The notes under the pieces: generated by a model
The model's database searches: none
The model's input: only the letters and a program-made list of their open reading frames with translations
Told to the model about the DNA's origin: nothing
Position numbers and translations under genes: made by a program
Part shown: positions 1 through 64,000 of the stretch, piece by piece
Position numbering within the stretch: the stretch's first letter is position 1
Layout: the number at the start of each line of letters is the position of its first letter
IMG/VR virus record: IMGVR_UViG_2541047680_000004
From: a virus
Lineage: Duplodnaviria; Heunggongvirae; Uroviricota; Caudoviricetes
Length of the DNA: 64,000 nt
Direction: 5' to 3' (one strand)

Positions 1-74
1 TTAACTACGAATAGCTTTCATAGAACGAAATATTTCTAAGGCTGTCCAATGCAGACCAGCCTTAGAGATTTATA

Positions 75-434
75 TCAACCTTTCTTCATTAACTCGCGTT
101 TAATTTCATCGGTACGCATCGTGACATCGGCAGCAGTGATCGCCTCGTTCAGCTTCACGATGTCCTCGATTTCCTGCGGTGTCTTCTCCGCAAGATGGAA
201 AATAGCAGCACGAATCACATCAGAGCGGGTGAATTTCTCGAAGCGAGGGATGAACTTCATCATCTCCAGCAGTTCGAAGTATTCGTCTTCCAGTGACATT
301 GTGCGGCTTTTAATTTTCTCTTTGCCACGAGTCGGGCGTCCCTGTGGTCTGACTGGTTGGCGCAAAGGAGTTGTGTTCTTAGCCGGTGCATCAGGCTCTT
401 TGCGCTTTGCTAGGTCACCCATTTTCATGGACAT
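75..434 (-). CDS. putative partition partner protein (ParG/ParB-like candidate) downstream of ParA
   Basis: 119-aa ORF whose start overlaps the ParA stop by 1 nt; basic N-terminus; called from operon position, not from a recognised motif. Confidence 0.4.
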   Translation of the reverse strand: MSMKMGDLAKRKEPDAPAKNTTPLRQPVRPQGRPTRGKEKIKSRTMSLEDEYFELLEMMKFIPRFEKFTRSDVIRAAIFHLAEKTPQEIEDIVKLNEAITAADVTMRTDEIKRELMKKG

Positions 435-1102
435 TATTCTTCTTCCTCCAGACTCAACAGATAATCTACAAATTCTTCAAACTCGGCTTCCGCCTTTTTG
501 TCGCGCTCGCTACCGGTCATTTCAAAGATAGAACGACCAGACTCTTCCGCATCATCATAGACGTTGCGGTTATATAGATTGACTGGCGCAGACTCGATGC
601 CAAACGTCTCAACAATCTCTTTAGCCGCCAGAATGCGAGACACTTGTGATGGCAAAGCCGGGCACTGGTTCATGACCGCGCGGACCTTCACTTTATCGTT
701 TACATTACGAACATTGTCGATAATAGGATCGATGTCACGCAGAGATTTCAAATCACGACGCTTAGGACGAAGCGGGATAATGATAACGTCGGCCATCAGC
801 ATCGCTTGTCGCTGAATTTCGGAGTCAAAGCCACCAGCATCTACCACTACATACTCAGCTCTACCCTGAAGCGATTTTAGGTGCTTAATGATGTCATCCT
901 GAACGTATGCAAAAGGAATCAGCTCAAGGTCTTCGTTCTGTCGACGGTCTTCACACCAGCTCGTTGTCGTGCGCTGAATATCTATATCGGTGATATAAAC
1001 CTTCTTCTTCTTTTTGACTTTCAGGCAAACGGCAATTTGCTGGGCTACGGTGGATTTGCCTGGCCCGCCCTTTGTGCCGCCAACCACAAAGATCTTGGTC
1101 AT
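434..1102 (-). CDS. parA: ParA/Soj-family partition ATPase (small, type Ib-like)
   Basis: 222 aa; deviant Walker A GGTKGGPGKST near N-terminus; acidic C-terminal tail. Confidence 0.8.
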   Translation of the reverse strand: MTKIFVVGGTKGGPGKSTVAQQIAVCLKVKKKKKVYITDIDIQRTTTSWCEDRRQNEDLELIPFAYVQDDIIKHLKSLQGRAEYVVVDAGGFDSEIQRQAMLMADVIIIPLRPKRRDLKSLRDIDPIIDNVRNVNDKVKVRAVMNQCPALPSQVSRILAAKEIVETFGIESAPVNLYNRNVYDDAEESGRSIFEMTGSERDKKAEAEFEEFVDYLLSLEEEE

Positions 1103-1225
1103 TGGAGAGTTCCCTTTGCGTATATAATTATCGTCTGAAACAACTTGTTTTCTTATATGTGATATAGCCTAAATGCCTACGGCTGTGGTGTAAAGGTTTA
1201 ATGATAGGTACATAGGTGGGCTTAA

Positions 1226-1250
1226 TAACAAAAAACCCGCCGTAGCGGGT
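1226..1250 (-). terminator. rho-independent terminator after gene 1251..2024
   Basis: stem ACCCGC/GCGGGT with loop CGTA, flanked by an A-run on plus strand (U-run on minus-strand RNA) directly after the stop. Confidence 0.55.
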
Positions 1251-2024
1251 TTATTGATTCATAGATCGTTTACTCAGAATGTTCACTATATGAGTACAAG
1301 CACCTGGGGTGAGATTGATTTTATTAGTCCCCCACTCTTCACGTCTTCGCATCTGGCCTCCGTCAGACTTACCGATATCCCACGGAATAAAACCACTTAC
1401 GCCACAGGCATCCTCACCCAATTCCTCTATAAAATTTTCGTTCTTCGTATCGTAAATTTCGACCAGTCCATGTTTGCGCATACTCACAGCCCAAAGAGTT
1501 GCGCCTTTTATCGTCTGTAACGTATCGCAAACCAAGTACTGATACTTATCTACGAGATAAAGGTAAGCAAAACTTGCGATGCCTAATCCCATATAATCAG
1601 CATGAGTAAAAACCCCTCTAATCTGCTTGGCGCTGACTTTTACTCCAGATTTATCCTTGATTGGAAACTCGCAGTAGGCCACGCGGAAGACTGTTTGGAC
1701 TGGCTGCCCCACATGCAACTTGTAGGATTCAATTTCTGCTCCTATCTCAAGAGGTGTGTAACCAGCACGTTTGAGTCGCTTAACTTCCTGCTCTTGGTAA
1801 TCAGGATCACATGACTCAAGACACTCGCCAACAATACAGCGTTCATAGGCCGAATCAACAAGCTCGTATTCGGTAAATCGAATTAGATCGAAACCTCGGG
1901 AGATAAAATAGAACTCACCGAGAGCGATAATTCTCGTCGCTCTCGGCATTTCAGACAAGACCTTGCTGTAGTCTTCTATTTCAGGGATTAATCTGTTCGC
2001 CTGACCAATTAGAGATGGTGCCAT
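1251..2024 (-). CDS. hypothetical protein, possible acetyltransferase-like C-terminal half
   Basis: 257-aa ORF; segment YMGLGIASFAYLYL loosely resembles a GNAT glycine-rich motif; weak. Confidence 0.35.
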   Translation of the reverse strand: MAPSLIGQANRLIPEIEDYSKVLSEMPRATRIIALGEFYFISRGFDLIRFTEYELVDSAYERCIVGECLESCDPDYQEQEVKRLKRAGYTPLEIGAEIESYKLHVGQPVQTVFRVAYCEFPIKDKSGVKVSAKQIRGVFTHADYMGLGIASFAYLYLVDKYQYLVCDTLQTIKGATLWAVSMRKHGLVEIYDTKNENFIEELGEDACGVSGFIPWDIGKSDGGQMRRREEWGTNKINLTPGACTHIVNILSKRSMNQ

Positions 2025-2428
2025 GAAGTATTCTGTGCCGTTGATGGTTCCATATCATCGATTTTACAGAATTTCTTCATAAAAGACTCTACAACTTGTT
2101 TGATTCGTGAAGAAATATCACGATCTAAACACTTCAAGTCAGGATATTGTTCAGCAACATCTAAAACAAAAGAGGTTCGTTTACCGTTAGCGACAACCTC
2201 GGCCAACGGTTTAACCAGTGACGTAGAATTAGAGACCTTTTCGGCACGCGCCACATCGCTCTTAAAAGTGACGATGAAGTGCTGGCGGTTAGCTGATTCA
2301 CGGCACAACATACGTCGCACTTCTACTGCGTCTTCACTGTTGTGAATACGCATAGGAAAGCTGTCGATAACCGCAGTATTGGTGCGGATCGTCTGCATAG
2401 AACGCGTATTGTCATGATAATTTAGCAT
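2009..2428 (-). CDS. hypothetical protein
   Basis: 139-aa ORF overlapping the downstream gene by 16 nt; no motif recognised. Confidence 0.35.
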   Translation of the reverse strand: MLNYHDNTRSMQTIRTNTAVIDSFPMRIHNSEDAVEVRRMLCRESANRQHFIVTFKSDVARAEKVSNSTSLVKPLAEVVANGKRTSFVLDVAEQYPDLKCLDRDISSRIKQVVESFMKKFCKIDDMEPSTAQNTSWHHL

Positions 2429-2637
2429 ATATCCACCTTAGCCGTTAACACAAGTGTCATTGCGGCACCCCTCTCGGGGTTGAAGGCTACGAGAATGCGT
2501 AGCCTGTATGTGCCCACTTACGTGGATGCCTAATAAATCTACATCAAATTACTAAATGATTCAACATGAGCTTGAGTGAACAGGCGTGTATATGAGTGAA
2601 GATGCCATCTTTAGGATAAAAGGTAAACTGAGATCAA

Positions 2638-2874
2638 TCATCGACTCAGTTCAGGTGCCCCCCACTCACACAGCCTTTCACCTATCGTATTGTGGATAAG
2701 CAACTGTCGCTCCGTTTCCTCAGTCATAAAATCCTCTCTACTCACATAGATAGGATTTGCAGCATCGCAGAATAGCACGCCTGGAGCCTGCGTCTTAATC
2801 ACGCACCCATTTATCAAACAGCTCGCGATGAACACCAGAGGCATCTTTTTGCCGCACTTCATTAACCGTTTCAT
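2638..2874 (-). CDS. putative o-spanin (Rz1-like lipoprotein), overlapped architecture
   Basis: alternate frame overlapping the 3' part of the Rz-like ORF; short signal-like segment ending IASC (lipobox-like); start codon uncertain. Confidence 0.3.
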   Translation of the reverse strand: MKRLMKCGKKMPLVFIASCLINGCVIKTQAPGVLFCDAANPIYVSREDFMTEETERQLLIHNTIGERLCEWGAPELSR

Positions 2875-3046
2875 TTTTGACATCCACTGTGCTTTGAAGT
2901 CGTTTTCTGTCTTCCTGTTTTGCCTTCTCTTCCATTGCTCGTCGCGCCGCATTCCCGCCCATCGTGTAAGCGCCGACCAGAACGAAAAGAACGGCAGCCA
3001 GCGTAATCAAAGCAACTTTTAGCTTTGTCATCAGGCTGCCTAGCAT
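2795..3046 (-). CDS. putative i-spanin (Rz-like)
   Basis: 83 aa; N-terminal TM helix LKVALITLAAVLFVLVGAY followed by charged coiled-coil-like region; last gene of lysis cassette. Confidence 0.5.
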   Translation of the reverse strand: MLGSLMTKLKVALITLAAVLFVLVGAYTMGGNAARRAMEEKAKQEDRKRLQSTVDVKNETVNEVRQKDASGVHRELFDKWVRD

Positions 3047-3047
3047 A

Positions 3048-3740
3048 TTAGACCATCCCTTTCTGGTGTTTTCTTACCTGCGACCAGGCAATGAATCCTG
3101 CCACAACAATAGTGGCAATACCGAAGATGATGCGTACTGTATCCCCGCTAGAGATATGACCTTGTGCTTTATCCATAGCAGCGGAAACCTGTGGCATAAC
3201 ATCGGCCAGCTGTGCCAGACCAATACCTGCTGTAACAGTTGCGCCTGCGGTTTCTTTAGTTACAGGAACAGCCTTCACGGTTTTCACCGGCTTAACGACG
3301 CCAGCTCGACGCAGACCTTCCTCAATAACTTCTGCCGCATACCAGGTGTTCAGCGTTTTTAGCGGACCTCGCCCATTCTCATGGCGAATGATTGCCTCAA
3401 CCAAAGGTCGAAGGATGTCGTAATCATGCAGATCGATGATCATGTCTGCGGTTACACCAACGGCTTTAGACACCTCATTAATGTAGGCGTCAGTGTTGTT
3501 TTCATTCGGCGGTGCCCAACGTTCAATAACTTCACGAATGGTATCGATACTTGAGCCGTCTTTTGCGCGACGTTTGTCGTGGTAGGTAATTAGAGTCACC
3601 GCCAGCGCACGAATCCCCCAAACAGGGTCTTTAAACGTGCAAAAGCGCGGTTCGTCTGGATTCGCAACCAGACCTTGCCACGGTGATCCTTTATCAAGAT
3701 TACCGGGGTTATTATTACGAATGCCTCTCGGAGTCTTCAT
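3048..3740 (-). CDS. putative endolysin (peptidoglycan hydrolase) with C-terminal hydrophobic segment
   Basis: start placed at MKTPRG with RBS AGGAGA; motif IRNNNPGNL near N-terminus; C-terminal TM-like IIFGIATIVVAGFIAW; position between holin-like gene and spanins. Confidence 0.5.
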   Translation of the reverse strand: MKTPRGIRNNNPGNLDKGSPWQGLVANPDEPRFCTFKDPVWGIRALAVTLITYHDKRRAKDGSSIDTIREVIERWAPPNENNTDAYINEVSKAVGVTADMIIDLHDYDILRPLVEAIIRHENGRGPLKTLNTWYAAEVIEEGLRRAGVVKPVKTVKAVPVTKETAGATVTAGIGLAQLADVMPQVSAAMDKAQGHISSGDTVRIIFGIATIVVAGFIAWSQVRKHQKGMV

Positions 3741-3753
3741 CCTTGATCTCCTG

Positions 3754-4089
3754 TTATTGCAGTCCATTTTTTACGCCATACGCGGCTAACCCCAAAAGCA
3801 GTGCAGTAATAATGAACGACGTTATTTTAGAAACAATGCCGCCAAAGAACCCACTGGAGATGGAATCTAACCGGTTAAGGAGTTTGTCCAGATTGGAGTG
3901 TTGAATACTATGTTGCGCCGGGGTCATATCACCAAAGTAGGTTTTCAGCTGATCATTGACCTCTTGGCCAATTTCTTCACGTAGCTCTTTACCTAATTTA
4001 CCAACAACCTCCCGAGCAACGATCGCGGCAATACGCTCAACTTGCTCTGTTGTAACGCCCGCCATCTCGTTCGACATATTTTCCTCCAT
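3754..4089 (-). CDS. holin-like small membrane protein
   Basis: 111 aa with C-terminal TM segment ITSFIITALLLGLAAYGV; first gene of lysis cassette. Confidence 0.35.
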   Translation of the reverse strand: MEENMSNEMAGVTTEQVERIAAIVAREVVGKLGKELREEIGQEVNDQLKTYFGDMTPAQHSIQHSNLDKLLNRLDSISSGFFGGIVSKITSFIITALLLGLAAYGVKNGLQ

Positions 4090-4140
4090 GAAAAGTCAAA
4101 TCGGGATGGCGGATTTATATCACATTTCACCCTTTTGTTG

Positions 4141-4160
4141 TAGGTGTGTGCTTACCTATC
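4141..4160. promoter_or_regulatory. family-2 dyad-like motif (TAGGT..CTTACCTATC)
   Basis: shares the TTACCTATC word with sites at 30062, 56083 and 62343; intergenic between lipoprotein and holin genes. Confidence 0.3.
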
Positions 4161-4389
4161 ATTCAGCATTGCAACGGACTGATGAGAAAGCACCTACTCC
4201 AACCCATCGCCAGTTATAGATGCTACCCGCTTTGTATAAGGTATAGTCGTTCACTTTTTTAACAGCATATATGGGTATGACTGTCTCCTGTCCACCAATG
4301 ATAGCCTCACCATAACATATAGGTGTCGGCAATTTCTGGCAGCCAGTAAGAGAGAGAACAACAGCTATTGTTAGAAATAATCTTTTCAT
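4159..4389 (-). CDS. small lipoprotein
   Basis: 76 aa; signal peptide MKRLFLTIAVVLSLTGC with lipobox LTGC. Confidence 0.5.
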   Translation of the reverse strand: MKRLFLTIAVVLSLTGCQKLPTPICYGEAIIGGQETVIPIYAVKKVNDYTLYKAGSIYNWRWVGVGAFSSVRCNAE

Positions 4390-4399
4390 CGTTTACTCA

Positions 4400-5008
4400 T
4401 CAGTTATACAGATTTCTATTTATTACCGGTACTCTGCCATTTACACTAAAACTATGGCCGCCATTAAGTTGGTTTACGAATATAGAGCTAACAGTATTTC
4501 CATATGCCGCATATCCATAAACCATTGTCATGGCCCCGCCCGGTACTGGAACCGCGAACACATTTGCATATGTTGGGATTATCGCTGGCGGGTAATCAAA
4601 AACATGCCCTCCAGAACTGTTCCACTCCGTATTATTAAGAAAGGTAAATGAAAGTGGGATATTTGCCGTATTATAGATCTCCTCTCCTCGCGCATTGAAA
4701 AAACTCATGCCCCAAGTTTCTTTTTTGGCTATACCTTTCGAAAATACGTATATCGTGGCACTAGAGTCGCTACCCTGACCTCCGAAACTGTAAATCACCT
4801 GGTTGTTACGCACTATTCTGTTGGCTATTAATGAAACAGCTTTCGAATAGGCAACAAAAATCATCGGTGAACGATCTGGAGATATTTGGGTGTTAAACTC
4901 TGTCCCGCCGGACAAAGAAACAACCTGCTTTCTCTGAAAAACGATAGGAGACAAAGAAGGAGACATCCAGACCTTCCCGTCAGATCGATATATCTTGCTT
5001 CCGTACAT
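4400..5008 (-). CDS. hypothetical tail-fiber-associated protein
   Basis: 202 aa, Gly/Ser/Asn-rich; start overlaps upstream stop in TAATG arrangement (translational coupling). Confidence 0.35.
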   Translation of the reverse strand: MYGSKIYRSDGKVWMSPSLSPIVFQRKQVVSLSGGTEFNTQISPDRSPMIFVAYSKAVSLIANRIVRNNQVIYSFGGQGSDSSATIYVFSKGIAKKETWGMSFFNARGEEIYNTANIPLSFTFLNNTEWNSSGGHVFDYPPAIIPTYANVFAVPVPGGAMTMVYGYAAYGNTVSSIFVNQLNGGHSFSVNGRVPVINRNLYN

Positions 5009-5262
5009 TATTTTTGAAAAACCAATATGTTTAAATTACCACTAGCTCCAGACCACGAAATGGTATTTCCAGAAACCGTAAGACTTGTGTATTTTCCATT
5101 GGTTACGTCCATTATGTAATAGTCGATTCCCAATCCCGCCTCAACCTCATATGTTCTACTTCCTGAACCAGAGGGAGTAAAATAATCGAGGTAATAAACA
5201 GGGGCCAACGCATCGACCATCTCCTGTCTTGATGGCGACCAAACCTGTGCACCATAGCTCAT
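5008..5262 (-). CDS. hypothetical protein
   Basis: 84-aa ORF directly downstream of the tail fiber gene. Confidence 0.3.
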   Translation of the reverse strand: MSYGAQVWSPSRQEMVDALAPVYYLDYFTPSGSGSRTYEVEAGLGIDYYIMDVTNGKYTSLTVSGNTISWSGASGNLNILVFQK

Positions 5263-5322
5263 AAATATATCCTTATACTTTTAAGCAGGGGCTGGTTTAG
5301 TTCCAGCCCCGATTGAAGTTGT

Positions 5323-8300
5323 TTATTCTTTAGGTGAATTTAACTTCGTTTCAAGCTCCTCAACCCTTTTGGTCAATTGCTGAATATGATGAATGAGTGG
5401 TACAACCAAACGCTCATACATCACTCCTTCAGCGACCATACCATTTGAGGAAATATCTCCTGGAGAATCATTATTTGTTGGTTCACGCCAATGGACATAT
5501 TGCGGGGCAATCTCACCAACCTCTTCAGCAATAAGGCCGTAATACCCCCAATCCTTTCGGTCACCTCGACAAATTGAACGATACCAAACAGGTCTTAATG
5601 ACAAAAGTTCATCAGCATATCGATCTTGTAATGTTTCAATATCCTTTTTATAGCGCCTTGAAGATGTTGAACGCCAAACTGTATTGATACCTGGGTTTGG
5701 ATCAATGTACATATTGGCACCGCTAGTAGTTGTGCCAATATCCCATATAGCAAACCCTCCACTACCGCCTGATTTGACAACCAGTGTTTCAGCAATAATA
5801 TCCAGGTTGCCACTATAGCCTGTCAGTGATGATCTGCTTGCATAGGAACTTAGAAGGTTTGTTACCTCTGTTTTCGTATAAGCATTAAGGTTAGCCGCAG
5901 TCAAAGTAATATCGGCAGAGCCATCAAACGCCACACCAGCAATTTTCCTTGCTGTCTGCAATTTTGTGGCTGTTGCGGCATTACCAGTAGTATTCTGATT
6001 ACCGGTTGTATTCACACCAGGGATTGAATCCTTAGCGGTATATACCTGCGCCCACGCTGACCATGCCGCATCAGTGGTATCTCTTCTGGAGCGAATGAAA
6101 ACCGGCGCATGTGCACCGCTCGTACCACTCCAGCCAATAAGCAACTCGCCCTCACCAGCAGCACTCGCACCTTTCATGTGCAATACGTTGCCATACGTGG
6201 TCGGGTAGCTATTGTTGTACGCCTCGTACATTTGAATGCCAGCAGTACCTTGAGTAGAACCGCTTAAAGCCGTAACTCGACCACGAGAAACCAATGTATT
6301 AATATTGATATCACCTGAACCATCAAACTTAACACCATTGATGTTTCTCGCTGTTTGCAACTTCGTAGCTGTTGAAGCATTGCCATTCAAGCTACCATTT
6401 ACGCCACCAGTAACATTTAGTCCATTACCAATAGACACAACACCGCTGCTATTATTAATTATAATCGGTCGCAAACTGTTCCATGAACCTAACGTATCTC
6501 CTGATGCTGTTAGCATGAAATATGTGCTGCCGCCGTCATTACGGATAAAGAACCCGTAGTTACCGTAAGCAATGCGGAAACCATTTGCATATTTTGAAAC
6601 GATCTCACCAGAAGACGTCAACCCTCCAGATAATGTGCCACCTGAAAGCGGTAATGCTCCTACATCAGAAGCTGTTGGTTTGTTTCTAGTGTTATAAGAA
6701 CGACGCCAGCCTGGCGCATAATCACTCCCATTGTACACATAAATAAATTCCGCATTATTAACACCACCATGACCTGATGTTGTTGCCGTTGTAACACGAA
6801 TAGTGTAGTGGCTTGTTGCCTTATTACTAAACACCTCAATCACGGAACCAGATAGATCGATCCTACCGCAACCAGTGTCGTCTATATAATTATTGTTGGC
6901 GTAAGTCCATGAGCACCGTGCGATCCAATGTTTGTTTGTAAATGCCCCCTGATTGTTTAGCCAAGTTATAAATTGAGCAGTCGTAAATGCCGTTCCGTTA
7001 CCACTATTTAACCATCCAGCGGCAGCGGTTGGTGCGTTTATATCAGCCGGCTGAGGCATAAATCCAGTCGTGTAAACCTGCTCCCAACCACTTTCAAAAC
7101 CATAGCCATCTCTTGAGGAACGGTAGAACAGACCACCATTTTTATAGTGAGCTTTAATTTGAAGCGTACGGCAACTACCTACACCGGTATAAAAGTTGGC
7201 AAGAATATAACTGGCGCCTGTTCTAGTTACATTGTAAGCACCAGATTCAGCATTCCACGGCACGCCACCATCAGCATCCGCATATGACCCTGTTGCCCTT
7301 CTTGCGAAAGCGGCAACATGCGCAGCGGTTAAAGTGATATCAGTAGAACCATCAAATGGAACACCGGATATTTTTCTTGCAGTCTGAAGTTTTGTAGCAG
7401 TTGCAGCATTACCAGTGGTGTTCTGATTACCCGTAGTGTTTACACCTGGAAGGTTGATATTTGCAGAACCGTCGAAACCAACTCCACCGATAGATCTTGC
7501 CGTCTGCAATTTCGTTGCTGTACTTGCATTACCATTTAATGTTCCGGTGATCCCACCAGTAACAGACAACGGACCTGAAACTGTTCCTCCGGTTGTTGGC
7601 AGTGCTCCAATATCTAACGGCGTCGGTTTCTGATGTGTGCTATACATCGTATAAACAACACCATCGGTAACGCTGGAAGGCTTACTCGCTGAATATGTTG
7701 GCGATGTATAAACAGAAACTGACGCATTTGCAGTACAATCCCAATGGATATTTACACTCGTCGCATAATTGCCAATTTCAACGTAAATATCATATGTATC
7801 GCCGGATGTGTTGATCCAGGCGAAATTCGTTAATCCGACAGCTGTACGCTTCCACAAAGCACCTGTAATCCCTTTGGGGTTTCCATTGCCTGCTCGTAGA
7901 ACCAGTTCTGAAATGCCTGCCTGATGTGGGGAGCCGACGTTGTAACCAGCGCCACCAATCAATGCGATGTAAACGATGGAACTCGCTTGTGGCATTGTAA
8001 CAGTAGCCAGTTTGAACCACCCGGCCCCGCCAGAGAAAGACATCGTTATTGAATTTAAAGTACCAATATCTTTCGGCGTTAATGTGATATCCGCAGTCAG
8101 TGCTTTCCCGTTAATTTTTCGGTTAGATGGCACCCTGCTGTTCGCATTGTCATTGACTACTTTAACTGCTTTTGGCGTTGCGGCCAGCGATTCACTGGTG
8201 CTGTCGACAGCACTGCTAAGTTTCACAACACCTTTAGTTGTAAGGCTTGCGTCTTCCATCGCAACTGCACCGGCAATCTCTTCAGCACGATCAGCAGCAG

Positions 8301-9621
8301 CTTCCGCACGGGTCGCAGCGGATTCAGCAGCAGTTTTGCTCTGAGATGCTGCCGTCGCACTGCCTGCCGCCTCTGTTGCTTTCGTGGATGCCGTCGTGGC
8401 GCTGCCCTTCGCTGCTGACGCCTGTCTGGTCGCCTCATCTTTTGAAGCAGACGCAGATGATGCCGATGACGCTGCCGAACTGGCGGACGATGCGGCTGCC
8501 GTTTTTGAGGATTCTGCACGGGTTTCCGACGCTTTCGCGTTCGTTTCGGATGTCTTCGCTGCGGAAGCAGACCTCGCTGCTGCGCTGGCCTGTTCAGTGG
8601 CTTCGCCAGCCTTCGTTGTGGCTGTTGAAGCAGATGATGCGGCACTTTCTGCCGATTTTCCGGCGGCGGTGGCACTGGCTGAGGCCTGCCCGGCACTTGT
8701 TGACGCGGCACTGGCAGACGACGCAGCCGCTGTTTTTGAGCCTGCCGCAGCCGAGGCGCTCTGTCCCGCTGCCGTTTCAGAAGACCTGGCGTTCGTCTCG
8801 GACGTTTTTGCCGCCTTCGCGGAATTTCCTGCCGCCGTTGCCGAGGAAGCGGCATTACTGGCGCTCGAGGCTGCGCTCGTTTCTGATGATTTCGCTGCCT
8901 CTTTTGAGGCCGCCGCATCCCGGGCTGAGGTGGCAGCTTCTGACGCCTTCGTGGTCGCGGTGGATGCAGAAGTGGCTGCAGATTTTTGTGACGCTGCAGC
9001 ATTCGTTTCAGACGTTTTCGCGGCACCGGCACTGGTGGCCGCCGCGCTTTTTGAGGACTCTGCAGCGGATGCACTTTGAGACGCTTGAGAGGCTTTTTCT
9101 CCAGCGGTATTGGCGCTTTCTGCTGCTGCGGCAGCACTGGCCGCCGCCTCACGAGCTTTGTCGCCAGCAGCATCAATCGCGTCAGTGTTATTTTTATACC
9201 ACTCAACGTTTTCGTTGTGCTCGTTGACGATCTGCATTAGCGGCTTAACGGTCACTTCTGTACCGTCTTCACGCTCGATTGTCACCTCATCCAGAGCAGT
9301 CAACCAACTGCGCATGGACTTGGAATCAGCCGACATACGCGACATTAGTGCTGTAAAGCGCGCGCTAAACTGTGTTAAGTCGCCTTCATAGGTCGTAATG
9401 ATTCGGCACGGAACTTCAGACTGAGTTTCGCCGGTATAGGGTTCTGAGAGAACAATGTTCGTATCACTGGTTACGCGCTTGATCTCATACAGCTTATTGT
9501 CGGGGCCAATGACGATCATCCCCGGCAACACACCATTAGCTGTTACGTTCCAGGCTGTCCCTGCCCCAACCAGAGTATTGCTGCCCTGTGTAAATGTGAT
9601 AGTACCTTCCCTGTACCACAT
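5323..9621 (-). CDS. side tail fiber with C-terminal intramolecular-chaperone (S74-type) domain
   Basis: 1432 aa; tail-fiber motifs GVVKLSSAVDSTSESLAATPKAVK and repeated NGNASTATKLQTAR blocks; C-terminal chaperone-like segment (KKDIETLQDRYADELL...YGLIAEEV); long Ala/Ser-rich tract. Confidence 0.85.
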   Translation of the reverse strand: MWYREGTITFTQGSNTLVGAGTAWNVTANGVLPGMIVIGPDNKLYEIKRVTSDTNIVLSEPYTGETQSEVPCRIITTYEGDLTQFSARFTALMSRMSADSKSMRSWLTALDEVTIEREDGTEVTVKPLMQIVNEHNENVEWYKNNTDAIDAAGDKAREAAASAAAAAESANTAGEKASQASQSASAAESSKSAAATSAGAAKTSETNAAASQKSAATSASTATTKASEAATSARDAAASKEAAKSSETSAASSASNAASSATAAGNSAKAAKTSETNARSSETAAGQSASAAAGSKTAAASSASAASTSAGQASASATAAGKSAESAASSASTATTKAGEATEQASAAARSASAAKTSETNAKASETRAESSKTAAASSASSAASSASSASASKDEATRQASAAKGSATTASTKATEAAGSATAASQSKTAAESAATRAEAAADRAEEIAGAVAMEDASLTTKGVVKLSSAVDSTSESLAATPKAVKVVNDNANSRVPSNRKINGKALTADITLTPKDIGTLNSITMSFSGGAGWFKLATVTMPQASSIVYIALIGGAGYNVGSPHQAGISELVLRAGNGNPKGITGALWKRTAVGLTNFAWINTSGDTYDIYVEIGNYATSVNIHWDCTANASVSVYTSPTYSASKPSSVTDGVVYTMYSTHQKPTPLDIGALPTTGGTVSGPLSVTGGITGTLNGNASTATKLQTARSIGGVGFDGSANINLPGVNTTGNQNTTGNAATATKLQTARKISGVPFDGSTDITLTAAHVAAFARRATGSYADADGGVPWNAESGAYNVTRTGASYILANFYTGVGSCRTLQIKAHYKNGGLFYRSSRDGYGFESGWEQVYTTGFMPQPADINAPTAAAGWLNSGNGTAFTTAQFITWLNNQGAFTNKHWIARCSWTYANNNYIDDTGCGRIDLSGSVIEVFSNKATSHYTIRVTTATTSGHGGVNNAEFIYVYNGSDYAPGWRRSYNTRNKPTASDVGALPLSGGTLSGGLTSSGEIVSKYANGFRIAYGNYGFFIRNDGGSTYFMLTASGDTLGSWNSLRPIIINNSSGVVSIGNGLNVTGGVNGSLNGNASTATKLQTARNINGVKFDGSGDININTLVSRGRVTALSGSTQGTAGIQMYEAYNNSYPTTYGNVLHMKGASAAGEGELLIGWSGTSGAHAPVFIRSRRDTTDAAWSAWAQVYTAKDSIPGVNTTGNQNTTGNAATATKLQTARKIAGVAFDGSADITLTAANLNAYTKTEVTNLLSSYASRSSLTGYSGNLDIIAETLVVKSGGSGGFAIWDIGTTTSGANMYIDPNPGINTVWRSTSSRRYKKDIETLQDRYADELLSLRPVWYRSICRGDRKDWGYYGLIAEEVGEIAPQYVHWREPTNNDSPGDISSNGMVAEGVMYERLVVPLIHHIQQLTKRVEELETKLNSPKE
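8290..9175 (-). repeat. low-complexity Ala/Ser/Thr-rich coding repeats inside tail fiber gene
   Basis: recurring KTSETNA / SASAA units in translation; GC-rich repetitive codons create long spurious ORFs in other frames. Confidence 0.7.
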
Positions 9622-9664
9622 GTTGAATATGCTCCTTGATTTGGTGGGCTATCCTTGCCCCCAT

Positions 9665-9683
9665 TAAGTGTGTACCTACTTAT
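9665..9683. promoter_or_regulatory. family-2-like dyad (TAAGT..ACTTA)
   Basis: TAAGTGTGTACCTACTTAT in the J/tail-fiber intergenic gap. Confidence 0.25.
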
Positions 9684-9712
9684 TTTTACCGATATAAATA
9701 TTTTTTTCTACA

Positions 9713-12700
9713 TTACAGAAGGCCAATTCTTACTCGTAGGACGTTGTTATCGTCATAAACGTCAATCCGCTGACCATTTATGACCAGTCGCCCATTACCC
9801 CCGCTATTACCGTTGATCTCAAGCGTTCCATTTTTGCCGAACCGCCATCCAGATCTACCGCTAACAAAATTGGTAGATTGCAGATCGCCTACTTTTGCAT
9901 TGGTGATTGTGCCATCCTTGATATACGCACCATTCATATAGGCGATACTGTTTTCGATAACAAATGGCGTGGTGATCTTCCCGTTAACAGAGTTGACCAA
10001 ACCAAACCTGTCAGCCTGCACCAAAAACTGAGAAAGGCCAGTGGTGTCGATACCAAGCGCAATACCAGCAACATACTTCTGCCCTCCGCTCGTTGAAGTT
10101 TCCATTTTCAACGTCCACGCGGTTGACACTTTTTTGTTGGTATCAGCAATAGCTGTTGCCTGCTGTTGAATTGTCGCGGTATTTCCATCCACCTCTGCTT
10201 TCAGAGTATCGATTCGCCCACTCAGAGCATTATCTGCCTGCGTTCTCGCTGTCGTTTCAGTTGTTACCGCCGCGGAAATGTTGGCTGCCGTTTGAGACTC
10301 TAAGTTTGTGATTTGAGTCGCCAATGCAGCATCTTGCTCTGTACGCGTTTTCGTTTCGGTTGCTACAGCCGCTTTAATATCCTCTTTGTATTGAGAGGTC
10401 AGCTTGGTGATCTGAGACGACAACGCCGAGTCAGCATCAGTTCGAGCCTGCGTTTCAACTGCAACGGCCGCACTAATATCTTTCGCTGTCTGTGCTTTTA
10501 AACTTGAAACCTCTTTTGTTAAAGCGGTATCACCATCAGCACGAGCCGTTGTTTCTCTGGCAAGAGATGCCTCGAGATCATTAGCTTTTGCTGTAAGAGA
10601 CGAAATCTGAGTGGACAATGCACTATCGGCATCAGTCCTTGCCTTTGTCTCTACAGCAACCGCTGCGGCAATATCAGTTCCGGTTTGTGCTCGCAGGCTG
10701 TTAATTTCTCGTGAGAGCGCCTGGTCAGCACTTGCTCTGGCCTCCTGCTCCTGAGTGATGGCAGCGGATATATCACCGTCAACCTTTGACTGAAGCTGGT
10801 TTATTAGTTTGGCTAACGCAGAGTCCCCGCTTGCTCGGGCCTCCTGCTCACTACGTATTGCAGCAGAAATATCATCATCAACCTTTGCCTGAAGTTGGGT
10901 GATCTGGCTTGCCAGAGCCGAATCTTCCGTTGCTCGGGCTTCTTGCTCTTCCTTAATAGCTGCGACGATATCGTTGCTTACTTTCGACTCAAGCTGAGTG
11001 ATCTGTGTCGTCAGAGCTTCATCGGCAGATGTGCGAGCCTCCTGCTCTGTACTAATCGCCGCGCTGATATCTCCTTCAAACTTAGATTGCAGCTGAGTGA
11101 CACGCTTTGCCAACGCTTCATCGCCATCGGCACGAGCGGTGGACTCTTCCAGAATACTGGCCTTAATGTCTTCGCCAATTTCTACGCGAATTTCCTCAAC
11201 CTTCGTGGCCATTGCAGACATATCATCAGCAAAGGTTTTCTGTGTTGTTGCGATCTTCGCGTTATTGACCATCTGCTTGTGCTGGTCTTCATCTTGACGA
11301 AGAGCCAGGTCAATATTTGTTTTGGCTAACGCCTCAATGTTCGTAGTCAGTTCTGCACTGGCACGATCGACCTCTGCAACCGTCTTTTTCATTTCTTCAA
11401 CGGCAGCGGAGCTTTCCTCTACCGTTGACTGCAACACTTCCAGTTGTTTAGCGTTTGCAGCATCGCCTTCAACACGAGCCTCGCTTTCCTTAGCAATAAG
11501 AGCCGCCGCTTCATCTCTTGCAGCCTTTATTGCCTCGACTGTATTAGCGAGAGCTTTATCGTGTTCAGATACGGTGTTTTCGATTTCAACAATTGCAGCA
11601 TCAGTGGCATCAATTTTTTCAAACGCTTCATTGACCTTGTCGATCGTTGCCGAAACCTCACCTTTAAGCTCGGTTTGTGCGTTCTCCAAAGCATCGCTAC
11701 GCTCGTTGAATTTTATTTCAAAACCCGCGAGGTTATCGCTGAACTGCTTATCTAATTCAGCTATATCTTCCTTAACGTCGTTTACCGACCCCTCCAAAGA
11801 TTCGACGCTCTGGTTGATATGCTCATTTAACTCGTCAACTGCTTCTTGAGAGGCTTTGCTGTTGATGTCCTCAAGCAGAGCCTGACCAAGCTCGGAAGAT
11901 GTAATTTTGCCAGCCAGGAACGACAGTACATCGCGAGTTGTCGCCTCTGTACCCAAGTTTGAGTTCGGAGGGCTTAACATACCTCGCTTGTTCGATGCTC
12001 GAACCCAGTAATACCACGTTTCGCTATCCCCAAGACCAGCATGTGTAAAGGTGGTGCTTGCAGACTCTGCGATCAGTTTCGCCGTATCCAGATTGTTGGT
12101 CTGGGATGCGTAAACATTAATGTGATCAAGGTCTACCGAATCTGGATTAACCCAATTCAGTATCACATTACGATAGTCTCCAACGGCCGTTAATGACGTT
12201 GGGGCATCCGGCGGTGTCATTGTGCCCAACACCTGATAAACGGTACTGATAATCTCTGTTTTTTTACCGTTGAATGAAACCGCATACAGTTGGAAGTCGT
12301 AGCGTCCATTCTCCGCGACATTAACGATTTCGTATTGCTCTTCGGTTACACGCGCCGATTGCCAGTTCGATACATTGTTTTCATCAGAACGTCGCCAACT
12401 GATCCAATACTCTGGAGATTTTCCTTCCCATGTTGCAGTCAGTTTTACTGACAGGTTGCCCGGGCTTGAGAGATAAGTCCCTTCAGTGATTTGCAGATTA
12501 GATGGCTTGGAGTAAGTTGGGTCCAATACCGTCGTATTCTGCGGGATCAGCGTTGCACCATTGTCGATTGCCTCATATTTAGACGGATTGTTCTCAACAG
12601 CGGTGATGTCAAAGCTACCCGGCGTTTCCCCCTGCGCGATGTTAACGATGCGAACGCGCATAGGTTCGAGATCTGGTTCTGTAATTGTCCAGACACCGTT

Positions 12701-14443
12701 CAAAACAGGCGTTTCCGCTGACGACAGGGCTTTTGAAAACGTAACCTTTGTTATGTTTTCGCCAGTTTCAAGAACATCGCGTTCAACGATTTTGCCTTCC
12801 TGATTCAATATCCGAATAAAGCTGCCGCTTTTAGCTAACGACACAGGCGCATCGAGAGTGATGCTGTTTTTGGTAAACTCCACAATTCGACCGGAGTTAC
12901 GTTTACCTGCACGATATTTGTTCTGAATCAGAACGGTTTCACCGGGCATCAGAAATGAGGCGTCTAAGCCGGCAGTAAATGTAATTACATCCGACTCCAT
13001 TCTGGCGGTATACAAAAGCCACAAACCAACTCGGTGAGCCTGGCCTCGGCTTGTACATCCAAATGCTACGACTTCTGTTTTACGCTCACCATAACGGCGC
13101 ATTGCGTCCTGATCTTCAACGTACTCGATGTTTTGCTTATAACCGTCCTCCTTGTTGTTGTAGGTTACGAGCGCAACGGATGGGCGATCTTTACGCGCAG
13201 AACCTTTATAGGTAAACAGTCCATCTTTGACGTTGGAGTTGGTAAACATCATTACCGGATCTGATGGGCTATCCTGCATGATGTTAACCATGCCACCAGC
13301 CCAAAACACCATGCCGCGGAATGCACCGGCAATATCCTGAATTAATCGGTATGCGTCTTGTCGACTGGTGATCTGCGTATTGATTGCAAAGCGTTTCTCT
13401 TTACCCCCAAAGCCATCATCGACCTCTTCGTCACAATATCGACCAATCTGGTAGAGCTGGCCGAGGTCAATCATGGATTCCGACACAAATTGCCCAAGAC
13501 CATACCGAGTATTGGTAAGCAAATCGTAGAGAATCCACGCAGGGTTTGAAGAAGACAACAGCTTAAAAGTACCGTCCCATACGCCGACATAAGTATTGGT
13601 GTATTCGTTGTAGTTTGACGGTACTCGGATTTTGATACCGCGCACCAAATACGAACGGGAAGGCATTGTGCTACCAAACTGCTCTGAATTGACCTTCAAG
13701 CCAACAAGAGCAGAGTTAGGGTAGTTCATTGGCGTGTCGACAATCTCACCGATGGAATCAACCCATGTGTCGTTGTAGAGGTACTGGCTACTATTATCAT
13801 CTGTAAGACGAATCACCCTAACCTTGTATGCACGACCAGGCTTAGGCAGTTTCAGCTCATAGCTACGGTAATACACGCCGGTTTTCTTTGCCGTTAGCGT
13901 GATATCAACGCTTTTCTCACCTTCTGCCACTACATCAGAAAATGTTGCGTCTGCGTTGGCGATCTGGAATTTGTACTTCACCGTAGTGCCATTTGTATCG
14001 CCAGAGCTTTTATCAACGCTACGTAAAGAGGGGAATTTCATGATGACACGAACGCGATCAGCTTCATCGTTATCGATTGAAACCGTAACGTCGTGTGTTT
14101 TTTTAAGCTGAATATTTACGGACTTAGGCGTTTCGACAAAATCAAAACCAGCCATTGGCGTCTGATCTTGTGAGCCGTCACGAAAATCCCATGTAATACC
14201 GCTGAAGTTGGAAGAGCCATCTTCATTCAAGATCGGTAAATCGTCGATGAAGATCGACTTTGCGCCATTTACCAGGCCACCGATAACCCCCTCGCCAAGA
14301 AGGTCGAGGATGGCTGCCATAGCACGAGAATTGACAGTATCATCAGCTTCAACCGGGGTACGGCTGGAGCTTTTACTTTTCTTGCCACCAGCACCGGCAA
14401 TAAGAAGCGGTAATTTTTTCTTCTTGAACTGTTCCATGTCCAA
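9713..14443 (-). CDS. tail tip / host specificity protein (lambda J-like) with expanded coiled-coil repeat stalk
   Basis: 1576 aa; blocks matching lambda J (FGCTSRGQAHR, YCDEEVDDGFGG, SALVGLKVNSEQFGS, YVAGI..LSQFLV); about 380 aa of roughly 29-aa tandem repeats before the C-terminal domain. Confidence 0.9.
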   Translation of the reverse strand: MDMEQFKKKKLPLLIAGAGGKKSKSSSRTPVEADDTVNSRAMAAILDLLGEGVIGGLVNGAKSIFIDDLPILNEDGSSNFSGITWDFRDGSQDQTPMAGFDFVETPKSVNIQLKKTHDVTVSIDNDEADRVRVIMKFPSLRSVDKSSGDTNGTTVKYKFQIANADATFSDVVAEGEKSVDITLTAKKTGVYYRSYELKLPKPGRAYKVRVIRLTDDNSSQYLYNDTWVDSIGEIVDTPMNYPNSALVGLKVNSEQFGSTMPSRSYLVRGIKIRVPSNYNEYTNTYVGVWDGTFKLLSSSNPAWILYDLLTNTRYGLGQFVSESMIDLGQLYQIGRYCDEEVDDGFGGKEKRFAINTQITSRQDAYRLIQDIAGAFRGMVFWAGGMVNIMQDSPSDPVMMFTNSNVKDGLFTYKGSARKDRPSVALVTYNNKEDGYKQNIEYVEDQDAMRRYGERKTEVVAFGCTSRGQAHRVGLWLLYTARMESDVITFTAGLDASFLMPGETVLIQNKYRAGKRNSGRIVEFTKNSITLDAPVSLAKSGSFIRILNQEGKIVERDVLETGENITKVTFSKALSSAETPVLNGVWTITEPDLEPMRVRIVNIAQGETPGSFDITAVENNPSKYEAIDNGATLIPQNTTVLDPTYSKPSNLQITEGTYLSSPGNLSVKLTATWEGKSPEYWISWRRSDENNVSNWQSARVTEEQYEIVNVAENGRYDFQLYAVSFNGKKTEIISTVYQVLGTMTPPDAPTSLTAVGDYRNVILNWVNPDSVDLDHINVYASQTNNLDTAKLIAESASTTFTHAGLGDSETWYYWVRASNKRGMLSPPNSNLGTEATTRDVLSFLAGKITSSELGQALLEDINSKASQEAVDELNEHINQSVESLEGSVNDVKEDIAELDKQFSDNLAGFEIKFNERSDALENAQTELKGEVSATIDKVNEAFEKIDATDAAIVEIENTVSEHDKALANTVEAIKAARDEAAALIAKESEARVEGDAANAKQLEVLQSTVEESSAAVEEMKKTVAEVDRASAELTTNIEALAKTNIDLALRQDEDQHKQMVNNAKIATTQKTFADDMSAMATKVEEIRVEIGEDIKASILEESTARADGDEALAKRVTQLQSKFEGDISAAISTEQEARTSADEALTTQITQLESKVSNDIVAAIKEEQEARATEDSALASQITQLQAKVDDDISAAIRSEQEARASGDSALAKLINQLQSKVDGDISAAITQEQEARASADQALSREINSLRAQTGTDIAAAVAVETKARTDADSALSTQISSLTAKANDLEASLARETTARADGDTALTKEVSSLKAQTAKDISAAVAVETQARTDADSALSSQITKLTSQYKEDIKAAVATETKTRTEQDAALATQITNLESQTAANISAAVTTETTARTQADNALSGRIDTLKAEVDGNTATIQQQATAIADTNKKVSTAWTLKMETSTSGGQKYVAGIALGIDTTGLSQFLVQADRFGLVNSVNGKITTPFVIENSIAYMNGAYIKDGTITNAKVGDLQSTNFVSGRSGWRFGKNGTLEINGNSGGNGRLVINGQRIDVYDDNNVLRVRIGLL
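10250..11330 (-). repeat. tandem coding repeats (about 87 bp units) inside J-like gene
   Basis: repeated ISAAI..EQEARA..DSALA..QITQLQSKV units in translation. Confidence 0.65.
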
Positions 14444-14454
14444 AAAATCCTTGA

Positions 14455-15045
14455 TTACATAAGCTGGTCGATGGTGATAGAAGAACTCACGACCTGTGAG
14501 CCAACTAAAATTTCCTCGCCATAGATAAGCTGTACAGGGTTCCCCTGGTTTGTTGTGTTTTGAGGTCCATCAAAGTAATAAGAGTTCGAGTTATCCGCCT
14601 GCCTCACACTTTCGTTAGTGGCTTGCGGAGATATGATTTGCGCTATACCGCCCATCATCAGTGACAAACCGAGAGGCGCAAGAGCGGGCACCCATATCGA
14701 GGCAACCATTAATACTGCTCCAACAACCGTCTGAAACCATCCAAAAGCAGATCCACCACTTCCTCGCGGAACAGGGGTAATGCGGATTTTTGCAATATTG
14801 TCAGACTGCCCCATCATCTGATATTCACTCTCGTCCACAGACCACTTGTGGCCCTGTTTATTGGTGATCTGGATGTGGTATCTGTCATAGGTTTTGATAT
14901 TGCGCTTCATCCATGCTTTAAACCCAGGCTTGTTGGCCTCAATTAAATCCAGAGCCTGTTTTGTATTACGCACCTTTAGATGCCAGTGGCGGCCAAAATG
15001 TTTGGCCATAGGGCCGCCAAGCTGCACATGAACTAACTCAGACAC
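14455..15045 (-). CDS. tail assembly protein (lambda I-like)
   Basis: 196 aa; position between K-like and J-like genes; hydrophobic central segment. Confidence 0.75.
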   Translation of the reverse strand: MSELVHVQLGGPMAKHFGRHWHLKVRNTKQALDLIEANKPGFKAWMKRNIKTYDRYHIQITNKQGHKWSVDESEYQMMGQSDNIAKIRITPVPRGSGGSAFGWFQTVVGAVLMVASIWVPALAPLGLSLMMGGIAQIISPQATNESVRQADNSNSYYFDGPQNTTNQGNPVQLIYGEEILVGSQVVSSSITIDQLM

Positions 15046-15857
15046 GTCTCATCTCCCTTGAGCAAGTCTCTGTGACGCAAGTGATGCGTCGTATGTTTCT
15101 GATACATCCCGCCGTAATAAGCACGACAACTAAGGCGGTCGATCTGGTGATGAAGAATCATTCCATCGCCGATATAAACCGCACAGTGGTCAGGCATTTT
15201 TCCGTATTGGATAAAGAAGACGTCCCCACGTTGAGGTTCTGTTCCGGGCGCAAGCCGTACCAATCCTTCGTTTCGGTAGTTCTGATCGAGAATGTCGTTA
15301 TCGCCGGTGTACCACGATGGAATATGCAGGTGTGCGTTCGGGTTTAGTTCGACGTTAAACTCACGCTTCAAATAGTCCCGACACAACATCCAGCAATCAA
15401 ATACGCCAAATACATACGGTCTGCCCAGGTATGGCATTTCGAAACCATCAGGTGTGATCACATTCATCTCGCTAAAATGGAAAGGGGCATCTCCCTCAAC
15501 ATTCTTGCGAATAGCCAGAATCATCCACGGAACTTCCGTCGCTTCGCAGCCTGCACGATCGGCATAAGATGCTTCTGCTGATTCATCAGTATGTGAATGC
15601 CAGATTGCGATAACATCACCCGCATCCTCTGCCGCCATAATGTCGTCAACGTGCATTACAAAAGTGTTCTGCGGGTTCTCCGAAACATTCCGCGCTTCCA
15701 TAAAGCGATATTTGTCGCCATTAGTTCTAACCAGAAAGCCACACGCTTCATTAGGGTAGCGATTTATGGCGCAGAGATAGATTTGCTGCATAACGTCAGA
15801 GCCAAGCTCAGGGATTGCTTTATTACCCATACCGCGTAGCTCCAATAAATCCGCCAA
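15033..15857 (-). CDS. tail tip assembly protein (lambda K-like; MPN/JAMM plus NlpC/P60-like)
   Basis: HSH..D metal motif (AIWHSHTDES) and Cys..His pattern (FDCWMLC ... H); position between L-like and I-like. Confidence 0.8.
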   Translation of the reverse strand: MADLLELRGMGNKAIPELGSDVMQQIYLCAINRYPNEACGFLVRTNGDKYRFMEARNVSENPQNTFVMHVDDIMAAEDAGDVIAIWHSHTDESAEASYADRAGCEATEVPWMILAIRKNVEGDAPFHFSEMNVITPDGFEMPYLGRPYVFGVFDCWMLCRDYLKREFNVELNPNAHLHIPSWYTGDNDILDQNYRNEGLVRLAPGTEPQRGDVFFIQYGKMPDHCAVYIGDGMILHHQIDRLSCRAYYGGMYQKHTTHHLRHRDLLKGDETCLS

Positions 15858-16521
15858 AATGGATCACACCGTCGGCAAAATAATTCCGACGCGCATTACA
15901 GGCGTCATAACGTTTTGTGCAGTAATCCGCACCAGACATAGACGTCTGCTGGTTATTTTTGTCGAAATATGGACCGGTATAGCCGCATTCTGGCCCTCGG
16001 TATTTCCACGGGCAGGTGTTTTTAATGATCTGACGATACGGCAGTTGCACCCCCATCAAATCGAACACACTGGACAATTCAAACTCGACAACCTGATGAG
16101 TTTCGAGAGTTTTCTGTTCGATAAACCACATTTCATCCGGGAAATGTTGGTTTGGATCTGCTGTTGGGTTGCCGTCTTTAAAATTAACGGCATCGAGGAA
16201 GCGAGCCAGCGTCATCTTGCGAATAATGCGGCAGCCAACAAGATCGTCGTTCGCCTGAACTTCCGCAGAGACGGTTCCGGCAAAGTTCGATACCTGAATT
16301 TTTGGACGTGGCAACGTTCCCTGGCCAGTTTTGTCAAAGCCTGATGCTTTGATTGGCCACGGCTCGTATGTCACTCCTTGCCAGACGACCGGTTGCATCA
16401 GTTCGTTTGTTCCGGCGTGGAAGAATAGCTTCCCCCCTGAAGTTGTGTTCGACATATCCAGTACGAACAACTCAATGAGTGCAGAGGGAGATAAGCTCTG
16501 AATATCAGCTTTAATTCCCAT
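15823..16521 (-). CDS. minor tail protein (lambda L-like)
   Basis: cysteine motif CPWKYRGPECGY comparable to lambda L; start set at MGIKAD with RBS AAGGA. Confidence 0.8.
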   Translation of the reverse strand: MGIKADIQSLSPSALIELFVLDMSNTTSGGKLFFHAGTNELMQPVVWQGVTYEPWPIKASGFDKTGQGTLPRPKIQVSNFAGTVSAEVQANDDLVGCRIIRKMTLARFLDAVNFKDGNPTADPNQHFPDEMWFIEQKTLETHQVVEFELSSVFDLMGVQLPYRQIIKNTCPWKYRGPECGYTGPYFDKNNQQTSMSGADYCTKRYDACNARRNYFADGVIHFGGFIGATRYG

Positions 16522-16571
16522 TGTTTCATCCTTGAAATAAGTAGGCGCTAACATCCTGTCAGCGCCACAAT

Positions 16572-16596
16572 GATAGTAAATTAGTACTTACTTATC
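16572..16596. promoter_or_regulatory. family-2 dyad GATAGTAA-N8-TTACTTATC
   Basis: dyad symmetry in the M/L intergenic region. Confidence 0.3.
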
Positions 16597-16603
16597 CAGA
16601 TAC

Positions 16604-16939
16604 TTAAGCCTCAAATACTTGTCTGAATGTAGCAGTTAAGACACAGTACCCCTGATATCGCTTGACCGTATGACTGTCACATACAACTACAATCTGCTTG
16701 CCTCTTGGATTAACCCAATAGAACGATTCAACACCTGATCGCTCAGTCAGGAAGTCATCGATTGCATTAATTTCGTTGTATGATCTGGTAAAGGTTAACG
16801 ACCATTCTTCTTTAATACGATTAAGACCTTGAGCCTGTCGCTGCTCGTAGTCATCACCAAAATTAAGTACCGTTACATTCGGTTTTACGCTCTTTTCAGA
16901 TTCGTAATCTGGATACCAATTAAACGTTTGTCTTTCCAT
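16604..16939 (-). CDS. minor tail protein (lambda M-like)
   Basis: 111 aa; position between tape measure and L-like gene. Confidence 0.7.
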   Translation of the reverse strand: MERQTFNWYPDYESEKSVKPNVTVLNFGDDYEQRQAQGLNRIKEEWSLTFTRSYNEINAIDDFLTERSGVESFYWVNPRGKQIVVVCDSHTVKRYQGYCVLTATFRQVFEA

Positions 16940-16981
16940 CTCACATCCTTGTGAGACTGCCCCGGTCGGGGCAGTCGATAG

Positions 16982-19900
16982 TTAGTTACGTTGAGTGTTT
17001 GGGTTGAGTGATCCGCCAGGGCGTTTCTCTTGAGCGATAGTCTCAAGCGCGATTGCTTTCATCCGTTGAGCGGCATTGTTCCATATGCTTTCTGTATCGC
17101 CGGATTCTGTCGTGCTACCGTCACTATGGACGTTGATCTCAATTGATACAGGAGAAAGAACATTTCCGCCTCCACTCATACCATCGGTACTGAGCGTTAC
17201 AGGGATTGTTCGGCCATCAGGCAATGGAACATACGCCTCATTCATAGAACCTTCCCCAAACAACGCTAATTGAGGCGAGTTAGCAATACCGCCTTTCTGG
17301 TATGCCCCGAGCGGGATCACGCCGTCTTTTCCGAATATTCCTCCATTTGCAAACTTCGGGATTGCAGGAATGCCTTTAGTTCCGTCAGCCACACTGCTGG
17401 TTGCGGTTTTAGCAGAGCTTGATGTCACGCTGTCGAAACCACCGCCAGCCCAAGCTGAAACAAGACCAGATGCAACCGTTGCTCCAAAACTCAACCACTT
17501 ATTACCAGAGCCGGAAGCATTAGCTCCAAGCATTGCAAACGCGGCAGACAGCGCGCCGGTAACAGAGCTGAGGTTCTGCATCGAGAAGATGGAGTCCTTC
17601 ACGGCTTTTGTCTCGGCATCTTTGGCTTCAGTGCTATCAAATAGCCCTGATACCCAGCTACCAATCGCATTTGTTGCAGTGCCAATTGCGCTGGTGGTCT
17701 GCTGTGTTGTTTGCCCCAATCCAGTTACCGAACTGGACGTCTCCTTCGTGGCTTCTCCTACCGACTTGTCGCCGTTAACAGTGTTGCCCATTCGTACCCC
17801 TTGATTGGCAACGGCGGAAGCAACCCCGGTCAGCAAATTACCACTCTGTGAACTACCAGCTGCGGTGGTTCCCATCCCCAACATGTTCATTAGAGGCAGC
17901 GTGATTTGCGACTTCACGACCATATTGGTGATATCTTTCAAAATGGACTGAGATAGGCTGGAGAAGCTCATCTTCCCGTTAATAACGAAATCAGTCAGGA
18001 CATCAGTTAAGCCACTAAACAAATCAGTCCAGGTGCTTTCGATCTGCTCTGCCAAGTTTTCGTATTCCAGTGCCAACTTCTGCGTCGCAGTCCCCGTCTC
18101 TTTAATAAGCGCGGTATTGCCAGCAGCAATCAGTTGATTGATTTTCTTTGTATAAAGCGCCACAACTTTAGGATCAGACGCCTTATCACGAAGTTCTATC
18201 AACGCTTTGAGATTGCGGTTGTAGGTGTCTTCGAAATCAGCAACTTTCTCTTCGCGAGACGGCGTATAGCCAGCACTAATAATGGAATCCGCCTCCGGTG
18301 CCCAAGTGGAGATCATCTGCTCAACATTGCGGCGATTAAACATCTCGCGATATTCAGGTGTCGCATTTTTGAGGTCTTCAAGACGTTTTTTCGCCTTGTC
18401 GATCATCTCTTGAGTGATGAACTCGTTAGGAACCGCATTAGCCAAATCTGTCAGCGATTTCGTTGTATCGCGAAGAGACTGATCAAACGATACCGTAGCC
18501 TTAGAGCTTTCACCCATTTGCCCCATAAGCTGATCGGCTTTGTCCAGAGCCTTCTGGTATCCGGCTGCCAGTTTCTGTTGCGCTGCCTGTTCCTTCTTGG
18601 CCGCACGCTGCGAGGCGTTAGCTGATCGTTGGGCTGCTTTCTCGGCAGCTGCTGCATCCTGTTCACGAGCTTTAGTTAGTGCAGCAATGGCTGCGGCACG
18701 CTCTTCATCGCTCATTTTCTCCAGAGAGCTGGCGCTGGATGCTTTCTGCAAATTAAGCTGCGTCTTGAGTTGTTTAGGCCCAATAATCGGCTTACCTTCG
18801 AAGTCCATCATCGGAGTGCCGTCAGGCAAAGTACGCTGATAAGTCGCAGAATCCATCTGGTTTCGCATATATTGCGCCAACGCCTTCTGAGCAGCTTTAT
18901 CAGTTGTACCTAACCCAAGAACAGTCCCCTGGTTTGACATTACGCCCTTACCAGTTTTGGCCGCGTTATCTCTCTCGAACTCTGCCTGAGTAAGTTCCTG
19001 AGCAACGGCTTCCAAATGCTCCTGATAACCACGAATACTGCCTTGCAGTTTCTGGATTTGCTCGGTATTGCCATCCTTTTTGGCTTTTTCAAGCTGATCA
19101 TTAAGAGTCGCGATTTGCTTCTCGGTCGCATTCTTACGAGAAGAAAGTGAATCAACCAGTTTTTGCGCAGGCTCCAGATAGCTTTTGTTTACCGTTTCAC
19201 GTAACGGTGCCAATAGCTTGTTCTTTTCGTCATCTGAAAGTGAACCGTCATCATTGATTTTCTGAATCTTATCCAGAGCCTCCTGCCGGGCTTTCACGAA
19301 TGTTGCCGCGAAAATCTGGTTTTCCTCTCGAATTTTCTCAATCTGAGATTCGGCAGCCTCTTTAGCCAAACGCTTTGCTACAGCGCCGTCACCAAGAGCT
19401 ATCGTGCCGGTTATCTTTTGATACTCTTCCTGATTTTTTTTCAGGCGTGCTTCGATGTCAGCCTTCGACTCTTTGTGAGTAATAACACCGGCAGAGTTAG
19501 ATACGTAATTAACGCCCTCACCATTTTTTAATGCTCGTTGATCAGCGAGAATCTGCTTTTCGAGCTTTTCTGCGCGATCGGCCATCTGTGCTCGTTTGGC
19601 CGCTGTCATCGCCTCTGGTATTTTCCTAATCTCGTCAACGACCTTTGAAGTTTCGCTGCGGAGCATGGTCATGTACGTGATTAGGCCAGCAACAGCTACA
19701 GTGGCAACTGTAAATGCTGCCCCTATAGGGTTTGCTGCAATGAACGCCGTTAATCCCGCAAAAGCGCCTTTAAGCCCCGTAATCGCCCCACGGATGGCGA
19801 AAATAAGAGAGGGGATCGGAGCCAGCCCCATACGTGCCGCACGATTGAATCGAGTTACTGCTGTAGCACCGAGATTAAATGGAGTCTGTATGGCGGTCGC

Positions 19901-21556
19901 CATCGTGGCAAAGGTGCTAACCATCTGGCTCCCAGCGCCAACTACCCCCATGATCCCTGCTCGCATCAGTTTGAACGCAACCATCGCGGCCACGACCTTA
20001 CCGAGATTAATTACCAGCTCTTGGTTCTTTGCTAACCATTGAGCAAGCTGACGCAACCCATCGATTGCCGTTGTTAACCCCGAACCTAAAGAATTGGCAA
20101 ACGAAATCCCTTCGGCGCTATTCATGATTGAAGCCAGTTCTTTCATCCCCTTCGATAGAGAATCCAGATATCCGGCCTGACCAACCCGATCAGCAAATAA
20201 CGTGAATGACGTCTGAAGTTGCGCCAGCGCACCTGTGTAGGTTTGCATCATGTCTTTCGCTGCGTTCTCATTCTCCGCACGCAGACCAACAAACATCAGA
20301 GACAACGCCTGTTTTGCCTCAACCGTACCGCTGGCAACGGCTTTAGTCAGTTCCCCCATAGTGATGCCTGCGGCGTCTGCCATTGCCTGCATCGCGTTAG
20401 GAACGGCTTCACCTAATTGCTGACGTAGCTCTTCCATTGACACAACGCCCTTACCGGACATCTGCTGAACGGCCACAGCCGCACGTTTCAACAGCTCACT
20501 ATCACCACCAAAACGAGCAACGGAGTCCACCAGCGCCTTCAGAGAACCATCGGTTGGATCTAAGCCAGCAGAACGAAACTTCACGAAGGAGTCTGTTAAC
20601 GCCTGCATCGCGAACGGCGCATTTTGAGCCATGTCTACGATGTACTTCATATCATCAGCGGCAGCCTGGCCCGGGTTGGACTTCTCCTTATTCAACCCTC
20701 GAAGCATCACCCGCATACGTTCCATTTCGGCCGCAGCTTCAACAATAGGCTTCTGCCACCCAAACATGATGTCAGTAACCGTTCTGGCTGCATCTCCGAT
20801 CTCGCCAAGCAGGAAAATGTTGCCACGAAGGCCAGAGAACATACCTCCTTCGTTACTTTTACCGCTATGGCCAGAAGCGCCGCTACGCCGCCCGCTACCA
20901 CCATCGCCACTTCCAGATGTACGAACGCGTACCGGCTTGCTAATCAGTTGCTGACGTCCGATAACTTCGTCCATCTGCTCACGAACCTTTTTCAGTCCCT
21001 CGGCAGCCTGACTCGTTGTGACACCCCAATTACTGAGTCGCTTCGTCGTGGTATTAAGGCGCGTATTCATGCCACTCACGGACGCAGAGGCTTCTTTGAC
21101 CTCCGTACCAAAGCGGCTTGCGCTTTTGCTTGCATAGGTCGCCCAATCAGAGAAATCATTTAGCTCTGATTGCACTTTACGTAATGACGCGGTGAGTTTA
21201 TCTACTGAAGAAGTTGTCGTATCGACGCGCTCAATCAGGGCTTTAAGACCAGAATTGAGGCTGGTGATGTTGCCACGCATTTTACGCGTAGCATCTGAAG
21301 CAAGCTCAAAACCGGCAGCTACATCCTGTAGTTTATCTGCAGTAGAATCGAGCTTGCTTTCCAGAACGCCAATGATACGGGCGACCGAACCCAAAGAGCG
21401 TTCAAAGGTTTGGATTTTTTGAGCAGGCTTTGTTACCTGCTCACCAAATCGAGTAAGCAGTTTCCCCGCACGATCGATTGACGCTGTAAACTGTTTGTCT
21501 TCCAGCGACAGGATAAACTCTACGTTTTGTGACATTCCCTTGTCATCCTCTGCCAA
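16982..21556 (-). CDS. tail tape measure protein
   Basis: 1524 aa; long coiled-coil and Gly/Ala-rich hydrophobic regions; position upstream of M-like gene. Confidence 0.85.
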   Translation of the reverse strand: MAEDDKGMSQNVEFILSLEDKQFTASIDRAGKLLTRFGEQVTKPAQKIQTFERSLGSVARIIGVLESKLDSTADKLQDVAAGFELASDATRKMRGNITSLNSGLKALIERVDTTTSSVDKLTASLRKVQSELNDFSDWATYASKSASRFGTEVKEASASVSGMNTRLNTTTKRLSNWGVTTSQAAEGLKKVREQMDEVIGRQQLISKPVRVRTSGSGDGGSGRRSGASGHSGKSNEGGMFSGLRGNIFLLGEIGDAARTVTDIMFGWQKPIVEAAAEMERMRVMLRGLNKEKSNPGQAAADDMKYIVDMAQNAPFAMQALTDSFVKFRSAGLDPTDGSLKALVDSVARFGGDSELLKRAAVAVQQMSGKGVVSMEELRQQLGEAVPNAMQAMADAAGITMGELTKAVASGTVEAKQALSLMFVGLRAENENAAKDMMQTYTGALAQLQTSFTLFADRVGQAGYLDSLSKGMKELASIMNSAEGISFANSLGSGLTTAIDGLRQLAQWLAKNQELVINLGKVVAAMVAFKLMRAGIMGVVGAGSQMVSTFATMATAIQTPFNLGATAVTRFNRAARMGLAPIPSLIFAIRGAITGLKGAFAGLTAFIAANPIGAAFTVATVAVAGLITYMTMLRSETSKVVDEIRKIPEAMTAAKRAQMADRAEKLEKQILADQRALKNGEGVNYVSNSAGVITHKESKADIEARLKKNQEEYQKITGTIALGDGAVAKRLAKEAAESQIEKIREENQIFAATFVKARQEALDKIQKINDDGSLSDDEKNKLLAPLRETVNKSYLEPAQKLVDSLSSRKNATEKQIATLNDQLEKAKKDGNTEQIQKLQGSIRGYQEHLEAVAQELTQAEFERDNAAKTGKGVMSNQGTVLGLGTTDKAAQKALAQYMRNQMDSATYQRTLPDGTPMMDFEGKPIIGPKQLKTQLNLQKASSASSLEKMSDEERAAAIAALTKAREQDAAAAEKAAQRSANASQRAAKKEQAAQQKLAAGYQKALDKADQLMGQMGESSKATVSFDQSLRDTTKSLTDLANAVPNEFITQEMIDKAKKRLEDLKNATPEYREMFNRRNVEQMISTWAPEADSIISAGYTPSREEKVADFEDTYNRNLKALIELRDKASDPKVVALYTKKINQLIAAGNTALIKETGTATQKLALEYENLAEQIESTWTDLFSGLTDVLTDFVINGKMSFSSLSQSILKDITNMVVKSQITLPLMNMLGMGTTAAGSSQSGNLLTGVASAVANQGVRMGNTVNGDKSVGEATKETSSSVTGLGQTTQQTTSAIGTATNAIGSWVSGLFDSTEAKDAETKAVKDSIFSMQNLSSVTGALSAAFAMLGANASGSGNKWLSFGATVASGLVSAWAGGGFDSVTSSSAKTATSSVADGTKGIPAIPKFANGGIFGKDGVIPLGAYQKGGIANSPQLALFGEGSMNEAYVPLPDGRTIPVTLSTDGMSGGGNVLSPVSIEINVHSDGSTTESGDTESIWNNAAQRMKAIALETIAQEKRPGGSLNPNTQRN

Positions 21557-21812
21557 ATATTTGCATCAGTTGCTCTTTGGCGTCAGGGTCTGCCTTATCC
21601 TGGCTTGGATCGTAGACTTTATCTGTTACGACTGGTCTTCCAATCCTGAGTTGCAAACCCTCCATGAACGCCTTCACAGCCTCGCCATCCGCCTGGGACG
21701 CACGAGCGACTTGTAAGTTGCGGACATCCTCTTCCGCACGCAGACGGTCTATATTGCGACTGAGCATCCAGAACATCGTGAGAGGAACGTTCAGTAGCTC
21801 TAATGGCGACAC
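21543..21812 (-). CDS. putative tail assembly chaperone extension (T-like, possible G-T frameshift product)
   Basis: small ORF between G-like gene and tape measure, overlapping the tape measure start. Confidence 0.35.
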   Translation of the reverse strand: MSPLELLNVPLTMFWMLSRNIDRLRAEEDVRNLQVARASQADGEAVKAFMEGLQLRIGRPVVTDKVYDPSQDKADPDAKEQLMQIFGRG

Positions 21813-21892
21813 GGCGTAGTGAGCAACTACACGACTGAAATAGAATCCGAGATCTATTGAGACGGTCCTTGTCCCGGATTCATCGCGGGAAA

Positions 21893-22210
21893 TTACTTTG
21901 CCCCTTCGCCAGCCGCTTTTTCGTTTTCTTCATCAATCACTTCCATAGCGAAGGTGAAGATCTGCTGGAGTTGCGGAACAGTCAGTTTTTCAAGAACTTC
22001 GTCAGGTACTGAAGGGATAACCTTACGAACCAGATCTGCATAAGCTGTCACTTGCTCAACAGGAGACATGTTCATGAGATCTTTACCTTCCATCTGCTTG
22101 ATGGAAACGAACAGACCTACCGTCATTTCAACGATGGGATATTCCTGACCGCCAAATTTGATGCTTTTCTTCGGAGGCAGAATGGAATCGAGATCGAGTA
22201 ATTTGGTCAT
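21893..22210 (-). CDS. tail assembly chaperone (lambda G-like)
   Basis: 105 aa, acidic C-terminus; located between major tail and tape measure genes. Confidence 0.5.
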   Translation of the reverse strand: MTKLLDLDSILPPKKSIKFGGQEYPIVEMTVGLFVSIKQMEGKDLMNMSPVEQVTAYADLVRKVIPSVPDEVLEKLTVPQLQQIFTFAMEVIDEENEKAAGEGAK

Positions 22211-22227
22211 TGGTTAAAATCCTTTTA

Positions 22228-22252
22228 AAAGAGAGGCCCATCCTGAGCCTCT
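22228..22252 (-). terminator. attenuator/terminator-like hairpin after major tail gene
   Basis: stem AGAGGC/GCCTCT followed by CUUUUAAAA on the minus-strand transcript. Confidence 0.35.
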
Positions 22253-22265
22253 GCTTAATTACTGA

Positions 22266-23012
22266 TTAATCTGCGGGGTTAATCGTTACTGACTTAGTTG
22301 CCTTCTTACCACCGCTATTGCTGGTGAAGGAGATATTTGTAGAACCCTGCGCCACACCACGTACCAGACCCGTTTGATCTACCGTGGCCTTTTCCTGGTC
22401 TTCGGATTCCCAAACACCGGTTTTGTCTGCGGCATCAGCTGGAGTGATTTCGGCTGTCAGTTGCACAGTTTCTCCAGCTTTTACGGTTGGAGATTCCGGT
22501 GAGATCGACACAGTTTTTACCGGTTTAGGACCGCTCATTTTGCCCAGAACGCCTTCATCATCCGGGTATGCGCTGAACTGAACAGAGAACACACGAACAT
22601 CATCAGACTGGTAGGTCATAGTGAAGTTGCCCGCGGTTGCCGCTTTCGGGATGGTCAACACATAGTCGGTGGTGTCCTGCGGAGTCAGAACCAGCTCCTT
22701 CGCCACATCAATCAGGTTAACGCCCTGTGCAGATGTGATCGTGACAGAGTTGTCATCTTCGCTCAGAGTAGAACCAGGCATCAGGTCAACCATGTTTTGG
22801 AGTACAGACTCAGCCAGAGGCGCGGTGATGGTAATGTTGCGCCCCTGAACTAATTCGGAAATTACGGTCTGCCCCAACTGATCGACGGTGACTTTCAGCG
22901 TTTCAGTGGCTACTTCAACCTGAACACCACCTTTGGTGTAACCCAAATCCACACCACCAAACGACACCTTACAGGCACCAAGTTTGATGTTTTTTACATG
23001 GGTATTAGACAT
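22266..23012 (-). CDS. major tail protein (lambda V-like) with C-terminal Ig-like domain
   Basis: start set at MSNTHVKN; C-terminal Big_2-like segment (VSISPESPTVKAGETVQLTAEITPADAADKTGVWESEDQEKATVDQTGLVRGVAQGS). Confidence 0.8.
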   Translation of the reverse strand: MSNTHVKNIKLGACKVSFGGVDLGYTKGGVQVEVATETLKVTVDQLGQTVISELVQGRNITITAPLAESVLQNMVDLMPGSTLSEDDNSVTITSAQGVNLIDVAKELVLTPQDTTDYVLTIPKAATAGNFTMTYQSDDVRVFSVQFSAYPDDEGVLGKMSGPKPVKTVSISPESPTVKAGETVQLTAEITPADAADKTGVWESEDQEKATVDQTGLVRGVAQGSTNISFTSNSGGKKATKSVTINPAD

Positions 23013-23060
23013 TGATGGAAAACTCCTTTTTCCGTTAATTCTACGCATTCATTGCGCTAA

Positions 23061-23080
23061 TAGTAAGTATATACTTACTA
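23061..23080. promoter_or_regulatory. family-2 perfect dyad TAGTAAGTAT-ATACTTACTA
   Basis: 20-bp perfect palindrome about 50 bp upstream of the major tail gene. Confidence 0.35.
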
Positions 23081-23086
23081 ATTGAG

Positions 23087-23443
23087 TTAATTCAATAAAT
23101 AGCCAGCAAATTCAACAGGAATGCCTGCTTCTATTAATGCCCCATCATTTTTGGGATAAATGATTGGCATCGCCATCGGTCGTACAAGTCGAAAATAAAC
23201 ACCACCAGATTCCGTTTCCTCTACTGGAAACATCTCAATGATTTTATTGGCTTTCTCAACCGTCGTAGTAATTGACGAACCACGCACAATGATTGTGAAT
23301 GATTCGAGATAAAAGCCCTGTAGCTCATGATCGATGCTGATACCGGTATTTGGGTTAATAAGCAGGACGCCAGATTTCACATTGGCAGGCAAGTAGTGAC
23401 AGAAAATGTCAGTCCCGACCGTGCCAATCTTTGCCTTCTGCAT
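23087..23443 (-). CDS. putative tail terminator/completion protein
   Basis: start chosen at internal Met (MQKAKIG) to avoid overlap with upstream gene; position before major tail gene. Confidence 0.4.
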   Translation of the reverse strand: MQKAKIGTVGTDIFCHYLPANVKSGVLLINPNTGISIDHELQGFYLESFTIIVRGSSITTTVEKANKIIEMFPVEETESGGVYFRLVRPMAMPIIYPKNDGALIEAGIPVEFAGYLLN

Positions 23444-23471
23444 CAAACTTGCAAACGCTTCAATAAACACA

Positions 23472-23945
23472 TTAACCTCTCGTAAATCCGGCTTTTCTGG
23501 CAGCCTCAAGAATCGCTTCTGAGAACTGCTTCTCGCTAATTTCCACCGCTCTTTCCAGAAAGTGTGGCCCAACACGGGGTTTAACACCGGCAATTGGTGG
23601 GTTTGTCACGTTCTTCATTCGAGAAAGATAACCGAGTCGGTATTTACCCAGCTCCATGTACTTAGCATAGTCACCTACTTCTACGCCCGGATGCCCCTGA
23701 CGTGGTTTTGCTCCAGACACAGAAAGCTCAATACGCAGCCCTGAATAACCTTCTTTAATCACCCTGGCAAAGATGGCTGTCTCCAGAGATCCGGTTTCCA
23801 GCGGGGCCATTGCACGGCTGAGACGCTCAACCAAACGCGCCAGCTTTTCCATGTCCCGAATAAGATATCGCTTAAATGCTTTCTGGCTGTTGTTGAGTCG
23901 ATTCCCCGCACGTTTGAACTGATGCGCATCGTATTTCAGACCCAT
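23472..23945 (-). CDS. putative head-tail joining / tail completion protein
   Basis: 157-aa ORF within head-tail junction region; no motif recognised. Confidence 0.35.
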   Translation of the reverse strand: MGLKYDAHQFKRAGNRLNNSQKAFKRYLIRDMEKLARLVERLSRAMAPLETGSLETAIFARVIKEGYSGLRIELSVSGAKPRQGHPGVEVGDYAKYMELGKYRLGYLSRMKNVTNPPIAGVKPRVGPHFLERAVEISEKQFSEAILEAARKAGFTRG

Positions 23946-24280
23946 ATATTCGCCCCTACTTCAAGATGCCCAGGTCTTCCTCGTAGCCCCCAGCGGCGAT
24001 GAACACTGGACACCTTTAATTTTTGACCTTCAAGGATCAGTACATCATCAAGTTGTACAGCCGCTTCCAAAGGGACAACTAACACAGCATCAAACAGCTC
24101 CAGACTCGCCTTACCACGACTACCAGAGCTATCAGCACGAACTGACGATTTCTCATTACTCTGTTCGAACTTAACCACGCCGACATTCGTCTTCCTGACG
24201 AATTGTAATTGCGCCTCACCGTAAACGTTCTTTGCGCCAAAGCGGTAGATCGCAATTTCTGTTTGCCATGAAATATTCAT
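23936..24280 (-). CDS. putative head-tail connector protein
   Basis: start set at MNISWQ with RBS GGGAGAG; position. Confidence 0.35.
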   Translation of the reverse strand: MNISWQTEIAIYRFGAKNVYGEAQLQFVRKTNVGVVKFEQSNEKSSVRADSSGSRGKASLELFDAVLVVPLEAAVQLDDVLILEGQKLKVSSVHRRWGLRGRPGHLEVGANIWV

Positions 24281-24359
24281 GCTCTCTCCCTGTTGTTGTC
24301 GGTCGCTCTCATTACTGGCCAAAAACCCTTTAGACCAAAAGTAAATAATGCGACTGGCG

Positions 24360-25193
24360 TTACGCACGGCGAACAATCATACGGTTGTTGATGTAACTGA
24401 CCAGCAAGCGCCAGGTACTACGAGCCACATGCACGTTTGCAGCTTTACCGGTACGGTACATGTTGGTTGTTTCACCGATGGACTCTGACAAAATGCCATC
24501 CTCTCGTGCTGCGGCTACATCATTGCCATTTGCGATCTCACACGCTTCGTTGACAACGGCAAGCATCAACGCTTCTTTGAAGTAGTCAGGGAACTCTTCA
24601 AACTTCTCCTGCGTCATCTTTTCCCAATCGACTAAATCATGCCGGTACGCTCCATCTGCTCCCCACGGAATATCATACACATTCAGCATATTTTGAGGGC
24701 GATCGTATCGGTCAAAGTCGATACGTAGAATTTTGCGGATTGAGAACGGTAAAGTTTTAATTCGTCTGGTAGCCTCAATGAGACGCTTGCGCATTAAGCC
24801 TTCACCATCCGACAGCAAAGTGTCCCCATTCAGCATATCGATCGCCTGCATTTGAGCATCAGCGACAGTTGCAAACGACTGTTCTGGTATCGACAGTTCA
24901 AAACTATTCAGCAGAACATACATTTGCCGCTCTTCATGCGTCAGACCCGATGCAACAGCCTTCACAATGACGTACCGCAGATCTCGCTCTTTCTCAGAGA
25001 GCTGGTTATATTCAGCCGACACGACGACCGGAATCGACATTTGACCGCTGGTAATTTCTAGCGGCTCGCCATCAACGAGAATAGCCCCGGTGCTGTCCTT
25101 TACTGTGTAGGTGGCAGATTCGATATCCAGCACGTTGAAGGCAAATGAAAGAGAAACAGCTTCACCGCTACGATACGAGTCGATCTGCGCCAT
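24360..25193 (-). CDS. hypothetical structural protein
   Basis: 277-aa ORF in head-tail junction region. Confidence 0.4.
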   Translation of the reverse strand: MAQIDSYRSGEAVSLSFAFNVLDIESATYTVKDSTGAILVDGEPLEITSGQMSIPVVVSAEYNQLSEKERDLRYVIVKAVASGLTHEERQMYVLLNSFELSIPEQSFATVADAQMQAIDMLNGDTLLSDGEGLMRKRLIEATRRIKTLPFSIRKILRIDFDRYDRPQNMLNVYDIPWGADGAYRHDLVDWEKMTQEKFEEFPDYFKEALMLAVVNEACEIANGNDVAAAREDGILSESIGETTNMYRTGKAANVHVARSTWRLLVSYINNRMIVRRA

Positions 25194-25627
25194 TACTCAC
25201 CGCCTTGTGCTTTCAGGATGCCGTCAATCATTTCGACAATTCCTTTCGCTTTGACACCAACCTGATTACCAATAACTCGTAGACCGGCAATACCTTCGTT
25301 GTCTGCAATTGACTCCAGCTCTTCTCGTGTGAAAGTCTGGATCTGTTTGGCCGGTTCATCTGGTGTCCCACGTTTCATTGGCACAATGTCAGGCGCTGCT
25401 GGCTCGGTAATCAGGTCTGCTGTCAATTCACCACGATCACTGTATGCGGCAGACGGAGAAACATTTTTGCCCTCTACTGTTGACGCTCGCATTGAAGCAC
25501 AAATCCTCTGCTGATCGATAAAAGGCAACTCCGCTACGGATACCCCGTTCTCGAACTGAACGCCACACAGCATTCCCGAATAACCGGAAAATTGCGGTTC
25601 TAATAAAACAATTTTTGCTGGTTTCAT
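25193..25627 (-). CDS. hypothetical structural protein
   Basis: 144-aa ORF; TGATG-type coupling with downstream gene. Confidence 0.4.
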   Translation of the reverse strand: MKPAKIVLLEPQFSGYSGMLCGVQFENGVSVAELPFIDQQRICASMRASTVEGKNVSPSAAYSDRGELTADLITEPAAPDIVPMKRGTPDEPAKQIQTFTREELESIADNEGIAGLRVIGNQVGVKAKGIVEMIDGILKAQGGE

Positions 25628-25671
25628 AACGCTTTCTCTCTACATGGGCGGCTTTCGCCGCCCAATATTGA

Positions 25672-26592
25672 TTATTCCTGTGCAGCAGTGACTTCTACGG
25701 TCGCTGTCGCTTTGTGGCTACCATCTTGGGTAGTAACCTCGATTGTGGCAGTACCAGCCGCAACGCCAGTTACAACACCGGTTTCGCTATCCACCGTTGC
25801 AAACTCGGTATTTTTGGATTCCCAAGTAACGGTTTTATTTGTTGCTCCTGCCGGCTCGACATTTGCGGACAGCTGAACAGTTTTGTTTGCCTCAACGGTT
25901 GTGCTATTTGGGTCGATTTCGACGCCGGTAACAGCCACAACAGGCGCAGTTACTTCCACCGTTGCAGTTGCCTTTTTGCTGCCATCTTGGGAAACGATCT
26001 CAATCGTCGCAGTGCCAACTTCTACACCAGTAACGTTCCCGCTCTGGTCTACCGTTGCCTTATCTTCATTTTTGGAAGACCAGGTAACAGCCTTATTCGT
26101 CGCATTTGACGGCTGAACATTCGCTTTCAGACTGACTGATTTCCCTTTCTCAACAGACGTTGATTCTGGCGTTACCGTTACGGATTGAACGGCTACCGGA
26201 TTTACGGTGACTTCCACTGAAGCGGAAAGCTGGGTTTCCTGATCAGTTGCAGTAATTTTTACTTTGCCTGGTGCTACGCCAGTTACTAATCCAGTGCCGT
26301 TAACGGTTGCAATTTGGTCATTTGCTGACTTCCAGGTGAATGAACTGGCACTCTTACCCATACTAATACCTGCACTAAGTTGAACAGTTTTCCCAACCAA
26401 AACTGACGGTGAAGCCGGGGTTATGTTTACGGATTGGGAGAGGGGAACCGCCTGCAAACAAGCAGATAGCTGACTTTGTTGCCGCTCGGTTAAAGGTTCA
26501 TCGGAGATAGAATTGGTAAATCCGGCACGGCACATATGCCCCGTAAAATCCGAAAATGCCTCTTCCGTAATCTTCATCTTTTGTTCTGGCAT
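25672..26592 (-). CDS. Ig-like (Big_2 repeat) protein, probable head decoration protein
   Basis: three tandem Big_2-like units (e.g. VTWSSKNEDKATVDQSGNVTGVEVGTATI); directly downstream of capsid gene. Confidence 0.6.
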   Translation of the reverse strand: MPEQKMKITEEAFSDFTGHMCRAGFTNSISDEPLTERQQSQLSACLQAVPLSQSVNITPASPSVLVGKTVQLSAGISMGKSASSFTWKSANDQIATVNGTGLVTGVAPGKVKITATDQETQLSASVEVTVNPVAVQSVTVTPESTSVEKGKSVSLKANVQPSNATNKAVTWSSKNEDKATVDQSGNVTGVEVGTATIEIVSQDGSKKATATVEVTAPVVAVTGVEIDPNSTTVEANKTVQLSANVEPAGATNKTVTWESKNTEFATVDSETGVVTGVAAGTATIEVTTQDGSHKATATVEVTAAQE

Positions 26593-26637
26593 TTCTCGCT
26601 CCTACAAAAAGGGTGGGCGTATAGCCCACCCTTTAAC

Positions 26638-26655
26638 ATAGATAACTACTTATCT
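26638..26655. promoter_or_regulatory. family-2 dyad TAGATAA-CTAC-TTATCTA
   Basis: perfect 7-4-7 palindrome between capsid and Ig-like genes. Confidence 0.3.
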
Positions 26656-26665
26656 ACTACACTGA

Positions 26666-27541
26666 TTAAATTTTTACATTGGTCAGTGCAGCGATAGCCT
26701 TATCATGCTTATTCGCCAGAGAGCAGTACCACTTCACACGGGTACGTACTGCGTCTTTGTTCTGTACAGTACCAATGTTTTCAACAACGATACCTGCGTT
26801 ATCGCCGCCATACAGACCAGTAACGCCGTTCTCTTCTGACAGATGCAGGCAGTAGATGCTTGCTTTGCCAGCATCGGTCGGGATGAAGTCGTTGATGATG
26901 AACGGAACGCCGTTATGACACAGCATCGGACGACCAAAGTTCTCCATCATGATTTCAGACGGACCTACGTTTACTGTACGCAGCAGCGCACGATAAGCAC
27001 GCAGGTGCTCTGAACGCATCATGATGCAGTCAGCACCAAGATCTTTCACCGCATCGACCAGTTCGTCGAACATAGAGAAAGTCATAGATGCACCGGCGAT
27101 ATCGATCTTCTGATCTGCGTGCATCAGGCGTGGAATGCCGTCAAACGCCTTGTTGTTGGAGCTGGAGTCACCCAAAATCAGGTTGCGACGGAACGCACGA
27201 GCCAGACCTTTAACTTTCTGACGAACCTGAATAGCCAACTGGTTGTTGGTGTCGGCCATAGTGGTCGCCAGGAATTTATCAACGTCTACGTCACCAGCCA
27301 GAATACGCAGTTTCGCAACGCATTCTTCGAAGGTTGCTGCACCTTCAGGGATGGTGTCGTTAACGTCGATGAAGGTAGCTTCACTCAGCGTTTTTTCACG
27401 GTTGTACAGATATGCCTTTGAATTAATTTTCATAAAAGGCAGGATGGCAAACAGGTCATCGCGATCGATGATAGTTTCGATCACACCCTGTTCAAGTTCG
27501 TTGTTAGACAGCTTTTCAGCTTCTTCACGCAGTAATGGCAT
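26666..27541 (-). CDS. major capsid protein (candidate)
   Basis: 291 aa between scaffold-like and decoration-like genes; called from position and size. Confidence 0.55.
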   Translation of the reverse strand: MPLLREEAEKLSNNELEQGVIETIIDRDDLFAILPFMKINSKAYLYNREKTLSEATFIDVNDTIPEGAATFEECVAKLRILAGDVDVDKFLATTMADTNNQLAIQVRQKVKGLARAFRRNLILGDSSSNNKAFDGIPRLMHADQKIDIAGASMTFSMFDELVDAVKDLGADCIMMRSEHLRAYRALLRTVNVGPSEIMMENFGRPMLCHNGVPFIINDFIPTDAGKASIYCLHLSEENGVTGLYGGDNAGIVVENIGTVQNKDAVRTRVKWYCSLANKHDKAIAALTNVKI

Positions 27542-27566
27542 CTATCAATTCCCTTTGATTTAGATG

Positions 27567-28454
27567 TTACTTAAGTCCAATTTTCCCCAGACCGGAGGCC
27601 AACTTATCCATAGTCGACTTGTTCTTCGGTTGGGATATTGTGTAGGTCGATTTGGAATGTGAGCCTACACCCTGCTTGGCTTCGCTACGCATCAATGCGT
27701 CAGCTTCCGGATCTGCCCGCACAATGCGTTCAATCGCGGATTCAAACGGCAACGGCTTACCTTCACCGTCAACCAGAACAGCTCGTTCTTTGTGACCTGC
27801 CGGTTTGTCATAACCCACTACGCTACCGTCTTCACCCACTTCAAAATGAGAACCGTAGATCACGCGGGCTTTTGCCGGGGTCATCAGAACTTTGTCACGT
27901 AGGAAGAGAGAGTTACTGAAGGAAGCGCCCACGGTCATCTCGACTAATTGAGATTTCAGTGATGCGTTTTCACTTTCCAGTGCTGCATAACGTTCGTCAC
28001 GCTGTGCCAGCTCTGCCTGGTGTGCTTCGATCATCTGTTTTTTAACAGCATCGAACTCACCACGACGCTCCAGTTCAGCTTGCTCCGCCTCACGACGTGC
28101 GTTTTCTGCGGCCTGTTCAGCTTCTAAAAGCTGGCGAGCACGAGCCGGATCGATATCACCGTACTGAGCAAGCTGATCGGCCAATGTGCGCTCTTTCTCT
28201 TTGCGCTTCATGTTCTCCTTCAGCAGTTCAGCACCAGCTTTCTTGGTTTTACGAAGTTCGGCCAGTAACTCTTCCTGAGTCATGCCAGCGTATTCGTCAT
28301 CGCCCTTCGGCTGCTCTTTTTGTTCACCCTGTTTGTCAGGATCTTGTGTACTCTGCTCATTATCAGCAGCTACACCGCCAGCGCCTCCACGCTCATGCGC
28401 TTCAGCGACATCCATCAGACCACGACGGGCCAAAAGCATTTGCCACAGATTCAT
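27567..28454 (-). CDS. scaffolding protein (candidate)
   Basis: 295 aa, highly charged with coiled-coil stretches; between portal and capsid genes. Confidence 0.55.
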   Translation of the reverse strand: MNLWQMLLARRGLMDVAEAHERGGAGGVAADNEQSTQDPDKQGEQKEQPKGDDEYAGMTQEELLAELRKTKKAGAELLKENMKRKEKERTLADQLAQYGDIDPARARQLLEAEQAAENARREAEQAELERRGEFDAVKKQMIEAHQAELAQRDERYAALESENASLKSQLVEMTVGASFSNSLFLRDKVLMTPAKARVIYGSHFEVGEDGSVVGYDKPAGHKERAVLVDGEGKPLPFESAIERIVRADPEADALMRSEAKQGVGSHSKSTYTISQPKNKSTMDKLASGLGKIGLK

Positions 28455-28475
28455 AAAAATTCCTTTTGTTACTTA

Positions 28476-30050
28476 TCACTCGTTCTCTTGAGTAGATGAG
28501 TCCCCATTCCCTCGGGGTTGATCTTGCCCTCTTTCTTGGGCTGCACCACGATCATAAGTAAGTGCTGACTTATTTTCAAGGGTATTTAGATCATTTTTTG
28601 GAGGAAAATTCAAGAGATCTTTATCAAATTCCTTTTTCATCGCCTCAGTAATGTTCGGGAAAATCTTCTCAATAAGCATTTCCATCTGGTGACGACGTAC
28701 AGAGTCCGGTGCCTGAAGTAATGACAGTTTCTCGGCAACAGAAAATTCATCAGTAAGGCCACGAATATCGAAACTTTCTGGATACGCAATTAAAGAGTGG
28801 TCTTCGTCCAGATCTACCCCCATCCATTTCGCAACCAGTAGCATGATTTGGCGTTCAGCCCTTTCCAGACGCTCTGCTTTTGTGACAAGCAAGCTATTTA
28901 CACGCTGGAAGTCATACATTTTTGCGGCACCAGATGAGTTATCGATTCCCTGTGCGTTGTCCTGCTTCGTTCGCTCACCAGCTACACCAACTGAATGGTA
29001 GATTTCGTTAATCACCGTCTTAATCGTAGTGATGATCATCTGAGCTTGTTTCGGGTCTGGTGACAGATAAAACGGCTGGTTTCCACCTTCAGAATCGTAG
29101 GTGAAGACTCGCTTTGTGCCCATTTCAAGCACTTTAGTGTGGTTTTCATCACCAGGTAAAAGCGACTGTACTGGTATAGCCAACTGGCTAAATGTCTGAT
29201 CCTGAATAATGGCATCAAGGTTTGACAGATAGTTTGCAACCGCACGATCAAGATAAGCGATATCATCGATCAACGATGGGCTGAAATACGGTGATTCACT
29301 TTCTCCAATACAATCAACAGGAAACACAGGAACTACGCTGAGATTATGCTCACCGCTATCCTCTAAAATAACTTTTGCCTGACGGCGACCTGCTCCACCA
29401 GCGCCCTTCTTCACTTCCTCACGGAACAGATACCACTCGTTTTGTGTCCACAGACGATAACGTTGGTATTCCTGACCTGTAGAAGTAAAAGGATCTGCGT
29501 CATCGCGAGCGACTTCCACAATTAACGCCCATAACATATTCCCGTCGTCGTCCCATGCCACATCCAGCATTTGCTGAGGTGAAATCCAGTAGGCGTAGGC
29601 GCGAGCATCTTTCTTTTTCTCGTCAGCTACTGACTCAACATCACCACTCATCGTGCTATCGACAACAACCCATATGCGACCGTAAATAGACGACTGCAAA
29701 TCAATAGCGGCCATAAATGAGTCAATAGAGGCATTCTGGCGAGTCGCACGTTTCCAGAAATTGCGGATCTGCTCTGGTGCCTCTTCGATATTTCTATGAA
29801 TGTCTTCTTTAAAGAGATATTTGTTGATGAGGTTTACCACCTCACGAGTGTGGTTGAAGCGATAAGCACGTTCAACTCGCTCCTTAAACTCCTGATCTCC
29901 CTCTTTAAAGTAACGAAAGATATTGTCTGTAAACCAACCACGCCCGCCAGCGTAAGTGCTGGCGAGGAAGTCCCAATGTTCTTTTTTCTTTTCGTATTCC
30001 GGGTGGCGTCGCGCCACCAGATCCTTAATTTGTTTGTCGTTCAATTCCAT
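28476..30050 (-). CDS. portal protein
   Basis: 524 aa immediately downstream of TerL; size and position. Confidence 0.7.
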   Translation of the reverse strand: MELNDKQIKDLVARRHPEYEKKKEHWDFLASTYAGGRGWFTDNIFRYFKEGDQEFKERVERAYRFNHTREVVNLINKYLFKEDIHRNIEEAPEQIRNFWKRATRQNASIDSFMAAIDLQSSIYGRIWVVVDSTMSGDVESVADEKKKDARAYAYWISPQQMLDVAWDDDGNMLWALIVEVARDDADPFTSTGQEYQRYRLWTQNEWYLFREEVKKGAGGAGRRQAKVILEDSGEHNLSVVPVFPVDCIGESESPYFSPSLIDDIAYLDRAVANYLSNLDAIIQDQTFSQLAIPVQSLLPGDENHTKVLEMGTKRVFTYDSEGGNQPFYLSPDPKQAQMIITTIKTVINEIYHSVGVAGERTKQDNAQGIDNSSGAAKMYDFQRVNSLLVTKAERLERAERQIMLLVAKWMGVDLDEDHSLIAYPESFDIRGLTDEFSVAEKLSLLQAPDSVRRHQMEMLIEKIFPNITEAMKKEFDKDLLNFPPKNDLNTLENKSALTYDRGAAQERGQDQPRGNGDSSTQENE

Positions 30051-30061
30051 TTGAATAACCT

Positions 30062-30081
30062 TAGATAATTACTTACCTATC
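30062..30081. promoter_or_regulatory. family-2 dyad-like motif (GATAATTACTTACCTATC)
   Basis: in the 26-bp gap between terL stop and portal start. Confidence 0.3.
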
Positions 30082-31333
30082 GAGAACCACCAAGAATAAC
30101 ACGGTTTTTGACTGGATACCTACGATGTACTGGATAGCCCAATGCGTCTGCACTATGCTCAATGCCACCTGTCTTATCCATATCTCGTGTTCCAGGCTTG
30201 TAGATGACTTTTTCCAGTGAATCAATCAAATGCTTGCACTTCGGATCGATATACAGCCGGATATCTCCAGATGCGGTCATCAGCATTCGGTTAACAGCAT
30301 TAACACGATCCGCAATTGGCGGGTGCTTTTTCGAATAATCGACACGTAAGAATCCCTTCTCTTTGAATATGTCGACGTCAGACTCCCCGCGAGCATGTTG
30401 GCGATAAGCACCTGCCGGATCTGGAAATATCGTTATCTGTGATTTCCAGCGCCAGAAGCGTCTCTCAAGCTCATCACAAACCTCTGCCGTGTTAGAGGAA
30501 AAGAGCACCAATTCATCAATTGCCCATAGCTCACCATTTGGCTGAGGTTGCAAAATTACGGAAGACATCGGGTCAATGTTGAAGTCCTGCCCTACCCATA
30601 TAGGTAACCGAGGGTTGAACTGAAGCGGTTTTACATGCACGTTACGATCGAACGGGTAGTAAACGCGCCCGGACATGTTCTCAAAGCTGGCCAGGTACTC
30701 CTGAGCGAACGATTTGGGGTCCATATCGTTCTTAGCAGCTTCAATTTCCGCCGTAGGTACAAACGGAGAATCGGCAGTTACAAACTGCCAGCTCTTCCAC
30801 TGTCCCTTTCTTTGCAGCTCTACGTTCTGGCCTATAGTCCACAGTTTGTGAAATTCCGAGAAGCCTTTTGGCGTACCAATGATCAGTGCACCGCCGCGTG
30901 TCGATGAAAGAGTAGGTCGTAACACCTTGTACCAAGTGTCAGCCTTCATATCCTGAAATTCATCAAGCACTACAAAATGCAACGCTACGCCGCGCAGAGT
31001 GTCAGGCTTATCAGCACCTTTGAGGGCGATCTCCGAACCGTTCTTCAACACGATTGTCATCGTGGTGTCGTTCTTTTTCCTAACCCACTTACGAGGCAGA
31101 ACTTCCTGTAGATCGTCCCACAAAATCTGGCGAGCCATCTGGTAAGTAGGAGCGACATACCAGACCCTTTGCTTTTTTTCCTTTGCCGCCGCACGAATAA
31201 TAGTGGAGATCGACAACCGGGATTTTCCCCAGCGTCGACCAGCACAAACAACTTTAAATCGATGCGGAGACTGGAAGACTTTCATCTGTCCAGAATGCAG
31301 TTGCACAAGACTGAGCGAGGACGGGATTGCCAT
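30077..31333 (-). CDS. terL: terminase large subunit
   Basis: Walker A GRRWGKS, Walker B-like VLDEF, C-terminal nuclease-like region; 418 aa. Confidence 0.9.
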   Translation of the reverse strand: MAIPSSLSLVQLHSGQMKVFQSPHRFKVVCAGRRWGKSRLSISTIIRAAAKEKKQRVWYVAPTYQMARQILWDDLQEVLPRKWVRKKNDTTMTIVLKNGSEIALKGADKPDTLRGVALHFVVLDEFQDMKADTWYKVLRPTLSSTRGGALIIGTPKGFSEFHKLWTIGQNVELQRKGQWKSWQFVTADSPFVPTAEIEAAKNDMDPKSFAQEYLASFENMSGRVYYPFDRNVHVKPLQFNPRLPIWVGQDFNIDPMSSVILQPQPNGELWAIDELVLFSSNTAEVCDELERRFWRWKSQITIFPDPAGAYRQHARGESDVDIFKEKGFLRVDYSKKHPPIADRVNAVNRMLMTASGDIRLYIDPKCKHLIDSLEKVIYKPGTRDMDKTGGIEHSADALGYPVHRRYPVKNRVILGGSR

Positions 31334-31965
31334 TATTCGTCCTCCCCTTCACTTCCATCATCTGTCGCATCAAATTCGCTTAGAGCTTCTTCTTCCAACG
31401 TCTCAAGCAATTCGTCATCGATGATTTCAGGCTCGTCGTCTTCCTGACGTAATTTCGCCACCTGGGAAGGCGTAAGCTCACCAAATACCAGATTCGGAAT
31501 TTCTTCCTCGTCATTTTCCGCATGATCCATGCCCAATGCTTTGGACGAAACTTCAAAGCATTTTGCAAGGGTATTACTGGCTCTCTGTAAGCTCTTGAGA
31601 GAATCCTCAATCGCCCCTAAAGGCTTACCCTCACGTTTGGCCGTAGTGACTTCGACCATCACCATCTGCCCCAACGCATACGCCCAGCCGTCATAACGTG
31701 TACGACGTTCTTCTATCTTTTCCGCACGGGCTTTAGCGCGAAGCTCTGCGTCAGATTTAAGAGACTCACGAACCATCTTCCCAACAGAGTCCGCGCCTTT
31801 CTCTAATCCTCGCTTTTTGAAATGTCTGGAGAGTGTTTCACGACGAATGCCGTACTCTTCCTCCAGCTTTGAGAGTGTATATTCGCCTGACGTCCATTTG
31901 GCTTCAGCTTCGGCCCACTCCGCTGGTGTCAGGCGAGTTTTTACCTCGTCTTTTTCGACCGTCAT
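31333..31965 (-). CDS. terS: terminase small subunit (candidate)
   Basis: 210 aa; N-terminal HTH-like region, very acidic C-terminus; ATGA overlap with terL. Confidence 0.55.
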   Translation of the reverse strand: MTVEKDEVKTRLTPAEWAEAEAKWTSGEYTLSKLEEEYGIRRETLSRHFKKRGLEKGADSVGKMVRESLKSDAELRAKARAEKIEERRTRYDGWAYALGQMVMVEVTTAKREGKPLGAIEDSLKSLQRASNTLAKCFEVSSKALGMDHAENDEEEIPNLVFGELTPSQVAKLRQEDDEPEIIDDELLETLEEEALSEFDATDDGSEGEDE

Positions 31966-31984
31966 AGATCCCTCTAAAACACAC

Positions 31985-32004
31985 AGAGCGCGTCCATGCG
32001 CTCT
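31985..32004 (-). other. hairpin immediately upstream of terS RBS
   Basis: perfect 7-bp stem AGAGCGC/GCGCTCT with loop GTCCAT. Confidence 0.4.
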
Positions 32005-32020
32005 AAAACAACTTGTTTAC
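32005..32020. promoter_or_regulatory. family-1 operator-like dyad (AAAACAA-C-TTGTTT)
   Basis: matches dispersed consensus AGAAAACAAnTTGTTTTCT; upstream of terS. Confidence 0.45.
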
Positions 32021-32030
32021 TGCATCTGCT

Positions 32031-32049
32031 AACCAACTTGTTTTCTGGG
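32031..32049. promoter_or_regulatory. family-1 operator-like dyad
   Basis: AACCAACTTGTTTTCTGGG; second copy upstream of terS. Confidence 0.4.
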
Positions 32050-32080
32050 GTGTTTAATTAGGTCTGGCATGTCTTACGAA

Positions 32081-32136
32081 GCCTGCTTCCGTATATATTT
32101 AATAAGTTACTTATTATTTATATATACAGATGCAGG
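32081..32136. repeat. large AT-centred palindromic element, copy 1
   Basis: arms GCCTGCTTCCGTATAT / ATATACAGATGCAGG around a palindromic AT-rich centre; GGTCTGG 13 nt upstream; related copy at 61660-61716. Confidence 0.6.
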
Positions 32137-32160
32137 TCTTTAAATAAGCTCCCAGACCGA

Positions 32161-32427
32161 TTACATCACCAGTAACTTCGCTTTGGCTCGACCTAAAGTG
32201 GTTAACCCAAGAGTTCGGCGGTGATAGCGATTGTCACTGCGTTGGCGCGTATGCCCTTTCTCCACCAGCCCCTTTTTTATCAGAGCGCGAATTGAGAACT
32301 GGATACTTTGCTTGGTTGTCTTGTACGGCAAAACTTCAAGCAATTCGTCCAGGTCAAGTAGATGACCTCGCTCATAACCGAGATTGAGCGTTTTGATGAT
32401 GTCCTTTTGTTTATCGGTTAACGTCAT
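32161..32427 (-). CDS. small winged-helix-like DNA-binding protein (candidate)
   Basis: 88 aa; helix-turn-wing-like pattern TKQSIQFSIRALIKKGLVEK and basic C-terminus. Confidence 0.4.
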   Translation of the reverse strand: MTLTDKQKDIIKTLNLGYERGHLLDLDELLEVLPYKTTKQSIQFSIRALIKKGLVEKGHTRQRSDNRYHRRTLGLTTLGRAKAKLLVM

Positions 32428-32436
32428 GGCAAATCC

Positions 32437-33327
32437 TTATGCCGGTAAAGCAATTTCTAACGGTTTATCCAAAGGTTGTTTGTCGAATGCCAGCAGTGGC
32501 AGCGTGTCAGGCAGTCGACGGCCAAAGTCAGGGTTTCGGTACACACCATACAACGGAGACGTAAAGCTCAGGTTGTGAATGTCCTTGAGCAGCTTCACAA
32601 TGCTGGCCTCGTCCACCAGACTGTCGGCAATGTCCTGAATCGTCGTGCCACGATTCCGCCCAGCTTTTGCCAGGGAACTGTTCTTGTGGTAGTCCGCCAC
32701 CAGATCACGCAGTGCACGGCGACGACGAGACTCGCTCATTGCGAACAATTCTTTGACGATCGCCTCGTTATCACCCGGGTCGGAACGGAAATGGCGCTGG
32801 AATACACGCAGTGCACTTTCATAGCTCTTCGGTCGCTCAGGGCGGATGAACTTAAACCCTGCTTTCATGGCGAAGGGATTGTATTTGCTCATCGAGGACT
32901 GGATCTCAATGATTGGCCGGTCATGCATCCTGCTAACCAGGTTAATCATTCGATAAGAGACGCCTACGCCACGATACTGAGTATCCACAACTGAGCGACT
33001 GATCACCGCAAAGTTGTTATTCACGTACCGACCCCAGTACTGGTTAGCCACGGTGGTATTAGTGGTTGGTTTCAACTTAGGAAACATGCGGTGGCGAGGT
33101 GCCAGCAGTAGTTTCGGGTAAGCCATAACCACGACGCCCACCAGACGGTCATCAAGTTCGCAGCGATAGTAAGTTGGCGCGAAAGGTTTGCCGTCTGTTT
33201 TGTAGTGAAGCGACTTAAGAGCGTGCCAGTCCTCTACAGTTCCCTTTGTGACAGTCATTCGCTCCAGAAAGTCCAGATGACGCGGAAACTCTTCAGGGCG
33301 GTAGCGTTTAATGATGATGTCCGTCAT
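32437..33327 (-). CDS. GNAT-like acetyltransferase domain protein with C-terminal extension
   Basis: VVDTQYRGVGVSYRMI (R-x-x-G-x-G-like) and NPFAMKAGFKFI resemble GNAT motifs A and B; 296 aa. Confidence 0.45.
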   Translation of the reverse strand: MTDIIIKRYRPEEFPRHLDFLERMTVTKGTVEDWHALKSLHYKTDGKPFAPTYYRCELDDRLVGVVVMAYPKLLLAPRHRMFPKLKPTTNTTVANQYWGRYVNNNFAVISRSVVDTQYRGVGVSYRMINLVSRMHDRPIIEIQSSMSKYNPFAMKAGFKFIRPERPKSYESALRVFQRHFRSDPGDNEAIVKELFAMSESRRRRALRDLVADYHKNSSLAKAGRNRGTTIQDIADSLVDEASIVKLLKDIHNLSFTSPLYGVYRNPDFGRRLPDTLPLLAFDKQPLDKPLEIALPA

Positions 33328-33989
33328 AAATGAACCTCATCATGACTACCATTGTGATATTCCACCTTCACGCGTTCTTTGTAGTGCTTGGTGATCTGCA
33401 TATCCGGGCGCAGCGCGTTCTTCAGGTCTTCGTGAGTCGTCGCCACCATTACCGTCGCACCAACCTTTCGAGCGGCACGCTGGAGGTTAGATGCCACAAC
33501 CTGAGCGGTTACACGGTCTAGAACAGCACCGAACTCGTCAGCAGCCCACACTTTAGCGCCTGACTCAATCAGTTTGGCAATCTTGAGACGATATTTCTGA
33601 CCGTCTGACATTTCAGAAGGCTTGCGAACAAACAGATATGCATCGTTCAGACCAGCCATAGATAACAACCCAAGCGCATCGCTGGTCGTTTTGCCCAACT
33701 GATCGATGACGTTAACCTCATTATCGAAGGTAAAATCATCGATGGAGGCTACAGACAGCCCTTCATCCTTCATCTGTCGTTGCAACTCGCGCAGCACAAC
33801 GGATTTGCCGGAACCGGATTGGCCGGTGATGTACACCACATCGCCCTGCTTCACTTCCAGCTCCAGATTGTCGTAAAGCGTCCACTCTTTTTCGTCCAGG
33901 CCAAGCCCGAACGACTCAGCGATTTCCAACGTGCGCGTGGTTTTATTTACGCGTGTCTGAAACGATACGTTGATGATGTATTTGCTCAT
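33324..33989 (-). CDS. small ABC-type ATPase
   Basis: Walker A GQSGSGKS, signature-like MSDGQKYRL, Walker B VWAADEF, H-loop TTHE; 221 aa, no transmembrane partner adjacent. Confidence 0.8.
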   Translation of the reverse strand: MSKYIINVSFQTRVNKTTRTLEIAESFGLGLDEKEWTLYDNLELEVKQGDVVYITGQSGSGKSVVLRELQRQMKDEGLSVASIDDFTFDNEVNVIDQLGKTTSDALGLLSMAGLNDAYLFVRKPSEMSDGQKYRLKIAKLIESGAKVWAADEFGAVLDRVTAQVVASNLQRAARKVGATVMVATTHEDLKNALRPDMQITKHYKERVKVEYHNGSHDEVHL

Positions 33990-34654
33990 ACAGCCATCTC
34001 CCCGGAAGAGATCTTCTCCGCATATGCCACAAATGCGTCTACCCCGCTTTCTCCCGTCATTTCTTCCATGTGGGCAAGCAAATCACCAACAACAATGGCA
34101 GAGCCAGCAGGAAGCGTTTTAAAGCCCAATACGTCGACAACACGTACTTCTTCCGCTGCAACTTCACGACTGATCTCGGTGTGTTCATCCTTCTGTCGTT
34201 TAGTTTCTTCGCCAAGATCGATAACTAGCGAGTCGGTGTCCATTTCTTCTGTCATGCTGCCAACGAGAACATTCAACTCACGCTCTTCAAAGCCGAAAAC
34301 CTCGATATCGTCCAGAACAAGCGACTCAAGCTCTTTCTGTAGCTTAATTGCATCGTAATCAATGCTGGCAAGTCGGTTATCTTCAAGGCGCTTCGCACGA
34401 ACCTCGTCATCACTGAGATCATCGCGAACAATAACCGGTACGCGCTCAAGTCCAGCAAAAATTGCAGCCTCACGGCGGCCGTGGCCAGTAATAATTACGT
34501 CGTTCTTATCGACCGTAATTGGCTGGTCAAATCCGCGCTTTTTAATGGCTGCGGCTAGATCTCGGATCTGCTGTTCATCATGCTTTTTGGCATTCATCTC
34601 ATAGGGAATAAGATCTGCCGGGTCGCGATATACGATTTCAAACTTTTTGGTCAT
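33986..34654 (-). CDS. ParB/Srx-like N-terminal domain protein
   Basis: motif ITGHGRREAA (GxxRxxA-type ParB box); start set at internal Met overlapping upstream stop. Confidence 0.7.
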   Translation of the reverse strand: MTKKFEIVYRDPADLIPYEMNAKKHDEQQIRDLAAAIKKRGFDQPITVDKNDVIITGHGRREAAIFAGLERVPVIVRDDLSDDEVRAKRLEDNRLASIDYDAIKLQKELESLVLDDIEVFGFEERELNVLVGSMTEEMDTDSLVIDLGEETKRQKDEHTEISREVAAEEVRVVDVLGFKTLPAGSAIVVGDLLAHMEEMTGESGVDAFVAYAEKISSGEMAV

Positions 34655-35334
34655 TACATACGCTCCTTGTAGTAGTCGACCAGCCACACCAGAGCCTCAC
34701 CAGCGTTCTCCATTTCATTACCGGTGTTAATAGCCTGCTCTTTGATGATGTTTTTTATGGTTTCTGCAACACGATCTGACGCATCGAAAGTTACTTTGAA
34801 GCGCATGGTCTGATGTTCCGCCCCCACACGTTCGGTTTTCTCTCGTTTGTCGGTATCGACAGGCTCATCACTACCACGAGACAACGCCTCCAGTGCTTCA
34901 AGGTCGATTGCCGCCTCTTTTGCTAAAACCATCGAGATTTCGTCGTCATACGGGGCGATTTCAGACAGTTGATAGTCAAGTTCTGACTGAATTTCTTCAA
35001 TGAAGCGTTGCAATGCGATTTGGTCGTCTTCACCGTATCGCTCGTTGTCCACCAGTGACATCTGTTTAGCTACGACATCGCTAATTTTGCCCACAGAAAG
35101 CACTGGAACCGTTGAAATTCCTTGCTCAATAGCGGCACGCCAGCGATGTTCGCCGCCGAGGATTTCAAAAAATCCATCTTCAAGTTCACGAGCCAAAATT
35201 GGCTTAAAAAAGCCCAATTTTTCGATAGAACCTTTCAGTTTTTCAAAATTCTGCGCACCAACCGAATTGGTGTTCCAGGTATTCGGGCGAAGGTTGGCAA
35301 CATCAACCTGCAAAATCGTGATTTTTACATCCAT
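34654..35334 (-). CDS. ParB/Srx-like N-terminal domain protein
   Basis: motif ILGGEHRWRAA; first gene of the minus-strand operon; start codon uncertain (ATG at 35334 or GTG at 35352). Confidence 0.7.
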   Translation of the reverse strand: MDVKITILQVDVANLRPNTWNTNSVGAQNFEKLKGSIEKLGFFKPILARELEDGFFEILGGEHRWRAAIEQGISTVPVLSVGKISDVVAKQMSLVDNERYGEDDQIALQRFIEEIQSELDYQLSEIAPYDDEISMVLAKEAAIDLEALEALSRGSDEPVDTDKREKTERVGAEHQTMRFKVTFDASDRVAETIKNIIKEQAINTGNEMENAGEALVWLVDYYKERM

Positions 35335-35352
35335 TTTATTGCTACAATCCAC

Positions 35353-35370
35353 TAAGTAATCACTTACTTA
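35353..35370. promoter_or_regulatory. family-2 dyad TAAGTAA-TCAC-TTACTTA in divergent promoter region
   Basis: perfect 7-4-7 dyad between the ParB-like operon and the helicase operon. Confidence 0.35.
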
Positions 35371-35416
35371 TTATAATAGCCAAATAACATACAAAAGGCA
35401 CTAAGGAAAGAGGTTT

Positions 35417-36976
35417 ATGACTGTTCGGATTGTATCTAACGCAGTTAATGCGCTTATTTCTGGCGCAGATGACAAGGTAAAGCAACTGGTGCAACAGATG
35501 TTGAGCTACGAAGTCGAGACTGGCGACTGGAAGGGCACAAGCACAATGTTCAACTGGAGTAAAAACTCGTTCCCTGCAGGCTTTGCCAAGCCTGTAGCGG
35601 CGAACTTGAACAAGGCGGGCATCAAATGTGTTCATATCCGCAAAGACAAAGCCCCGGCGCTTGGAAAACCAAATCCGGCGGTTAACCCATTCCCATACAA
35701 TCCTGATTATGCGTATCAGGATCAGACTGTGGAAACACTGGTTCGAGAGGGAATGATGATTGCGCAGATCGCTACTGGTGGCGGGAAATCTAACGTTGCC
35801 TGCAAAGCAGCTGCACGTATCGGTCGAATGACATTATTTTTAACAACCCGCTCTGTTCTGATGTTTCAAATGGCCGAAAACTTCCAGAGATCCATCGACT
35901 ACCGCGCCGAAAATGGCGAACCGTGGTTAAAAGACCAAAAGGTTGGAGTCATTGGCTCGGGTGAGTTCCAGGTATCACGACATATCAACGTCGCTACAGT
36001 TCAAACTCTTGCAAGTTTCCTCGAAGAACCACCACGCGATGCAACACCAGATAAGAAAAGCTACCACCTCAAACGTCGGGAGTTGGTGAAACGCTTCCTT
36101 TCAAGTGTCTCTCTTCTTATTCTGGAAGAGGCGCATGAGTCTTCAGGCTCAAATTTCTATGACATCGCCAGATTATGTGTGAACGCAGACTATCGTCTGG
36201 CGCTTACAGCCACGCCGTTCATGAAGGATTCGACGGAAGCCAACATGCGCCTGATGGCGGTGGCCGGGCGAATTGAAATTAAAGTCACAGAAAAGTACCT
36301 GATTGATCGAGGCATTCTGGCAAAGCCGTACTTCCTTTATCATAAAGTTGCCTACAAGCCAGACGAGGCCAGAATCAAGGCCGAACTTGCCAACAAACAC
36401 CTCAATTTTAGAGTTGGTATGAGCACCGCCTACCAAAAGGCTTATCAGTTGGGGATCGTGTATAATTTGGGACGTAACGAGGCCATTGTTCGCGAAGCAT
36501 TGCTCTATAAGCAACATTCTCTCAATTGTATGACTCTGGTTCGTCTTAAACGCCACGGGCAAATCCTGATGGAAATGATGAAAGAGTCCGGCCTTAGAGT
36601 TGACTTCATCTATGGGGAATCTAACCAGGCGACAAGGCAAGCAAAGCTGAACAGTTTAGCGTCTGGAGAAATAGATGTTTTAATAGGCTCGACTATTCTG
36701 GATGTCGGTGTTGATGTGCCAAGCGTTGGTGCGGTCATTCTTGCTGGTGGTGGGAAAGCAGAAGTTGAAATGAGGCAGCGTGTCGGTCGTGGCTTACGAG
36801 CAAAAAAAAATCAGGCAAACGTGTGTTTTATCACTGATTTCATTGACATTAGCAACAAATACCTGTTGTCTCACTCTTATGAGCGAAAACACATCATCGA
36901 CACCACACCTGGCTTTGCAGAAGGTGTATTGCCTATTGATGGAGCATTCGATTTTGGAGTTCTGAAACGAGATTAG
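35417..36976 (+). CDS. superfamily-2 DEAD/DEAH-type helicase
   Basis: motif I ATGGGKS, motif II ILEEAHE, motif III TATP, motif VI QRVGRGLR; about 100-aa N-terminal extension. Confidence 0.85.
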   Translation: MTVRIVSNAVNALISGADDKVKQLVQQMLSYEVETGDWKGTSTMFNWSKNSFPAGFAKPVAANLNKAGIKCVHIRKDKAPALGKPNPAVNPFPYNPDYAYQDQTVETLVREGMMIAQIATGGGKSNVACKAAARIGRMTLFLTTRSVLMFQMAENFQRSIDYRAENGEPWLKDQKVGVIGSGEFQVSRHINVATVQTLASFLEEPPRDATPDKKSYHLKRRELVKRFLSSVSLLILEEAHESSGSNFYDIARLCVNADYRLALTATPFMKDSTEANMRLMAVAGRIEIKVTEKYLIDRGILAKPYFLYHKVAYKPDEARIKAELANKHLNFRVGMSTAYQKAYQLGIVYNLGRNEAIVREALLYKQHSLNCMTLVRLKRHGQILMEMMKESGLRVDFIYGESNQATRQAKLNSLASGEIDVLIGSTILDVGVDVPSVGAVILAGGGKAEVEMRQRVGRGLRAKKNQANVCFITDFIDISNKYLLSHSYERKHIIDTTPGFAEGVLPIDGAFDFGVLKRD

Positions 36977-36978
36977 TT

Positions 36979-37257
36979 ATGAGTGAAAAGAAAACAACTT
37001 ACTGTCAGGTAGCATTGTCTGATAAGGCCAATGACAAACTTGGAAAGTTTCAAGTGAAACTAAAAGAAAAAAATATCAAAATGTCTAAGGCTGAAGTCAT
37101 AAATACCATTCTGGAACAATTGACAATGGCCGACTTTGACAAGGTTATATCTTCTGTCGGGGCTTCCGCTAAGACTCGTGAGAAAATCATGCGTATCTAT
37201 GAGAACTCTAATATGACAAAGGAAGATCTCGAAACGCTATTAAGCAGATTAAAATAA
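36979..37257 (+). CDS. hypothetical small protein
   Basis: 92-aa ORF tightly following the helicase gene. Confidence 0.35.
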   Translation: MSEKKTTYCQVALSDKANDKLGKFQVKLKEKNIKMSKAEVINTILEQLTMADFDKVISSVGASAKTREKIMRIYENSNMTKEDLETLLSRLK

Positions 37258-37325
37258 TCACGCTATCAATTAGGGAGACAAAGATGAAGTCTCCCATACT
37301 GTTCACTTTCTGTTCTAAAACTATC

Positions 37326-37748
37326 ATGAAATACTCGCTTCTCCCTCTACTAACGTTACCAGTGTTGATGCTTACCGCGTGCCAATCACGCCCAATATCA
37401 ATCCATGACGCCAAACCAGCACCGCAGGCCAAAGTGTTCAAGTATCAAAGCGCAGCGCCAGCTACGTTGGTGGTAATGAGAGACACAGGTTTTGTAGGAG
37501 CTGGATGTGATGCTTCCATTTTCATCAACGGCGAAACTGTCGCAAAACTGGCTACAGGCGAAAAAGCGACTTTCCATTTAAATGCCGGAGAATTAATTGT
37601 GGGTGCATCTCTTGAAGGTGCAGGTTTATGTGCTCTAAACCCCGCTCGTCAAGAGCGAGAAACGACTCTGAAGAATGGAGACACAAAAGCGTTCAGGGTG
37701 TTCACCAGCAATTCTGGTGACATCGACATTCTGCCAACAACTCTGTGA
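37326..37748 (+). CDS. lipoprotein
   Basis: signal peptide MKYSLLPLLTLPVLMLTAC with lipobox LTAC; start set at MKYSL. Confidence 0.5.
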   Translation: MKYSLLPLLTLPVLMLTACQSRPISIHDAKPAPQAKVFKYQSAAPATLVVMRDTGFVGAGCDASIFINGETVAKLATGEKATFHLNAGELIVGASLEGAGLCALNPARQERETTLKNGDTKAFRVFTSNSGDIDILPTTL

Positions 37749-37752
37749 TGAC

Positions 37753-38277
37753 ATGACAACCAAAGATATTACCTACGGTATCCAAGCTGAACTCTGGCCG
37801 CGAGATTACACTAACGTTGAAAAACTACTGATGTTCTGGCGCAGAGAACAAATTCCTGTAAGGGTCACTCTCGAAGATGGCCAGGCGTTTTGCATGTACG
37901 TTTATGGCCTCATGCCATCTCGTAACAAAGTTGACCTTTGCCCAGCCCCTTTTGACAAAGAAAATCGTATAAGGCTCCCACTTGAACGCATTAGTACAAT
38001 TGAATCAGGTGTGGTTGACAGTATCGCTCACGATTTCAAAGGTCGACTAACAGTTCACCCTGATTATGTCGATAATCGGCCATCACGCCGCGATTTTTTT
38101 GCAATTTGCAACCAAGCCTACAAAGCAAACAAATCTATAAGGGTGTACATGGCGGATGGCCGTGAAATTGAGGGGGTGTCAGCAGGCGCAGATGCTTGTC
38201 AGGTTACACTACGTGTCGAGAACGGTAGAAAAATAGTTGTTTTGTTCGATTGGGTTGAACGAATTTTGCCTTTTTGA
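37753..38277 (+). CDS. hypothetical protein
   Basis: 174 aa from MTTKDITYG; no motif recognised. Confidence 0.45.
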   Translation: MTTKDITYGIQAELWPRDYTNVEKLLMFWRREQIPVRVTLEDGQAFCMYVYGLMPSRNKVDLCPAPFDKENRIRLPLERISTIESGVVDSIAHDFKGRLTVHPDYVDNRPSRRDFFAICNQAYKANKSIRVYMADGREIEGVSAGADACQVTLRVENGRKIVVLFDWVERILPF

Positions 38278-38280
38278 GTT

Positions 38281-38589
38281 ATGAAATCGATATTGTTACC
38301 ACCATTATTTTTACTTTGCTCAGTTGCGGCAAATGCAATGGACTATAAGCCTGTCATTCAGTCGCTGATGAATGACGTGTGCTCAACGTCTCAGAATGTA
38401 TCAGTTTGCATGTATCAATTTTCGGCAGCCGTAAAAGCAGGAAAAGCGATAGGTGAGAATGTGGAACTGTGTAAGAAAGTGGCAAATGAAGAACGGGCAA
38501 TGTTGGATTGCGAATCTAGCGAGTCATCGGCACAGTTCGTTGATGCGCTATTTGACACCAATCGTAAGGCTGTAGAGTCTGTTCAATAA
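38281..38589 (+). CDS. small secreted protein
   Basis: signal peptide MKSILLPPLFLLCSVAANA; several Cys in mature part. Confidence 0.45.
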   Translation: MKSILLPPLFLLCSVAANAMDYKPVIQSLMNDVCSTSQNVSVCMYQFSAAVKAGKAIGENVELCKKVANEERAMLDCESSESSAQFVDALFDTNRKAVESVQ

Positions 38590-38604
38590 ATCTATAAGGT
38601 TAAT

Positions 38605-38631
38605 AACCGGCTAAGTCCGGTTATTATTTTT
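38605..38631 (+). terminator. rho-independent terminator
   Basis: stem AACCGG/CCGGTT with loop CTAAGT followed by TTATTATTTTT. Confidence 0.6.
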
Positions 38632-38778
38632 CACATCACTTCTTTATATCTATAAATCAAATAATCTAAATATATAAGGTCGAAAGCCGGAATCGATTAT
38701 TTATTTAGGGAACACCTTCGACGATCTCGCTTTTATTTCTAGGACTTTCATCCCTGCAAAAAAAACTTAAAAAAACAC

Positions 38779-38806
38779 TTGCAATCTTTTTTCGCGTATC
38801 GATAAT
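38779..38806 (+). promoter_or_regulatory. sigma70-like promoter of low-GC moron
   Basis: TTGCAA, 16-nt spacer, GATAAT; about 65 nt upstream of the 38872 start. Confidence 0.45.
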
Positions 38807-38871
38807 TGAACTCGTCGAAAGCGAAGACGCTAACGACAATAAATTTTAAATTTACATAAGGAAAAATTATC

Positions 38872-39522
38872 ATGGCTAACATTATCATTTCTAAAAAGTC
38901 CATCATTGAAGCTGCATCTATTGTATCCGACGAGCTGCGCGAAAAAGCAGATCTGGCAACTCAAACATATAACGAACATTATAAAAATGGTACGCACACT
39001 AAAGCAGACAAAGCAAATATGCAAGCTGCGACCACTAAACTTGCTTACTTCATCAACAACGTCGTAAACGCAGTAGAAGACGAAAAATTATGCTCTGTTT
39101 TCTACTATGCGATTAAAGCAAGCAAACAAGCGCCAGAAGTATTTTTCCGTGATGCAATGACTAATAGTTATTCTCTGGAAAAACTGGTTTATCTGGTTAA
39201 ATCAATTAAATCTGGTAAATGCGTTTATTCCGTCGCTGATATGTCTGGATCTCGTGTATTCGCTTTAATCGATATGATTAACGACGAGATCGACACGTTC
39301 ACTAATGGCGCTGTTTTCGATTTAATGAATGAAGCTAAAAAAGCGTGTGAAATTAAATTGGACGCTGGCTATACTCAAGCCAACCAGTTGATCAATCTTT
39401 GCGAACGTCTTGGACTTGTTGAAAAAGTCAAAGGAGCTGGGAGTGCGAAAGCTGGTACTCAGCAATATCGCTTTATTAAAAATGATTTCTACAATTATTT
39501 AGCTGATGCTTTCAAAGCGTAA
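38872..39522 (+). CDS. hypothetical protein (low-GC moron gene 1)
   Basis: 216-aa ORF in AT-rich segment with own promoter and terminators. Confidence 0.5.
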   Translation: MANIIISKKSIIEAASIVSDELREKADLATQTYNEHYKNGTHTKADKANMQAATTKLAYFINNVVNAVEDEKLCSVFYYAIKASKQAPEVFFRDAMTNSYSLEKLVYLVKSIKSGKCVYSVADMSGSRVFALIDMINDEIDTFTNGAVFDLMNEAKKACEIKLDAGYTQANQLINLCERLGLVEKVKGAGSAKAGTQQYRFIKNDFYNYLADAFKA

Positions 39523-39533
39523 TTAATGGAATC

Positions 39534-39554
39534 AAGCGCCCACTATGGGCGCTT
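39534..39554 (+). other. hairpin (copy 1 of GCGCCC-ACTAT-GGGCGC) between moron genes
   Basis: identical stem-loop recurs at 40030-40054 where it carries a T-run; here only TTT follows. Confidence 0.45.
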
Positions 39555-39570
39555 TAAAGGAGCTTTAAAG

Positions 39571-39774
39571 ATGGTCAGCTATGACAAGATCCGCGCGGAA
39601 TATCGCGCAAAGTATCGCGCTTATAAACTGGAATTAATCGATGATTTGATCGCGCAACGCGACCAATTAAATTTTACGTTTTCTGATTTGCTTAACAACA
39701 AGCGAGATTGCAAGCGTAAACGTGAATACTTACGTTTAAGCGCATTAATCGGAAAACTTCAAAATTCTATTTAA
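39571..39774 (+). CDS. hypothetical small basic protein (moron gene 2)
   Basis: start at MVSYDK with RBS AAGGAG; Arg/Lys-rich. Confidence 0.35.
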   Translation: MVSYDKIRAEYRAKYRAYKLELIDDLIAQRDQLNFTFSDLLNNKRDCKRKREYLRLSALIGKLQNSI

Positions 39775-39793
39775 TTTTTTAAGGAGCTTAATC

Positions 39794-40024
39794 ATGTTTG
39801 TTCTTATCGCTGGCGTTAACGTCCATAATGAATATTATGTTAATCGCATCGCTGGGATCGCTGGTTACGCTGGGCGCGCAGTCGAGCTTATAGATGAAAC
39901 GACGCGCAAAATTGACTTATTGAGCGACCAGGAGCGAAAAAAAGCAGACGTGAACGACGCTGATATATTTTTAATGTTAAAAGCGTTTGTAGAAATGGGA
40001 TTTGAAATCAGTCTACATAAATAA
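39794..40024 (+). CDS. hypothetical small protein (moron gene 3)
   Basis: 76-aa ORF with RBS-like AAGGAG upstream. Confidence 0.4.
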   Translation: MFVLIAGVNVHNEYYVNRIAGIAGYAGRAVELIDETTRKIDLLSDQERKKADVNDADIFLMLKAFVEMGFEISLHK

Positions 40025-40029
40025 AATCG

Positions 40030-40054
40030 AGCGCCCACTATGGGCGCTTTTTTC
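40030..40054 (+). terminator. rho-independent terminator
   Basis: stem GCGCCC/GGGCGC, loop ACTAT, then TTTTTT. Confidence 0.65.
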
Positions 40055-40075
40055 GTTTCCAATACTCCCACCAAA

Positions 40076-40101
40076 ACGCGCCAATGATGGCGCGTTTTTT
40101 A
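40076..40101 (+). terminator. second tandem terminator (bidirectional shape)
   Basis: stem ACGCGCCA/TGGCGCGT, loop ATGA, T-run after and A-run before. Confidence 0.6.
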
Positions 40102-40472
40102 TTGTCTTTAACTCACTCCAACAACATAAAAATAAGCGCCAAAATAACGCCATAGACGCGCTTTTATATCCTTACCAGTACATACCCATTACTTAACACA
40201 TTAACGCGCTTAAAACGCGTTATATTGCGCTATAGAGTATGGTTAATCATTGGCTTTTAGTCTTGCTTTATGATCCGCGTTTATTTGTCGGCGCGGATCG
40301 GCATTTTGTTTTGTTCCGTATCCGCTCGCGTATTATGTGCGCGTGATTTTTCACATAATCACACCACTTAATCACGTATGTGATTATGCTACGAAAGAAA
40401 TCTGGATGTCTCAGGCGACGAAAGTCATCATAATTTTCCCCGCTCACCTGTCCGACAACCGCTGGTTGGATT

Positions 40473-40480
40473 CCACCAGC
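40473..40480 (-). other. Chi sequence (GCTGGTGG on minus strand)
   Basis: CCACCAGC on plus strand; forms 9-bp inverted repeat with the Chi at 40597-40604 bracketing iteron cluster 1. Confidence 0.5.
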
Positions 40481-40594
40481 TTCCCGATGTTTTTTCTACA
40501 CAAAGGCGAATGCAGCCGTTTCCCGAAAAAATCCTGGCCGTTCCCCGTCGGCTCATGAATACGTTCCTCGCCGTTTCTGAAAATTTCCCTGCGG
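40481..40594. repeat. iteron cluster 1 (direct repeats of GCCGTTTCCCGAAAA-like units)
   Basis: units at about 40514, 40536, 40570 with partial copies at 40488, 40561, 40584; 22-33 bp phasing; ORF-free convergent intergenic region. Confidence 0.6.
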
Positions 40595-40596
40595 CA

Positions 40597-40604
40597 GCTG
40601 GTGG
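40597..40604 (+). other. Chi sequence GCTGGTGG
   Basis: exact octamer. Confidence 0.5.
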
Positions 40605-40640
40605 CTATAGAGAAAGGGCCGTTTCTGGCCCTCTTCTCAG

Positions 40641-41123
40641 TTACACGCCATCAAGGATGTGGATGCGGTTGCTTGCGTATACATTCAGCATAAAGTTAGC
40701 GCAAAACAGTTTCCATGTATCAACGCCAGCGGTATACGTAATGTTTTTGCATTTAATCGCATTGTTGGCGATCCGCATCCCCTGCGATACTGCTTCATCG
40801 TCGGAAAATTTGAACGACGATTGAGTTTTAATCCAGACAGAAATCTGCGTAGCAAACTCAATCAGCTTAGACTGGCAGAATCGCCCGGAGCGTACCGGGA
40901 AGACGAACGTTCCGAATCCAGAATTAACCACATATGCTTTCTCAAATACCCTCGAGTAACGACGATTGCCAATGATGTCGCGTGCAATAATGCATTTTTC
41001 TTGTGCTGACAGTTCTACCGTCTCATTGTCGCGCCATGCACCAAGTACTCGTTTTTCAATGTCAGAGAACGTTACAGCGATATTGCCATGTGCGGGTGCG
41101 TTTACAGTAGCGATAAAATTCAT
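40641..41123 (-). CDS. hypothetical protein
   Basis: 160-aa ORF preceded by family-1 operator and GATAAT-like element. Confidence 0.45.
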   Translation of the reverse strand: MNFIATVNAPAHGNIAVTFSDIEKRVLGAWRDNETVELSAQEKCIIARDIIGNRRYSRVFEKAYVVNSGFGTFVFPVRSGRFCQSKLIEFATQISVWIKTQSSFKFSDDEAVSQGMRIANNAIKCKNITYTAGVDTWKLFCANFMLNVYASNRIHILDGV

Positions 41124-41142
41124 GATTAATTCCTTATCGTAA

Positions 41143-41177
41143 ATAACAAATTGTTTTCTTGTTGGTGTTAATTATCG
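41143..41177. promoter_or_regulatory. family-1 operator/promoter element
   Basis: AACAAATTGTTTTCTTGTTGGTGTTAATTATCG; GATAAT-like -10 on gene strand. Confidence 0.5.
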
Positions 41178-41207
41178 TTGTACGAATAAGGCGTCAAAGT
41201 GGAAAGT

Positions 41208-41280
41208 TGCGGTAGCCGGACGGGAACAGGTGGGTTTGTCGGTTGCCTGGAGGTAAGAGGTTGGTGTTTTTAGCCTGCGG
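41208..41280. repeat. about 70-bp G/T-rich repeat, copy A
   Basis: roughly 75 percent identical to 44385-44455 (shared GGTAGCC..AGGTGGGT..TCGGT.GCCTG..AAGAGGTTGGT). Confidence 0.5.
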
Positions 41281-41473
41281 GAAACAGGATGGTCATTTAA
41301 GGCCACCAATGCTGATGGCCTTAATAATTATCGACCGATTACGCTAAGGATCTTTTCCTCAACTGATTTGTTGTTGCGACTAAACTGCCTTGCGTATCTG
41401 ATGACAGAAGAGGCGTTTTGCTTTCTGACCATCTCGGCTCTTTCCTTCAGGCGTTTCTTGAAATCGCCCATAT

Positions 41474-41848
41474 TTACCACCAGGCGCAGAAGGTCAGTCT
41501 GTTATTGTGAAAGTCGTGGTTCCTGATCAGGTCTTCCACAAGTTTTTTCAGCTTATCCACGTCATGCCAGTAACCTTCGTCGTACTCCTGACTGCCGAAG
41601 AAAAAACCTTCCCGAGTAGGCAAGTACTCTTCGCAATTGCTTTCGTTTATGTGCATCAAATGAGCTTTCAGAAGACAAATGTCATTCATCGTTAATTCTA
41701 AAAGCTCACAATTTTCGACTTCACCTACGTTGCGCTCCATCCACCCAACGAGCGCATTGAACTTACGGAAGTAAGCAACCTGCTTTCTGGATGCCTCGTT
41801 ATTCAGATCGTTTTTAGGCTGTGTCTCGATATAGATATCAAGTCCCAT
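41474..41848 (-). CDS. hypothetical protein
   Basis: start set at MGLDIY with RBS AAGGAAA; Trp/Cys-containing C-terminus. Confidence 0.45.
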   Translation of the reverse strand: MGLDIYIETQPKNDLNNEASRKQVAYFRKFNALVGWMERNVGEVENCELLELTMNDICLLKAHLMHINESNCEEYLPTREGFFFGSQEYDEGYWHDVDKLKKLVEDLIRNHDFHNNRLTFCAWW

Positions 41849-41882
41849 GATGGTTTCCTTATTAAGTTGCTTCAGTGAAATC

Positions 41883-41922
41883 ATTTTCACAAATCAGATA
41901 AGGCAGAAAACAAATTGTTATC
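41883..41922. promoter_or_regulatory. family-1 operator element (B-form)
   Basis: ATTTTCACAAATCAGATAAGGCAGAAAACAAATTGTTATC. Confidence 0.5.
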
Positions 41923-41930
41923 GGGCATAA

Positions 41931-41958
41931 TAAAATGGCGCGGTTTACGCGCCATTTA
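41931..41958 (-). terminator. terminator hairpin after gene 41966..42361
   Basis: perfect inverted repeat AAATGGCGCG / CGCGCCATTT with loop GTTTA. Confidence 0.5.
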
Positions 41959-41965
41959 AAGAGGA

Positions 41966-42361
41966 TTAAGCGAATACGCTTTCAGGGATTAAGGTGTCGG
42001 CAGGAATGCCAGAGGTAATGCGCAGACCGTACTGGCCAATCCAGGTGGTGCTGGTGTTCAGGCTGGAGGCGAATACGGTGTTAACCATATTCATCATGGT
42101 TTCAAACACCTCTTCATCAACCTGGCGGAAGTAGTTCTCGATTTTCAGCAGCAGCGGGTCAGTTGCATCGAGAATGGACTGGTATTGAGTCGCGTACTCG
42201 CCGTCGGAGGCATCACCTTTACGCACGATCGTACTGGCCTGTACTTCGGCACCAGTTTCGGTGTTGTACGTAACAACGGTGATTTTTGCCACATTCTTAC
42301 CTTCGGCGGTTTCAGAGGCATAGTAAACATCAACTGTCAGTTTTTCGCGTTTAACGGTCAT
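41966..42361 (-). CDS. hypothetical protein
   Basis: start set at MTVKREKL with RBS GGAGAG. Confidence 0.45.
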   Translation of the reverse strand: MTVKREKLTVDVYYASETAEGKNVAKITVVTYNTETGAEVQASTIVRKGDASDGEYATQYQSILDATDPLLLKIENYFRQVDEEVFETMMNMVNTVFASSLNTSTTWIGQYGLRITSGIPADTLIPESVFA

Positions 42362-42487
42362 TTCACTCTCCGTAGTGTATTGGTTATTTTTATATTCTAT
42401 GATCGTAAGTATGTACTTACAATACAAAAAAGCCCCGTAAGGATGGCGGGGCTGTCGTACTGTCGACTAATTACCACTTGCACATTA

Positions 42488-42799
42488 TCAGGCTATTGCC
42501 ATCACTGATGCTCTCTGAATTTCTTGCTGGGCCACGCGGTTAACTTCCATCAAGGCCAGTTCGAGCTGATGTTCCGGCCACATTCTTTGAAACGCCATCC
42601 AGCCTTTTCCACGCTGGCGACGAACATTCATTACATAACGAGTAAAGGTGTTTTTATCGAAAGACACCGCTGTTTCACGGAACAGACGAATAGAGGTTCC
42701 ATTGGCAACGATGTCCAGCAAAGTTAATTGAGCAACCAGCGCAGGCTTCTCTTTTCTCTTCTGGTCTTTGTCCAGACCAAGAACCAATGATTTTTTCAT
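42488..42799 (-). CDS. hypothetical protein
   Basis: start set at MKKSLVLGL; basic. Confidence 0.45.
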   Translation of the reverse strand: MKKSLVLGLDKDQKRKEKPALVAQLTLLDIVANGTSIRLFRETAVSFDKNTFTRYVMNVRRQRGKGWMAFQRMWPEHQLELALMEVNRVAQQEIQRASVMAIA

Positions 42800-42810
42800 C
42801 ACAACTCCGT

Positions 42811-42834
42811 AAACAACTTGTTTTCTCAATGGCG
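42811..42834. promoter_or_regulatory. family-1 operator element
   Basis: AAACAACTTGTTTTCTCAATGGCG about 12 nt upstream of the start codon. Confidence 0.5.
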
Positions 42835-42953
42835 TAAATAATACCAGTAAGAAAACGGCTACAAAGCATAATGATCAGGTGTATGAGCGATATGCAGGTT
42901 CTTCCCTGCGGCTACAGATGAAGTTAAGCCAGCATTGCTGGCTTTGGTTGGGT

Positions 42954-43283
42954 TTACTCGAATACTTCAAGAAACTCCTGAACGTCCCAATGCTGGACGA
43001 GGTGAAGATAGACCTTAGAAATCACGTCATTTTCGCTATCGCATGTGAAGTAGTACTTCTGGCTGCGGTTGTATGTGTCCACACAAAATTCGCTCATATC
43101 CATAAAGTCAGCATCTTCACCCATGTCGCAAATCATCAAAGCAGGTGCATCATCACGAGTCATCAGCTCCAGCACCCATCTTGAATTAATCAGAGTGGAA
43201 GACCAACCTTCCAGCTCATAGAACTGGTCAAACTCTTTTTGAGTTAATTTCTTGATTTGGTTGATGTCGATATTTGCAAACAT
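42954..43283 (-). CDS. hypothetical small acidic protein
   Basis: start set at MFANIDIN; Asp/Glu-rich. Confidence 0.45.
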   Translation of the reverse strand: MFANIDINQIKKLTQKEFDQFYELEGWSSTLINSRWVLELMTRDDAPALMICDMGEDADFMDMSEFCVDTYNRSQKYYFTCDSENDVISKVYLHLVQHWDVQEFLEVFE

Positions 43284-43294
43284 AAAGCAATCCT

Positions 43295-43329
43295 TAAACA
43301 ACATGTTTTCTTGATGGTGTTATTATCGC
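43295..43329. promoter_or_regulatory. family-1 operator/promoter element
   Basis: TAAACAACATGTTTTCTTGATGGTGTTATTATCGC. Confidence 0.5.
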
Positions 43330-43444
43330 AATAACGCACAGGCGAAAAAGGATTTTATTCCGGTGAATATGGTTTTGGCAGTGAGTTTTCAGGTTCAGTA
43401 CCGAGTATACTTTTTACATTATTCTGATTTAGTGGCCGAAGGTG

Positions 43445-43452
43445 GCTGGTGG
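43445..43452 (+). other. Chi sequence GCTGGTGG
   Basis: exact octamer about 200 bp from iteron cluster 2. Confidence 0.45.
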
Positions 43453-43644
43453 GCAGAATAATCCTCTCCCCGAAAACCTACTGAAATCGATTGTGACCCG
43501 TTGGCTGTCTGGCACAATTACGCTGTAGCTGGGCATTCAGAGGGAATCCAGCGGTAAGCAAGTCCGCCTACGTGAGCGCCTCTCTTCTTCCCGCACATTA
43601 CAGGTGGGTAGCCGCAACTCTCCCTCTCGCTATACCGGTACGCC

Positions 43645-43777
43645 GCCGTTCCTGAACCGGCATCGAGCCTTTTCCCGAAATCCACACAGGCAACTCGACC
43701 GTTTCCCTGAAAACCTCCAGCCGTTCCCCGAAGGCAACCCAGCCTTTTCTGTAGCGGGATGCAACCTTTTCCCTGTA
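43645..43777. repeat. iteron cluster 2 (six direct repeats, about 22-bp phasing)
   Basis: units at 43645, 43666, 43697, 43719, 43741, 43763 (e.g. GACCGTTTCCCTGAAAA); extra copy near 43470; same family as cluster 1. Confidence 0.65.
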
Positions 43778-44100
43778 TGGACCGAAGGCTGACCGTAGGG
43801 GTTTTACGGGGGATAAAATCAGGAGTTGAATAAATACGAAAAAGGAGGCGACACCCCTCCTTCCCTCCCCACTTATACATACCTGGCTTCTTCGCTATAC
43901 ATGTTGTGTTTTCTTCGTGTTTTATCTGTCTCAACCTCTCTATAGGCGTTAATGCTCACTCCTTCCAGAACCTTCTATACGGCGACTATTTCTGTTGGTG
44001 AATTGGGTGTGTTGTTCTCTCTGTCGGTGTATGTGGTTTCGTTCGTTTTGCGGTGGTTCTTCTATGGGGTGTTCTCGTCGTTTTGGTGATTGTTCTTCTC

Positions 44101-44460
44101 CGTGTATGGAGTAATGGCAGGTGGGCGATTCCTTTCGTTATTGTGTTTGAGTTGTTTGTCTGGAGTGTGTGAAAGGCTTTTGTAGTTATTCGTGTATTGG
44201 GTAATGGCGTTTCCCGTGATTGTTATGTTTCGTGTCTTTTGGGATTGAGAGAAACCTTGCGGTTACAGGCTTCGTTGGGGTTTCAGTGATTCTGGTGTTT
44301 CTTCGCTGTTTGGGTAATGGCGTGTCGTGGGTATCGCGCGTATGAATGTTTTCGGATTGCCTGTGAAAGTTAGGTTGGTTGTCCGGTAGCCTGGGGAGAA
44401 GAGGTGGGTCTTTTCGGTAGCCTGCCATAAAGAGGTTGGTTGTTTTGGGTAATGGTATAT
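44101..44460. repeat. direct repeats in GT-rich ORF-free region
   Basis: CGTGTAT(T)GG(A/G)GTAATGGC at 44101, 44191, 44304 and degenerate copy at 44437; strong G+T excess on plus strand across 43960-44700. Confidence 0.55.
44385..44455. repeat. about 70-bp G/T-rich repeat, copy B
   Basis: pairs with 41208-41280. Confidence 0.5.
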
Positions 44461-44701
44461 GTGTTATTTAGTTGTTTTGTTATGCCTGAAAATAAGTTGT
44501 TTATATGGTTGTGTAACGCAACGGGAGCGATTTTGAGCGTGTGTTTTTGTTGGTAGTGTGTTGAGTCGTCTGTGGTGAAAATTGGACGCTGTGGCGCTAT
44601 CTGCTGCGTAGAATTACGGGTATAAGAAGTGATGTGTGATAACGTCAATTTTTTAGACCAAATCGGGAGAAAGCGTTGATGTTTCGTTGATCTGTTATTT
44701 A

Positions 44702-44728
44702 GTTGTTTTCTTATTGGTATAAACAACC
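44702..44728. promoter_or_regulatory. family-1 half-site element
   Basis: GTTGTTTTCTTATTGGTATAAACAACC; would drive minus-strand transcription into the GT-rich region. Confidence 0.35.
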
Positions 44729-44845
44729 ATAACCTATTGATATTTAATGATGTGATTGCTGGTATGGGAGGGGAGTAGTGGCGATCAACGGGTTCTTATA
44801 GAAAAGAATCAAATTGTGACCGCCATTATCAATAAGTTGCAACCG

Positions 44846-45451
44846 TTAGTTGTTCAGATAAACATTTGGAACACGGACGTAGAACTTACTGTTACCGGTA
44901 AGTTCCAGAGTAATGTTAATGTCATTACCATTGTCTAGTGTAGCCGTCGCTCTATAGAACTTATCAGTTACCTTTTCGTCAATATTAACCTTGATGCATT
45001 TCGCCGCAGTAGAACCATTATGCTCTTTCAGAATAGTTGTCACGACAGGACATGCGGCTTCCTCAATGACGCCATCTTCCTGTTTCGGTATTACAATGAA
45101 GAATACGTAAGCCAGCAAGGTAACGACTATAATAAATGGCAGTCTACTGCTCTTTGTTATAGTCGCACGCTTCCATAGGTAGATTGGCATGAAAACTATT
45201 CCCCATAAAATAGCAGGTGGCTCATAGCCGGATTCCGAAATCGCCATTCTGTCAGCCACTAATAATCCGATGGCAGCTAAACTTCCAATTAATACAGCAT
45301 AATTTGCATACTCTTCGTTCGGAATGCCGAAGCAAATTGGAATAAAAGCTAAAATCCACGCATAAGTGTTATTCAAAGGTTTTTTTTGTTGGTTATTGGT
45401 TTCCATCACATCCATCTCATCACTTAAATTACTTGTATATATTATCAACAT
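44846..45451 (-). CDS. membrane protein (three or four N-terminal TM helices plus soluble C-terminal domain)
   Basis: hydrophobic segments WILAFIPICF, VLIGSLAAIGLLV, AILWGIVFMPIYL, FIIVVTLLAYVFFIV; AT-rich segment. Confidence 0.5.
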   Translation of the reverse strand: MLIIYTSNLSDEMDVMETNNQQKKPLNNTYAWILAFIPICFGIPNEEYANYAVLIGSLAAIGLLVADRMAISESGYEPPAILWGIVFMPIYLWKRATITKSSRLPFIIVVTLLAYVFFIVIPKQEDGVIEEAACPVVTTILKEHNGSTAAKCIKVNIDEKVTDKFYRATATLDNGNDINITLELTGNSKFYVRVPNVYLNN

Positions 45452-45527
45452 TTAACAAACATAACCTAAACACACAGCAGATATAGCATTACAAACTCAT
45501 TGTGAAAACCATTATCATAGGAAACGA

Positions 45528-45713
45528 TTAGATGAGATGGTCTAATTCATCATCTATCATGGCTTTGACGCTGGAGTCATTCACTCCATATTTATTTATG
45601 AGCTGTTTCAGCTCTGGCGAAAACTGAAGGTAGATATCGTGAGCGTTTTTCACTGTAGGTTCAACGCCACGCATTTCAAGCGCCTTTAGTAGATATGAGT
45701 CTTCTTTAAGCAT
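45528..45713 (-). CDS. hypothetical small protein
   Basis: 61-aa ORF. Confidence 0.3.
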   Translation of the reverse strand: MLKEDSYLLKALEMRGVEPTVKNAHDIYLQFSPELKQLINKYGVNDSSVKAMIDDELDHLI

Positions 45714-45749
45714 AAATTCTCCGTTATCTAGTATGAAGCGATTGCCGGA

Positions 45750-46049
45750 TTACCATTGCCAGCACTCAAGCCCTTCAACGACCGGTGCGCCACAATCAAA
45801 ATGTACAGAGTCAAAGCCTACATCAAGTACTTTCTGAATGTTCGCAATCGCGCCCTCGGATATACCATATCGACGCAACTCATCTATCCAGTCATCGTCC
45901 TGTAACCCGGCGTGGACAATGCAACCGTACTCAATTTGTGAAACCCAATCCAGCTCATTGCTTGCGATCATGAATCGGCGAGCATCTTCCTCTGATGTAT
46001 GAGATGAGCTGATCAATGCCACCTGGTAGGCTTGGGTAATGTTCAACAT
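45750..46049 (-). CDS. hypothetical protein
   Basis: ATG start at 46049 with RBS GGAGTGG; family-1 operator pair immediately upstream. Confidence 0.4.
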   Translation of the reverse strand: MLNITQAYQVALISSSHTSEEDARRFMIASNELDWVSQIEYGCIVHAGLQDDDWIDELRRYGISEGAIANIQKVLDVGFDSVHFDCGAPVVEGLECWQW

Positions 46050-46062
46050 TTCAACCACTCCA

Positions 46063-46095
46063 AAACAAGTTGTTTTCTTATGTGGTTTATTATCT
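46063..46095. promoter_or_regulatory. family-1 operator/promoter element
   Basis: AAAACAAGTTGTTTTCTTATGTGGTTTATTATC. Confidence 0.5.
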
Positions 46096-46107
46096 CCATC
46101 AACAAAA

Positions 46108-46130
46108 GGCAGAAAACATATTGTTTTAGG
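46108..46130. promoter_or_regulatory. family-1 operator element (B-form)
   Basis: GGCAGAAAACATATTGTTTTAGG about 40 bp from metG terminator. Confidence 0.5.
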
Positions 46131-46162
46131 TACTGTGTAAATCAGAAGGGATTGTGTCTATA

Positions 46163-46190
46163 TGAAAATGCCCGGCGTGTTGCCGGGCAT
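46163..46190 (-). terminator. metG rho-independent terminator
   Basis: stem ATGCCCGGC/GCCGGGCAT, loop GTGTT, U-run on minus-strand transcript. Confidence 0.7.
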
Positions 46191-46210
46191 TGCGAAGAGA
46201 GGTTGTTTAA

Positions 46211-48244
46211 TTACTTAACCTGGTGGCCAGGTTTAGCACCAGCATCCGGGCTTAACAGGAAGATATCTTTCCCGCCGGGGCCAGCAGCCATCACCATGCC
46301 TTCAGAGATACCGAAGCGCATTTTACGCGGAGCCAGGTTAGCCACCATAATTGTGTGACGACCAATCAGTGCCTGTGGGTCTGGATAAGCAGAACGGATG
46401 CCTGAGAAGACATTACGCTTTTCACCACCGAGATCCAGCGTCAGGCGCAGCAGCTTGTCAGAACCTTCAACAAACTCTGCGTTTTCAATCAGCGCCACGC
46501 GCAGGTCAACTTTAGCGAAGTCGTCAAAGGTGATGGTTTCCTGAATCGGGTCGTCTGCCAGTGGGCCAGTTACCGGTGCGGCTGTGGCTTTCACTTCTTC
46601 TTTGGATGCTTCCACCAGTGCTTCCACCTGTTTCATATCGATACGGTTATACAATGCCTTGAACGGATTCACTTTATGGCCCAGCAGCGGTTGCTGGATA
46701 CCATCCCAGGTCAGTTCTGTATTCAGGAATGCTTCTGCACGTTCAGTCAGTTTCGGCAGTACCGGTTTCAAGTAAGTCATCAGCACGCGGAACAGGTTAA
46801 TGCCCATAGAGCAAATCGCCTGCAGATCGGCATCGCGTCCTTCCTGCTTCGCCACCACCCACGGAGCCTGTTCATCAACATAGCGGTTAGCCAGGTCAGC
46901 CAGTGCCATGATTTCACGGATAGCTTTACCAAATTCGCGGCTTTCCCATGCTTCGCCAATCACTTCAGCGGCATCAGTAAAGGTTTTGTACAGTTGCGGG
47001 TCAGCCAGTTCGCTTGCCAGCACGCCGTCAAAACGCTTGTTGATAAAGCCTGCATTACGGGAGGCCAGGTTAACCACTTTGTTCACGATATCGGCATTCA
47101 CGCGCTGAACGAAATCCTCCAGGTTGAGATCGATATCATCAATGCGCGAAGAGAGTTTCGCAGTGTAGTAGTAACGCAGGCTGTCGGCGTCAAAATGATT
47201 CAGCCAGGTGCTGGCTTTAATAAAGGTACCGCGAGACTTAGACATCTTCGCGCCGTTCACCGTCACATAGCCATGAACAAACAGGTTGGTCGGCTTGCGG
47301 AAGTTGCTGCCTTCCAGCATTGCTGGCCAGAACAGACTGTGGAAGTAAACAATATCTTTACCGATGAAGTGGTACAGCTCGGCGGTGGAGTCTTTCTTCC
47401 AGTATTCATCGAAGCTTACGCTGTCGCCGCGCTTGTCGCACAGATTCTTGAAAGAACCCATATAGCCAATCGGCGCATCTAGCCAGACGTAGAAATATTT
47501 ACCCGGCGCGTTCGGAATTTCAAAACCGAAATACGGCGCGTCGCGGGAGATATCCCACTGTTGCAGGCCAGATTCAAACCACTCCTGCATTTTATTTGCC
47601 ACCTGCTCCTGCAACGCACCGCTGCGGGTCCATGCCTGCAACATTTCGCTGAAAGAGGGCAGATCAAAGAAGAAGTGTTCAGAATCACGCATTACCGGCG
47701 TAGCGCCAGAAACCACCGATTTCGGCTCGATCAATTCAGTCGGGCTGTAGGTCGCGCCGCAGACTTCGCAGTTATCGCCGTATTGATCCGGGGATTTACA
47801 TTTCGGGCAGGTGCCTTTCACAAAACGATCCGGCAGGAACATGCCTTTTTCCGGGTCGTACAACTGAGAGATAGTGCGATTTTTAATAAAACCGTTCTCT
47901 TTCAGGCGAGTATAGATAAGCTCAGACAACTGACGGTTCTCTTCGCTGTGCGTCGAGTGATAGTTGTCATAGCTGATGTTAAAGCCTGCGAAATCAGTCT
48001 GGTGTTCCTGACTCATTTCGCCAATCATCTGCTCCGGTGTGATACCAAGTTGCTGTGCTTTCAGCATGATCGGCGTACCGTGGGCATCGTCGGCACAGAT
48101 GAAATTAACCTCGTGGCCGCGCATTCGCTGGTAACGAACCCAGACATCAGCCTGGATGTGCTCCAGCATATGGCCGAGGTGGATTGAGCCGTTAGCGTAC
48201 GGCAGCGCGCACGTCACCAGAATTTTCTTCGCGACTTGGGTCAT
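46211..48244 (-). CDS. metG: methionine--tRNA ligase
   Basis: 677 aa from [25 protein letters not shown] (HIGH-type) with KMSKS; C-terminal tRNA-binding domain; near-identical to enterobacterial MetG as I recall it. Confidence 0.97.
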
Positions 48245-48401
48245 AGTAGGCATTACTTCTTTGTAGTGAAAAGGGGCTTGATAGTAACAAAATGGCCTTA
48301 TGTCTGCCATGTGATAACAGCATTTCTCATAAATGATTAAATGTCGCAGCTGGAGTACACTACAAGGCGACAATTGCGCAAATTAAAATAAAGGAGACGG
48401 G

Positions 48402-49502
48402 ATGAGCGAGTCCAAATCGCCGGATGCCCTGAGAGCAATGGTAGCCGGTACGCTGGCTAATTTTCAGCACCCAACCCTGAAACACAACCTGACTACGCTT
48501 AAAGCGTTACACCATGTTGCGTTGATGGATGACACACTGCATGTCGAACTAATCATGCCTTTCGTGTGGAATAAGCCTTTTGAAGACCTGAAAGAGCAAT
48601 GTAGTGGTGATCTGCTCCGTATCACTGGCGCAAAGGCTATTGACTGGAAGCTGTCGTACAACATTGCCACGCTTAAGCGCGTCAAAAACCAACCAGGCAT
48701 TAATGGTGTTAAGAATATTATCGCCGTAAGCTCAGGCAAGGGCGGTGTAGGCAAATCGTCCACAGCAGTAAACTTGGCACTGGCTTTGGCTGCTGAAGGT
48801 GCGAAAGTTGGTATTTTGGATGCCGATATCTATGGTCCATCAATTCCAACCATGCTGGGCGCGGAAAACCAACGTCCAACCTCACCGGACGGTACTCACA
48901 TGGCACCTATCATGTCTCATGGCCTGGCAACCAACTCTATTGGTTATCTGGTCACCGACGACAATGCAATGGTGTGGCGTGGACCGATGGCCAGCAAGGC
49001 GCTGATGCAGATGTTGCAGGAAACACTGTGGCCTGATCTGGACTATCTCGTTCTCGATATGCCGCCGGGCACTGGTGATATTCAATTGACGCTGGCGCAG
49101 AACATTCCTGTAACTGGTGCGGTTGTGGTAACTACGCCGCAAGACATCGCGCTGATCGATGCGAAGAAAGGCATTGTGATGTTCGAAAAAGTCGAAGTGC
49201 CGGTACTAGGTATCGTCGAAAACATGAGTGTGCATATTTGCAGTAACTGCGGTCATCACGAGCCAATTTTTGGCACCGGTGGCGCACAGAAACTGGCCGA
49301 GAAATACAACACGCAGTTGTTAGGCCAAATGCCACTTCATATCTCTCTTCGTGAAGATCTGGATAACGGAACACCAACCGTTATTAGTCGTCCAGATAGC
49401 GAATTTACGGCTATTTATCGTGACCTCGCAGATCGCGTTGCTGCCCAAATGTATTGGCAAGGTGAAGTAATACCTGGCGAAATCGCATTCCGCGCAGTGT
49501 GA
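48402..49502 (+). CDS. apbC: Fe-S cluster carrier ATPase Mrp/ApbC
   Basis: P-loop SSGKGGVGKS, CxxC motif (CSNCGH); divergent from metG as in E. coli. Confidence 0.95.
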   Translation: MSESKSPDALRAMVAGTLANFQHPTLKHNLTTLKALHHVALMDDTLHVELIMPFVWNKPFEDLKEQCSGDLLRITGAKAIDWKLSYNIATLKRVKNQPGINGVKNIIAVSSGKGGVGKSSTAVNLALALAAEGAKVGILDADIYGPSIPTMLGAENQRPTSPDGTHMAPIMSHGLATNSIGYLVTDDNAMVWRGPMASKALMQMLQETLWPDLDYLVLDMPPGTGDIQLTLAQNIPVTGAVVVTTPQDIALIDAKKGIVMFEKVEVPVLGIVENMSVHICSNCGHHEPIFGTGGAQKLAEKYNTQLLGQMPLHISLREDLDNGTPTVISRPDSEFTAIYRDLADRVAAQMYWQGEVIPGEIAFRAV

Positions 49503-49503
49503 T

Positions 49504-49530
49504 AAAAAGGTGGTGCAATGCACCACCTAA
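49504..49530 (-). terminator. terminator hairpin between convergent mrp and UmuD'-like gene
   Basis: inverted repeat GGTGGTG / CACCACC with U-run on minus-strand RNA. Confidence 0.5.
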
Positions 49531-49539
49531 ACAGTTCTC

Positions 49540-49929
49540 CTACATCACAGGACAATCATCAAACTCGCCACTTCTTGCGTCGTTGATAATGTGAGTGATC
49601 ACACCAAACACGGCATTGCTGCCCGTGCATCCATCATCATCCTTTGGCAATGCTTCCTTCTTACCAGTTCTTAAATCCTCCAGATGCTGACGTGGATACT
49701 TCCGGTATCTTTTTACGCGATATTCCCCATCCAGAGCACATACAAGAAGAGATCCATCAACAGGAGTCAGTGAGGAATCGACCACCAGCAATGCACCCTG
49801 CAATATTCCCTCACGATGATGACTATCAGCCGCCCTCATGAAGTAGGTCGCTGAAGGATGTCTAATTATCTGCTGATCAAGAGAAATACGGCTCTCAGCA
49901 TAATCCGCCGCAGGAGAAGGGAAGCCCAT
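49540..49929 (-). CDS. UmuD'-like S24 peptidase-fold protein (HumD-like)
   Basis: begins MGFPSPAADY, aligning with UmuD from the RecA cleavage site onward; Ser (ADSH) and Lys (RVKR) positions conserved; in-frame TAA 15 nt upstream of ATG; RBS AAGAGG. Confidence 0.85.
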   Translation of the reverse strand: MGFPSPAADYAESRISLDQQIIRHPSATYFMRAADSHHREGILQGALLVVDSSLTPVDGSLLVCALDGEYRVKRYRKYPRQHLEDLRTGKKEALPKDDDGCTGSNAVFGVITHIINDARSGEFDDCPVM

Positions 49930-49945
49930 AATACTCGCCTCTTAA

Positions 49946-49965
49946 TGCTGTATATGCATACAGTA
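49946..49965. promoter_or_regulatory. LexA (SOS) box
   Basis: TGCTGTATATGCATACAGTA = CTGT-N8-ACAG, 16 nt upstream of the UmuD'-like start. Confidence 0.8.
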
Positions 49966-50260
49966 TATGTTGAAGCTATATATTTTTGAACTCTATCTCT
50001 TAAAAAAGATGTTAATAAGATGCTAACTATTGAAAGGCATAAATATATACAATTCCAACAAACGTTATTTTTAACAAATTTTTACTTCCCATTGACTTTC
50101 CCAGACTCCTTGTCTGAACTAATGTCCGCGGAAACCACTTTTTCCTTTACGAGTTATCCACAAAGTTATGCACTTGCACATAGTCTCTATAAATCCTATC
50201 TTAATTCGCAAGACACTGATGTTGCGGTATTGTGGGTACATTTGGTTAAAAACGGACATT

Positions 50261-50293
50261 AAAAAAGCCCAGTTGACTAGGCTGGGCTTTTTA
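50261..50293. terminator. bidirectional rho-independent terminator
   Basis: AAAAAAGCCCAG..CTGGGCTTTTT. Confidence 0.65.
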
Positions 50294-50299
50294 AAAGGA

Positions 50300-50716
50300 A
50301 ACAGAGTTTGCGCCTCTGTTCCTGAGCCATAAGTATCTGGCGACTGAGCTAAGATTAACCGAATGTACTGGATTCATCAAGAAACGTTGAGCCGTCATGC
50401 TAGGTAATAATGACCATTTACCAAACATCGTTGTTCTCAAAGAAGATTTAAGTCCAGGTTTTTGGTGACTCTAAAACCTTACCTTAACTCGAAATCGTGC
50501 CGTAAGTATCTGGCGACTACAGATATTGCAACTGCAAAGGCAAGCTCAAAGGTATTTGCAGCTAGGTGCGATAAAACTAAGTGAGGCCTATAGTGCTTAA
50601 CTTACTTTTCAAAATCGTGCCGCCTATGTTCGCAATCATCGAAGCGATCATTGAGTACGTCAACCAGCGCCCATAATGCTAGTTGTTACCGGCCCCATCC
50701 AAATGGGGCCATTTTA
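50300..50716 (+). ncRNA. candidate structured noncoding region / small RNA locus
   Basis: ORF-free; direct repeats TAAGTATCTGGCGACT (50330, 50503) and AAATCGTGCCG (50492, 50612); hairpins; plus-strand terminator GGCCCCAT..ATGGGGCC then ATTTTATTG at 50690-50716. Confidence 0.25.
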
Positions 50717-50725
50717 TTGTATTGA

Positions 50726-51358
50726 CTACATACTTTCTGATCTAATTGAGTTGTTCACTGCTCTGGCAATTTTCTCCCGCAATTGCTGCGTTCCGTGGTA
50801 CTGAACCGCAATATCCCGCAACTCATTCACCAGTTCTCTAATCTGGTGATCTTTAAGCTCATTATTTGGGTGATGGGCAACAACTCTGGTTAATTCACCC
50901 TTGTCTTTTGCTCTTACGTATGCAGCTCTTGTGCATTCGACCCATGTATTACCGCCTACATTAACTTCGTAGATTAGGCTGGACTTATCTGTCAATTCGG
51001 AACAAATACGGGCCGTGGTCTGGCAACTAGAGCATTCGCAGTTATCGCGGAAACCGTGATCTACCGGTCGAGAAAGAGGTTTAACTTTTTCATCCAACTT
51101 CATCACAGCATCGTGATAAGCGTTCCAGCCGTCATCTTTACCAAGTTGATAAATCTCTGAAGGCTCCATGTAGTCTATATCGCAACCTTCTTCATCTGAT
51201 CTATCTGGTCGTTTCCCTGGTAATCGTTCATAAAAACGATTTCTGTCTCGACGTTCGGCTCTCAGTGCTAACGCAAGAAGTTGCTCAAGCGAGGTATTTG
51301 CACCAGCAATAATTTCATTGAGAATATCTTCTGTGAGATCTTTCGCTACCGTGCTCAT
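50726..51358 (-). CDS. hypothetical protein
   Basis: 210-aa ORF with Cys cluster CECSSCQ. Confidence 0.4.
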   Translation of the reverse strand: MSTVAKDLTEDILNEIIAGANTSLEQLLALALRAERRDRNRFYERLPGKRPDRSDEEGCDIDYMEPSEIYQLGKDDGWNAYHDAVMKLDEKVKPLSRPVDHGFRDNCECSSCQTTARICSELTDKSSLIYEVNVGGNTWVECTRAAYVRAKDKGELTRVVAHHPNNELKDHQIRELVNELRDIAVQYHGTQQLREKIARAVNNSIRSESM

Positions 51359-51942
51359 TTATCTCTCTCAGTATGTTGCGATGGCGTAAATTTGACGACA
51401 TCAAATATTTTGGATGGCATCAACTTTATCCGCGAGCTTAGTTCGGCTCTTCTCTGTAATGCGGTTAATAATGTTTTCGTTCTGACGCCTTCGTGTATCC
51501 TCATCCCTGGCACAAGGACTACATCGCAGGGGAGATGCTCAGGTGACAAATCATTTTGGGCATCACCAATAAGTTGTGTAATCTCTCTTTCAAGCCGACC
51601 GCCTAACTCCGTTTTAGTGCAATGTTCTGACCAATCGCCAGCCTCAAGAAGCGCGAGAATGTTTAAAATATCGTCCACAAGAGCAGTAGTGTCGCCGATG
51701 ACAGGAAAGGGATCGGCATAAAGCGCGACAATATCCCCAATCGTTTTTTGTTCCGCATCCTCAATATCTAAATATGCCGGAGTCGAAACAATTGCCGGAT
51801 CGGCCAAATCATCTTTCATTACAAACGCAGATGGCTTTTGTTCAGACAAGGCCAGTAACACATTCGCCATACGATGTGCGATGTGCTTTTTTCCGTAATC
51901 CTTTGTTGCCTGTGTTAGTTCTTCTTTTGTCATTTCAATCAT
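51355..51942 (-). CDS. hypothetical protein
   Basis: 195-aa ORF, ATGA overlap with neighbour. Confidence 0.4.
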   Translation of the reverse strand: MIEMTKEELTQATKDYGKKHIAHRMANVLLALSEQKPSAFVMKDDLADPAIVSTPAYLDIEDAEQKTIGDIVALYADPFPVIGDTTALVDDILNILALLEAGDWSEHCTKTELGGRLEREITQLIGDAQNDLSPEHLPCDVVLVPGMRIHEGVRTKTLLTALQRRAELSSRIKLMPSKIFDVVKFTPSQHTERDK

Positions 51943-52475
51943 CGTAAGGCATCCTCCACACTTAGCAGTCCGTTCCGCAAAAGATAATCCATCGCCCTAT
52001 CCGGTAATTTGCAATCAGGTTTTGCTTTTTTCAGTTGGCTGACCAATTGTTTAACCAGCATTGTTAATTCGATAACCTGGTAGCGCGGCAATGGTGAATT
52101 ATCGGCTTTACCCTGGATGACTGAACGTCCTTTCTCCTCCTTCGACGGTTCTGGCTGCGCCATGTAAAGCGGGGCAACATGTGCGACAGAACCGAGTGAC
52201 TCATGTATCCGAACCCATGTATCTTTCTCTGCACAGTCACGGTAAATAATAGAGACTGATTCCTGATCGTTTTTTGTGAGTGTTACCAGCCACGCCACTG
52301 GCTCTGCCTCCAGTGAGGTCAGTGCAATTCGAGCCAGTTTTAGATCTCGTTCAACCATCTCATGAACAACTTTGCAGTCCGCTCCTTCTTTACTAACACG
52401 TCCTTTCAAGTCTTCCAGATAACTAACGCTTTCGCGTGCATGGGAGATTAACTGTTCTTTGGTAAAGGTGGTCAT
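51939..52475 (-). CDS. hypothetical protein
   Basis: 178-aa ORF in coupled gene string. Confidence 0.4.
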   Translation of the reverse strand: MTTFTKEQLISHARESVSYLEDLKGRVSKEGADCKVVHEMVERDLKLARIALTSLEAEPVAWLVTLTKNDQESVSIIYRDCAEKDTWVRIHESLGSVAHVAPLYMAQPEPSKEEKGRSVIQGKADNSPLPRYQVIELTMLVKQLVSQLKKAKPDCKLPDRAMDYLLRNGLLSVEDALR

Positions 52476-52663
52476 TAGGTAGCTCTCTCAACAACAAGCA
52501 ATTCGTCGTAGTCATAATCAGTTTCGGAACCATCCGTACCGAACAGAGTCACTTTTTCACCGTTCATCCAGAAAGATTTAACCGCACATCGTTTGCCTTT
52601 AGATGTTATGACCACATCACCTGGGGTTACATCTTCAGCGCGAACTTCTACTGTTCTCATCAT
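52475..52663 (-). CDS. hypothetical small protein
   Basis: short ORF from MMRTVEV; start uncertain. Confidence 0.3.
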   Translation of the reverse strand: MMRTVEVRAEDVTPGDVVITSKGKRCAVKSFWMNGEKVTLFGTDGSETDYDYDELLVVERAT

Positions 52664-53201
52664 GCTGACCCTCTTTGGTGAAAACGCCTGATGCAATACT
52701 GTTTATGATGCTGTCAGTACAGGGAGTAGAAAGCTGGGCATCTCCAGCTATTTTCATGACTTCGACATCCGCATATCGAATACCGAGGTGTATCAGACCT
52801 GCTATACCTGACTTAAGTCGAACATTTTCCATAAACAGATCCTTTTCCCGCTGTTTAACGGTCTCCAGCTCAACACGCAGTTTCTCAAGCGTTAGGGCCA
52901 TCTCTACGTTCTCCTGCTCAAGACGTCGGATGTGTTGCTGTCTTTTATCCAGTTCGTCCAGCAGTGCAATCACATCGGGATCACTATCATCAACTACTGT
53001 TACGCGTGATTTTTCATAATGTTCGTCTGCAAAAGTACGCCCTATCTTAAAATATCCGTCATCACCCTCACCGGAACAGGCATAAACAACATGTGCTCCA
53101 GATATGCGCTGTATTGACATTTCCTCGCCACAAACAGAGCATTTAGGCGCTGGTTTTGGTGAATAACGTTCACGTAACGTCAGGTAGTAAATCTCATTCA
53201 C
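52635..53201 (-). CDS. zinc-ribbon plus coiled-coil protein
   Basis: CSVCGEE..YACSGEG Cys pairs; central coiled-coil-like segment. Confidence 0.4.
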   Translation of the reverse strand: MNEIYYLTLRERYSPKPAPKCSVCGEEMSIQRISGAHVVYACSGEGDDGYFKIGRTFADEHYEKSRVTVVDDSDPDVIALLDELDKRQQHIRRLEQENVEMALTLEKLRVELETVKQREKDLFMENVRLKSGIAGLIHLGIRYADVEVMKIAGDAQLSTPCTDSIINSIASGVFTKEGQHDENSRSSR

Positions 53202-53653
53202 TGTTTAGCTCCTGTACGAAGCTCAGCGGCAAAAGCTACTGCGTGATCATGATGTTCAAGTGTGTATGCGCACTCAGCAAACATCTCCACGCCCTGCGCA
53301 CGTACTTCAGCCAGAAAAGCATCGGTTGCTGGAGTCTCCGTTAATTCGCTAACCCAATTATCTCCGTGTTCCTCGGCACACATCGCATCGAATGCTCGCT
53401 CAGATTCTTTCAGGGCTGCATTCTCCGCCGCTAATGCGTCTCTCTGCGCCCGCAACTTCTCAATTTCGGCAGCCATGTAGTAACCAACCATAGCGAAAGT
53501 GGCGAAAGGGTAGTCCGAATCATCAGGAGATACGGAGGCCATTAGCAGACCATCGTGCATGTTCTGGCTTCCATCAGTGATGGATACCGCATAAGAATCG
53601 CTGGTTTCCCGTTTATACAATACGACGACCGGGTTCTTGATTTTCTCTCTCAT
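53198..53653 (-). CDS. hypothetical protein
   Basis: 151-aa ORF. Confidence 0.4.
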   Translation of the reverse strand: MREKIKNPVVVLYKRETSDSYAVSITDGSQNMHDGLLMASVSPDDSDYPFATFAMVGYYMAAEIEKLRAQRDALAAENAALKESERAFDAMCAEEHGDNWVSELTETPATDAFLAEVRAQGVEMFAECAYTLEHHDHAVAFAAELRTGAKQ

Positions 53654-54207
53654 TACGATGCCTCTAACTTGTCTAACTCTTTCAGCCCTTCACGTACCGC
53701 GTTCACAATGCGTTCCAGATACTGGTATTTCGGGTTTGGTATCGTTGGCCAGTCGGCATACCACGGATCATCACCAAATAGATTCAGCAGTTTGTTACCG
53801 ATGCCGAGACAACAGCAGCTTTCTTTGACATCATCTGCGTTTTCCGCCTCGACCCACATTTCGCGAGCCTGTACAGCATCGATTTCTCTCTCTCTTCGTA
53901 ACTTTATGATTTCTGACTTCACGAAAAGCAGATTTGCATCGTTGTCATCGTCGACCGTGCTTAGCAGTTGAGGGTCGAAATTGTCGATTAGATAGTCGTT
54001 GCTAACTCGCTTGATGAACGTCTGCACATCATCACCGCCCATAGCAAACCAAGCCGCAGTCCACGCTTTTCCGTAGCAGGTGATGGTGATTCTTCCCTTA
54101 CCAGGTTCGTAGTTTTCAATCATCACTCGAACCGGATCGAGGCGTTCCAGATCCGTCAGCACAAAGGAAAGAACATCTATTTTTTCGACCTTCATGCAGC
54201 CTCCCAC
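53653..54207 (-). CDS. hypothetical protein
   Basis: 184-aa ORF. Confidence 0.4.
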   Translation of the reverse strand: MGGCMKVEKIDVLSFVLTDLERLDPVRVMIENYEPGKGRITITCYGKAWTAAWFAMGGDDVQTFIKRVSNDYLIDNFDPQLLSTVDDDNDANLLFVKSEIIKLRREREIDAVQAREMWVEAENADDVKESCCCLGIGNKLLNLFGDDPWYADWPTIPNPKYQYLERIVNAVREGLKELDKLEAS

Positions 54208-54833
54208 GCGCTCCAGATCAGCGATTTGTGTTTTTCATAACGTTTGATGTGTACCGGTTTCAGAAGCGCAATACCTTCTGTCACTTTCGCCATTGCGCTT
54301 AATAGCAACGGGTGTTCTATACCTACCCTCTCCATGTACTCGACAACATCAGCATTGGCACCAATCTCTTTGCCGTTAAAGAGTACGTCCAGCATCAGTT
54401 CTTTCTCTGCAAGGTAGATAGCTGAAAACTCAGGATCGCGACTCACGATAGAAGAGGTATTGTCCAGCAGGTCAGCCAGCTTGATCATGCGCGTCTGCAT
54501 GTTGAGATTTTGCTCCAGCTCCCGGACATTGATGATGAAACGCTGTATTCGATTGCCGTCTTCTGGCCTTGCAATGTTGGTCAGAGCCAGAACCATTTCA
54601 GCTACGCGCTCACCGAAGTGATCACGAACCATCTCTATGGTTACATTTGTGTCTTCGACCACATCATGCAGAAGCGCCGCGATCTGCATCTCCACGGTTC
54701 CGTCATGCAATGCAACGATCTCTCGGACAGCAACCGGATGATTTATATAATCTTCACCTGTATATTTTCTTTTCTGACCAACGCCACCATGAGCGCCAGC
54801 GGCGAACATATGTGCTTCGGAAATACTAGACAT
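54192..54833 (-). CDS. SpoT/RelA-like HD-domain hydrolase (small alarmone hydrolase candidate)
   Basis: YINHPVAV and AALLHDVVEDT match the (p)ppGpp-hydrolase HD signature; 213 aa, no synthetase domain. Confidence 0.75.
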   Translation of the reverse strand: MSSISEAHMFAAGAHGGVGQKRKYTGEDYINHPVAVREIVALHDGTVEMQIAALLHDVVEDTNVTIEMVRDHFGERVAEMVLALTNIARPEDGNRIQRFIINVRELEQNLNMQTRMIKLADLLDNTSSIVSRDPEFSAIYLAEKELMLDVLFNGKEIGANADVVEYMERVGIEHPLLLSAMAKVTEGIALLKPVHIKRYEKHKSLIWSAWEAA

Positions 54834-54842
54834 TCTTAACTC

Positions 54843-54905
54843 CGTTGTTTTCTAGTTGTGGTTATTTTCACAAATAAGAAAAGGCAGAAAACAATTTATT
54901 TAAGG
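54843..54905. promoter_or_regulatory. composite family-1 operator pair upstream of HD-hydrolase gene
   Basis: TTGTTTTCT half-site plus AAGGCAGAAAACAATTTATTT. Confidence 0.5.
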
Positions 54906-54952
54906 CCATAAGTTATGGCCTTTATTTATTCATGCAGAAGGATTTGTAGCGC

Positions 54953-55333
54953 CTAATTGCCGGATAAAATGGGTTGAGGTGCTTGCCAGTAAGCTCCACC
55001 GTCCCATGTGAACCCCATGCGAATAAGAGTGTTTATTGCGGCTTTGGTAGACTCCGATTCGACACTGGCTTTTCGAAACTCTTGAACCTCTTTCGCCAAC
55101 TTGTATGTAATTGTGCAGGGGACGATTGCAGCCCAGCCTTTCTCATGACTGTTAATGACCATCTGGATGTGACCATCCAGAATAGGTTGATCAGGCATGT
55201 TATTGAAAACGTCTGCCTGTTTTTGAATATGAAGAAAAAGCCTTGCCAGCTCCATTTGCTCACTACGAGACAAGGGATTATCAAGAGGGTTTTTTGCAAA
55301 AGCGGCTATACGCTGTGCGTCAATGCCAAACAT
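54953..55333 (-). CDS. hypothetical protein
   Basis: 126-aa ORF. Confidence 0.35.
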   Translation of the reverse strand: MFGIDAQRIAAFAKNPLDNPLSRSEQMELARLFLHIQKQADVFNNMPDQPILDGHIQMVINSHEKGWAAIVPCTITYKLAKEVQEFRKASVESESTKAAINTLIRMGFTWDGGAYWQAPQPILSGN

Positions 55334-56037
55334 CAGCGCACCTCACCATCTTTATGGCTGGAGTTAACTTCCGCCATTAAATGTCTGACGTAATCGACAA
55401 GAGAGCCACCTGGTGGAATCTGGCATTCCTCAACTAACTGGAAGTAGATATCCGCAGCATTACGTGTATTGCTACCCGCGCATATTCTTTCTTCCCGAAG
55501 TGCATGAAGCTCGTTGATCAAACGGTCACACTCTCCGTTACGCTGATCCACAACAGCCTCAAGCTCTGCGACGCGTTCACCTGGCGTCTTACCTTCTTTG
55601 CGTTGGATGGTAACGACGAAATCGCCAATTGCAGGGACGTTGTAATCCAGCTCAAGGTAGTTTTTGGCACCGCTGCGGACGAACTCACCCGCGAACATGG
55701 TGGCGAACATCGCAGAGGCCACTTCGCCGTTGAAAAGTGACTCCAGATCTAACGGAGTCCCGGCAGCAAGAGCCTCTTTTGCTGTATCCATTGCATCCAT
55801 GAACCGATCAAACTCATTAGCGCGCTTTTCCAGGTCTTTCCATTGCTCGCTCCAACGTTTGGCAACGAAGTCTATGAATGTTTTCGCGGATTCATCAAAA
55901 TCCCCCTCAAACTTAACGATGCCTTTATCAATAATGATCTGGCCTACCGCATCCTCTGCATAACCTTTCAATGTAAACTTGAAAGAAAAATCAGAACGGC
56001 CTGTGACGTTAAAATGCTCTAACTGGAGGTTGCTCAT
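55333..56037 (-). CDS. hypothetical protein
   Basis: 234-aa ORF. Confidence 0.4.
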   Translation of the reverse strand: MSNLQLEHFNVTGRSDFSFKFTLKGYAEDAVGQIIIDKGIVKFEGDFDESAKTFIDFVAKRWSEQWKDLEKRANEFDRFMDAMDTAKEALAAGTPLDLESLFNGEVASAMFATMFAGEFVRSGAKNYLELDYNVPAIGDFVVTIQRKEGKTPGERVAELEAVVDQRNGECDRLINELHALREERICAGSNTRNAADIYFQLVEECQIPPGGSLVDYVRHLMAEVNSSHKDGEVR

Positions 56038-56082
56038 GTGTTTTTCTCTTCTCGTTTAGTTACTACATTCTTACACAAATTA

Positions 56083-56100
56083 AGTAAGTATTTACCTATC
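56083..56100. promoter_or_regulatory. family-2 dyad-like motif
   Basis: AGTAAGTATTTACCTATC. Confidence 0.3.
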
Positions 56101-57784
56101 ATTTAACGCGTTTGAAAACGTATACGCTGACTGTGATCCCGGTATCTTCAAACTCGTTGGTAAACGACTTCCCTCTGGCATAAACGTAATTATCCATCGT
56201 CATCCAGTCCAGTATTGGCGCAGTGCCCGGCAATACTGCTACAAGACGCCCGCCGACTTTCAGATGCCCCAGCGCAGCCATCGTGTGCTCTCTATGACGA
56301 CCAAGCGAGTACGGCGGGTTCATAACGATTTTGTCGAACTGATAACCTGCGTTGTTCTCAGACCACTTTATGAAGTCGCAGCAAATCGTGTTCGTATACC
56401 CTTTTCCACGCAGGATATCAGCGAAGAGAGGTGCGATTTCTATGCAGGTAACATCTTCCAGATCGGCGTTAATATAGGCCAGAAGATCCCCACGTCCGGC
56501 TTGAGGCTCCAGCAGCTTCTCACCAGGCTTCAATTCAGTGGCTCTGGCAACGTACTCAGCAATCAAGCGTGGGGTAGGGTAGAACTGGTGTGATTTTGTA
56601 TCCGGTATTAATCCGGTAGCCACAATCGTATTTAGCGTATGGCCGATCTCATACGGGAACTGCCAGTGCTTTTTCTCCTGCACGCCGCCAATGAAGCTCA
56701 GTGTGCGCTCAAGCTCTTCCACCTGCGACTTCTGGAGAGCTGAATCAGAGAAGTACCATACGCCTTTGTCTTTGCTCAATCGCCCGTCACGAAGCGCAGT
56801 GCGAACCGGCACGGAGATCGTCTTCTGGATTAAACCGAACTGCTTTGGTGCCCGTGTTTTTGGCGCAGTTCGGCATGGCGCGGGGATTGCAGCAGGCATA
56901 CTGTAAGCCAGCACCTCATTCAACTTCCAGGCCACGTCAGGATGTATTTCAAAGTGAACGTTGCCGTTCTTGAACATCTTCACGCGCATCAGATTTCCAT
57001 CGACGTTCATCCAGTCACCGGTCTGGCAGTCGTTTGCCCTATACGCAGCTGATAGCACCTCAGCAGTGCGGTTGATGGTAATAAATTCTTTGTGCGCGAA
57101 GAAATGAAGCAAGACACGCAGATCGTCGATGTAGTCCTCTTTGCGATAGTTCACGCTAACGCTGTCCCGCCAGAAATCAGAAATGCAGTCAGCGATTATC
57201 AGACGCTCGCTGAAACCGTTTGTCTTATTTGTCTTGTGCGCAGGACTCAGCGCCTTAAACAAGCCATACACGCGCTCAGAGAGATATTTGTGCCTGTCAT
57301 TCAGCAAATTAAGCATCGTGGGTATGACCGTTTCTGCTTTGAACTCCGGTACACCAACGAACTCTTTAACCTTCATCTGGTAGCCTGTTCTGTCAGTTTT
57401 GATGACTTCCTGTTTGCCCTCTATAAACTGCTCGCGCCACTCATCTCGACGGGAAGCTGGCATGATCAGCAAAACGTTAGTCATGTCCGTGACCTTCCTC
57501 CAGTACTCGGCCCAAATATTCTGTTTCACCCATTCCAGATCGACTTTATCCAACCAACCTCGATTTAAACGCGAGCGATCTTCATCTGGTCGATGGTTTA
57601 GTCTCAGCAGGCGATTAATCATGTTGTGGCGTTCGTCGCCATAAACGAAGTCGTGTACCTGATACATGAAGGCGATCTCTTTCTCGCACTCGGCCACGAT
57701 TTCGTGGATGACATTCATTTCCTGACGATAGTCGATAGCCGTGTTTGAGCTGGCATCGTCGATGATAGAAAGGGCTGTATTCAT
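56099..57784 (-). CDS. N6-adenine DNA methyltransferase with large N-terminal domain of unknown function
   Basis: C-terminal motifs FYPTP, LEPQAGRGDLL (SAM-binding-like) and NPPY; about 370-aa N-terminal region without recognised motif. Confidence 0.75.
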   Translation of the reverse strand: MNTALSIIDDASSNTAIDYRQEMNVIHEIVAECEKEIAFMYQVHDFVYGDERHNMINRLLRLNHRPDEDRSRLNRGWLDKVDLEWVKQNIWAEYWRKVTDMTNVLLIMPASRRDEWREQFIEGKQEVIKTDRTGYQMKVKEFVGVPEFKAETVIPTMLNLLNDRHKYLSERVYGLFKALSPAHKTNKTNGFSERLIIADCISDFWRDSVSVNYRKEDYIDDLRVLLHFFAHKEFITINRTAEVLSAAYRANDCQTGDWMNVDGNLMRVKMFKNGNVHFEIHPDVAWKLNEVLAYSMPAAIPAPCRTAPKTRAPKQFGLIQKTISVPVRTALRDGRLSKDKGVWYFSDSALQKSQVEELERTLSFIGGVQEKKHWQFPYEIGHTLNTIVATGLIPDTKSHQFYPTPRLIAEYVARATELKPGEKLLEPQAGRGDLLAYINADLEDVTCIEIAPLFADILRGKGYTNTICCDFIKWSENNAGYQFDKIVMNPPYSLGRHREHTMAALGHLKVGGRLVAVLPGTAPILDWMTMDNYVYARGKSFTNEFEDTGITVSVYVFKRVK

Positions 57785-57796
57785 AATTACACCATT

Positions 57797-57830
57797 AAAT
57801 AATTTGTTTTCTGATTGGTGTAATTATCGC
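57797..57830. promoter_or_regulatory. family-1 operator/promoter element
   Basis: AAATAATTTGTTTTCTGATTGGTGTAATTATCGC. Confidence 0.5.
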
Positions 57831-57925
57831 AAACTTGAAAAGGCATAAAAGCTGCATTCATAGGCGTTACAGCAGATTTAAGGCGTAAAAATGGGGGCTT
57901 TCGCCCCCTGTCGACTGGTGCAGTA

Positions 57926-58492
57926 TTAGAGTGCGTATTGCGTTTTGTGCGGCTGCTTATTCAAGTCATGGCGATGCGTGAGCTCCCGCATCATGTCTTC
58001 AAGGCGACTCTTTGTGTCGTCGAGCTGGTCGGCCATTGCACCTAAAAGCTGGCGAACGGCCATCGGATCGTCGCTGTTTAGTGATGGCATTTTATAACCT
58101 GCTTTAGAAGATATAAGGTTAATTGCAGACATCAACATCGTTAGAGAGGATTTAAGCCCGGCAATTTCACGATCTTTGCTGGCAATAATCGTCTCACTTT
58201 TATTACCGTCATGAGATCCTTGAGTCTCGCTCACCATATCCAAAGTCGCTTGCAACTTATCAGCTCTCTCTTTTTCAGCAAGATAATGAACACCGAAATG
58301 ATGTGCTAAAGCTACAATCTGAGTTGGCTCTTCAAAGGTGGACTCAAAATTAAGTGCTGTAACCACTCTCTCAAATATGGAAACGTCTTCTATTCCTCGA
58401 AGAATGGCTAACATTTTGACCAGTTCATTAGCATCCATTTCTTCGAATAAGGCGTTTTGTTCATCAGCTATCGCTTTGCATTTCTTGCACAT
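57926..58492 (-). CDS. hypothetical protein
   Basis: 188-aa ORF. Confidence 0.4.
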   Translation of the reverse strand: MCKKCKAIADEQNALFEEMDANELVKMLAILRGIEDVSIFERVVTALNFESTFEEPTQIVALAHHFGVHYLAEKERADKLQATLDMVSETQGSHDGNKSETIIASKDREIAGLKSSLTMLMSAINLISSKAGYKMPSLNSDDPMAVRQLLGAMADQLDDTKSRLEDMMRELTHRHDLNKQPHKTQYAL

Positions 58493-58510
58493 GTGTTTTT
58501 CCTAATGCTT

Positions 58511-58549
58511 AAACAAGTTGTTTTCTTATTGGCTTTATTGTGATGTGGC
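58511..58549. promoter_or_regulatory. family-1 operator/promoter element
   Basis: AAACAAGTTGTTTTCTTATTGGCTTTATTGTGATGTGGC. Confidence 0.5.
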
Positions 58550-58789
58550 ATAAAAGGGGAGCAAGCTAAACGTAAAGGTGCAAACTCTCTATTTCGGTCA
58601 ACGAAACACAAGGGCCATTTGGCCCTTGTCATTAGCACTTTGCTTTACGAACTAACGGATAAGCGAAGTAGATCGCCAAACCAATGAGGACGCCATCAGA
58701 AATGACAGACATCATCTTTCCCGTAAAATCCACCAACACCGCCATCACCAGAAGAGCAATGACGATCACAAGCCGGAATCTCTCAAGCA

Positions 58790-59215
58790 TTAGAGATAAG
58801 CATCCAGTGACAACTGAAGCGCCTGGGCGATCTTTTTCAGTGCCTGCTCTTCTTGTTCACCAATGCCGTCCTGATCGGCAATATCAAGGCACAGACACAG
58901 AACATCGACCGCCTCTGGAGTACCCGCAATATCAGACAGCTCACGAATAGCCTGTGCATTAGCAGAACGAGGGGACGCTTCGTAACGAGCACGGATATTG
59001 GCGCTCATTTGGGCAATTTCACCAGCAAACGGAGAAAACGCAGGCAGAGCTGCAATTGTCTTCTCAAGAATGGCAATTTCTTTTGCGTCACATGTGCCGT
59101 CGGCATAGGAGATCATGTACGCGCCCCACACGGTGGCCTCAACCGCATCACGGTTCTCCATTTTTTTGACTTCGATAACAGCTTTACGAGTTTTCTTTTT
59201 GAAGAAACCTAACAT
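58790..59215 (-). CDS. hypothetical protein (possible TerB-like fold)
   Basis: 141 aa; loose resemblance to TerB-type pattern (YADG..E..L); weak. Confidence 0.35.
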   Translation of the reverse strand: MLGFFKKKTRKAVIEVKKMENRDAVEATVWGAYMISYADGTCDAKEIAILEKTIAALPAFSPFAGEIAQMSANIRARYEASPRSANAQAIRELSDIAGTPEAVDVLCLCLDIADQDGIGEQEEQALKKIAQALQLSLDAYL

Positions 59216-59238
59216 GTGTTTTCCTTTTATTATTTGTC

Positions 59239-59270
59239 AAAACAAGTTGTTTTCTAATTACATAAATTGC
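59239..59270. promoter_or_regulatory. family-1 operator/promoter element
   Basis: AAAACAAGTTGTTTTCTAATTACATAAATTGC. Confidence 0.5.
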
Positions 59271-59308
59271 TTACGCAGAGATGGTCAATGCATATGCACT
59301 AACAGCCG

Positions 59309-59497
59309 TCAGAAATAACCAAGTACCGAACCAACTGGAAAAACAAAAATCCCAACTACACGAGCCAAGGTCATGCCAGCCTGAAACTGGAGATCGCCAG
59401 AGCAAACAAGTTTTATAATGTTCGATACCCAACCGGCGGCCATGAGGGCAAGAATTGCCAGCCAAATTTTTCCAAAGTGATTTGAAAACCAGTTCAT
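59309..59497 (-). CDS. small membrane protein
   Basis: 62 aa with two hydrophobic helices. Confidence 0.35.
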   Translation of the reverse strand: MNWFSNHFGKIWLAILALMAAGWVSNIIKLVCSGDLQFQAGMTLARVVGIFVFPVGSVLGYF

Positions 59498-59506
59498 ACA
59501 ACCGCC

Positions 59507-60001
59507 TTAGTCACAGCATGATCCTGAGTAACTGGATGAACTTGAGGTATCGCATCCACCGCCATCCCATCCAGAGTGACAGGACGCTCCACTGGAGTGG
59601 TGGTAATTGTCGTCGACGAAGGTGTGGTGATGGATGAATCCGGCATCAAAAGGCTCTGACCGGCTGGAACGGCTACCGTCGCCAGTGAAACTATAATGAG
59701 AACGTAGGCCATTGGTTTCAGCCTCTTTCTTTGAAAATTTTCCATTCGAACTGTCCTTGTTGTTTTTCTCCTTCACTAAAGGCCGTGCATTTTTCGCTTC
59801 GCGTGAAGAACCAGAGGCAACAATCGCCCCCACGTTCGCAACAACTGACGCTTGATTATCTAAACGTTCATTCAGCAACCGAACGGTAGTCTCTAGTTCA
59901 TCAAGACGTGACATAACACGACCGCTAAATAATTCGGCCAAAATTTGACGTAAAGAACGAGGACGTTTAGTTACAGAAGTGAAATAGGTTTGACGTGCCA
60001 T
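59507..60001 (-). CDS. hypothetical protein (N-terminal coiled coil, low-complexity C-terminus)
   Basis: first about 75 aa protein-like; remainder Ser/Gly/His-rich and overlapped by another ORF with a signal-peptide-like start (59494..59745). Confidence 0.3.
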   Translation of the reverse strand: MARQTYFTSVTKRPRSLRQILAELFSGRVMSRLDELETTVRLLNERLDNQASVVANVGAIVASGSSREAKNARPLVKEKNNKDSSNGKFSKKEAETNGLRSHYSFTGDGSRSSRSEPFDAGFIHHHTFVDDNYHHSSGASCHSGWDGGGCDTSSSSSYSGSCCD

Positions 60002-60130
60002 GTGGACTCCATCCAGTGTCAGAAAGAGTTGCGGCTGGCGATTGCCAGCCGCCTTTCTCGTTCCATCCTGGAACTGTGTCTTACCGACACATTGTCATCC
60101 TGACGCCGATAAGATACATGATTTAAAATG

Positions 60131-60153
60131 ATAGGTAAACACTTACTTACTAT
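60131..60153. promoter_or_regulatory. family-2 dyad-like motif
   Basis: ATAGGTAAACACTTACTTACTAT. Confidence 0.3.
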
Positions 60154-60740
60154 TTGTTATAAACAAAACCAATATCTTTCTTGTGAGGCATATCTGCTGC
60201 TGAAAAAGCTGCGATCTTCGCGAGTCGATCACATATTTCATTTTCACGATGCCCGGCGTGACCTTTAACCCACTTCCAGCGAACATTATGTCGACTTGCG
60301 GCCTCATCCAGACGCTTCCACAGATCAACATTCTTTACCGGTTTTTTGTCAGAAGTCATCCATCCATTGCGTTTCCACCATTTCATCCACTGTGTCATGC
60401 CGTTTTTCAGATACTGGCTATCAGAGTGCAAAATAACGTTGCATGGATATTTCAAACGCTCCAGCCCGATAAGTGCCCCCATCATCTCCATGCGGTTATT
60501 GGTGGTGCTATGAAAACCATCTGAGAACTCGCGTTCCTCACCACGATACTGGAGAACGATACCGTAACCGCCCGGGCCACCCGGATTTTTAAGGCAAGAG
60601 CCATCACTAAAGATTTTCACGGTTTTAAGCTGGGGATTGAACTCTACGACAGGCGTTGTGGGATTGGTGCGGGGAGAATTTTTGTTTTTGTCTTTTTTGC
60701 GAGTTTTTGCTTGCGATCGGGCTGGTGTCTTCGTCGTCAT
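60150..60740 (-). CDS. ribonuclease H (RNase HI family) with basic N-terminal extension
   Basis: SDGSC, NNRME, HSDSQY, VKGHAGH, NE..D motifs; start set at MTTKT with RBS AGGAG. Confidence 0.8.
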
Positions 60741-60839
60741 ATAAACTCCTGAATCAAGCGCCGCGCCGATTTTTCCTCGCGCGTGCGCACACGCGTGCGT
60801 GTTAATAATTATTAAAATAAACAAATTACTTCCCAGAAC

Positions 60840-61205
60840 AGGTTTTTATAAACCTGAACTGAACGAACGAAGTGAGTGACGTTCACCTCGAACGAAGTGA
60901 GAGGTTGTCTTTTCAGGTAATACTCTCCCAGGGAGGTGAGTATAAAATTCCTCACCAACCTGGTCGTTTCATAACCTGAAAAGCTATGGTCTAAGTCTAC
61001 TGCCAGCTTAGACTTGGGAAGTTATGGATGACAGCACCCCAGAACCGAGATCTTCCCACACTTTATGAAGGGGAGTACTGGATTCAACCTCTCGAAACAC
61101 CCCAGACTCGACAATCATAAAGTGACCCTTGTCTCTGCTCACTTTGGTTCCCCCTTCCCCGACACCTATACGGCACCGGTTCTACGCTGGTAGTGAGCTT
61201 TTTTA
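60840..61205 (+). ncRNA. candidate structured noncoding RNA (antisense to flanking genes)
   Basis: ORF-free 480-bp gap; nested inverted repeats CTTTTCAGGT/ACCTGAAAAG and GGTGAG/CTCACC; duplicated GAACGAAGTGAG; plus-strand hairpin GCTCACT..AGTGAGC followed by TTTTTT at 61137-61205. Confidence 0.3.
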
Positions 61206-61321
61206 AACCTGACGCCAGTGACGCTTACCCCCACCCATCAGGTCGAGCCTCCAGTCTACGACTGGAAACTATCAGATCTTAGCACTTACAATTCACTTTA
61301 TGAATAGTTTGTACTTATCTA

Positions 61322-61576
61322 TCATTGTGATTGATTATTTTCTCGACCATGTAGTTGAACATTCAAGGCAAACACCTCATTGATCAACTCACCTAAAAGC
61401 TGTTCAACAAGTTCGCGATGCTCGCCAAGATGCAAGCACTTAATTGCCCACTCGTACAAGTTGAAAGCCTGCTCACGATCTTTCATCATTTCACGAGCCT
61501 GGGCCAGAAAATCGCTCTCTACGAGCGCAACGACATTAGTCGGGTATGACATGTTGGTTTCCTTAAAGTGGTTCAT
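61322..61576 (-). CDS. hypothetical protein
   Basis: 84-aa ORF. Confidence 0.35.
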   Translation of the reverse strand: MNHFKETNMSYPTNVVALVESDFLAQAREMMKDREQAFNLYEWAIKCLHLGEHRELVEQLLGELINEVFALNVQLHGRENNQSQ

Positions 61577-61659
61577 AAAATCGATTTTAAAGCGTCTGGG
61601 AAGGGGGTCTAGTGGATTCTGTAGTGATGTTCAGGTCTGGGAGTCTCTGATACAAAACA

Positions 61660-61716
61660 GCCTGCTTCCGTATATTAATAATTAATATGTAGTTATTTAT
61701 ATATACAGAAGCAGGC
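61660..61716. repeat. large AT-centred palindromic element, copy 2
   Basis: arms GCCTGCTTCCGTATAT / ATATACAGAAGCAGGC; GGTCTGG 19 nt upstream. Confidence 0.6.
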
Positions 61717-61738
61717 TAATTACAGACGCCAGAGCAAA

Positions 61739-62332
61739 CTAAGCAGCCTTCTTTGATGGTCTTTTTTTCCTGATCACATTCGCAGGATCATACCCTCCCA
61801 GACTTTTCATGACGTCCAAAGGGATCTTGCTTATAGAGTGCCCAGCGTCCTGACAAAACCCTCGAAAAACAACGAGCATACTGCCACCGGGGTTGATGTT
61901 TACTTCTACCTGACCCAAATTGACGTCAGGCTCGACAAACGCAACGCGGCCACCAGACAGAATAATCGTCTCATTCGCATACTCTGTTGCACGCTCATAC
62001 CACTTTGTATCGAGGGATTGAGGAATTAGCATCACTGTTGTAACTCCGCGAGCCTGCTCACGTATAGCCGCATCAATCCAGGGGGAGATTTTGGAGTAGG
62101 GTGGATTGAGGAAGGCAATTGTACCTGGCTGCCCCCATTCAGATTTCAAAGCATCGCGCTCAACGCCTATGAAAATAGGCAGCTTTGCATTGTCCTTGTT
62201 GCAGGCAACGTCAACATCAAATGTCACTCCAAGATAACGTTGAATGGCAGAAAACAGCCAATCAGGTGTTCTCCAGAGGTCACGAAGAGAGTTGTCGCGC
62301 TTTCGCTGTTTGATTTTTTCGGCTGCAATCAT
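61739..62332 (-). CDS. phage-type DNA N6-adenine methyltransferase (Dam-like)
   Basis: motifs RTPDWLF, FDVDVAC and FLNPPYS; 197 aa; no adjacent restriction partner. Confidence 0.8.
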   Translation of the reverse strand: MIAAEKIKQRKRDNSLRDLWRTPDWLFSAIQRYLGVTFDVDVACNKDNAKLPIFIGVERDALKSEWGQPGTIAFLNPPYSKISPWIDAAIREQARGVTTVMLIPQSLDTKWYERATEYANETIILSGGRVAFVEPDVNLGQVEVNINPGGSMLVVFRGFCQDAGHSISKIPLDVMKSLGGYDPANVIRKKRPSKKAA

Positions 62333-62342
62333 CTTCTTCCTC

Positions 62343-62364
62343 GATAGGTAAGTGATTACCTATT
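62343..62364. promoter_or_regulatory. family-2 perfect dyad ATAGGTAA-GTGA-TTACCTAT
   Basis: 8-4-8 palindrome about 10 bp upstream of the methyltransferase start. Confidence 0.35.
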
Positions 62365-62514
62365 TTTGCATTTGATTTTATGTATGGCAATCAAATAAAA
62401 CGCGCCAGAAATGCGAACAAGAAGCTCTCTGGCGCGTTTTTGTGGTGCTGGGTATGGGTTAGCTTACCCAGCACTATAAAGCTCTCTATGGGCTTTATTT
62501 TCAGTAGGGGAACG

Positions 62515-63324
62515 TCATCCAATAGTGTACTCCGCGACAAACTTCTTAACGATCGGTGATTCTTCGTTCAATGTTAGATTTCCACCGTCTCTAACAGCAA
62601 TTCCTGTAGCTGGAAATACAGCCATCATTTGCCCAGCCTGAGTTGACGCAGTGTTAAGCGGATACGGTTTTTCTGGATTGCTCATTAAAGCAATCTTAAT
62701 ACTATTACTTGTAGCCTTCTTTTCTGTGAGAAGGTGTCTCATGGAAATTACCGTGTAAACACTAATATCTGGACCTCCGCTAAACCAATTAAGAAGGTTT
62801 AATATCTTATCCTTTGCTTTGACAGGCGCGTTTTCGTAAGCGTCTAAGAAAATATCTTTTTCTAAGCCTGCTTTATTGAAAAACAAATCATCTTTATCAC
62901 TTAAAGTAAAACGAGGACCTCTTGCAGTACGAGCTTTTTTATTTGTATTGCTATCATTTGACTGTTGAACTTTTAATTCATCATTAACCTCAACACACTC
63001 TTCAACCTCAATAAACCCCAATTGTTCTGGCTCGTTTTCGGCAGATTCAACACTTTCAGCCTTAATTACGTTTATAGGCTCATGAGCTAACTCCAACTCA
63101 TTTAAAGCGGAGCTGAAATCACCTGCTTTTTCTTCATTGAACAGTTCTTCGGCAACATCATCAGAACTCATGGCTACGCCAGCATCGAGGCCGAGAAGCA
63201 GATCGTCAATATCATCAGTATTTTCAACCTGTGCAGCTTTTTTTACTGGTTCATCAAGTGATTGCAACATGGCTGTCAGCTCATCCAGATCATCATTTGT
63301 CATTACATTTTCAACCGAACTCAT
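62515..63324 (-). CDS. hypothetical protein with highly acidic N-terminal half
   Basis: 269 aa; Asp/Glu-rich first 120 aa. Confidence 0.4.
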   Translation of the reverse strand: MSSVENVMTNDDLDELTAMLQSLDEPVKKAAQVENTDDIDDLLLGLDAGVAMSSDDVAEELFNEEKAGDFSSALNELELAHEPINVIKAESVESAENEPEQLGFIEVEECVEVNDELKVQQSNDSNTNKKARTARGPRFTLSDKDDLFFNKAGLEKDIFLDAYENAPVKAKDKILNLLNWFSGGPDISVYTVISMRHLLTEKKATSNSIKIALMSNPEKPYPLNTASTQAGQMMAVFPATGIAVRDGGNLTLNEESPIVKKFVAEYTIG

Positions 63325-63447
63325 GTAAGTCTCCTTCTGTTTAGTTGCATTTGCGTTTCGATGGCTACATTTTGACTAAACCTATCAGGCGGAAAAGTAT
63401 TAAATACAGGCAGGAAATGATTGAAAGGCGACTGTTCTTTAAAAGAA

Positions 63448-63486
63448 AGCCTGCTTCAAACTCTCTTTAAAGCAGGCTTTTGTTTT
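63448..63486. terminator. terminator hairpin related to the palindromic elements
   Basis: AGCCTGCTT..AAGCAGGCT stem followed by TTTTGTTTT. Confidence 0.5.
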
Positions 63487-63784
63487 ACACAATTTCAGAG
63501 GGTAATTTAAAAAATCCGTATTTATTACGTGCCTTAAAGAAGCATTGCATCATTAAGTTTGTGTCATATAAGGCACTATGTGCTTTGGCATGATCGTATA
63601 TAAAGCCAAGAGAGAAGGCCAATTCTTCAAGGCGAGGACGTTTACCGTCTTCTGTGGCCCACAATCCCGATAACATAGTATCTATAACGGGAACGTCTGG
63701 CAGTCTTACTCCATACCCTGAAAACTCGTGTCGAATAAATGGTATATCAAACGCTTCGCCGTTATGAGCAATCCACGCACTACA
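63485..63784 (-). pseudogene. DnaQ-like (DEDDh) 3'-5' exonuclease gene, 5'-truncated by IS10
   Basis: C-terminal reading frame contains HNGEAFDIPF (Exo II-like) and HSALYD (Exo III-like); reading frame runs into the IS10 end at 63785 with no Exo I region. Confidence 0.65.
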
Positions 63785-64000
63785 CTGATGAATCCCCTAA
63801 TGATTTTGGTAAAAATCATTAAGTTAAGGTAGATACACATCTTGTCATATGATCAAATGGTTTCGCGAAAAATCAATAATCAGACAACAAGATGTGCGAA
63901 CTCGATATTTTACACGACTCTCTTTACCAATTCTGCCCCGAATTACACTTAAAACGACTCAACAGCTTAACGTTGGCTTGCCACGCCTTACTTGACTGTA
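63785..64000 (+). mobile_element. IS10 (IS4 family) end, partial, continues beyond window
   Basis: sequence from CTGATGAATCCCCTAATGATTTTGGTAAAAATCATTAAG matches the IS10 terminal sequence as I recall it. Confidence 0.85.
63892..64000 (+). CDS. IS10 transposase, N-terminal fragment (partial at window edge)
   Basis: translation MCELDILHDSLYQFCPELHLKRLNSLTLACHALLD. Confidence 0.85.
   Translation, partial: MCELDILHDSLYQFCPELHLKRLNSLTLACHALLDC

Follow-up and report, generated by a model that had tools for sequence, protein, structure and literature searches.

Paired arrays of bipartite direct repeats in an SSU5-like phage-plasmid look like docking sites for a DNA-binding protein rather than small RNA genes

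Results

The window (the whole 64,000-nucleotide stretch analysed) belongs to an SSU5-like phage-plasmid and is about 97% identical to Escherichia phage Cyrano. SSU5-type phage-plasmids, among them pHCM2 from Salmonella Typhi and pMT1 from Yersinia pestis, commonly carry accessory and resistance genes. Two G/T-rich elements, which we call arrays 1 and 2, lie outside conserved open reading frames in a part of the window that contains the following features.

40515..40589, + strand: C-box cluster 1, direct repeats GCCGTT(T/C)C(C/T)(C/G) starting at 40515, 40537 and 40570; array 1 follows 696 bp to the right
40641..41123, - strand: p160, a conserved 160-aa gene (phrog_1641), always directly downstream of array 1
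41171..41198, - strand: putative sigma-70-like p160 promoter, TTTGAC-N16-GATAAT, read from the sequence
41300..41323, no strand: conserved G+C-rich hairpin bordering array 1, sequences read by eye
43305..44845, no strand: conserved 1.5-kb non-coding region, 68-75% identity across genera
43645..43785, + strand: C-box cluster 2, six repeats at 43645, 43667, 43698, 43720, 43742 and 43764
43839..43865, - strand: intrinsic-terminator-like hairpin with T run, to the right of C-box cluster 2 and to the left of the G+T-rich stretch
43900..44750, no strand: non-coding stretch around array 2, G+T-rich on the + strand by composition
44104..44456, + strand: third repeat family, GTAT(G/T)G(A/G)GTAATGGC, at ~44104, ~44194, ~44307 and ~44442

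An earlier note on this DNA had described the two elements as non-coding copies of roughly 70 bp, at 41208-41280 and 44385-44455, and both are indeed present there. Each is in fact made of three head-to-tail bipartite units on the + strand, with a period of 28-31 bp. The 26-bp unit consists of a CGGTAGCCTG box (box A, consensus (C)GGTAGCCTG), a variable 6-nt spacer and a second box (box B, consensus AGAGGT(G/T)GGT), and the three-unit layout places the true extents of the elements at ~41206-41297 and ~44350-44444.

41210..41235, + strand: array 1 unit a, CGGTAGCCGG-acggga-ACAGGTGGGT, 33.1 bits
41240..41265, + strand: array 1 unit b, CGGTTGCCTG-gaggta-AGAGGTTGGT, 34.8 bits
41268..41293, + strand: array 1 unit c, degenerate, TTTTAGCCTG-cgggaa-ACAGGATGGT, 19.0 bits; repeat family D2
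44354..44379, + strand: array 2 unit a, degenerate, GGATTGCCTG-tgaaag-TTAGGTTGGT, 18.4 bits
44384..44409, + strand: array 2 unit b, CGGTAGCCTG-gggaga-AGAGGTGGGT, 41.4 bits
44415..44440, + strand: array 2 unit c, CGGTAGCCTG-ccataa-AGAGGTTGGT, 34.4 bits

In a 10-sequence alignment of both arrays, the degenerate unit a of array 2 lines up with unit a of array 1. The internal direct repeat noticed earlier in each copy is thus real, although it had been under-described, each site being a tandem array of three ~30-bp units. Similarly, an identity of about 75% holds for a 62-nt core (47/62, or 76%, counted on the printed pairwise alignment) but falls to 50 of 74 columns (68%) over 41208-41280 and 44385-44455 as a whole; the global alignment of these two segments scores 7.8 sd above composition-matched shuffles. 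The blocks said to be shared, GGTAGCC, AGGTGGGT and AAGAGGTTGGT, all occur in both copies, and the G/T-rich description fits, at 68-69% G+T for both arrays. The non-coding assignment also stands: no open reading frame of at least 50 aa covers array 1 in the window, and the one over array 2 is frame-broken in relatives by non-triplet indels.

The arrays are unique in the genome. The bipartite pattern has four matches in the 64 kb, compared with 0.00 expected from shuffles, and a weight-matrix scan of the window and of one complete relative (112.6 kb) finds the six units only. Tandem Repeats Finder gave no rows, because the units are too diverged when the spacers are counted in.

The immediate surroundings of the two arrays differ. 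Array 1 lies beside the putative p160 promoter, both hexamers of which are conserved in 8 genomes, although a strict consensus scan did not list it. Array and promoter are 11 bp apart in the window but 18 bp apart in relatives, and this 7-bp shift in the distance to the -35 hexamer, between the E. coli lineage and the other relatives, argues against an activator whose action depends on helical face. The stem of the hairpin at 41300..41323 is preserved in relatives though the sequences differ, and there is no T run. Array 2, on the other hand, has no recognisable sigma-70 promoter alongside, so that action close to a promoter cannot by itself account for the pair.

Array 2 shares the conserved 1.5-kb region with C-box cluster 2 and the GTAATGGC repeats, the last copy of which (~44442) adjoins the array. 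The genome's most keto-rich 800 bp fall within the G+T-rich stretch, and the lowest G+C content (36%) is found immediately to the right of array 2. Autocorrelation within this stretch gave z values of at most 2.6, with no hidden periodicity, and Rfam and folding analyses of the 400 conserved bp rightward of array 2 gave nothing convincing. The idea that the stretch derives from p160 by degradation found no support; paralogy is detectable for the C-box and array segments only.

Each array has a C-box companion. In the window the GCCGTTTCCC (C-box) clusters are phased at 22 bp, in cluster 2 mostly so, and lie ~700 bp to the left of each array, array 2 being 710 bp to the right of cluster 2. The same arrangement, with a GCCGTTTCCC cluster 620-730 bp leftward of each array, is seen in 18 genomes, and a complete relative has two such clusters only. 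A plasmid with a C-box match that had seemed unrelated, H66, proved to be another SSU5-like element.

How well is this organisation conserved? The region is present in 231 of 5,426 complete E. coli genomes, is plasmid-borne every time and is never annotated, and all SSU5/pHCM2/pMT1-type phage-plasmids keep the array pair at the same two locations. The boxes are near-invariant in relatives from Salmonella, Klebsiella, Enterobacter, Citrobacter, Buttiauxella and Yersinia, including SSU5, pHCM2, pMT1, Klebsiella pJN2-26 and ST13-OXA48phi12.3, whereas the spacer sequence differs from unit to unit and genome to genome. Across 99 distinct units from ~120 IMG/VR loci, spaced at 28-31 bp, the box cores carry 1.4-1.9 bits of information, compared with 0.35-0.8 bits for the spacer. 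Since the motif itself was used to collect these loci, the box conservation in this set is partly circular; the direct sequence alignments of relatives are free of such selection.

Polarity and position are fixed as well. In 53 loci that contain p160, all 189 tandem units (189/189) share one strand, with 0 on the opposite strand, and the first unit of array 1 is 87-88 or 116-118 bp from the p160 ATG. Array 2 follows at 1,442-4,214 bp from array 1 in identical orientation, whatever the intervening genes, which vary. In the most diverged relative (L011), whose p160 is 51% identical, box B has changed in concert at both sites, to GAGTGGTGTT, a sequence absent from the rest of the 16.5 kb.

Of the two functions suggested in the earlier note, that of paralogous small RNA genes is not supported. 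An Rfam scan of 40000-46500 returned only a sub-threshold match to Hrs1, at 40037-40103, away from the arrays. The structure prediction with covariation that the note had called for gave nothing above shuffles: array folding energies on both strands are close to those of shuffled sequences (z = -0.23, +0.67, -0.48 and +0.64), and RNAalifold, applied to the 10-sequence alignment, yields 8 pairs with 0 compensatory changes and a covariation term of +0.21. A promoter/terminator consensus scan found no pair flanking either array, and a hairpin adjoins array 1 only. For Cyrano, CYRAN_103, which lies over array 2, has a log2(5+FPKM) of 2.32 in LB lysogens, equivalent to zero reads (PMC9928086 S1 Table); the value covers only lysogens, of a relative that is 97% identical to the window, and the strand handling of its counts is uncertain.

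Discussion

The other suggested function, that of protein-binding sites, fits the combination of boxes, free spacer, phasing by about three helical turns, fixed strand and position, and concerted change in box B. Each site has three direct repeats in one orientation, phased at 28-31 bp, with a recognition core that is conserved and intervening positions that vary across diverged genomes, as in iteron-like arrays. To judge from the sequence comparisons, the arrays look like docking sites for a DNA-binding protein rather than small RNA genes, and we think it probable that the two elements act in cis as sites on the DNA and are paralogous to each other, each comprising three 26-bp bipartite recognition units.

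Could the arrays act instead within transcripts? As small RNAs from the + strand, each would carry three Shine-Dalgarno-like AAGAGGUG motifs, and box B does read as Shine-Dalgarno-like on that strand. On the minus strand they would form an anti-Shine-Dalgarno- or boxA-like motif, ACCCACCUCUU, in read-through RNA, for example an untranslated transcript, C/A-rich and G-poor, that would serve for Rho loading or as a sponge for an RNA-binding protein. Over 43.9-44.75 kb the minus strand has a strong excess of C over G and ends at the terminator-like hairpin, and one product of the element, a FljA-family protein, has a weak Hfq-like match. We nevertheless regard an action in RNA as unlikely, given the results of the Rfam, folding, covariation and promoter/terminator analyses and the zero FPKM of CYRAN_103, in Cyrano lysogens only. 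Array 1 also lies upstream of the sole nearby promoter, so that it could be transcribed only by read-through past the conserved hairpin, and neither a base-pairing seed nor a structured RNA would predict invariant boxes around a free spacer. The collinearity of the two modules, in each of which a C-box cluster is followed ~700 bp rightward by an array, might alternatively mark them as a functionless remnant of an old segmental duplication. The boxes, however, are invariant over at least six genera while neighbouring spacers and flanks diverge, box B has changed at both sites together in L011, and the arrays have been kept despite turnover of the genes between them, all of which makes a remnant very hard to credit.

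Two further explanations were weighed. One, itself a special case of protein binding, is that the 1.5-kb non-coding region is the lytic origin (oriL) of SSU5-type phage-plasmids, with the bipartite units, the 22-bp-phased C-boxes or both serving as initiator iterons, and the smaller p160 module acting as a distal enhancer like P4 crr, SPP1 oriR or the distal iterons of R6K. Three direct-repeat families do lie within one long conserved non-coding region, the C-boxes have the classical 22-bp phasing, the G+C minimum is directly to the right of array 2, and the phage, though it has no annotated origin, brings its own replisome (DnaE, DnaB-like helicase and primase). In addition, pMT1 has lost the large region, beside IS1541, and kept its RepA replicon, which implies that the region is dispensable for plasmid maintenance. 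Against this, a search of the window's non-coding region that allowed one mismatch found no DnaA box, ~45 kb separate the region from the genes for helicase and primase, no initiator candidate adjoins the region, the G+T-rich stretch lacks hidden periodicity, and the cumulative skew is monotonic genome-wide, with no origin signal; we consider an origin possible but doubtful. The other explanation is that the arrays are centromere-like or DNA-bridging sites for an orphan gene set at 33324-35352 encoding two ParB_N proteins and an ABC ATPase. Two ParB-like paralogues would then read the bipartite units and the C-boxes, for segregation, pairing or packaging, in a manner comparable with the dispersed N15 centromeres or RK2 KorB operators. 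Both ParB_N proteins, whose C-terminal halves are uncharacterised, and the ATPase are core genes in every relative examined, there are two site families, both at two loci, and bipartite box A/box B recognition is established for P1 ParB. Nothing, however, ties these proteins to the array sites: their genes are 6-10 kb off, adjoining terminase, a helix-turn-helix domain was detected in neither ParB_N protein, the ATPase is ABC/SMC-like rather than ParA-like, the large region is dispensable in pMT1, and the array boxes presumably do not resemble those of P1/P7 parS. A partition role seems to us distinctly improbable.

Several other candidates were discarded. RepA iterons are a separate feature: in the complete relative pYLPM7a, more than 15 copies of TATGCTGYCAGCGGT, together with a DnaA-box/GATC region, flank repA, and the arrays, ~35 kb from repA, are unrelated to them. 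Nor does the repeat sequence co-vary with Rep type, the boxes being identical in the IncFIB-typed pMT1, pHCM2, Enterobacter and Citrobacter elements and in the rep_cluster_488-typed E. coli elements. Iterons have been reported 48-218 bp from repA in IncpKPHS1 plasmids (PMC6735626), and these too are distinct from the arrays. A parS centromere of the P1/P7/pMT1 type, in which box A heptamers and box B hexamers surround an IHF site beside parAB, does not fit: IHF-consensus sites occur only at 44730 and 44827, none within or between units, and no par operon is adjacent. Transposon or Mu-type end-binding sites would be inverted, whereas the arrays are directly oriented in every genome examined; two direct res or att sites on a single replicon would lead to loss of the intervening DNA; and unit length and the absence of spacers tell against a CRISPR array. 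Palindromic operator triplets of the lambda type do not fit asymmetric units with matches on one strand and an array 1 upstream of the predicted -35. Our literature search found no account of these bipartite repeats, and a 2026 preprint on phage-plasmid heteroresistance deals with a different family.

How might docking sites of this kind work? We infer that a sequence-specific DNA-binding protein of the phage-plasmid, either a monomer with two DNA-reading parts or a hetero-pair, would bind each asymmetric unit in a single orientation, the three copies being aligned on one helix face (28-31 bp is about three helical turns) for cooperative binding. Occupancy of array 1, which ends 11-18 bp upstream of the p160 -35, would set p160 transcription and could shield the promoter from upstream read-through, while array 2 sits at the edge of the 1.5-kb non-coding region, the putative control region. 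One protein could occupy both arrays, because specificity, orientation and the C-box companion at ~700 bp are common to both, and it may bridge them, looping out 1.4-4.2 kb of variable early genes, much as two operator or iteron triplets communicate in lambda OL/OR, P4 ori/crr and R6K. The binder candidates p160 and a 92-aa protein (36979-37257) gave no supporting fold evidence. The AF2 model of p160, a confident one (pLDDT 89.5), has no structural neighbour and no recognisable DNA-binding fold; the 92-aa protein, a suspected ribbon-helix-helix protein, has no Pfam match, low-complexity PDB matches only and a low-confidence AF2 model (pLDDT 58).

A broader proposal, which we offer as a speculative one with the odds against it, is that C-box cluster, ~700-bp interval and bipartite triplet make up an undescribed two-component cis module present exactly twice per genome, the G+T-rich copy being the lytic origin or master control region, the p160 copy its distal partner, and the readers core proteins such as the ParB_N pair. 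Genome-unique, conserved across genera and beside the genome's most compositionally extreme non-coding stretch, the array pair offers a concrete handle on lysis-lysogeny control and the lytic origin of SSU5-type phage-plasmids; should the arrays be ordinary operator sites of one early regulator, they would amount to a useful annotation and little more.

Comparison with known systems brings out what is distinctive here. Like the iterons of P1 oriR/incA, F ori2/incC, R6K, lambda ori and P4 ori/crr, the arrays repeat a unit directly and in tandem, in a single orientation and in phase with the helix; cores are conserved, linkers less so, and there are two clusters kilobases apart, one beside a promoter. 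Unlike iterons, their period is 28-31 bp rather than ~22 bp, their unit is bipartite and 26 bp long, and they adjoin no rep gene and are unrelated to the element's own RepA iterons. Lambda OL and OR are likewise two three-site sets a few kilobases apart that flank regulatory or early genes, one at a promoter, but these operators are palindromes in mirror orientation and overlap the -35/-10, whereas the units here are asymmetric and directly oriented, those of array 1 upstream of the -35 and those of array 2 with no promoter next to them.

The arrays may also resemble the Lrp sites of pap, 1-3 and 4-6, two three-site sets in which neighbouring sites are about three helical turns apart, a phasing that suggests an oligomer around which the DNA wraps or along which it is aligned; Lrp, however, prefers A+T-rich, partly palindromic sites, whereas the array boxes are G+C-rich and asymmetric. 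Direct-repeat centromeres and operators (R1 parC, pB171 parC1/parC2, F sopC, N15 and RK2 KorB OB) resemble the arrays in lying just upstream of a promoter and in numbering more than one per replicon, those of N15 being dispersed among the phage genes of a phage-plasmid. They differ in repeat length and sequence, and no NTPase/adaptor operon lies downstream here. The canonical P1/P7-type par system of pMT1 and pHCM2 is near repA, elsewhere in the genome from the arrays.

Repeat anatomy and conservation of the two arrays

Both of the G/T-rich elements that an earlier note had described as ~70-bp copies of one sequence, near 41.2 and 44.4 kb, are present, and are referred to here as arrays 1 and 2. 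The ~75% identity claimed for them holds in a 62-nt core (47/62, 76%) but drops to 68% (50/74 columns) over the coordinates first assigned, 41208-41280 and 44385-44455, across which the alignment scores 7.8 sd above composition-matched shuffles. Their internal repeat is real and more regular than had been proposed, with three head-to-tail units of ~30 bp at each site. Every unit comprises a box A (CGGTAGCCTG), six variable bases and a box B (AGAGGT(G/T)GGT).

Arrays, C-box clusters and p160 in the window
40515-40589: three C-boxes, GCCGTT(T/C)CCC (starts 40515-40570), just beyond p160
40641-41123: p160, the 160-aa gene beside array 1; phrog_1641, no Pfam family
41171-41198, minus strand: putative sigma-70-like promoter read by eye, TTTGAC-N16-GATAAT, left of array 1
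41210, 41240 and 41268 (unit starts), plus strand: array 1, the unit at 41268 degenerate
43645-43785: six C-boxes, GCCGTT(T/C)CCC (starts 43645-43764), mostly with 22-bp phasing, left of array 2
44354, 44384 and 44415 (unit starts), plus strand: array 2, the unit at 44354 degenerate

The bipartite pattern gives four matches against 0.00 expected. Scored with a weight matrix, the six units (18-41 bits; next best match 11.8 bits) are the sole ones in the 64-kb window, and likewise in pYLPM7a, a complete 112.6-kb relative. No conserved ORF covers either array: no ORF of at least 50 aa overlaps array 1 in the window, and the one over array 2 (annotated as CYRAN_103 in Escherichia phage Cyrano) is broken in relatives by 8-nt and other non-triplet indels.

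The window belongs to an SSU5-type phage-plasmid. Tail, head and terminase genes fill the first ~32 kb of the window, and both arrays sit in a run of small genes on the minus strand. Positions 40600-45000 are 97-98% identical to Cyrano, phage CMS-2020a and many E. coli plasmids, and have more distant kin in Klebsiella, Salmonella (SSU5, pHCM2), Enterobacter, Citrobacter and Yersinia pestis (pMT1) elements; the region occurs in 231 of 5,426 complete E. coli genomes, plasmid-borne and unannotated in every case. Strand and both syntenic positions of the motif are shared by SSU5, pHCM2, Klebsiella pJN2-26 and Klebsiella ST13-OXA48phi12.3, and by one plasmid each from Enterobacter, Citrobacter and Buttiauxella. 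Only array 1 is present in pMT1, where IS1541 occupies the expected place of the large non-coding region.

Alignments anchored on the flanks show invariant boxes, with spacers that vary both among units and among genomes. An exact-pattern scan of IMG/VR yielded ~120 loci, with 1.4-1.9 bits of information in the box cores and 0.35-0.8 bits in the spacer. Because these loci were picked by the motif itself, their box conservation is partly circular, a caveat that does not extend to orientation and synteny. All 189 tandem units in the 53 loci containing the p160 N-terminus lie on one strand. The p160 ATG lies 87-88 bp from the first unit in 35 loci and 116-118 bp from it in 10, units are spaced by 28 bp (33 cases), 29 bp (26), 30 bp (64) or 31 bp (75), and the second array lies 1,442-4,214 bp beyond the first (n = 24), with a varying number of small genes between. 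Box B occurs as AGAGGTGGGT or as GAGTGGTGTT. The most diverged relative recovered (L011), whose 160-aa protein is 51% identical, has GAGTGGTGTT at both sites, and its three occurrences in 16.5 kb all fall there; such a change in concert speaks for a single trans-acting reader.

Setting of the arrays

Surrounding array 2 is a 1.5-kb non-coding region (43305-44845), with 68-75% identity across genera. From ~43900 to 44750 the GC skew is +0.44 to +0.50 and the AT skew falls to -0.59. At 71%, or 7.6 sd over the genome mean (50%, sd 2.8%), an 800-bp part of this stretch has the highest G+T content anywhere in the 112.6-kb genome. The bias is kept as composition in the relatives, the most diverged included. 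A terminator-like hairpin (43839-43865, minus strand) marks its left end, and no ORF, periodicity or DnaA box was found in 43900-44750. About four copies of a third conserved repeat, GTAT(G/T)G(A/G)GTAATGGC, follow one another at intervals of ~90-135 bp (44104-44118, 44194-44208, ~44307-44321 and 44442-44456); in one relative (L065) a perfect DnaA box replaces one copy.

The C-boxes make a second iteron-like family. The complete relative has only these two clusters, and in 18 genomes a cluster lies 620-730 bp left of each bipartite array. The duplicated unit is thus a module of C-boxes, ~700 bp and a bipartite triplet, in which the ~700 bp holds p160 in one copy and the G+T-rich non-coding stretch in the other. 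Chi octamers (GCTGGTGG, plus strand) occur at 40597-40604, adjoining the first cluster and kept in most, not all, relatives, and at 43445-43452, ~200 bp left of the second.

The right-hand border of array 1 is a conserved G+C-rich hairpin (41300-41323). The putative promoter left of the array would drive p160; both hexamers are kept in eight genomes, and a strict promoter scan does not list the site. Array 1 and the -35 hexamer are 11 bp apart in the window, against 18 bp in other lineages.

Interpretation

What, then, are the arrays? We think it probable that they are cis-acting sites for protein binding, read by one factor. This is suggested by their genome-wide uniqueness, by two invariant boxes around a free spacer with head-to-tail phasing of about three helical turns, by polarity and synteny fixed across at least six genera, and by the concerted change at both sites; the arrays are moreover kept despite turnover of the genes between them, and carry no RNA or coding signal. 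The action of the putative factor we infer. Array 1 is placed where it could control the p160 promoter. Its distance from the -35 hexamer varies by 7 bp, however, which argues against a face-specific activator, and no promoter was found beside array 2, so that simple local regulation is less likely than shared occupancy or bridging as part of a larger control region.

The main functional rival, rather unlikely in our judgement, is that the non-coding region is a lytic origin with the p160 module as its distal partner. Loss of this region from pMT1 shows that plasmid maintenance does not need it, and DnaA boxes are absent from the window's non-coding region. Small RNA genes, the other option raised in the earlier note, and RNA-level roles in general now appear improbable. 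Rfam has no match at either array, minimum free energies on both strands of both arrays equal those of shuffles, and the proposed check of structure and covariation gave eight weak pairs with no compensatory change in a 10-sequence alignment of both arrays. No convincing covariation was seen in the conserved 400 bp right of array 2, nor does a promoter/terminator pair bracket either array. In published RNA-seq of the Cyrano lysogen LF82, which bears on a close relative in its lysogenic state only, CYRAN_103 had zero FPKM in LB, p160 (CYRAN_111) was weakly expressed, and CYRAN_102 and CYRAN_109, transcriptionally upstream of each array, were expressed (PMC9928086 S1 Table).

Two ParB_N-only proteins with an ABC/SMC-like ATPase (33324-35352, minus strand), encoded directly upstream of the terminase genes and conserved in every relative, are candidate binders; that the arrays are sites for this orphan set is nevertheless quite improbable, and a neutral duplication remnant is scarcely credible. 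The RNA-level, ParB_N and remnant readings are all less likely than protein binding or a lytic origin. Another candidate binder is a FljA-family protein (37675-38277, plus strand; PF03614, E = 2.5e-84), core to all relatives, with a weak Hfq-like match in its C-terminal part. For a conserved 92-aa protein, suspected to be ribbon-helix-helix, the model is of low confidence only.

Comparison with known sites

The plasmid replicon of pYLPM7a, outside the window, has a P1-like layout: more than 15 TATGCTGYCAGCGGT iterons flank repA, and a DnaA box and a GATC cluster lie upstream. RepA iterons were rejected for the arrays because these repeats are ~35 kb away and unrelated in sequence, and because the boxes are identical in IncFIB-typed and rep_cluster_488-typed elements. 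P1-type parS was rejected since the arrays have no IHF consensus and no adjoining par operon, palindromic operators since the units are asymmetric and upstream of the -35, and transposon-type end sites since the arrays are in direct orientation. A literature search found no description of these repeats. Tandem direct-repeat binding arrays are a familiar kind of feature; what is new is the 26-bp bipartite unit, its two triplets, their fixed pairing with 22-bp-phased C-box clusters and the extreme G+T-rich non-coding setting.

Other observations

A palindromic motif, AACAAnTTGTTTTC, has 26 two-strand matches against 3.4 expected, at 41145-41158, 41909-41922, 42812-42825, 43297-43310, 44488-44501, 46064-46077, 1139, 32007, 58512, 59241 and elsewhere. 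Many genes have it between the inferred -10 and the ribosome-binding site, and three small genes are each preceded by a copy of a 55-nt promoter/5'UTR cassette that includes it; a role as a genome-wide operator or 5'UTR control element is probable. FljA binds the fliC mRNA leader, so by analogy the FljA-family protein may act on this 5'UTR motif.

A weak Rfam match to the Hfq-regulated sRNA Hrs1 (40037-40103, minus strand; 29.4 bits against a gathering score of 56.4, E = 0.012) falls in a 600-bp convergent intergenic region, with a promoter-like site at 40454-40427. A 61-aa ORF (45528-45713, minus strand) has a sub-threshold match to the T7 gp5.9 RecBCD inhibitor (E = 0.0057). Finally, the phage-plasmid carries a full-length host-type metG (methionyl-tRNA synthetase; 46211-48373, minus strand) divergent from apbC/mrp (48402-49502, plus strand), just as the two genes are arranged on the E. 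coli chromosome.

Follow-up and report, generated by a model that had tools for sequence, protein, structure and literature searches.

The stretch of DNA analysed here (the window, 64,000 nucleotides) is, to judge by its matches, part of an SSU5/Cyrano-like phage-plasmid of ~108 kb. Across positions 40,000-44,500 the identity is 97.5% to both Cyrano (pLF82) and Escherichia phage CMS-2020a and 94% to PhiR41_1, and parts of this region match Klebsiella phage-plasmids and Salmonella phage SSU5. The window holds virion genes at 1-32 kb (- strand), two ParB_N proteins, two ABC-type ATPases and a UvsW-like helicase, as well as a host-derived metG-mrp block and accessory genes. Every gene between 40.6 kb and ~64 kb is encoded on the - strand, and those at 35.4-40.0 kb on the + strand; the opposed gene strands place the first of two repeat arrays, cluster 1, at a convergent (3'-3') junction. 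The features of the locus are collected in Table 1.

Table 1. Features of the two repeat arrays and their surroundings, in window coordinates.
Feature	Position	Strand	Basis or remark
119-aa ParA partner	75-434	-	
Type Ib ParA	434-1102	-	
p216, 216-aa protein, candidate array binder	38872..39522	+	N-terminal helical domain, C-terminal winged helix
Second Chi near cluster 1	40473-40480	-	exact match
Cluster 1, three good units and half-unit TTTCCCTGCGG	40516..40595	+	pattern scan
Chi octamer inside cluster 1	40597..40604	+	kept in most Enterobacteriaceae relatives
Hairpin terminating the p160 gene (AGGGCC-GTTTCT-GGCCCT)	40613..40632	-	loop is the apparent fourth cluster-1 unit
p160, basic 160-aa protein adjoining cluster 1	40641..41123	-	no known fold
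p47, basic 47-aa protein (Cyrano CYRAN_109)	41328..41471	-	expressed in lysogens
p124, acidic 124-aa protein	41474..41848	-	in some lineages only
p131, acidic 131-aa protein	41966..42361	-	conserved to Xenorhabdus (31% identity)
p103, basic 103-aa protein (pI 10.5)	42488..42799	-	no family match
p116, acidic; true start Met8 (109 aa)	42954..43283	-	in some lineages only
Palindromic operator-like site GAAAACAAnTTGTT	43297..43310	-	others at 41145, 41906, 42812
Chi octamer GCTGGTGG by cluster 2	43445..43452	+	exact match
Degenerate half-unit and conserved block CTCTCCCCGAAAACCTACTGAAA	43466..43492	+	sequence, pattern scan
Cluster 2, six direct repeat units	43646..43785	+	pattern scan; cores end at 43771
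Conserved flank of cluster 2, GGCTGACCGTAGGGG...TTACGGGGGAT	43786..43822	+	(near-)invariant columns, 52-sequence alignment
Intrinsic terminator just before cluster 2, ending a noncoding transcription unit	43838..43865	-	terminator prediction
Noncoding G/T-rich region, ~0.95 kb	43900..44850	.	composition on + strand: 31% G, 41% T, 15% C

The clusters enclose six ORFs, and not five as counted in the sequence-only reading, which had missed the 47-aa ORF. Pfam holds no family for the six enclosed proteins or for p216, encoded nearby, and the PHROG matches of all these proteins are families of unknown function; sequence and profile searches of the PDB with p216, p160 and p103 returned nothing. The sequence pattern of p103, read by eye, suggests beta strands followed by a C-terminal helix. 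It had been noted that no obvious Rep-like initiator lies between the clusters, and indeed no enclosed protein tested resembles one. Structure prediction, suggested earlier as a way to find a winged-helix initiator among these proteins, gave for the largest of them, p160, a confident model with no winged helix or other known fold, and p160 was on this ground rejected as an initiator.

Cluster 2 consists of repeat units whose cores start at 43646, 43668, 43699, 43721, 43743 and 43765 on the + strand, at a spacing of 22, 31, 22, 22 and 22 bp. In cluster 1 the core starts are 40516, 40538, 40571 and 40619 (+ strand; spacing 22, 33 and 48). The unit core reads CC(G/T)TT(C/T)C(C), and a fuller form approximates cAGCCGTTTCCCtGAAA. 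Information content is high over the core of 7-8 bp and falls to moderate values on either side of it (cAG preceding, C(C)nG following), which makes the unit length of 15-17 bp originally given a reasonable one. The units are asymmetric and have the same orientation in both clusters. The earlier assignment of the two clusters, 3.13 kb apart and bracketing small genes, to one repeat family stands. The six phased repeats are likewise confirmed, each of the units first placed at 43645-43763 being offset by 1-2 nt from its core. Scanning 64 kb with the pattern CC[GT]TT[CT][CT] yielded a background of 54 + strand and 28 - strand matches. At most 6 cores were grouped within 130 bp as compared to 2-3 in 200 dinucleotide-preserving shuffles, 5 core pairs were exactly 22 bp apart as compared to 0-1, and the clustering was never reproduced by the shuffles. 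The fourth 'unit' of cluster 1 (40619) was rejected as it forms the loop of the p160 - strand terminator hairpin, the stem of which changes on both sides in SSU5 and Klebsiella to GGGGC/GCCCC. A coding repeat was considered as well, since a 62-aa + strand ORF over the array (43604-43792) has recurring xFP/xFS tripeptides; it was rejected because the 31-bp step shifts the frame and because the register conserved is that of the DNA and not of the peptide.

Two further elements had been linked with cluster 2. The extra copy reported near 43470 proved to be the block CTCTCCCCGAAAACCTACTGAAA, which matches only the 3' half of the unit and has no CCGTT head; Klebsiella retains the block, and it is absent from SSU5, in which this segment is replaced by a gene. 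A Chi octamer is present at the place described, yet its adjacency to the array is not conserved, and as the site reads GCTGGCGG in Klebsiella, Chi is probably incidental to cluster 2. Chi is enriched throughout the window, with 12 sites as compared to 1.3 expected. The flank motif GACCGTAGGG is found in Xenorhabdus too.

Both clusters recur in SSU5-like phage-plasmids of gut bacteria, their syntenic positions being the same in Cyrano, PhiR41_1, SSU5 and two phage-plasmids of Klebsiella. The spacing of cluster 2 in Cyrano and SSU5 is as in the window; in PhiR41_1 one unit is lost (spacing 22, 31, 22, 21), and in Klebsiella the spacing is 22, 22, 22 after a 9-bp difference. When viral contigs were scanned for three cores phased at 22 bp, 92 loci were detected, mostly SSU5/pKpn-like with the same layout. 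An alignment of 52 sequences shows complete or near invariance of the cores and of two flanking blocks, and divergence of the spacers. The noncoding 1.55 kb that includes cluster 2 has matches in 838 plasmid records, with 66-75% identity between genera. Arrays of the same core are also present at the same two places in two Xenorhabdus elements, in viral contigs L106, L117 and L142 and in assemblies L209 and L211. In these distant relatives the cores are spaced by 24/34/48 bp or irregularly by 6-28 bp; L211 has nine cores per cluster, and cores 6-7 bp apart occur in L211, L106 and Xenorhabdus. The phasing read from the window thus holds upon alignment within the Escherichia/Salmonella/Klebsiella clade and not beyond it, and absence of phasing, named in the sequence-only reading as a refuting outcome, is what the distant relatives show. 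Since distant relatives have lost the phasing and kept the core, the selected element is the 8-9 bp core rather than a 22-bp iteron, and 22-bp phasing is, by this comparison, specific to the clade, for which 'iteron' is a fair description. Arrays with 22-bp phasing in loci L016, L017, L025, L055, L066, L080 and others were set aside as they share only a 7-mer; no homologues of window proteins were detected in these loci.

Like iterons, the arrays are under selection and have a phasing of about two helical turns. We consider it very probable that the units of cluster 2 form a true array of protein-binding sites, maintained by selection and paired with cluster 1. That the repeats arose by chance or are the functionless remnant of an old duplication could be argued from the similar spacing of the clusters and of 30-bp repeats near them, which suggests an ancient duplication. 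This explanation is contradicted by the pattern of conservation, in which cores are kept and spacers diverge across genera, down to loci where the neighbouring protein is only 23% identical, as well as by the clustering that no shuffle reproduced, and we give it hardly any credence.

Each array lies directly downstream of a - strand intrinsic terminator, a placement kept in Klebsiella and Xenorhabdus, in both of which an equivalent hairpin followed by a CGTATTTATT tail is found by cluster 2. The noncoding region of 0.95 kb on the other side of this terminator has a GC skew of +0.365 and contains the repeats GGGTAATGGC and a 30-bp repeat, CGGTAGCCTGG..AGAGGTGGGT, at 44384-44445, together with predicted - strand promoter/operator units at 44459-44483 and 44690-44714. 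It is conserved in all relatives, SSU5, Klebsiella, Xenorhabdus and L211 among them. Our literature search found nothing on the role of this block, which is situated between the UvsW region and the accessory genes. Repeats of 30 bp occur near both clusters, at 41207-41299 and 44381-44446, with similar relative spacing.

A transcript reading through the terminators would carry GGGAAACGG / CAGGAAC repeats, which could titrate a GGA-binding protein such as CsrA. The arrays do follow - strand transcription units, and GGA is read on the - strand in five of the six units of cluster 2. Yet terminators precede the arrays, which lack promoters of their own, Rfam gave no match here with the gathering threshold or with the E-value threshold, single-strand folding of the arrays is ordinary (z 0.65 and -1.17), and what is conserved is the exact DNA core and not a structure. 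We therefore find a function at the RNA level highly unlikely.

The position of the arrays can also be understood in terms of transcription, the sites serving as cooperative operators of a phage regulator, p216 or another, with no role in replication. Looping between the arrays would turn off or turn on the enclosed cassette, in which each small gene has its own promoter, or proteins bound to the arrays would act as roadblocks that reinforce both - strand terminators and isolate the neighbouring transcription units. The two operator clusters of lambda, OL and OR, are laid out in this way, 2-3 kb apart and bracketing a gene block. Consistent with such a role are the conserved siting directly after terminators, the position of cluster 2 ~340 bp upstream of the promoter of the next gene, the flexible spacing in distant lineages, which a regulator would accommodate more easily, and the enclosed genes themselves, a variable set of small acidic and basic proteins with their own operator-bearing promoters. 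These promoters, however, are already provided with a separate and abundant operator: the palindrome GAAAACAAnTTGTT precedes each small gene, has 26 matches in the window as compared to 3.1 expected, and is found upstream of parA and terS as well. Furthermore, cluster 1 is at a convergent junction with no promoter nearby, and the sites are asymmetric direct repeats, neither array being overlapped by a promoter-like site. A candidate promoter (CTGACC, 19 nt, TAAAAT) that lies downstream of the array on the + strand was rejected, its spacer being too long and the sequence not conserved in SSU5. We regard a regulatory or insulating array as possible and rather doubtful, and rank it second among the functions considered.

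The earlier suggestion of an ori-rep-inc arrangement is not borne out, as a complete RepA replicon with different iterons is located elsewhere in the relative Cyrano, outside the window. In Cyrano, repA is at 60,633-61,688, flanked by 21-bp iterons CTCTATAGTGGWT, and is accompanied by GATC clusters and by candidate DnaA boxes TGTGGATAA. The window does not contain the published sequence of the repA primer. The arrays were rejected as RepA (IncFIB) iterons on the basis of both sequence (CTCTATAGTGGWT as compared to CCGTTTCC) and location. A screen of the complete Cyrano genome for exact 7-mers, for which cluster 2 is too variable, retrieved the RepA iterons, cluster 1 and one irregular match that looks like chance, and scanning Cyrano for the CCGTTTCC-type core revealed no convincing site outside the two clusters.

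The phage encodes a replisome of its own, including a DnaB-like helicase, a DnaG-like primase, Pol III alpha and T4-like UvsW/X/Y. As no initiator family and no repeat array were found near the helicase/primase module, the lytic origin is left without an assignment, and our literature search found no description of lytic replication in SSU5/pKpn-type phage-plasmids. Cluster 2 and its flanks have an AT content of 42-45%, with no AT-rich unwinding element adjoining the array (42% AT). By cluster 1, 250 bp to its left, there is a hairpin-containing stretch of 64% AT. The sole near-DnaA-box by cluster 2, AATCCACAC, is not conserved in SSU5. Cumulative GC skew is monotonic and shows no inflection at the clusters; skew is uninformative with regard to an origin, probably because nearly all genes face one way.

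The best candidate for a protein that reads the arrays is p216, encoded ~1 kb from cluster 1, just outside the bracketed cassette. In its model (pLDDT 85.5) a long helical domain at the N-terminus is followed by a winged helix at the C-terminus, and the predicted recognition helix (TQxNQ..L.ER.G) is the best-conserved part of the family. The family is small, with 24 representatives at 50% clustering, and all members with identifiable surroundings are in SSU5-like gene order. A core array lies within ~1 kb of every p216 homologue with usable flanking sequence, L209 and L211 included. In L206, where the homologue is 23% identical to p216 and the locus is rearranged, array units CCAGCCGTTCCC, GCCTTTCCC and GCCCTTTCTC are located upstream on the other strand. 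A search for related loci in viral contigs with distant p216 homologues returned nothing. In all loci but that of L206 the linkage of p216 and array could be mere conserved synteny. As the palindromic operator is absent from the Xenorhabdus loci, the invariant helix of p216 is a better match for the invariant array than for the operator. Published RNA-seq of LF82 lysogens places the p216 orthologue CYRAN_113 at the detection floor (5.9), in the range of terminase (7) and Pol III alpha (10), while RepA (133), ParA (50), the ParA partner (89) and the repressor (96) are expressed (PMC9928086). This low level in lysogens points to a role of p216 in the lytic phase. Based on linkage, fold and helix conservation, p216 is the likeliest binder of the arrays, and we put the odds that it binds them at about even.

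Foldseek with p216 gave no match at E 0.001 and no plasmid Rep protein among the matches listed; the best matches, all weak, are the winged-helix regions of Orc1/Cdc6 and ORC. The weak matches include B. subtilis RTP, and it is conceivable that a winged-helix protein on arrays of one polarity stops forks arriving from one direction, the more so as cluster 1 is where transcription converges. The RTP match, however, does not stand out from those of dozens of other winged-helix proteins, the skew has no inflection, and the RepA origin is not situated opposite the arrays, making a polar fork barrier or terminus very improbable.

A role in partition or maintenance, as centromere-like sites for the type Ib ParA and its 119-aa partner or as pairing sites for segregation or copy control, is suggested by other aspects of the arrays. 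Type Ib and type II centromeres are typically multi-cluster short direct repeats, as in parC1/parC2 of pB171, the omega heptads of pSM19035 and parC of R1, and the packing of cores 6-7 bp apart in L211, L106 and Xenorhabdus resembles heptad arrays. No other repeat array is evident by parA, ParA and its partner, whose sequence looks ribbon-helix-helix-like by eye, are expressed in lysogens, and a 52-kb derivative without any virion genes (pRHB27-C18_3) retains both clusters. The same derivative, however, has lost unit 1 of cluster 2 by a 13-bp deletion and, in a separate event, acquired IS100 ~140 bp left of this cluster, and yet the plasmid was not lost. Moreover, the arrays are ~40 kb from the par operon, the par promoter bears the palindromic operator and not the array motif, the ParA partner has no Pfam match, and the conserved neighbour of the arrays, p216, is silent in lysogens. 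Partition sites, which we rank third, appear improbable.

The function that we favor, with a rough probability of 0.35, is that of a lytic replication origin or enhancer. We propose that cluster 2 is one of two ancient arrays of the same orientation, with the core CCGTT(T/C)CC, separate from the RepA replicon. Several copies of a phage-encoded sequence-specific protein, for which winged-helix p216 is the best candidate, would load side by side on each array, and the two arrays would cooperate, probably by looping out the 3.1-kb cassette. The arrays would thereby mark the origin, or the origin and its enhancer, for the phage's own replisome, creating a lytic replicon distinct from that of RepA. 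In favor of this proposal, the array is phased and under selection, with cores and positions kept and spacers diverged from E. coli to Xenorhabdus and beyond; the two arrays are the only iteron-like arrays found other than those of RepA; the phage's replisome has neither an initiator nor an origin assigned to it; the candidate binder, linked to an array in each p216 lineage with usable flanks, is a winged-helix protein that points to the lytic phase and has weak best matches to ORC-type regions; and an AT-rich hairpin stretch accompanies cluster 1 and a strand-skewed noncoding unit accompanies cluster 2. Phage initiators that bind two separated clusters of sites have precedents in P4 (ori/crr) and SPP1 (oriL/oriR). 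Against it, the winged-helix similarity of p216 is generic, cluster 2 has neither an unwinding element nor a skew inflection, the cores of distant lineages are 6-7 bp apart, unlike classical iterons, and the siting downstream of - strand terminators suits an insulator or roadblock equally well. More tentatively, the p216 family may represent an unrecognised class of phage initiators that bind or mark origins by reading CCGTTYCC in two arrays and so define the lytic replicon. Such a class, limited to SSU5-like phage-plasmids, would combine a helical domain with a winged helix that recognizes an 8-9 bp element, and would thereby define how RepA-driven replication as a plasmid gives way to that of the phage, possibly in a manner coupled to the strand-skewed noncoding transcript next to it.

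Among clinical E. coli, Klebsiella, Salmonella and Enterobacter, phage-plasmids of the SSU5/pKpn type are common. According to published surveys they can carry resistance genes, and their RepA replicon is used for typing. Our analysis defines a conserved pair of cis-elements, its consensus and a specific candidate binding protein. If the arrays are truly the lytic origin, they offer a handle on the plasmid-to-phage switch and a marker to tell intact from defective elements, and if they belong to a regulator or insulator they would explain the control of a hotspot of small accessory genes. We found no published description of these repeats, a phased site array with a candidate winged-helix partner specific to the family, which by the loci compared here is widespread and conserved.

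Several known systems resemble the arrays in part. The IncFIB-type RepA iterons of the same replicon are likewise phased direct repeats (21-22 bp), but they flank repA ~35 kb from the arrays, outside the window, and their origin has candidate DnaA boxes and GATC clusters of which the array locus has none. P1 incC-repA-incA and F incB-repE-incC share with the arrays direct repeats at ~22 bp, two clusters of the same family bracketing coding sequence, and units made of a conserved core and a variable spacer. Unlike these, our clusters have no Rep-family gene between or beside them, are 3.1 kb apart around six unrelated small genes, and show no DnaA box beyond one near-match and no adjoining AT-rich 13-mers; their conserved element is ~8-9 bp, the phasing is lost in distant relatives, and a separate RepA replicon is already present. 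The centromeres of type Ib and type II systems are similarly multi-cluster short direct repeats, and the cores of some lineages are packed at 6-7 bp like heptads, whereas the arrays are not by the par operon and have as neighbour a lysogen-silent winged-helix protein instead of a ParA partner. The operators of lambda at which CI forms a loop, OL and OR, also comprise 3-6 sites at ~22-24 bp centre-to-centre, 2-3 kb apart and flanking small genes, yet they are near-palindromic and overlap divergent promoters, while the sites of the arrays are asymmetric direct repeats downstream of terminators. Finally, although p216 has no primase/helicase domain and no detectable sequence relationship to the alpha protein of P4 or to G38P of SPP1, the arrays resemble ori/crr, bound by the winged-helix domain of alpha, and oriL/oriR, bound by G38P, in having a short recognition sequence set in two clusters that are kilobases apart.

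The 52-kb derivative plasmid pRHB27-C18_3 (CP057419.1) has lost all virion genes and retains both clusters of the short direct-repeat family (39770-41850 of that record), with an IS100 insertion on the left side of cluster 2, ~140 bp away from it, and a 13-bp deletion that takes out unit 1 of this cluster. A second repeat array lies beside the most distant homologue of p216, the winged-helix protein that is the candidate binder of both clusters: in the metagenome contig L206, six or seven tandem copies of the 16-bp repeat CATGTAGCGTATGCAT (1026-1140 of the contig) are found ~80 bp away from three CCGTTCCC-type units.

The convergent intergenic region to the left of cluster 1 contains two plus-strand terminators in tandem, two copies of the 12-bp tandem repeat AAAATAACGCC, several conserved hairpins and, at 40343-40390, GTGATT/AATCAC inverted repeats, and some of its blocks are kept out to Xenorhabdus. 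The gene adjoining that of p216, an arrangement conserved in most relatives, encodes an FljA-like protein with a weak Hfq-like signal, which may be an RNA-binding translational repressor of phage or host mRNAs.

The noncoding region to the right of cluster 2 exhibits an extreme strand skew, its plus strand being 31% G, 41% T and 15% C. It carries GGGTAATGGC repeats, minus-strand promoter/operator units, a minus-strand terminator and 30-bp repeats (CGGTAGCCTGG..AGAGGTGGGT) that are found again at 41207-41299 (within 41190-41300). Across genera its nucleotide identity is 66-75%, a conservation equal to that of the adjacent genes. The ORFs that the Cyrano annotation places in the equivalent region are spurious, and the region may be a C/A-rich noncoding RNA gene or else a cis-acting DNA element.

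Scanning the window for the palindrome GAAAACAAnTTGTT yielded 26 matches at ≤2 mismatches versus 3.1 expected. At the small minus-strand genes between the clusters the palindrome follows a GATAAT-like -10 hexamer by ~14-15 nt, and it is present upstream of parA and of terS as well. It is abundant in SSU5 and the Klebsiella relatives and is lacking in the Xenorhabdus relatives. The palindrome looks like an operator used genome-wide, and the 119-aa protein encoded beside parA and the FljA-like protein are candidate regulators acting at it.

Features of the window and their coordinates
Feature	Coordinates	Strand	Remarks
FljA-like protein	37675-38277	+	PF03614 'repressor of phase-1 flagellin', E 2.5e-84
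Convergent intergenic region	40025-40510		left of cluster 1
Noncoding region, ~0.95 kb	43900-44850		strand-skewed composition
Palindrome GAAAACAAnTTGTT sites	1139-1152, 32007-32045, 41145-41158, 41906-41919, 42812-42825, 43297-43310, 44488-44501, 46064-46128, 58512-58525, 59241-59254		
Chi, examples	831, 13293, 14385, 20527, 29395, 32262	-	
Chi, examples	17690, 36743, 40597, 43445	+	
Tandem repeat, 99 bp	10731-10948		2.2 copies, 77% matches; within 1576-aa tail/host-specificity gene
Methionyl-tRNA synthetase gene (full-length) and divergent Mrp/ApbC-like ATPase gene (annotated MinD)	46211-49502		
RNA-OUT (IS10/Tn10 antisense RNA)	63830-63899	-	full-length Rfam match, 98.8 bits

Chi (GCTGGTGG) occurs at 12 sites in the whole window versus 1.3 expected, a roughly nine-fold enrichment, and no shuffle out of 100 had as many as 12; eight of the 12 are on the minus strand. 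This enrichment suggests that protection from RecBCD has been selected for in the phage-plasmid.

The right end of the window probably carries an IS10-type element, as an RNA-OUT match lies there. The methionyl-tRNA synthetase and Mrp/ApbC-like genes are 99-100% identical among E. coli-type elements and are missing from SSU5 and the Klebsiella relatives. Since the two genes are also adjacent on the E. coli chromosome, this segment looks like a captured host fragment.

Follow-up and report, generated by a model that had tools for sequence, protein, structure and literature searches.

A gene-free, G/T-skewed module of SSU5/pHCM2-type phage-plasmids, probably a structure-free RNA or single-strand DNA site of lytic growth

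Introduction

Of the large extrachromosomal elements found in clinical E. coli, Klebsiella, Enterobacter and Salmonella, few are as common as SSU5/pHCM2/pKpn-type phage-plasmids. The stretch of DNA analysed here (64,000 nucleotides, hereafter the window) represents an E. coli phage-plasmid of the SSU5/pHCM2 type that shares 97% identity with phage Cyrano/pLF82. At 43960-44700 it holds 0.75 kb that an initial annotation, made from the letters alone, had singled out as free of ORFs, rich in G and T on one strand and carrying direct repeats, and had proposed to encode a long A/C-rich RNA or to be a replication or recombination structure. What is such a region for? Full-text searches turned up no description of the element in the literature, and it appears to be undescribed so far.

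Here, we delimit the module to which this region belongs, establish that it is non-coding, and weigh the explanations for its composition, repeats and conservation. We conclude that the element probably works in lytic growth, either as an RNA free of structure or as a single-strand DNA site.

The region is the core of a conserved gene-free module

The region lies within a longer gap between genes:

43305-44845, no strand assigned: gene-free conserved module, with no coding sequence called by PGAP in near-identical or related plasmids
43960-44720, plus strand: G/T-rich core, G+T 71%; an RNA of minus sense would be A 40, C 31, U 16 and G 13%

The coordinates 43960-44700 hold for the core of the module and not for its full extent, which is 43305-44845, or 1.5 kb, a gene-free length that exceeds every other annotation gap within the window. 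On the left the module is flanked by a small leftward gene (42954-43283/43304), and on the right, from 44846 onward, by an accessory-gene hotspot that carries resistance and defence genes. The flanking genes all run leftward; a rightward gene entering the region occurs in SSU5-type lineages only.

The element is present in 838 plasmid records, and the module is homologous over its full length in elements of E. coli, Salmonella, Enterobacter, Citrobacter and Klebsiella. The initial annotation had made its proposals depend on conservation of the region and repeats in related genomes, and this conservation proved very strong, exceeding that of the neighbouring genes. Mean majority identity of the G/T core is 0.83, and blocks of at least 90% majority identity alternate with variable spacers among 34 representatives, the pattern of a binding-site array. 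Distant pCAV relatives (pCAV1015-111) have the same architecture and skew at their syntenic site, as do, more weakly, Acinetobacter relatives, one of which, with a helicase 42% identical, has the G+T maximum of its 25-kb locus in a gene-free gap. The element is absent from Yersinia pMT1, a non-phage derivative that is still maintained as a plasmid, indicating that plasmid maintenance does not need it.

One explanation is that the module is a passive boundary of the accessory hotspot, kept similar by frequent recombination among phage-plasmids, with the skew a mutational by-product and its only role to stop read-through. In keeping with this, each lineage has its own set of genes to the right of 44845, a 450-bp piece (44384-44832) moves with DUF262 and type I restriction genes to large Klebsiella plasmids, a 290-nt insertion inside the element is tolerated in one Salmonella lineage, and base fluxes are near equilibrium. 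We nevertheless regard this explanation as improbable. Conservation is blocky and not in uniform tracts, and architecture and skew survive in pCAV and Acinetobacter despite largely turned-over sequence, a persistence for which recombinational homogenisation cannot account. The best explanation sees in the G/T-rich stretch the main part of a non-coding unit in its own right, one that belongs to the conserved SSU5-type phage-plasmid backbone.

The region is non-coding

The description of the region as ORF-free stands in substance: ORFs can be called mechanically (minus strand, 118 and 80 aa; plus strand, at most 45 aa), but the region is non-coding by substitution, indel and ORF-conservation tests. 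Substitutions lack codon periodicity (p=0.44-0.87, versus ~0 for a neighbouring control gene), indels in the element are mostly of 1-2 nt, and the lengths and sequences of the ORFs are wholly unlike between lineages. The minus-strand ORFs, which had been attributed to stop-codon depletion, are by-products of composition, with neither codon periodicity nor conservation. NCBI PGAP annotates nothing at 43305-44845 in near-identical plasmids, nor in most records; other annotators called CYRAN_103/104 and SSU5_108/109 here. These annotated ORFs, and a TAATG inside every repeat, are what can be said for a coding function, whether as low-complexity minus-strand proteins (118/80 aa) or as small hydrophobic plus-strand peptides from the ATG in GTAATGGC. 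With no third-position excess of substitutions, a dominance of 1- and 2-nt indels, ORFs that are not conserved between lineages and PGAP silent in most records, this function is scarcely credible.

Strand composition is a unique extreme and outlives sequence turnover

The strong G+T strand bias seen at first reading was borne out. Over 43960-44700 the plus strand is A 16.2, C 12.8, G 31.3 and T 39.7%, that is, 71.0% G+T, the maximum of the window. Across all 741-nt segments of the 64 kb, G+T averages 0.499 (sd 0.030); the highest value, 0.721, belongs to the segment starting at 43978 and is a unique extreme at ~7 sd. Across the stretch, GC skew ranges from +0.41 to +0.55 and AT skew from -0.24 to -0.64, and each of 37 non-redundant homologues has the G+T skew, at 63-72%. 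An RNA of minus sense would have a C/G ratio of 2.1-4.8 in 78-nt windows from 44820 down to 44100, and of 1.5 at 44040.

Polarised substitution spectra revealed per-site rates of C>T and A>G on the plus strand that are 1.4- to 5.6-fold above those of the complementary changes in three of four clades; the asymmetry is absent in the SSU5 clade, and counts are small. Base fluxes are close to equilibrium, and the mutation asymmetry fits mutation bias and selection equally. What argues for a strand-specific, i.e. single-strand, function is that the skew outlives sequence turnover, being kept in all lineages, in pCAV and in Acinetobacter.

At the scale of the whole element, the window is not collinear with the plasmid record compared, and gene orientation confounds the whole-plasmid skew profile.

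The module carries four families of direct repeats

Repeats and other conserved elements are distributed over the module as follows:

44092-44118, plus strand: repeat copy 1, GTTCTTCTCCGTGTATGGAGTAATGGC, 27 nt, among the two longest conserved blocks of the core
44186-44214, plus strand: repeat copy 2, TTATTCGTGTATTGGGTAATGGCGTTTCC
44299-44323, plus strand: repeat copy 3, TTCTTCGCTGTTTGGGTAATGGCGT
44441-44456, plus strand: repeat copy 4, TGTTTTGGGTAATGGT, with the motif core G-R-G-T-A-A-T-G-G-C
44386-44446, plus strand: two tandem 31-nt repeats, GTAGCCTG-N5-A-N-GAGGT-N-GGT, highly conserved
43645-43790, plus strand: six iteron-like repeats (CA)GCC(G/T)TT(T)CCC, all of the same sense, spacing 21-32 bp
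44638-44692, no strand assigned: three CGTTGA(Y) boxes, read from the sequence, flanking TTTTTAGACCAAATC
44780-44832, no strand assigned: boundary element GGCGATCAACG...TCTTATAGAAA...TGTGACCGCCA, an 8-bp inverted repeat with a 33-nt centre
43838-43870, minus strand: polypurine (minus)/polypyrimidine (plus) tract with a hairpin, from a terminator scan; terminator-like, with a U-run, in this lineage

Where at least three direct-repeat copies at 90-135 bp spacing had been noted, we found four, conserved and in the same orientation. The shared motif, GRGTAATGG, occurs on the plus strand as GAGTAATGG at 44109 and as GGGTAATGG at 44199, 44312 and 44447 (spacing 90, 113 and 135 bp); it has six matches in the window against 0.7 expected, a count reached in 0 of 100 shuffles. 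A longer 28-nt repeat unit, TTCTCCGTGTATGGAGTAATGGCAGGTG, is present in three copies of 71-100% identity. All lineages keep four to six copies of GRGTAATGGC per element in the same sense, with up to six repeat copies in SSU5-type lineages. In repeat copy 1, majority identity among 34 representatives is 0.9 or higher when one lapse is allowed, and the CTCCGTGTATG of this copy is still recognisable in the Acinetobacter relative.

The module contains four direct-repeat families. Two of them, the iteron-like and the 31-nt repeats, are each found at two loci separated by 3.2 kb, in equal relative order and with ~700 bp between them. At the second locus the iteron-like cluster lies at 40513-40600 and the 31-nt repeat forms a triple copy at 41212-41299. 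The iteron-like repeats are conserved, have variable spacers and differ from the RepA iterons of the plasmid replicon. We rejected the idea that the region arose by decay of a paralogue of the gene that holds the matching place at the other repeat locus, as tblastn gave no similarity. A search for tandem repeats by TRF returned none.

The CGTTGA(Y) boxes comprise one inverted (AACGTCAA) and two direct copies, 13 bp start to start, and their region has conserved blocks at 44639-44667 and 44673-44714, with only an invariant stem and no covariation. The boundary element is likewise invariant and hence without covariation; its anchoring pattern is present in 67 IMG/VR contigs, and pCAV has a related hairpin around CTTATAGAAA. 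At the left edge, the 43838-43870 hairpin is kept mainly by G-U and A-U pairs (RNAalifold -5.8 kcal/mol, no double compensatory change), and a polypyrimidine tract is found in Acinetobacter too. A conserved intrinsic terminator at 43838-43865 was rejected: the hairpin is weak, is good in some lineages only and lacks compensatory changes.

Read as RNA, the repeats could be a decoy for the FljA-like protein of the phage (37675-38277), the A/C-RNA repeats GCCAUUACCCAAUAC mimicking the fliC 5'UTR. FljA represses post-transcriptionally by binding the leader of the fliC mRNA, and the 37675-38277 protein has a Flag1_repress domain (E=2.5e-84) and a weak Sm/Hfq-like match. The fliC 5'UTR, which we read directly, has ACCCAAUAC in E. 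coli and CCCAAUAAC in Salmonella, and the 9-mer ACCCAAUAC is common to the fliC leader and one repeat copy. However, the chance expectation for this 9-mer is an estimated ~0.3, CCCAAUA occurs in only one or two copies per element, and the conserved core GTAATGGC is missing from the fliC leader. Nor do element and gene travel together, as the Acinetobacter relative has the element without a detectable FljA-like gene and pMT1 has the reverse; no definition of the FljA binding site was found in the accessible literature. With the fliC 9-mer outside the conserved motif core and the co-occurrence failing, we rejected the decoy, which is very improbable.

A plasmid origin is excluded and a lytic DNA site is possible

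In the form of a plasmid replication origin, the replication structure initially proposed is excluded, a P1/RepFIB-type replicon being located elsewhere. The iteron-like direct repeats and other arrays do recall an origin, and they share with P1/RepFIB iteron origins the same sense and ~22-bp spacing, but the element has no rep gene and the module no DnaA box. The family's true replicon has different iterons: it comprises a DnaA box, a GATC cluster, five TATGCTGYCAGCGGT iterons, repA and at least 14 further iterons, and the Acinetobacter group uses a Rep_3 replicon with iterons of its own. In the window, parA lies ~43 kb off, and pMT1 is stably maintained without the element. We rejected a plasmid oriV or partition site, and a plasmid-prophage origin, copy-control locus or partition site is highly unlikely.

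The main alternative, only slightly less probable than the reading favoured below, is an oriLyt-type region, a DNA site acting in cis in lytic replication or recombination. There the repeats would bind phage replication proteins and the skewed spacer would be unwound, displaced or covered by an RNA-DNA hybrid. It might be a transcription-primed origin of the T4 oriF/oriG or ColE1 kind, with the polypurine tract and a phage RNase H shaping the primer, or else a G/T single strand favoured by a recombinase; the second repeat cluster, 3.2 kb off, would then play the part that crr has in P4. Such a site would be in keeping with as much as 1.5 kb of gene-free backbone, conserved above the neighbouring genes, and with four direct-repeat families, the iteron-like ones at a spacing of about two turns and two of the families at two loci. 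The element is silent in the lysogen, is absent from pMT1, which replicates as a plasmid, and is kept in lineages with differing plasmid replicons. The hybrid-processing enzymes of R-loop origins are also at hand, the phage encoding RNase H (E=1e-44) and an SF2 helicase related to XPB, RecG and UvsW, and related records carry a DnaB-like helicase, primase, Pol III alpha, ligase and an SbcCD-like pair. G + T enrichment is a known footprint of a strand that is often single-stranded, and three of the four clades have the plus-strand excess of C>T and A>G. With a GC skew of +0.45, transcripts running rightward would be strongly prone to form R-loops.

Against a DNA site, the promoter-like elements recognised all point leftward, toward a C-rich RNA, which would not favour R-loops, and selection accounts equally well for the mutation asymmetry, of which the SSU5 clade shows none. 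No initiator gene adjoins the module (neighbouring ORFs lack a Rep domain), which has no DnaA boxes and no significant 13-mer-type unwinding element; an oriC-like 13-mer at 44689 was rejected, being at chance level and unconserved. Like T4 oriF/oriG, ColE1 RNA II and P4 ori with crr, the element is non-coding and combines a promoter-like motif with a long spacer and with repeats at two separate loci, but it differs from them in having no adjacent initiator, no AT-rich unwinding element and an RNA that would be C-rich and not G-rich. We know of no origin with a 0.75-kb keto-skewed spacer. Exact Chi (GCTGGTGG) is absent from 43960-44700, where one single-mismatch match occurs, and a cluster of Chi recombination hotspots was rejected on that ground.

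A non-coding module that is better conserved than genes, skewed across bacterial orders and dispensable for plasmid life is a prime candidate for lytic control or a lytic origin. As a DNA site it would be the family's lytic origin or recombination entry site, and as an RNA a rare long non-coding phage RNA selected for absence of structure. Either answer would make the induction and spread of such phage-plasmids experimentally tractable.

A leftward lytic-phase RNA is the favoured reading

Two motifs on the minus strand bear on transcription:

44690-44722, minus strand: right-edge copy of a promoter/leader family, TTATACCAATAAGAAAACAACTAAATAACAGAT on the minus strand, within a 42-nt conserved block
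44459-44483, minus strand: internal variant leader/operator copy, ATAACAAAACAACTAAATAACACAT on the minus strand, a 92% direct repeat of 44690-44714

The operator-like half-site noted at 44702-44728, oriented leftward, is real, a variant copy of a family that precedes many leftward genes: AAGAAAACAAC at no more than one mismatch was observed 14 times against 2.2 expected. The left half of the right-edge copy fits the family, and the right half of the palindrome is replaced; in this lineage the motif is without the GATAAT element and half palindrome of gene-proximal copies. In pCAV1015-111 it has all the parts of the family motif, and in Acinetobacter it can still be recognised (88% over 25 nt). 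The skew starts immediately past this motif. No sigma-70 promoter consensus exceeds shuffle expectation on either strand of the module.

The proposed long A/C-rich RNA did not appear as a transcript of the lysogen, strand-specific RNA-seq giving zero to near-zero reads in five conditions. Log2(FPKM+5) for the A/C-rich strand was 2.32 to 4.3 over these conditions, with FPKM ~0 in LB, and the signal fell from 57 normalised reads in upstream CYRAN_102 to the floor value in CYRAN_103, inside the element. The A/C-rich RNA, if any, is not a lysogenic transcript.

Covariation analysis, suggested at the outset, found no conserved secondary structure on either strand. The minus-sense RNA has an MFE of -139.6 kcal/mol for 893 nt (-0.156 kcal/mol per nt, z=-1.3), another single-sequence fold gave a z-score of +1.0, and minus-sense consensus folds lie between 0 and -3 kcal/mol per 160 nt. 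With 34 representatives, sliding RNAalifold yielded only invariant long-loop stems and no covarying helices. Rfam gave no match at the gathering threshold; the only one with E<5 (21.6 bits, E=0.73, against a cut-off of 40.2) lies outside the core. We rejected a known or structured RNA family, there being neither an Rfam match nor covariation.

Tentatively, we favour a leftward transcription unit of the lytic phase whose unfoldable A/C-only RNA would be a Rho-loading or protein-binding RNA. Transcription would start at or near the promoter/leader-family element at 44690-44722, of which 44459-44483 is a second copy, and would span ~0.75 kb to the polypurine hairpin at 43838-43870. The product would consist almost only of A and C and hence be unable to base-pair, and it would be C-rich, G-poor (C/G 2 to 5 over ~800 nt) and untranslated. 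Unpaired, untranslated RNA that is C-rich and G-poor is the textbook substrate for Rho loading, and a substrate for other single-strand RNA binders. The four to six conserved GCCAUUACYC blocks, with other invariant blocks, are probable sites for a protein that would use or modulate the RNA. Off in the lysogen and acting in lytic development, the unit would be a barrier or timer dependent on Rho, or else a sink for protein, with the variable accessory hotspot to its right and the conserved small early genes to its left.

A leftward RNA is favoured by the direction of all neighbouring genes and supported by the leftward motif at the right edge together with the same-strand hairpin and U-run at the left edge in this lineage. 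It is weakened by an A/C strand at or near floor in the five lysogen conditions, by the lack of a sigma-70 consensus in the module and the incomplete right-edge motif here, and by a left-edge hairpin that is a good terminator in some lineages only; it also leaves the iteron-like and 31-nt repeat clusters at two loci unexplained.

Some features of a rut site are present in the predicted RNA, namely C-rich, G-poor sequence over at least 70-80 nt, low structure and no coding signal. The rut regions of the lambda tR1 type are likewise untranslated, C-rich, G-poor and of little structure, and as with phage rut the element sits inside an array of co-oriented early genes, with upstream read-through lost in the lysogen. 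In contrast to rut, it is ~10 times longer and far more conserved, with a repeated 10-nt motif and a promoter-like element of its own, and its Rho role is putative; rut function alone does not need 80-90% sequence conservation, which weakens this reading of the element.

As in protein sponges, multiple copies of a short motif stand in a single-stranded context. With CsrB/RsmZ (which bind CsrA) and CrcZ (Hfq/Crc) the element would share several copies of a short motif in weakly constrained single-stranded RNA. Unlike these sponge RNAs, it is much longer, has no Rfam match, gives no abundant lysogen transcript, and has their motifs GGA and AAnAAnAA absent or not enriched. Neither A-rich nor CA motifs of the Hfq/Crc type are enriched, with ARN x3-5 and AAnAAnAA at shuffle expectation, and the lack of enrichment of such sponge motifs weakens the case for a leftward RNA. 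It is unlikely, though conceivable, that the element is a new phage regulatory RNA common to SSU5/pHCM2/pKpn-type phage-plasmids and their Acinetobacter relatives: a structure-free A/C RNA of ~0.8 kb, made early in lytic growth, that would be a sink for Rho or another host single-strand RNA binder through rut-like segments and GCCAUUACYC, and so act in anti-termination or host takeover. The prophage anti-sRNA AgvB, which is C/A-rich, is a precedent for a C/A-rich regulatory RNA.

A gene-free module with a G/T-rich core

The 64-kb window is an E. coli phage-plasmid of the SSU5/pHCM2 type. At 97% identity, the region analyzed here and its flanks match Escherichia phage Cyrano (pLF82) and many E. 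coli plasmids; identity is 68–79% for Salmonella phage SSU5 and for relatives in Enterobacter, Citrobacter and Klebsiella. The initial annotation described 43960–44700 as an ORF-free, G+T-biased stretch with direct repeats and an operator-like half-site. These observations hold, but the limits do not, as the stretch is only the core of a larger module (43305–44845) in which the NCBI pipeline annotates no gene, here or in related plasmids. The plus strand of the core is 31.3% G and 39.7% T, with skew peaks of +0.55 (GC) and −0.64 (AT); same-length windows elsewhere have a G+T fraction of 0.499 ± 0.030, and the window-wide maximum of 0.721 starts at 43978. The direct repeats, said to lie 90–135 bp apart, are four GRGTAATGG copies (44109, 44199, 44312 and 44447) in one orientation, spaced 90, 113 and 135 bp (6 matches in the window against 0.7 expected), and a 28-nt extended unit around the motif is present in three copies. 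The half-site at the right edge of the core, 44690–44722, belongs to an over-represented promoter/leader motif family (14 matches against 2.2 expected).

Features of the module, left to right
43645–43790, six same-sense repeats GCC(G/T)TT(T)CCC, spaced 21–32 bp
43838–43870, polypyrimidine tract and hairpin
Right of the polypyrimidine tract, G/T-rich core with GRGTAATGGC copies
44370–44726, minus strand, CYRAN_103, a spurious ORF inside the module
44386–44446, two tandem 31-nt repeats
44459–44483 and 44690–44722, two copies of a variant promoter/leader motif
Near the right end, three CGTTGA boxes
44780–44832, invariant inverted-repeat element, the rightmost part

A second locus carries a GCCGTT(T)CCC cluster (40513–40600) and a triple 31-nt GTAGCC...GAGGTGGGT repeat (41212–41299), some 700 bp from each other and in an order that matches the module; unlike in the module, a real gene (40641–41123) lies between them. 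To the right of 44780–44832 gene content differs in every lineage, and we considered whether the module is a passive recombination boundary, a reading that we regard as unlikely. In this window the small genes just beyond it include two on the minus strand (45528–45713 and 45750–46058), with a weak, sub-threshold match (E=0.006) to the T7 gp5.9 RecBCD inhibitor and a DUF5983 protein, and then comes cargo:

46211–48373, methionyl-tRNA synthetase
48402–49502, ApbC/MinD-like ATPase
49540–49929, UmuD-like S24 peptidase

The module is conserved and non-coding

Majority identity is 0.78–0.93 per 50 nt across most of 43979–44830, with three bins dipping to 0.68–0.73, while the best-conserved flanking gene reaches 0.7–0.8; the G/T region is thus more conserved than its protein-coding neighbors. 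Conservation is blocky: among 34 representatives, stretches of 10–42 nt, in which majority identity is 90% or more with a single lapse permitted, alternate with variable spacers. Carriers comprise 838 plasmid records of Klebsiella, Escherichia, Enterobacter, Salmonella, Citrobacter and Cronobacter, 12 phage records and 67 IMG/VR contigs. Any doubt that region and repeats persist in relatives is dispelled by the non-redundant versions, all 37 of which keep the skew (G+T 63–72%) and four to six motif copies.

Partial and interrupted copies also occur. The right 450 bp (44384–44832) is found on Klebsiella plasmids (L003, L004 and L009) that are large IncFIB/IncHI1B plasmids, not phage-plasmids. 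It is accompanied by a DUF262 gene, to which L003 adds a type I restriction-modification operon; on L004, from K. oxytoca, the right fragment occurs alone. In Salmonella pN16S089-2 (L011), an insertion of ~290 nt between the equivalents of 44420 and 44446 holds an ORF on the plus strand whose product would be a short and strongly hydrophobic peptide (MYLFFALWLCVISILLLFCL...), and the element therefore tolerates splitting there.

Codon-position analysis of 26 non-redundant homologues revealed no third-position excess in the G/T region (entropy 0.55/0.52/0.51, p=0.44) or in the two long minus-strand ORFs, in contrast to the neighboring control gene 42488–42829 (0.52/0.59/1.09, p about 0), and indels in the region are mostly 1 or 2 nt. 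Because TAATG is present in every repeat we tested short plus-strand ORFs, and those starting in repeats differ wholly in length and sequence among lineages. Nor does the region show any similarity to the gene that occupies the corresponding place in the second repeat locus. The G/T region is not coding, and a protein product is the least probable of the readings weighed here.

Distant relatives keep the arrangement to varying degrees. The relative pCAV1015-111, whose helicase is 71% identical, holds module parts in the same order in its syntenic gap (18117–19620): iteron-like repeats, a G/T-rich 0.8 kb with altered G(T/G)GATGGC motifs, CGTTGA boxes with a full leftward promoter/leader copy, and a closing hairpin around CTTATAGAAA; for the right part, homology has statistical support from nhmmer (E=7.6e-19) and from blastn. 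An Acinetobacter relative (helicase 42% identical) has a 2.2-kb gene-free gap that contains the G+T maximum of its 25-kb locus (GC skew +0.45) and retains short collinear matches, including CTCCGTGTATG and TTATTTAGTTRTTTTCT. At the right end of the syntenic gap in Acinetobacter locus L095, adjoining ArdA, a 22-codon hydrophobic ORF (19497–19565, plus strand; MLTALIVLGAIGLIYLMLKAMK) with a perfect TATAAT and strong terminator is possibly a type I toxin-like mini-gene. The Cupriavidus gap is T-rich and weaker, and the Aeromonas relative has no such skewed gap. The region was lost, beside IS1541 copies, from Yersinia pestis pMT1, a plasmid that derives from this phage family.

The module belongs to the phage backbone

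The initial annotation also proposed a replication structure, which in its plasmid-origin version is ruled out. As a related record shows, the family replicon lies elsewhere and is of P1/RepFIB type (DnaA box, GATC cluster, five TATGCTGYCAGCGGT iterons, repA and no fewer than 14 further iterons), the Acinetobacter group has its own Rep_3 replicon, and the module contains no DnaA box, significant unwinding 13-mer or Chi cluster. Moreover, pMT1 replicates without it. On all these grounds the module is part of the phage rather than the plasmid backbone; a role as plasmid origin or partition site is highly improbable. The related record is NZ_CP107145.1, in which this P1/RepFIB-type replicon (111.6 kb to 1.7 kb, end of L012 and start of L013; outside the window) is unannotated; its GATC cluster has five sites, and its repA ORF of ~360 codons is absent from the gene table.

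A candidate leftward non-coding unit

The strand asymmetry survives sequence turnover, which points to a function exerted through a single strand. RNA of A and C cannot pair, and C-rich, G-poor, unstructured, untranslated RNA is the defining Rho substrate and suits single-strand RNA-binding proteins. Along some 800 nt, the C/G ratio of the minus-sense RNA would lie between 2 and 5. Rfam gave no match for the region, neither strand folds better than shuffles, and consensus folding of 34 representatives gave near-zero energy in the minus sense and weak helices in the plus sense, with no covarying helix on either strand. The left-edge hairpin is a good terminator in this lineage but only weakly conserved as a structure.

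The skew begins directly past a leftward promoter/leader-family member and ends ~100 nt before a same-strand hairpin, and nearly all surrounding genes run leftward, on the minus strand. Given these bounds and RNA properties, we tentatively favor a leftward non-coding unit that is silent during lysogeny and would serve lytic development. Its RNA may act as a Rho-dependent barrier or timer, or as a sink for proteins that would bind at the repeated GCCAUUACYC blocks; that the unit is transcribed, involves Rho and binds protein is inferred. In published strand-specific RNA-seq of a Cyrano lysogen, CYRAN_103 sits at the floor value in LB and only just exceeds it in the four remaining conditions, while the gene just upstream is expressed. 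The long A/C-rich RNA of the initial annotation is therefore not a lysogenic transcript on the minus strand in these five conditions.

The main rival, only slightly less probable than this tentative reading, is that the module acts in cis as a DNA site of lytic replication or recombination. In its favor, the module is a large (1.5-kb) conserved gene-free backbone stretch dispensable for plasmid life, with several repeat families present at two loci 3.2 kb apart; the phage encodes an RNase H and a UvsW/XPB-like helicase; and G/T enrichment also marks strands that spend much time unpaired, with per-site C>T and A>G rates exceeding their complements in three clades. However, there is no adjacent initiator or unwinding element, and the recognizable promoter-like elements are wrongly oriented for a G-rich R-loop.

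Among known systems, the rut region would be closest in working to the module, which exceeds it tenfold in length, is much better conserved and has a repeated motif. Protein-sponge RNAs resemble it in layout but not in motif or, in the lysogen, abundance, and transcription-primed or two-site origins resemble it in context but have defining parts that it lacks. The literature searched makes no mention of the element. We class it as a putative non-coding control or cis element, of interest because it is conserved and oddly designed and because its carriers are clinically widespread.

A promoter/leader family and an FljA-like protein

The promoter/leader family, [GCCTTTT]-N9-GATAAT-N8-10-AAGAAAACAAnTTGTTT, in which AAGAAAACAAnTTGTTT is an 11–13 bp palindrome, precedes at least nine leftward genes including parA, 15–30 nt upstream of start codons. 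It lacks a −35 consensus and so may depend on an activator or operator system specific to the phage.

Promoter/leader anchors, minus strand: 1155, 41161, 42828, 43313, 46080, 54855, 57814, 58528, 59257

An FljA-like protein is encoded at 37675–38277 (plus strand; Flag1_repress, E=2.5e-84). The fliC 5'UTR of Salmonella and Citrobacter (CCCAATAACATCAAGTTGTAATTGATAAGGAA) resembles the phage leaders (GATAATAACACCATCAAGAAAACATGTTGTTTAAGGA), so that the protein might repress translation not only of host flagellin but also of phage genes. That the module is a decoy for this RNA-binding protein is very unlikely.

Elsewhere in the window, a 34-nt repeat (39522–39555 and 40017–40050, plus strand, 88% identical) including a terminator hairpin GCGCCCACTATGGGCGC ends two successive rightward genes and is followed by a short G/T-rich patch (40216–40352). 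The phage RNase H (60150–60824, minus strand) has a ~67-residue N-terminal extension ahead of its catalytic domain. RNA-OUT, the antisense RNA of IS10/Tn10, matches full-length at 63830–63899 (minus strand, 98.8 bits), placing an IS10 end at the window's right edge.
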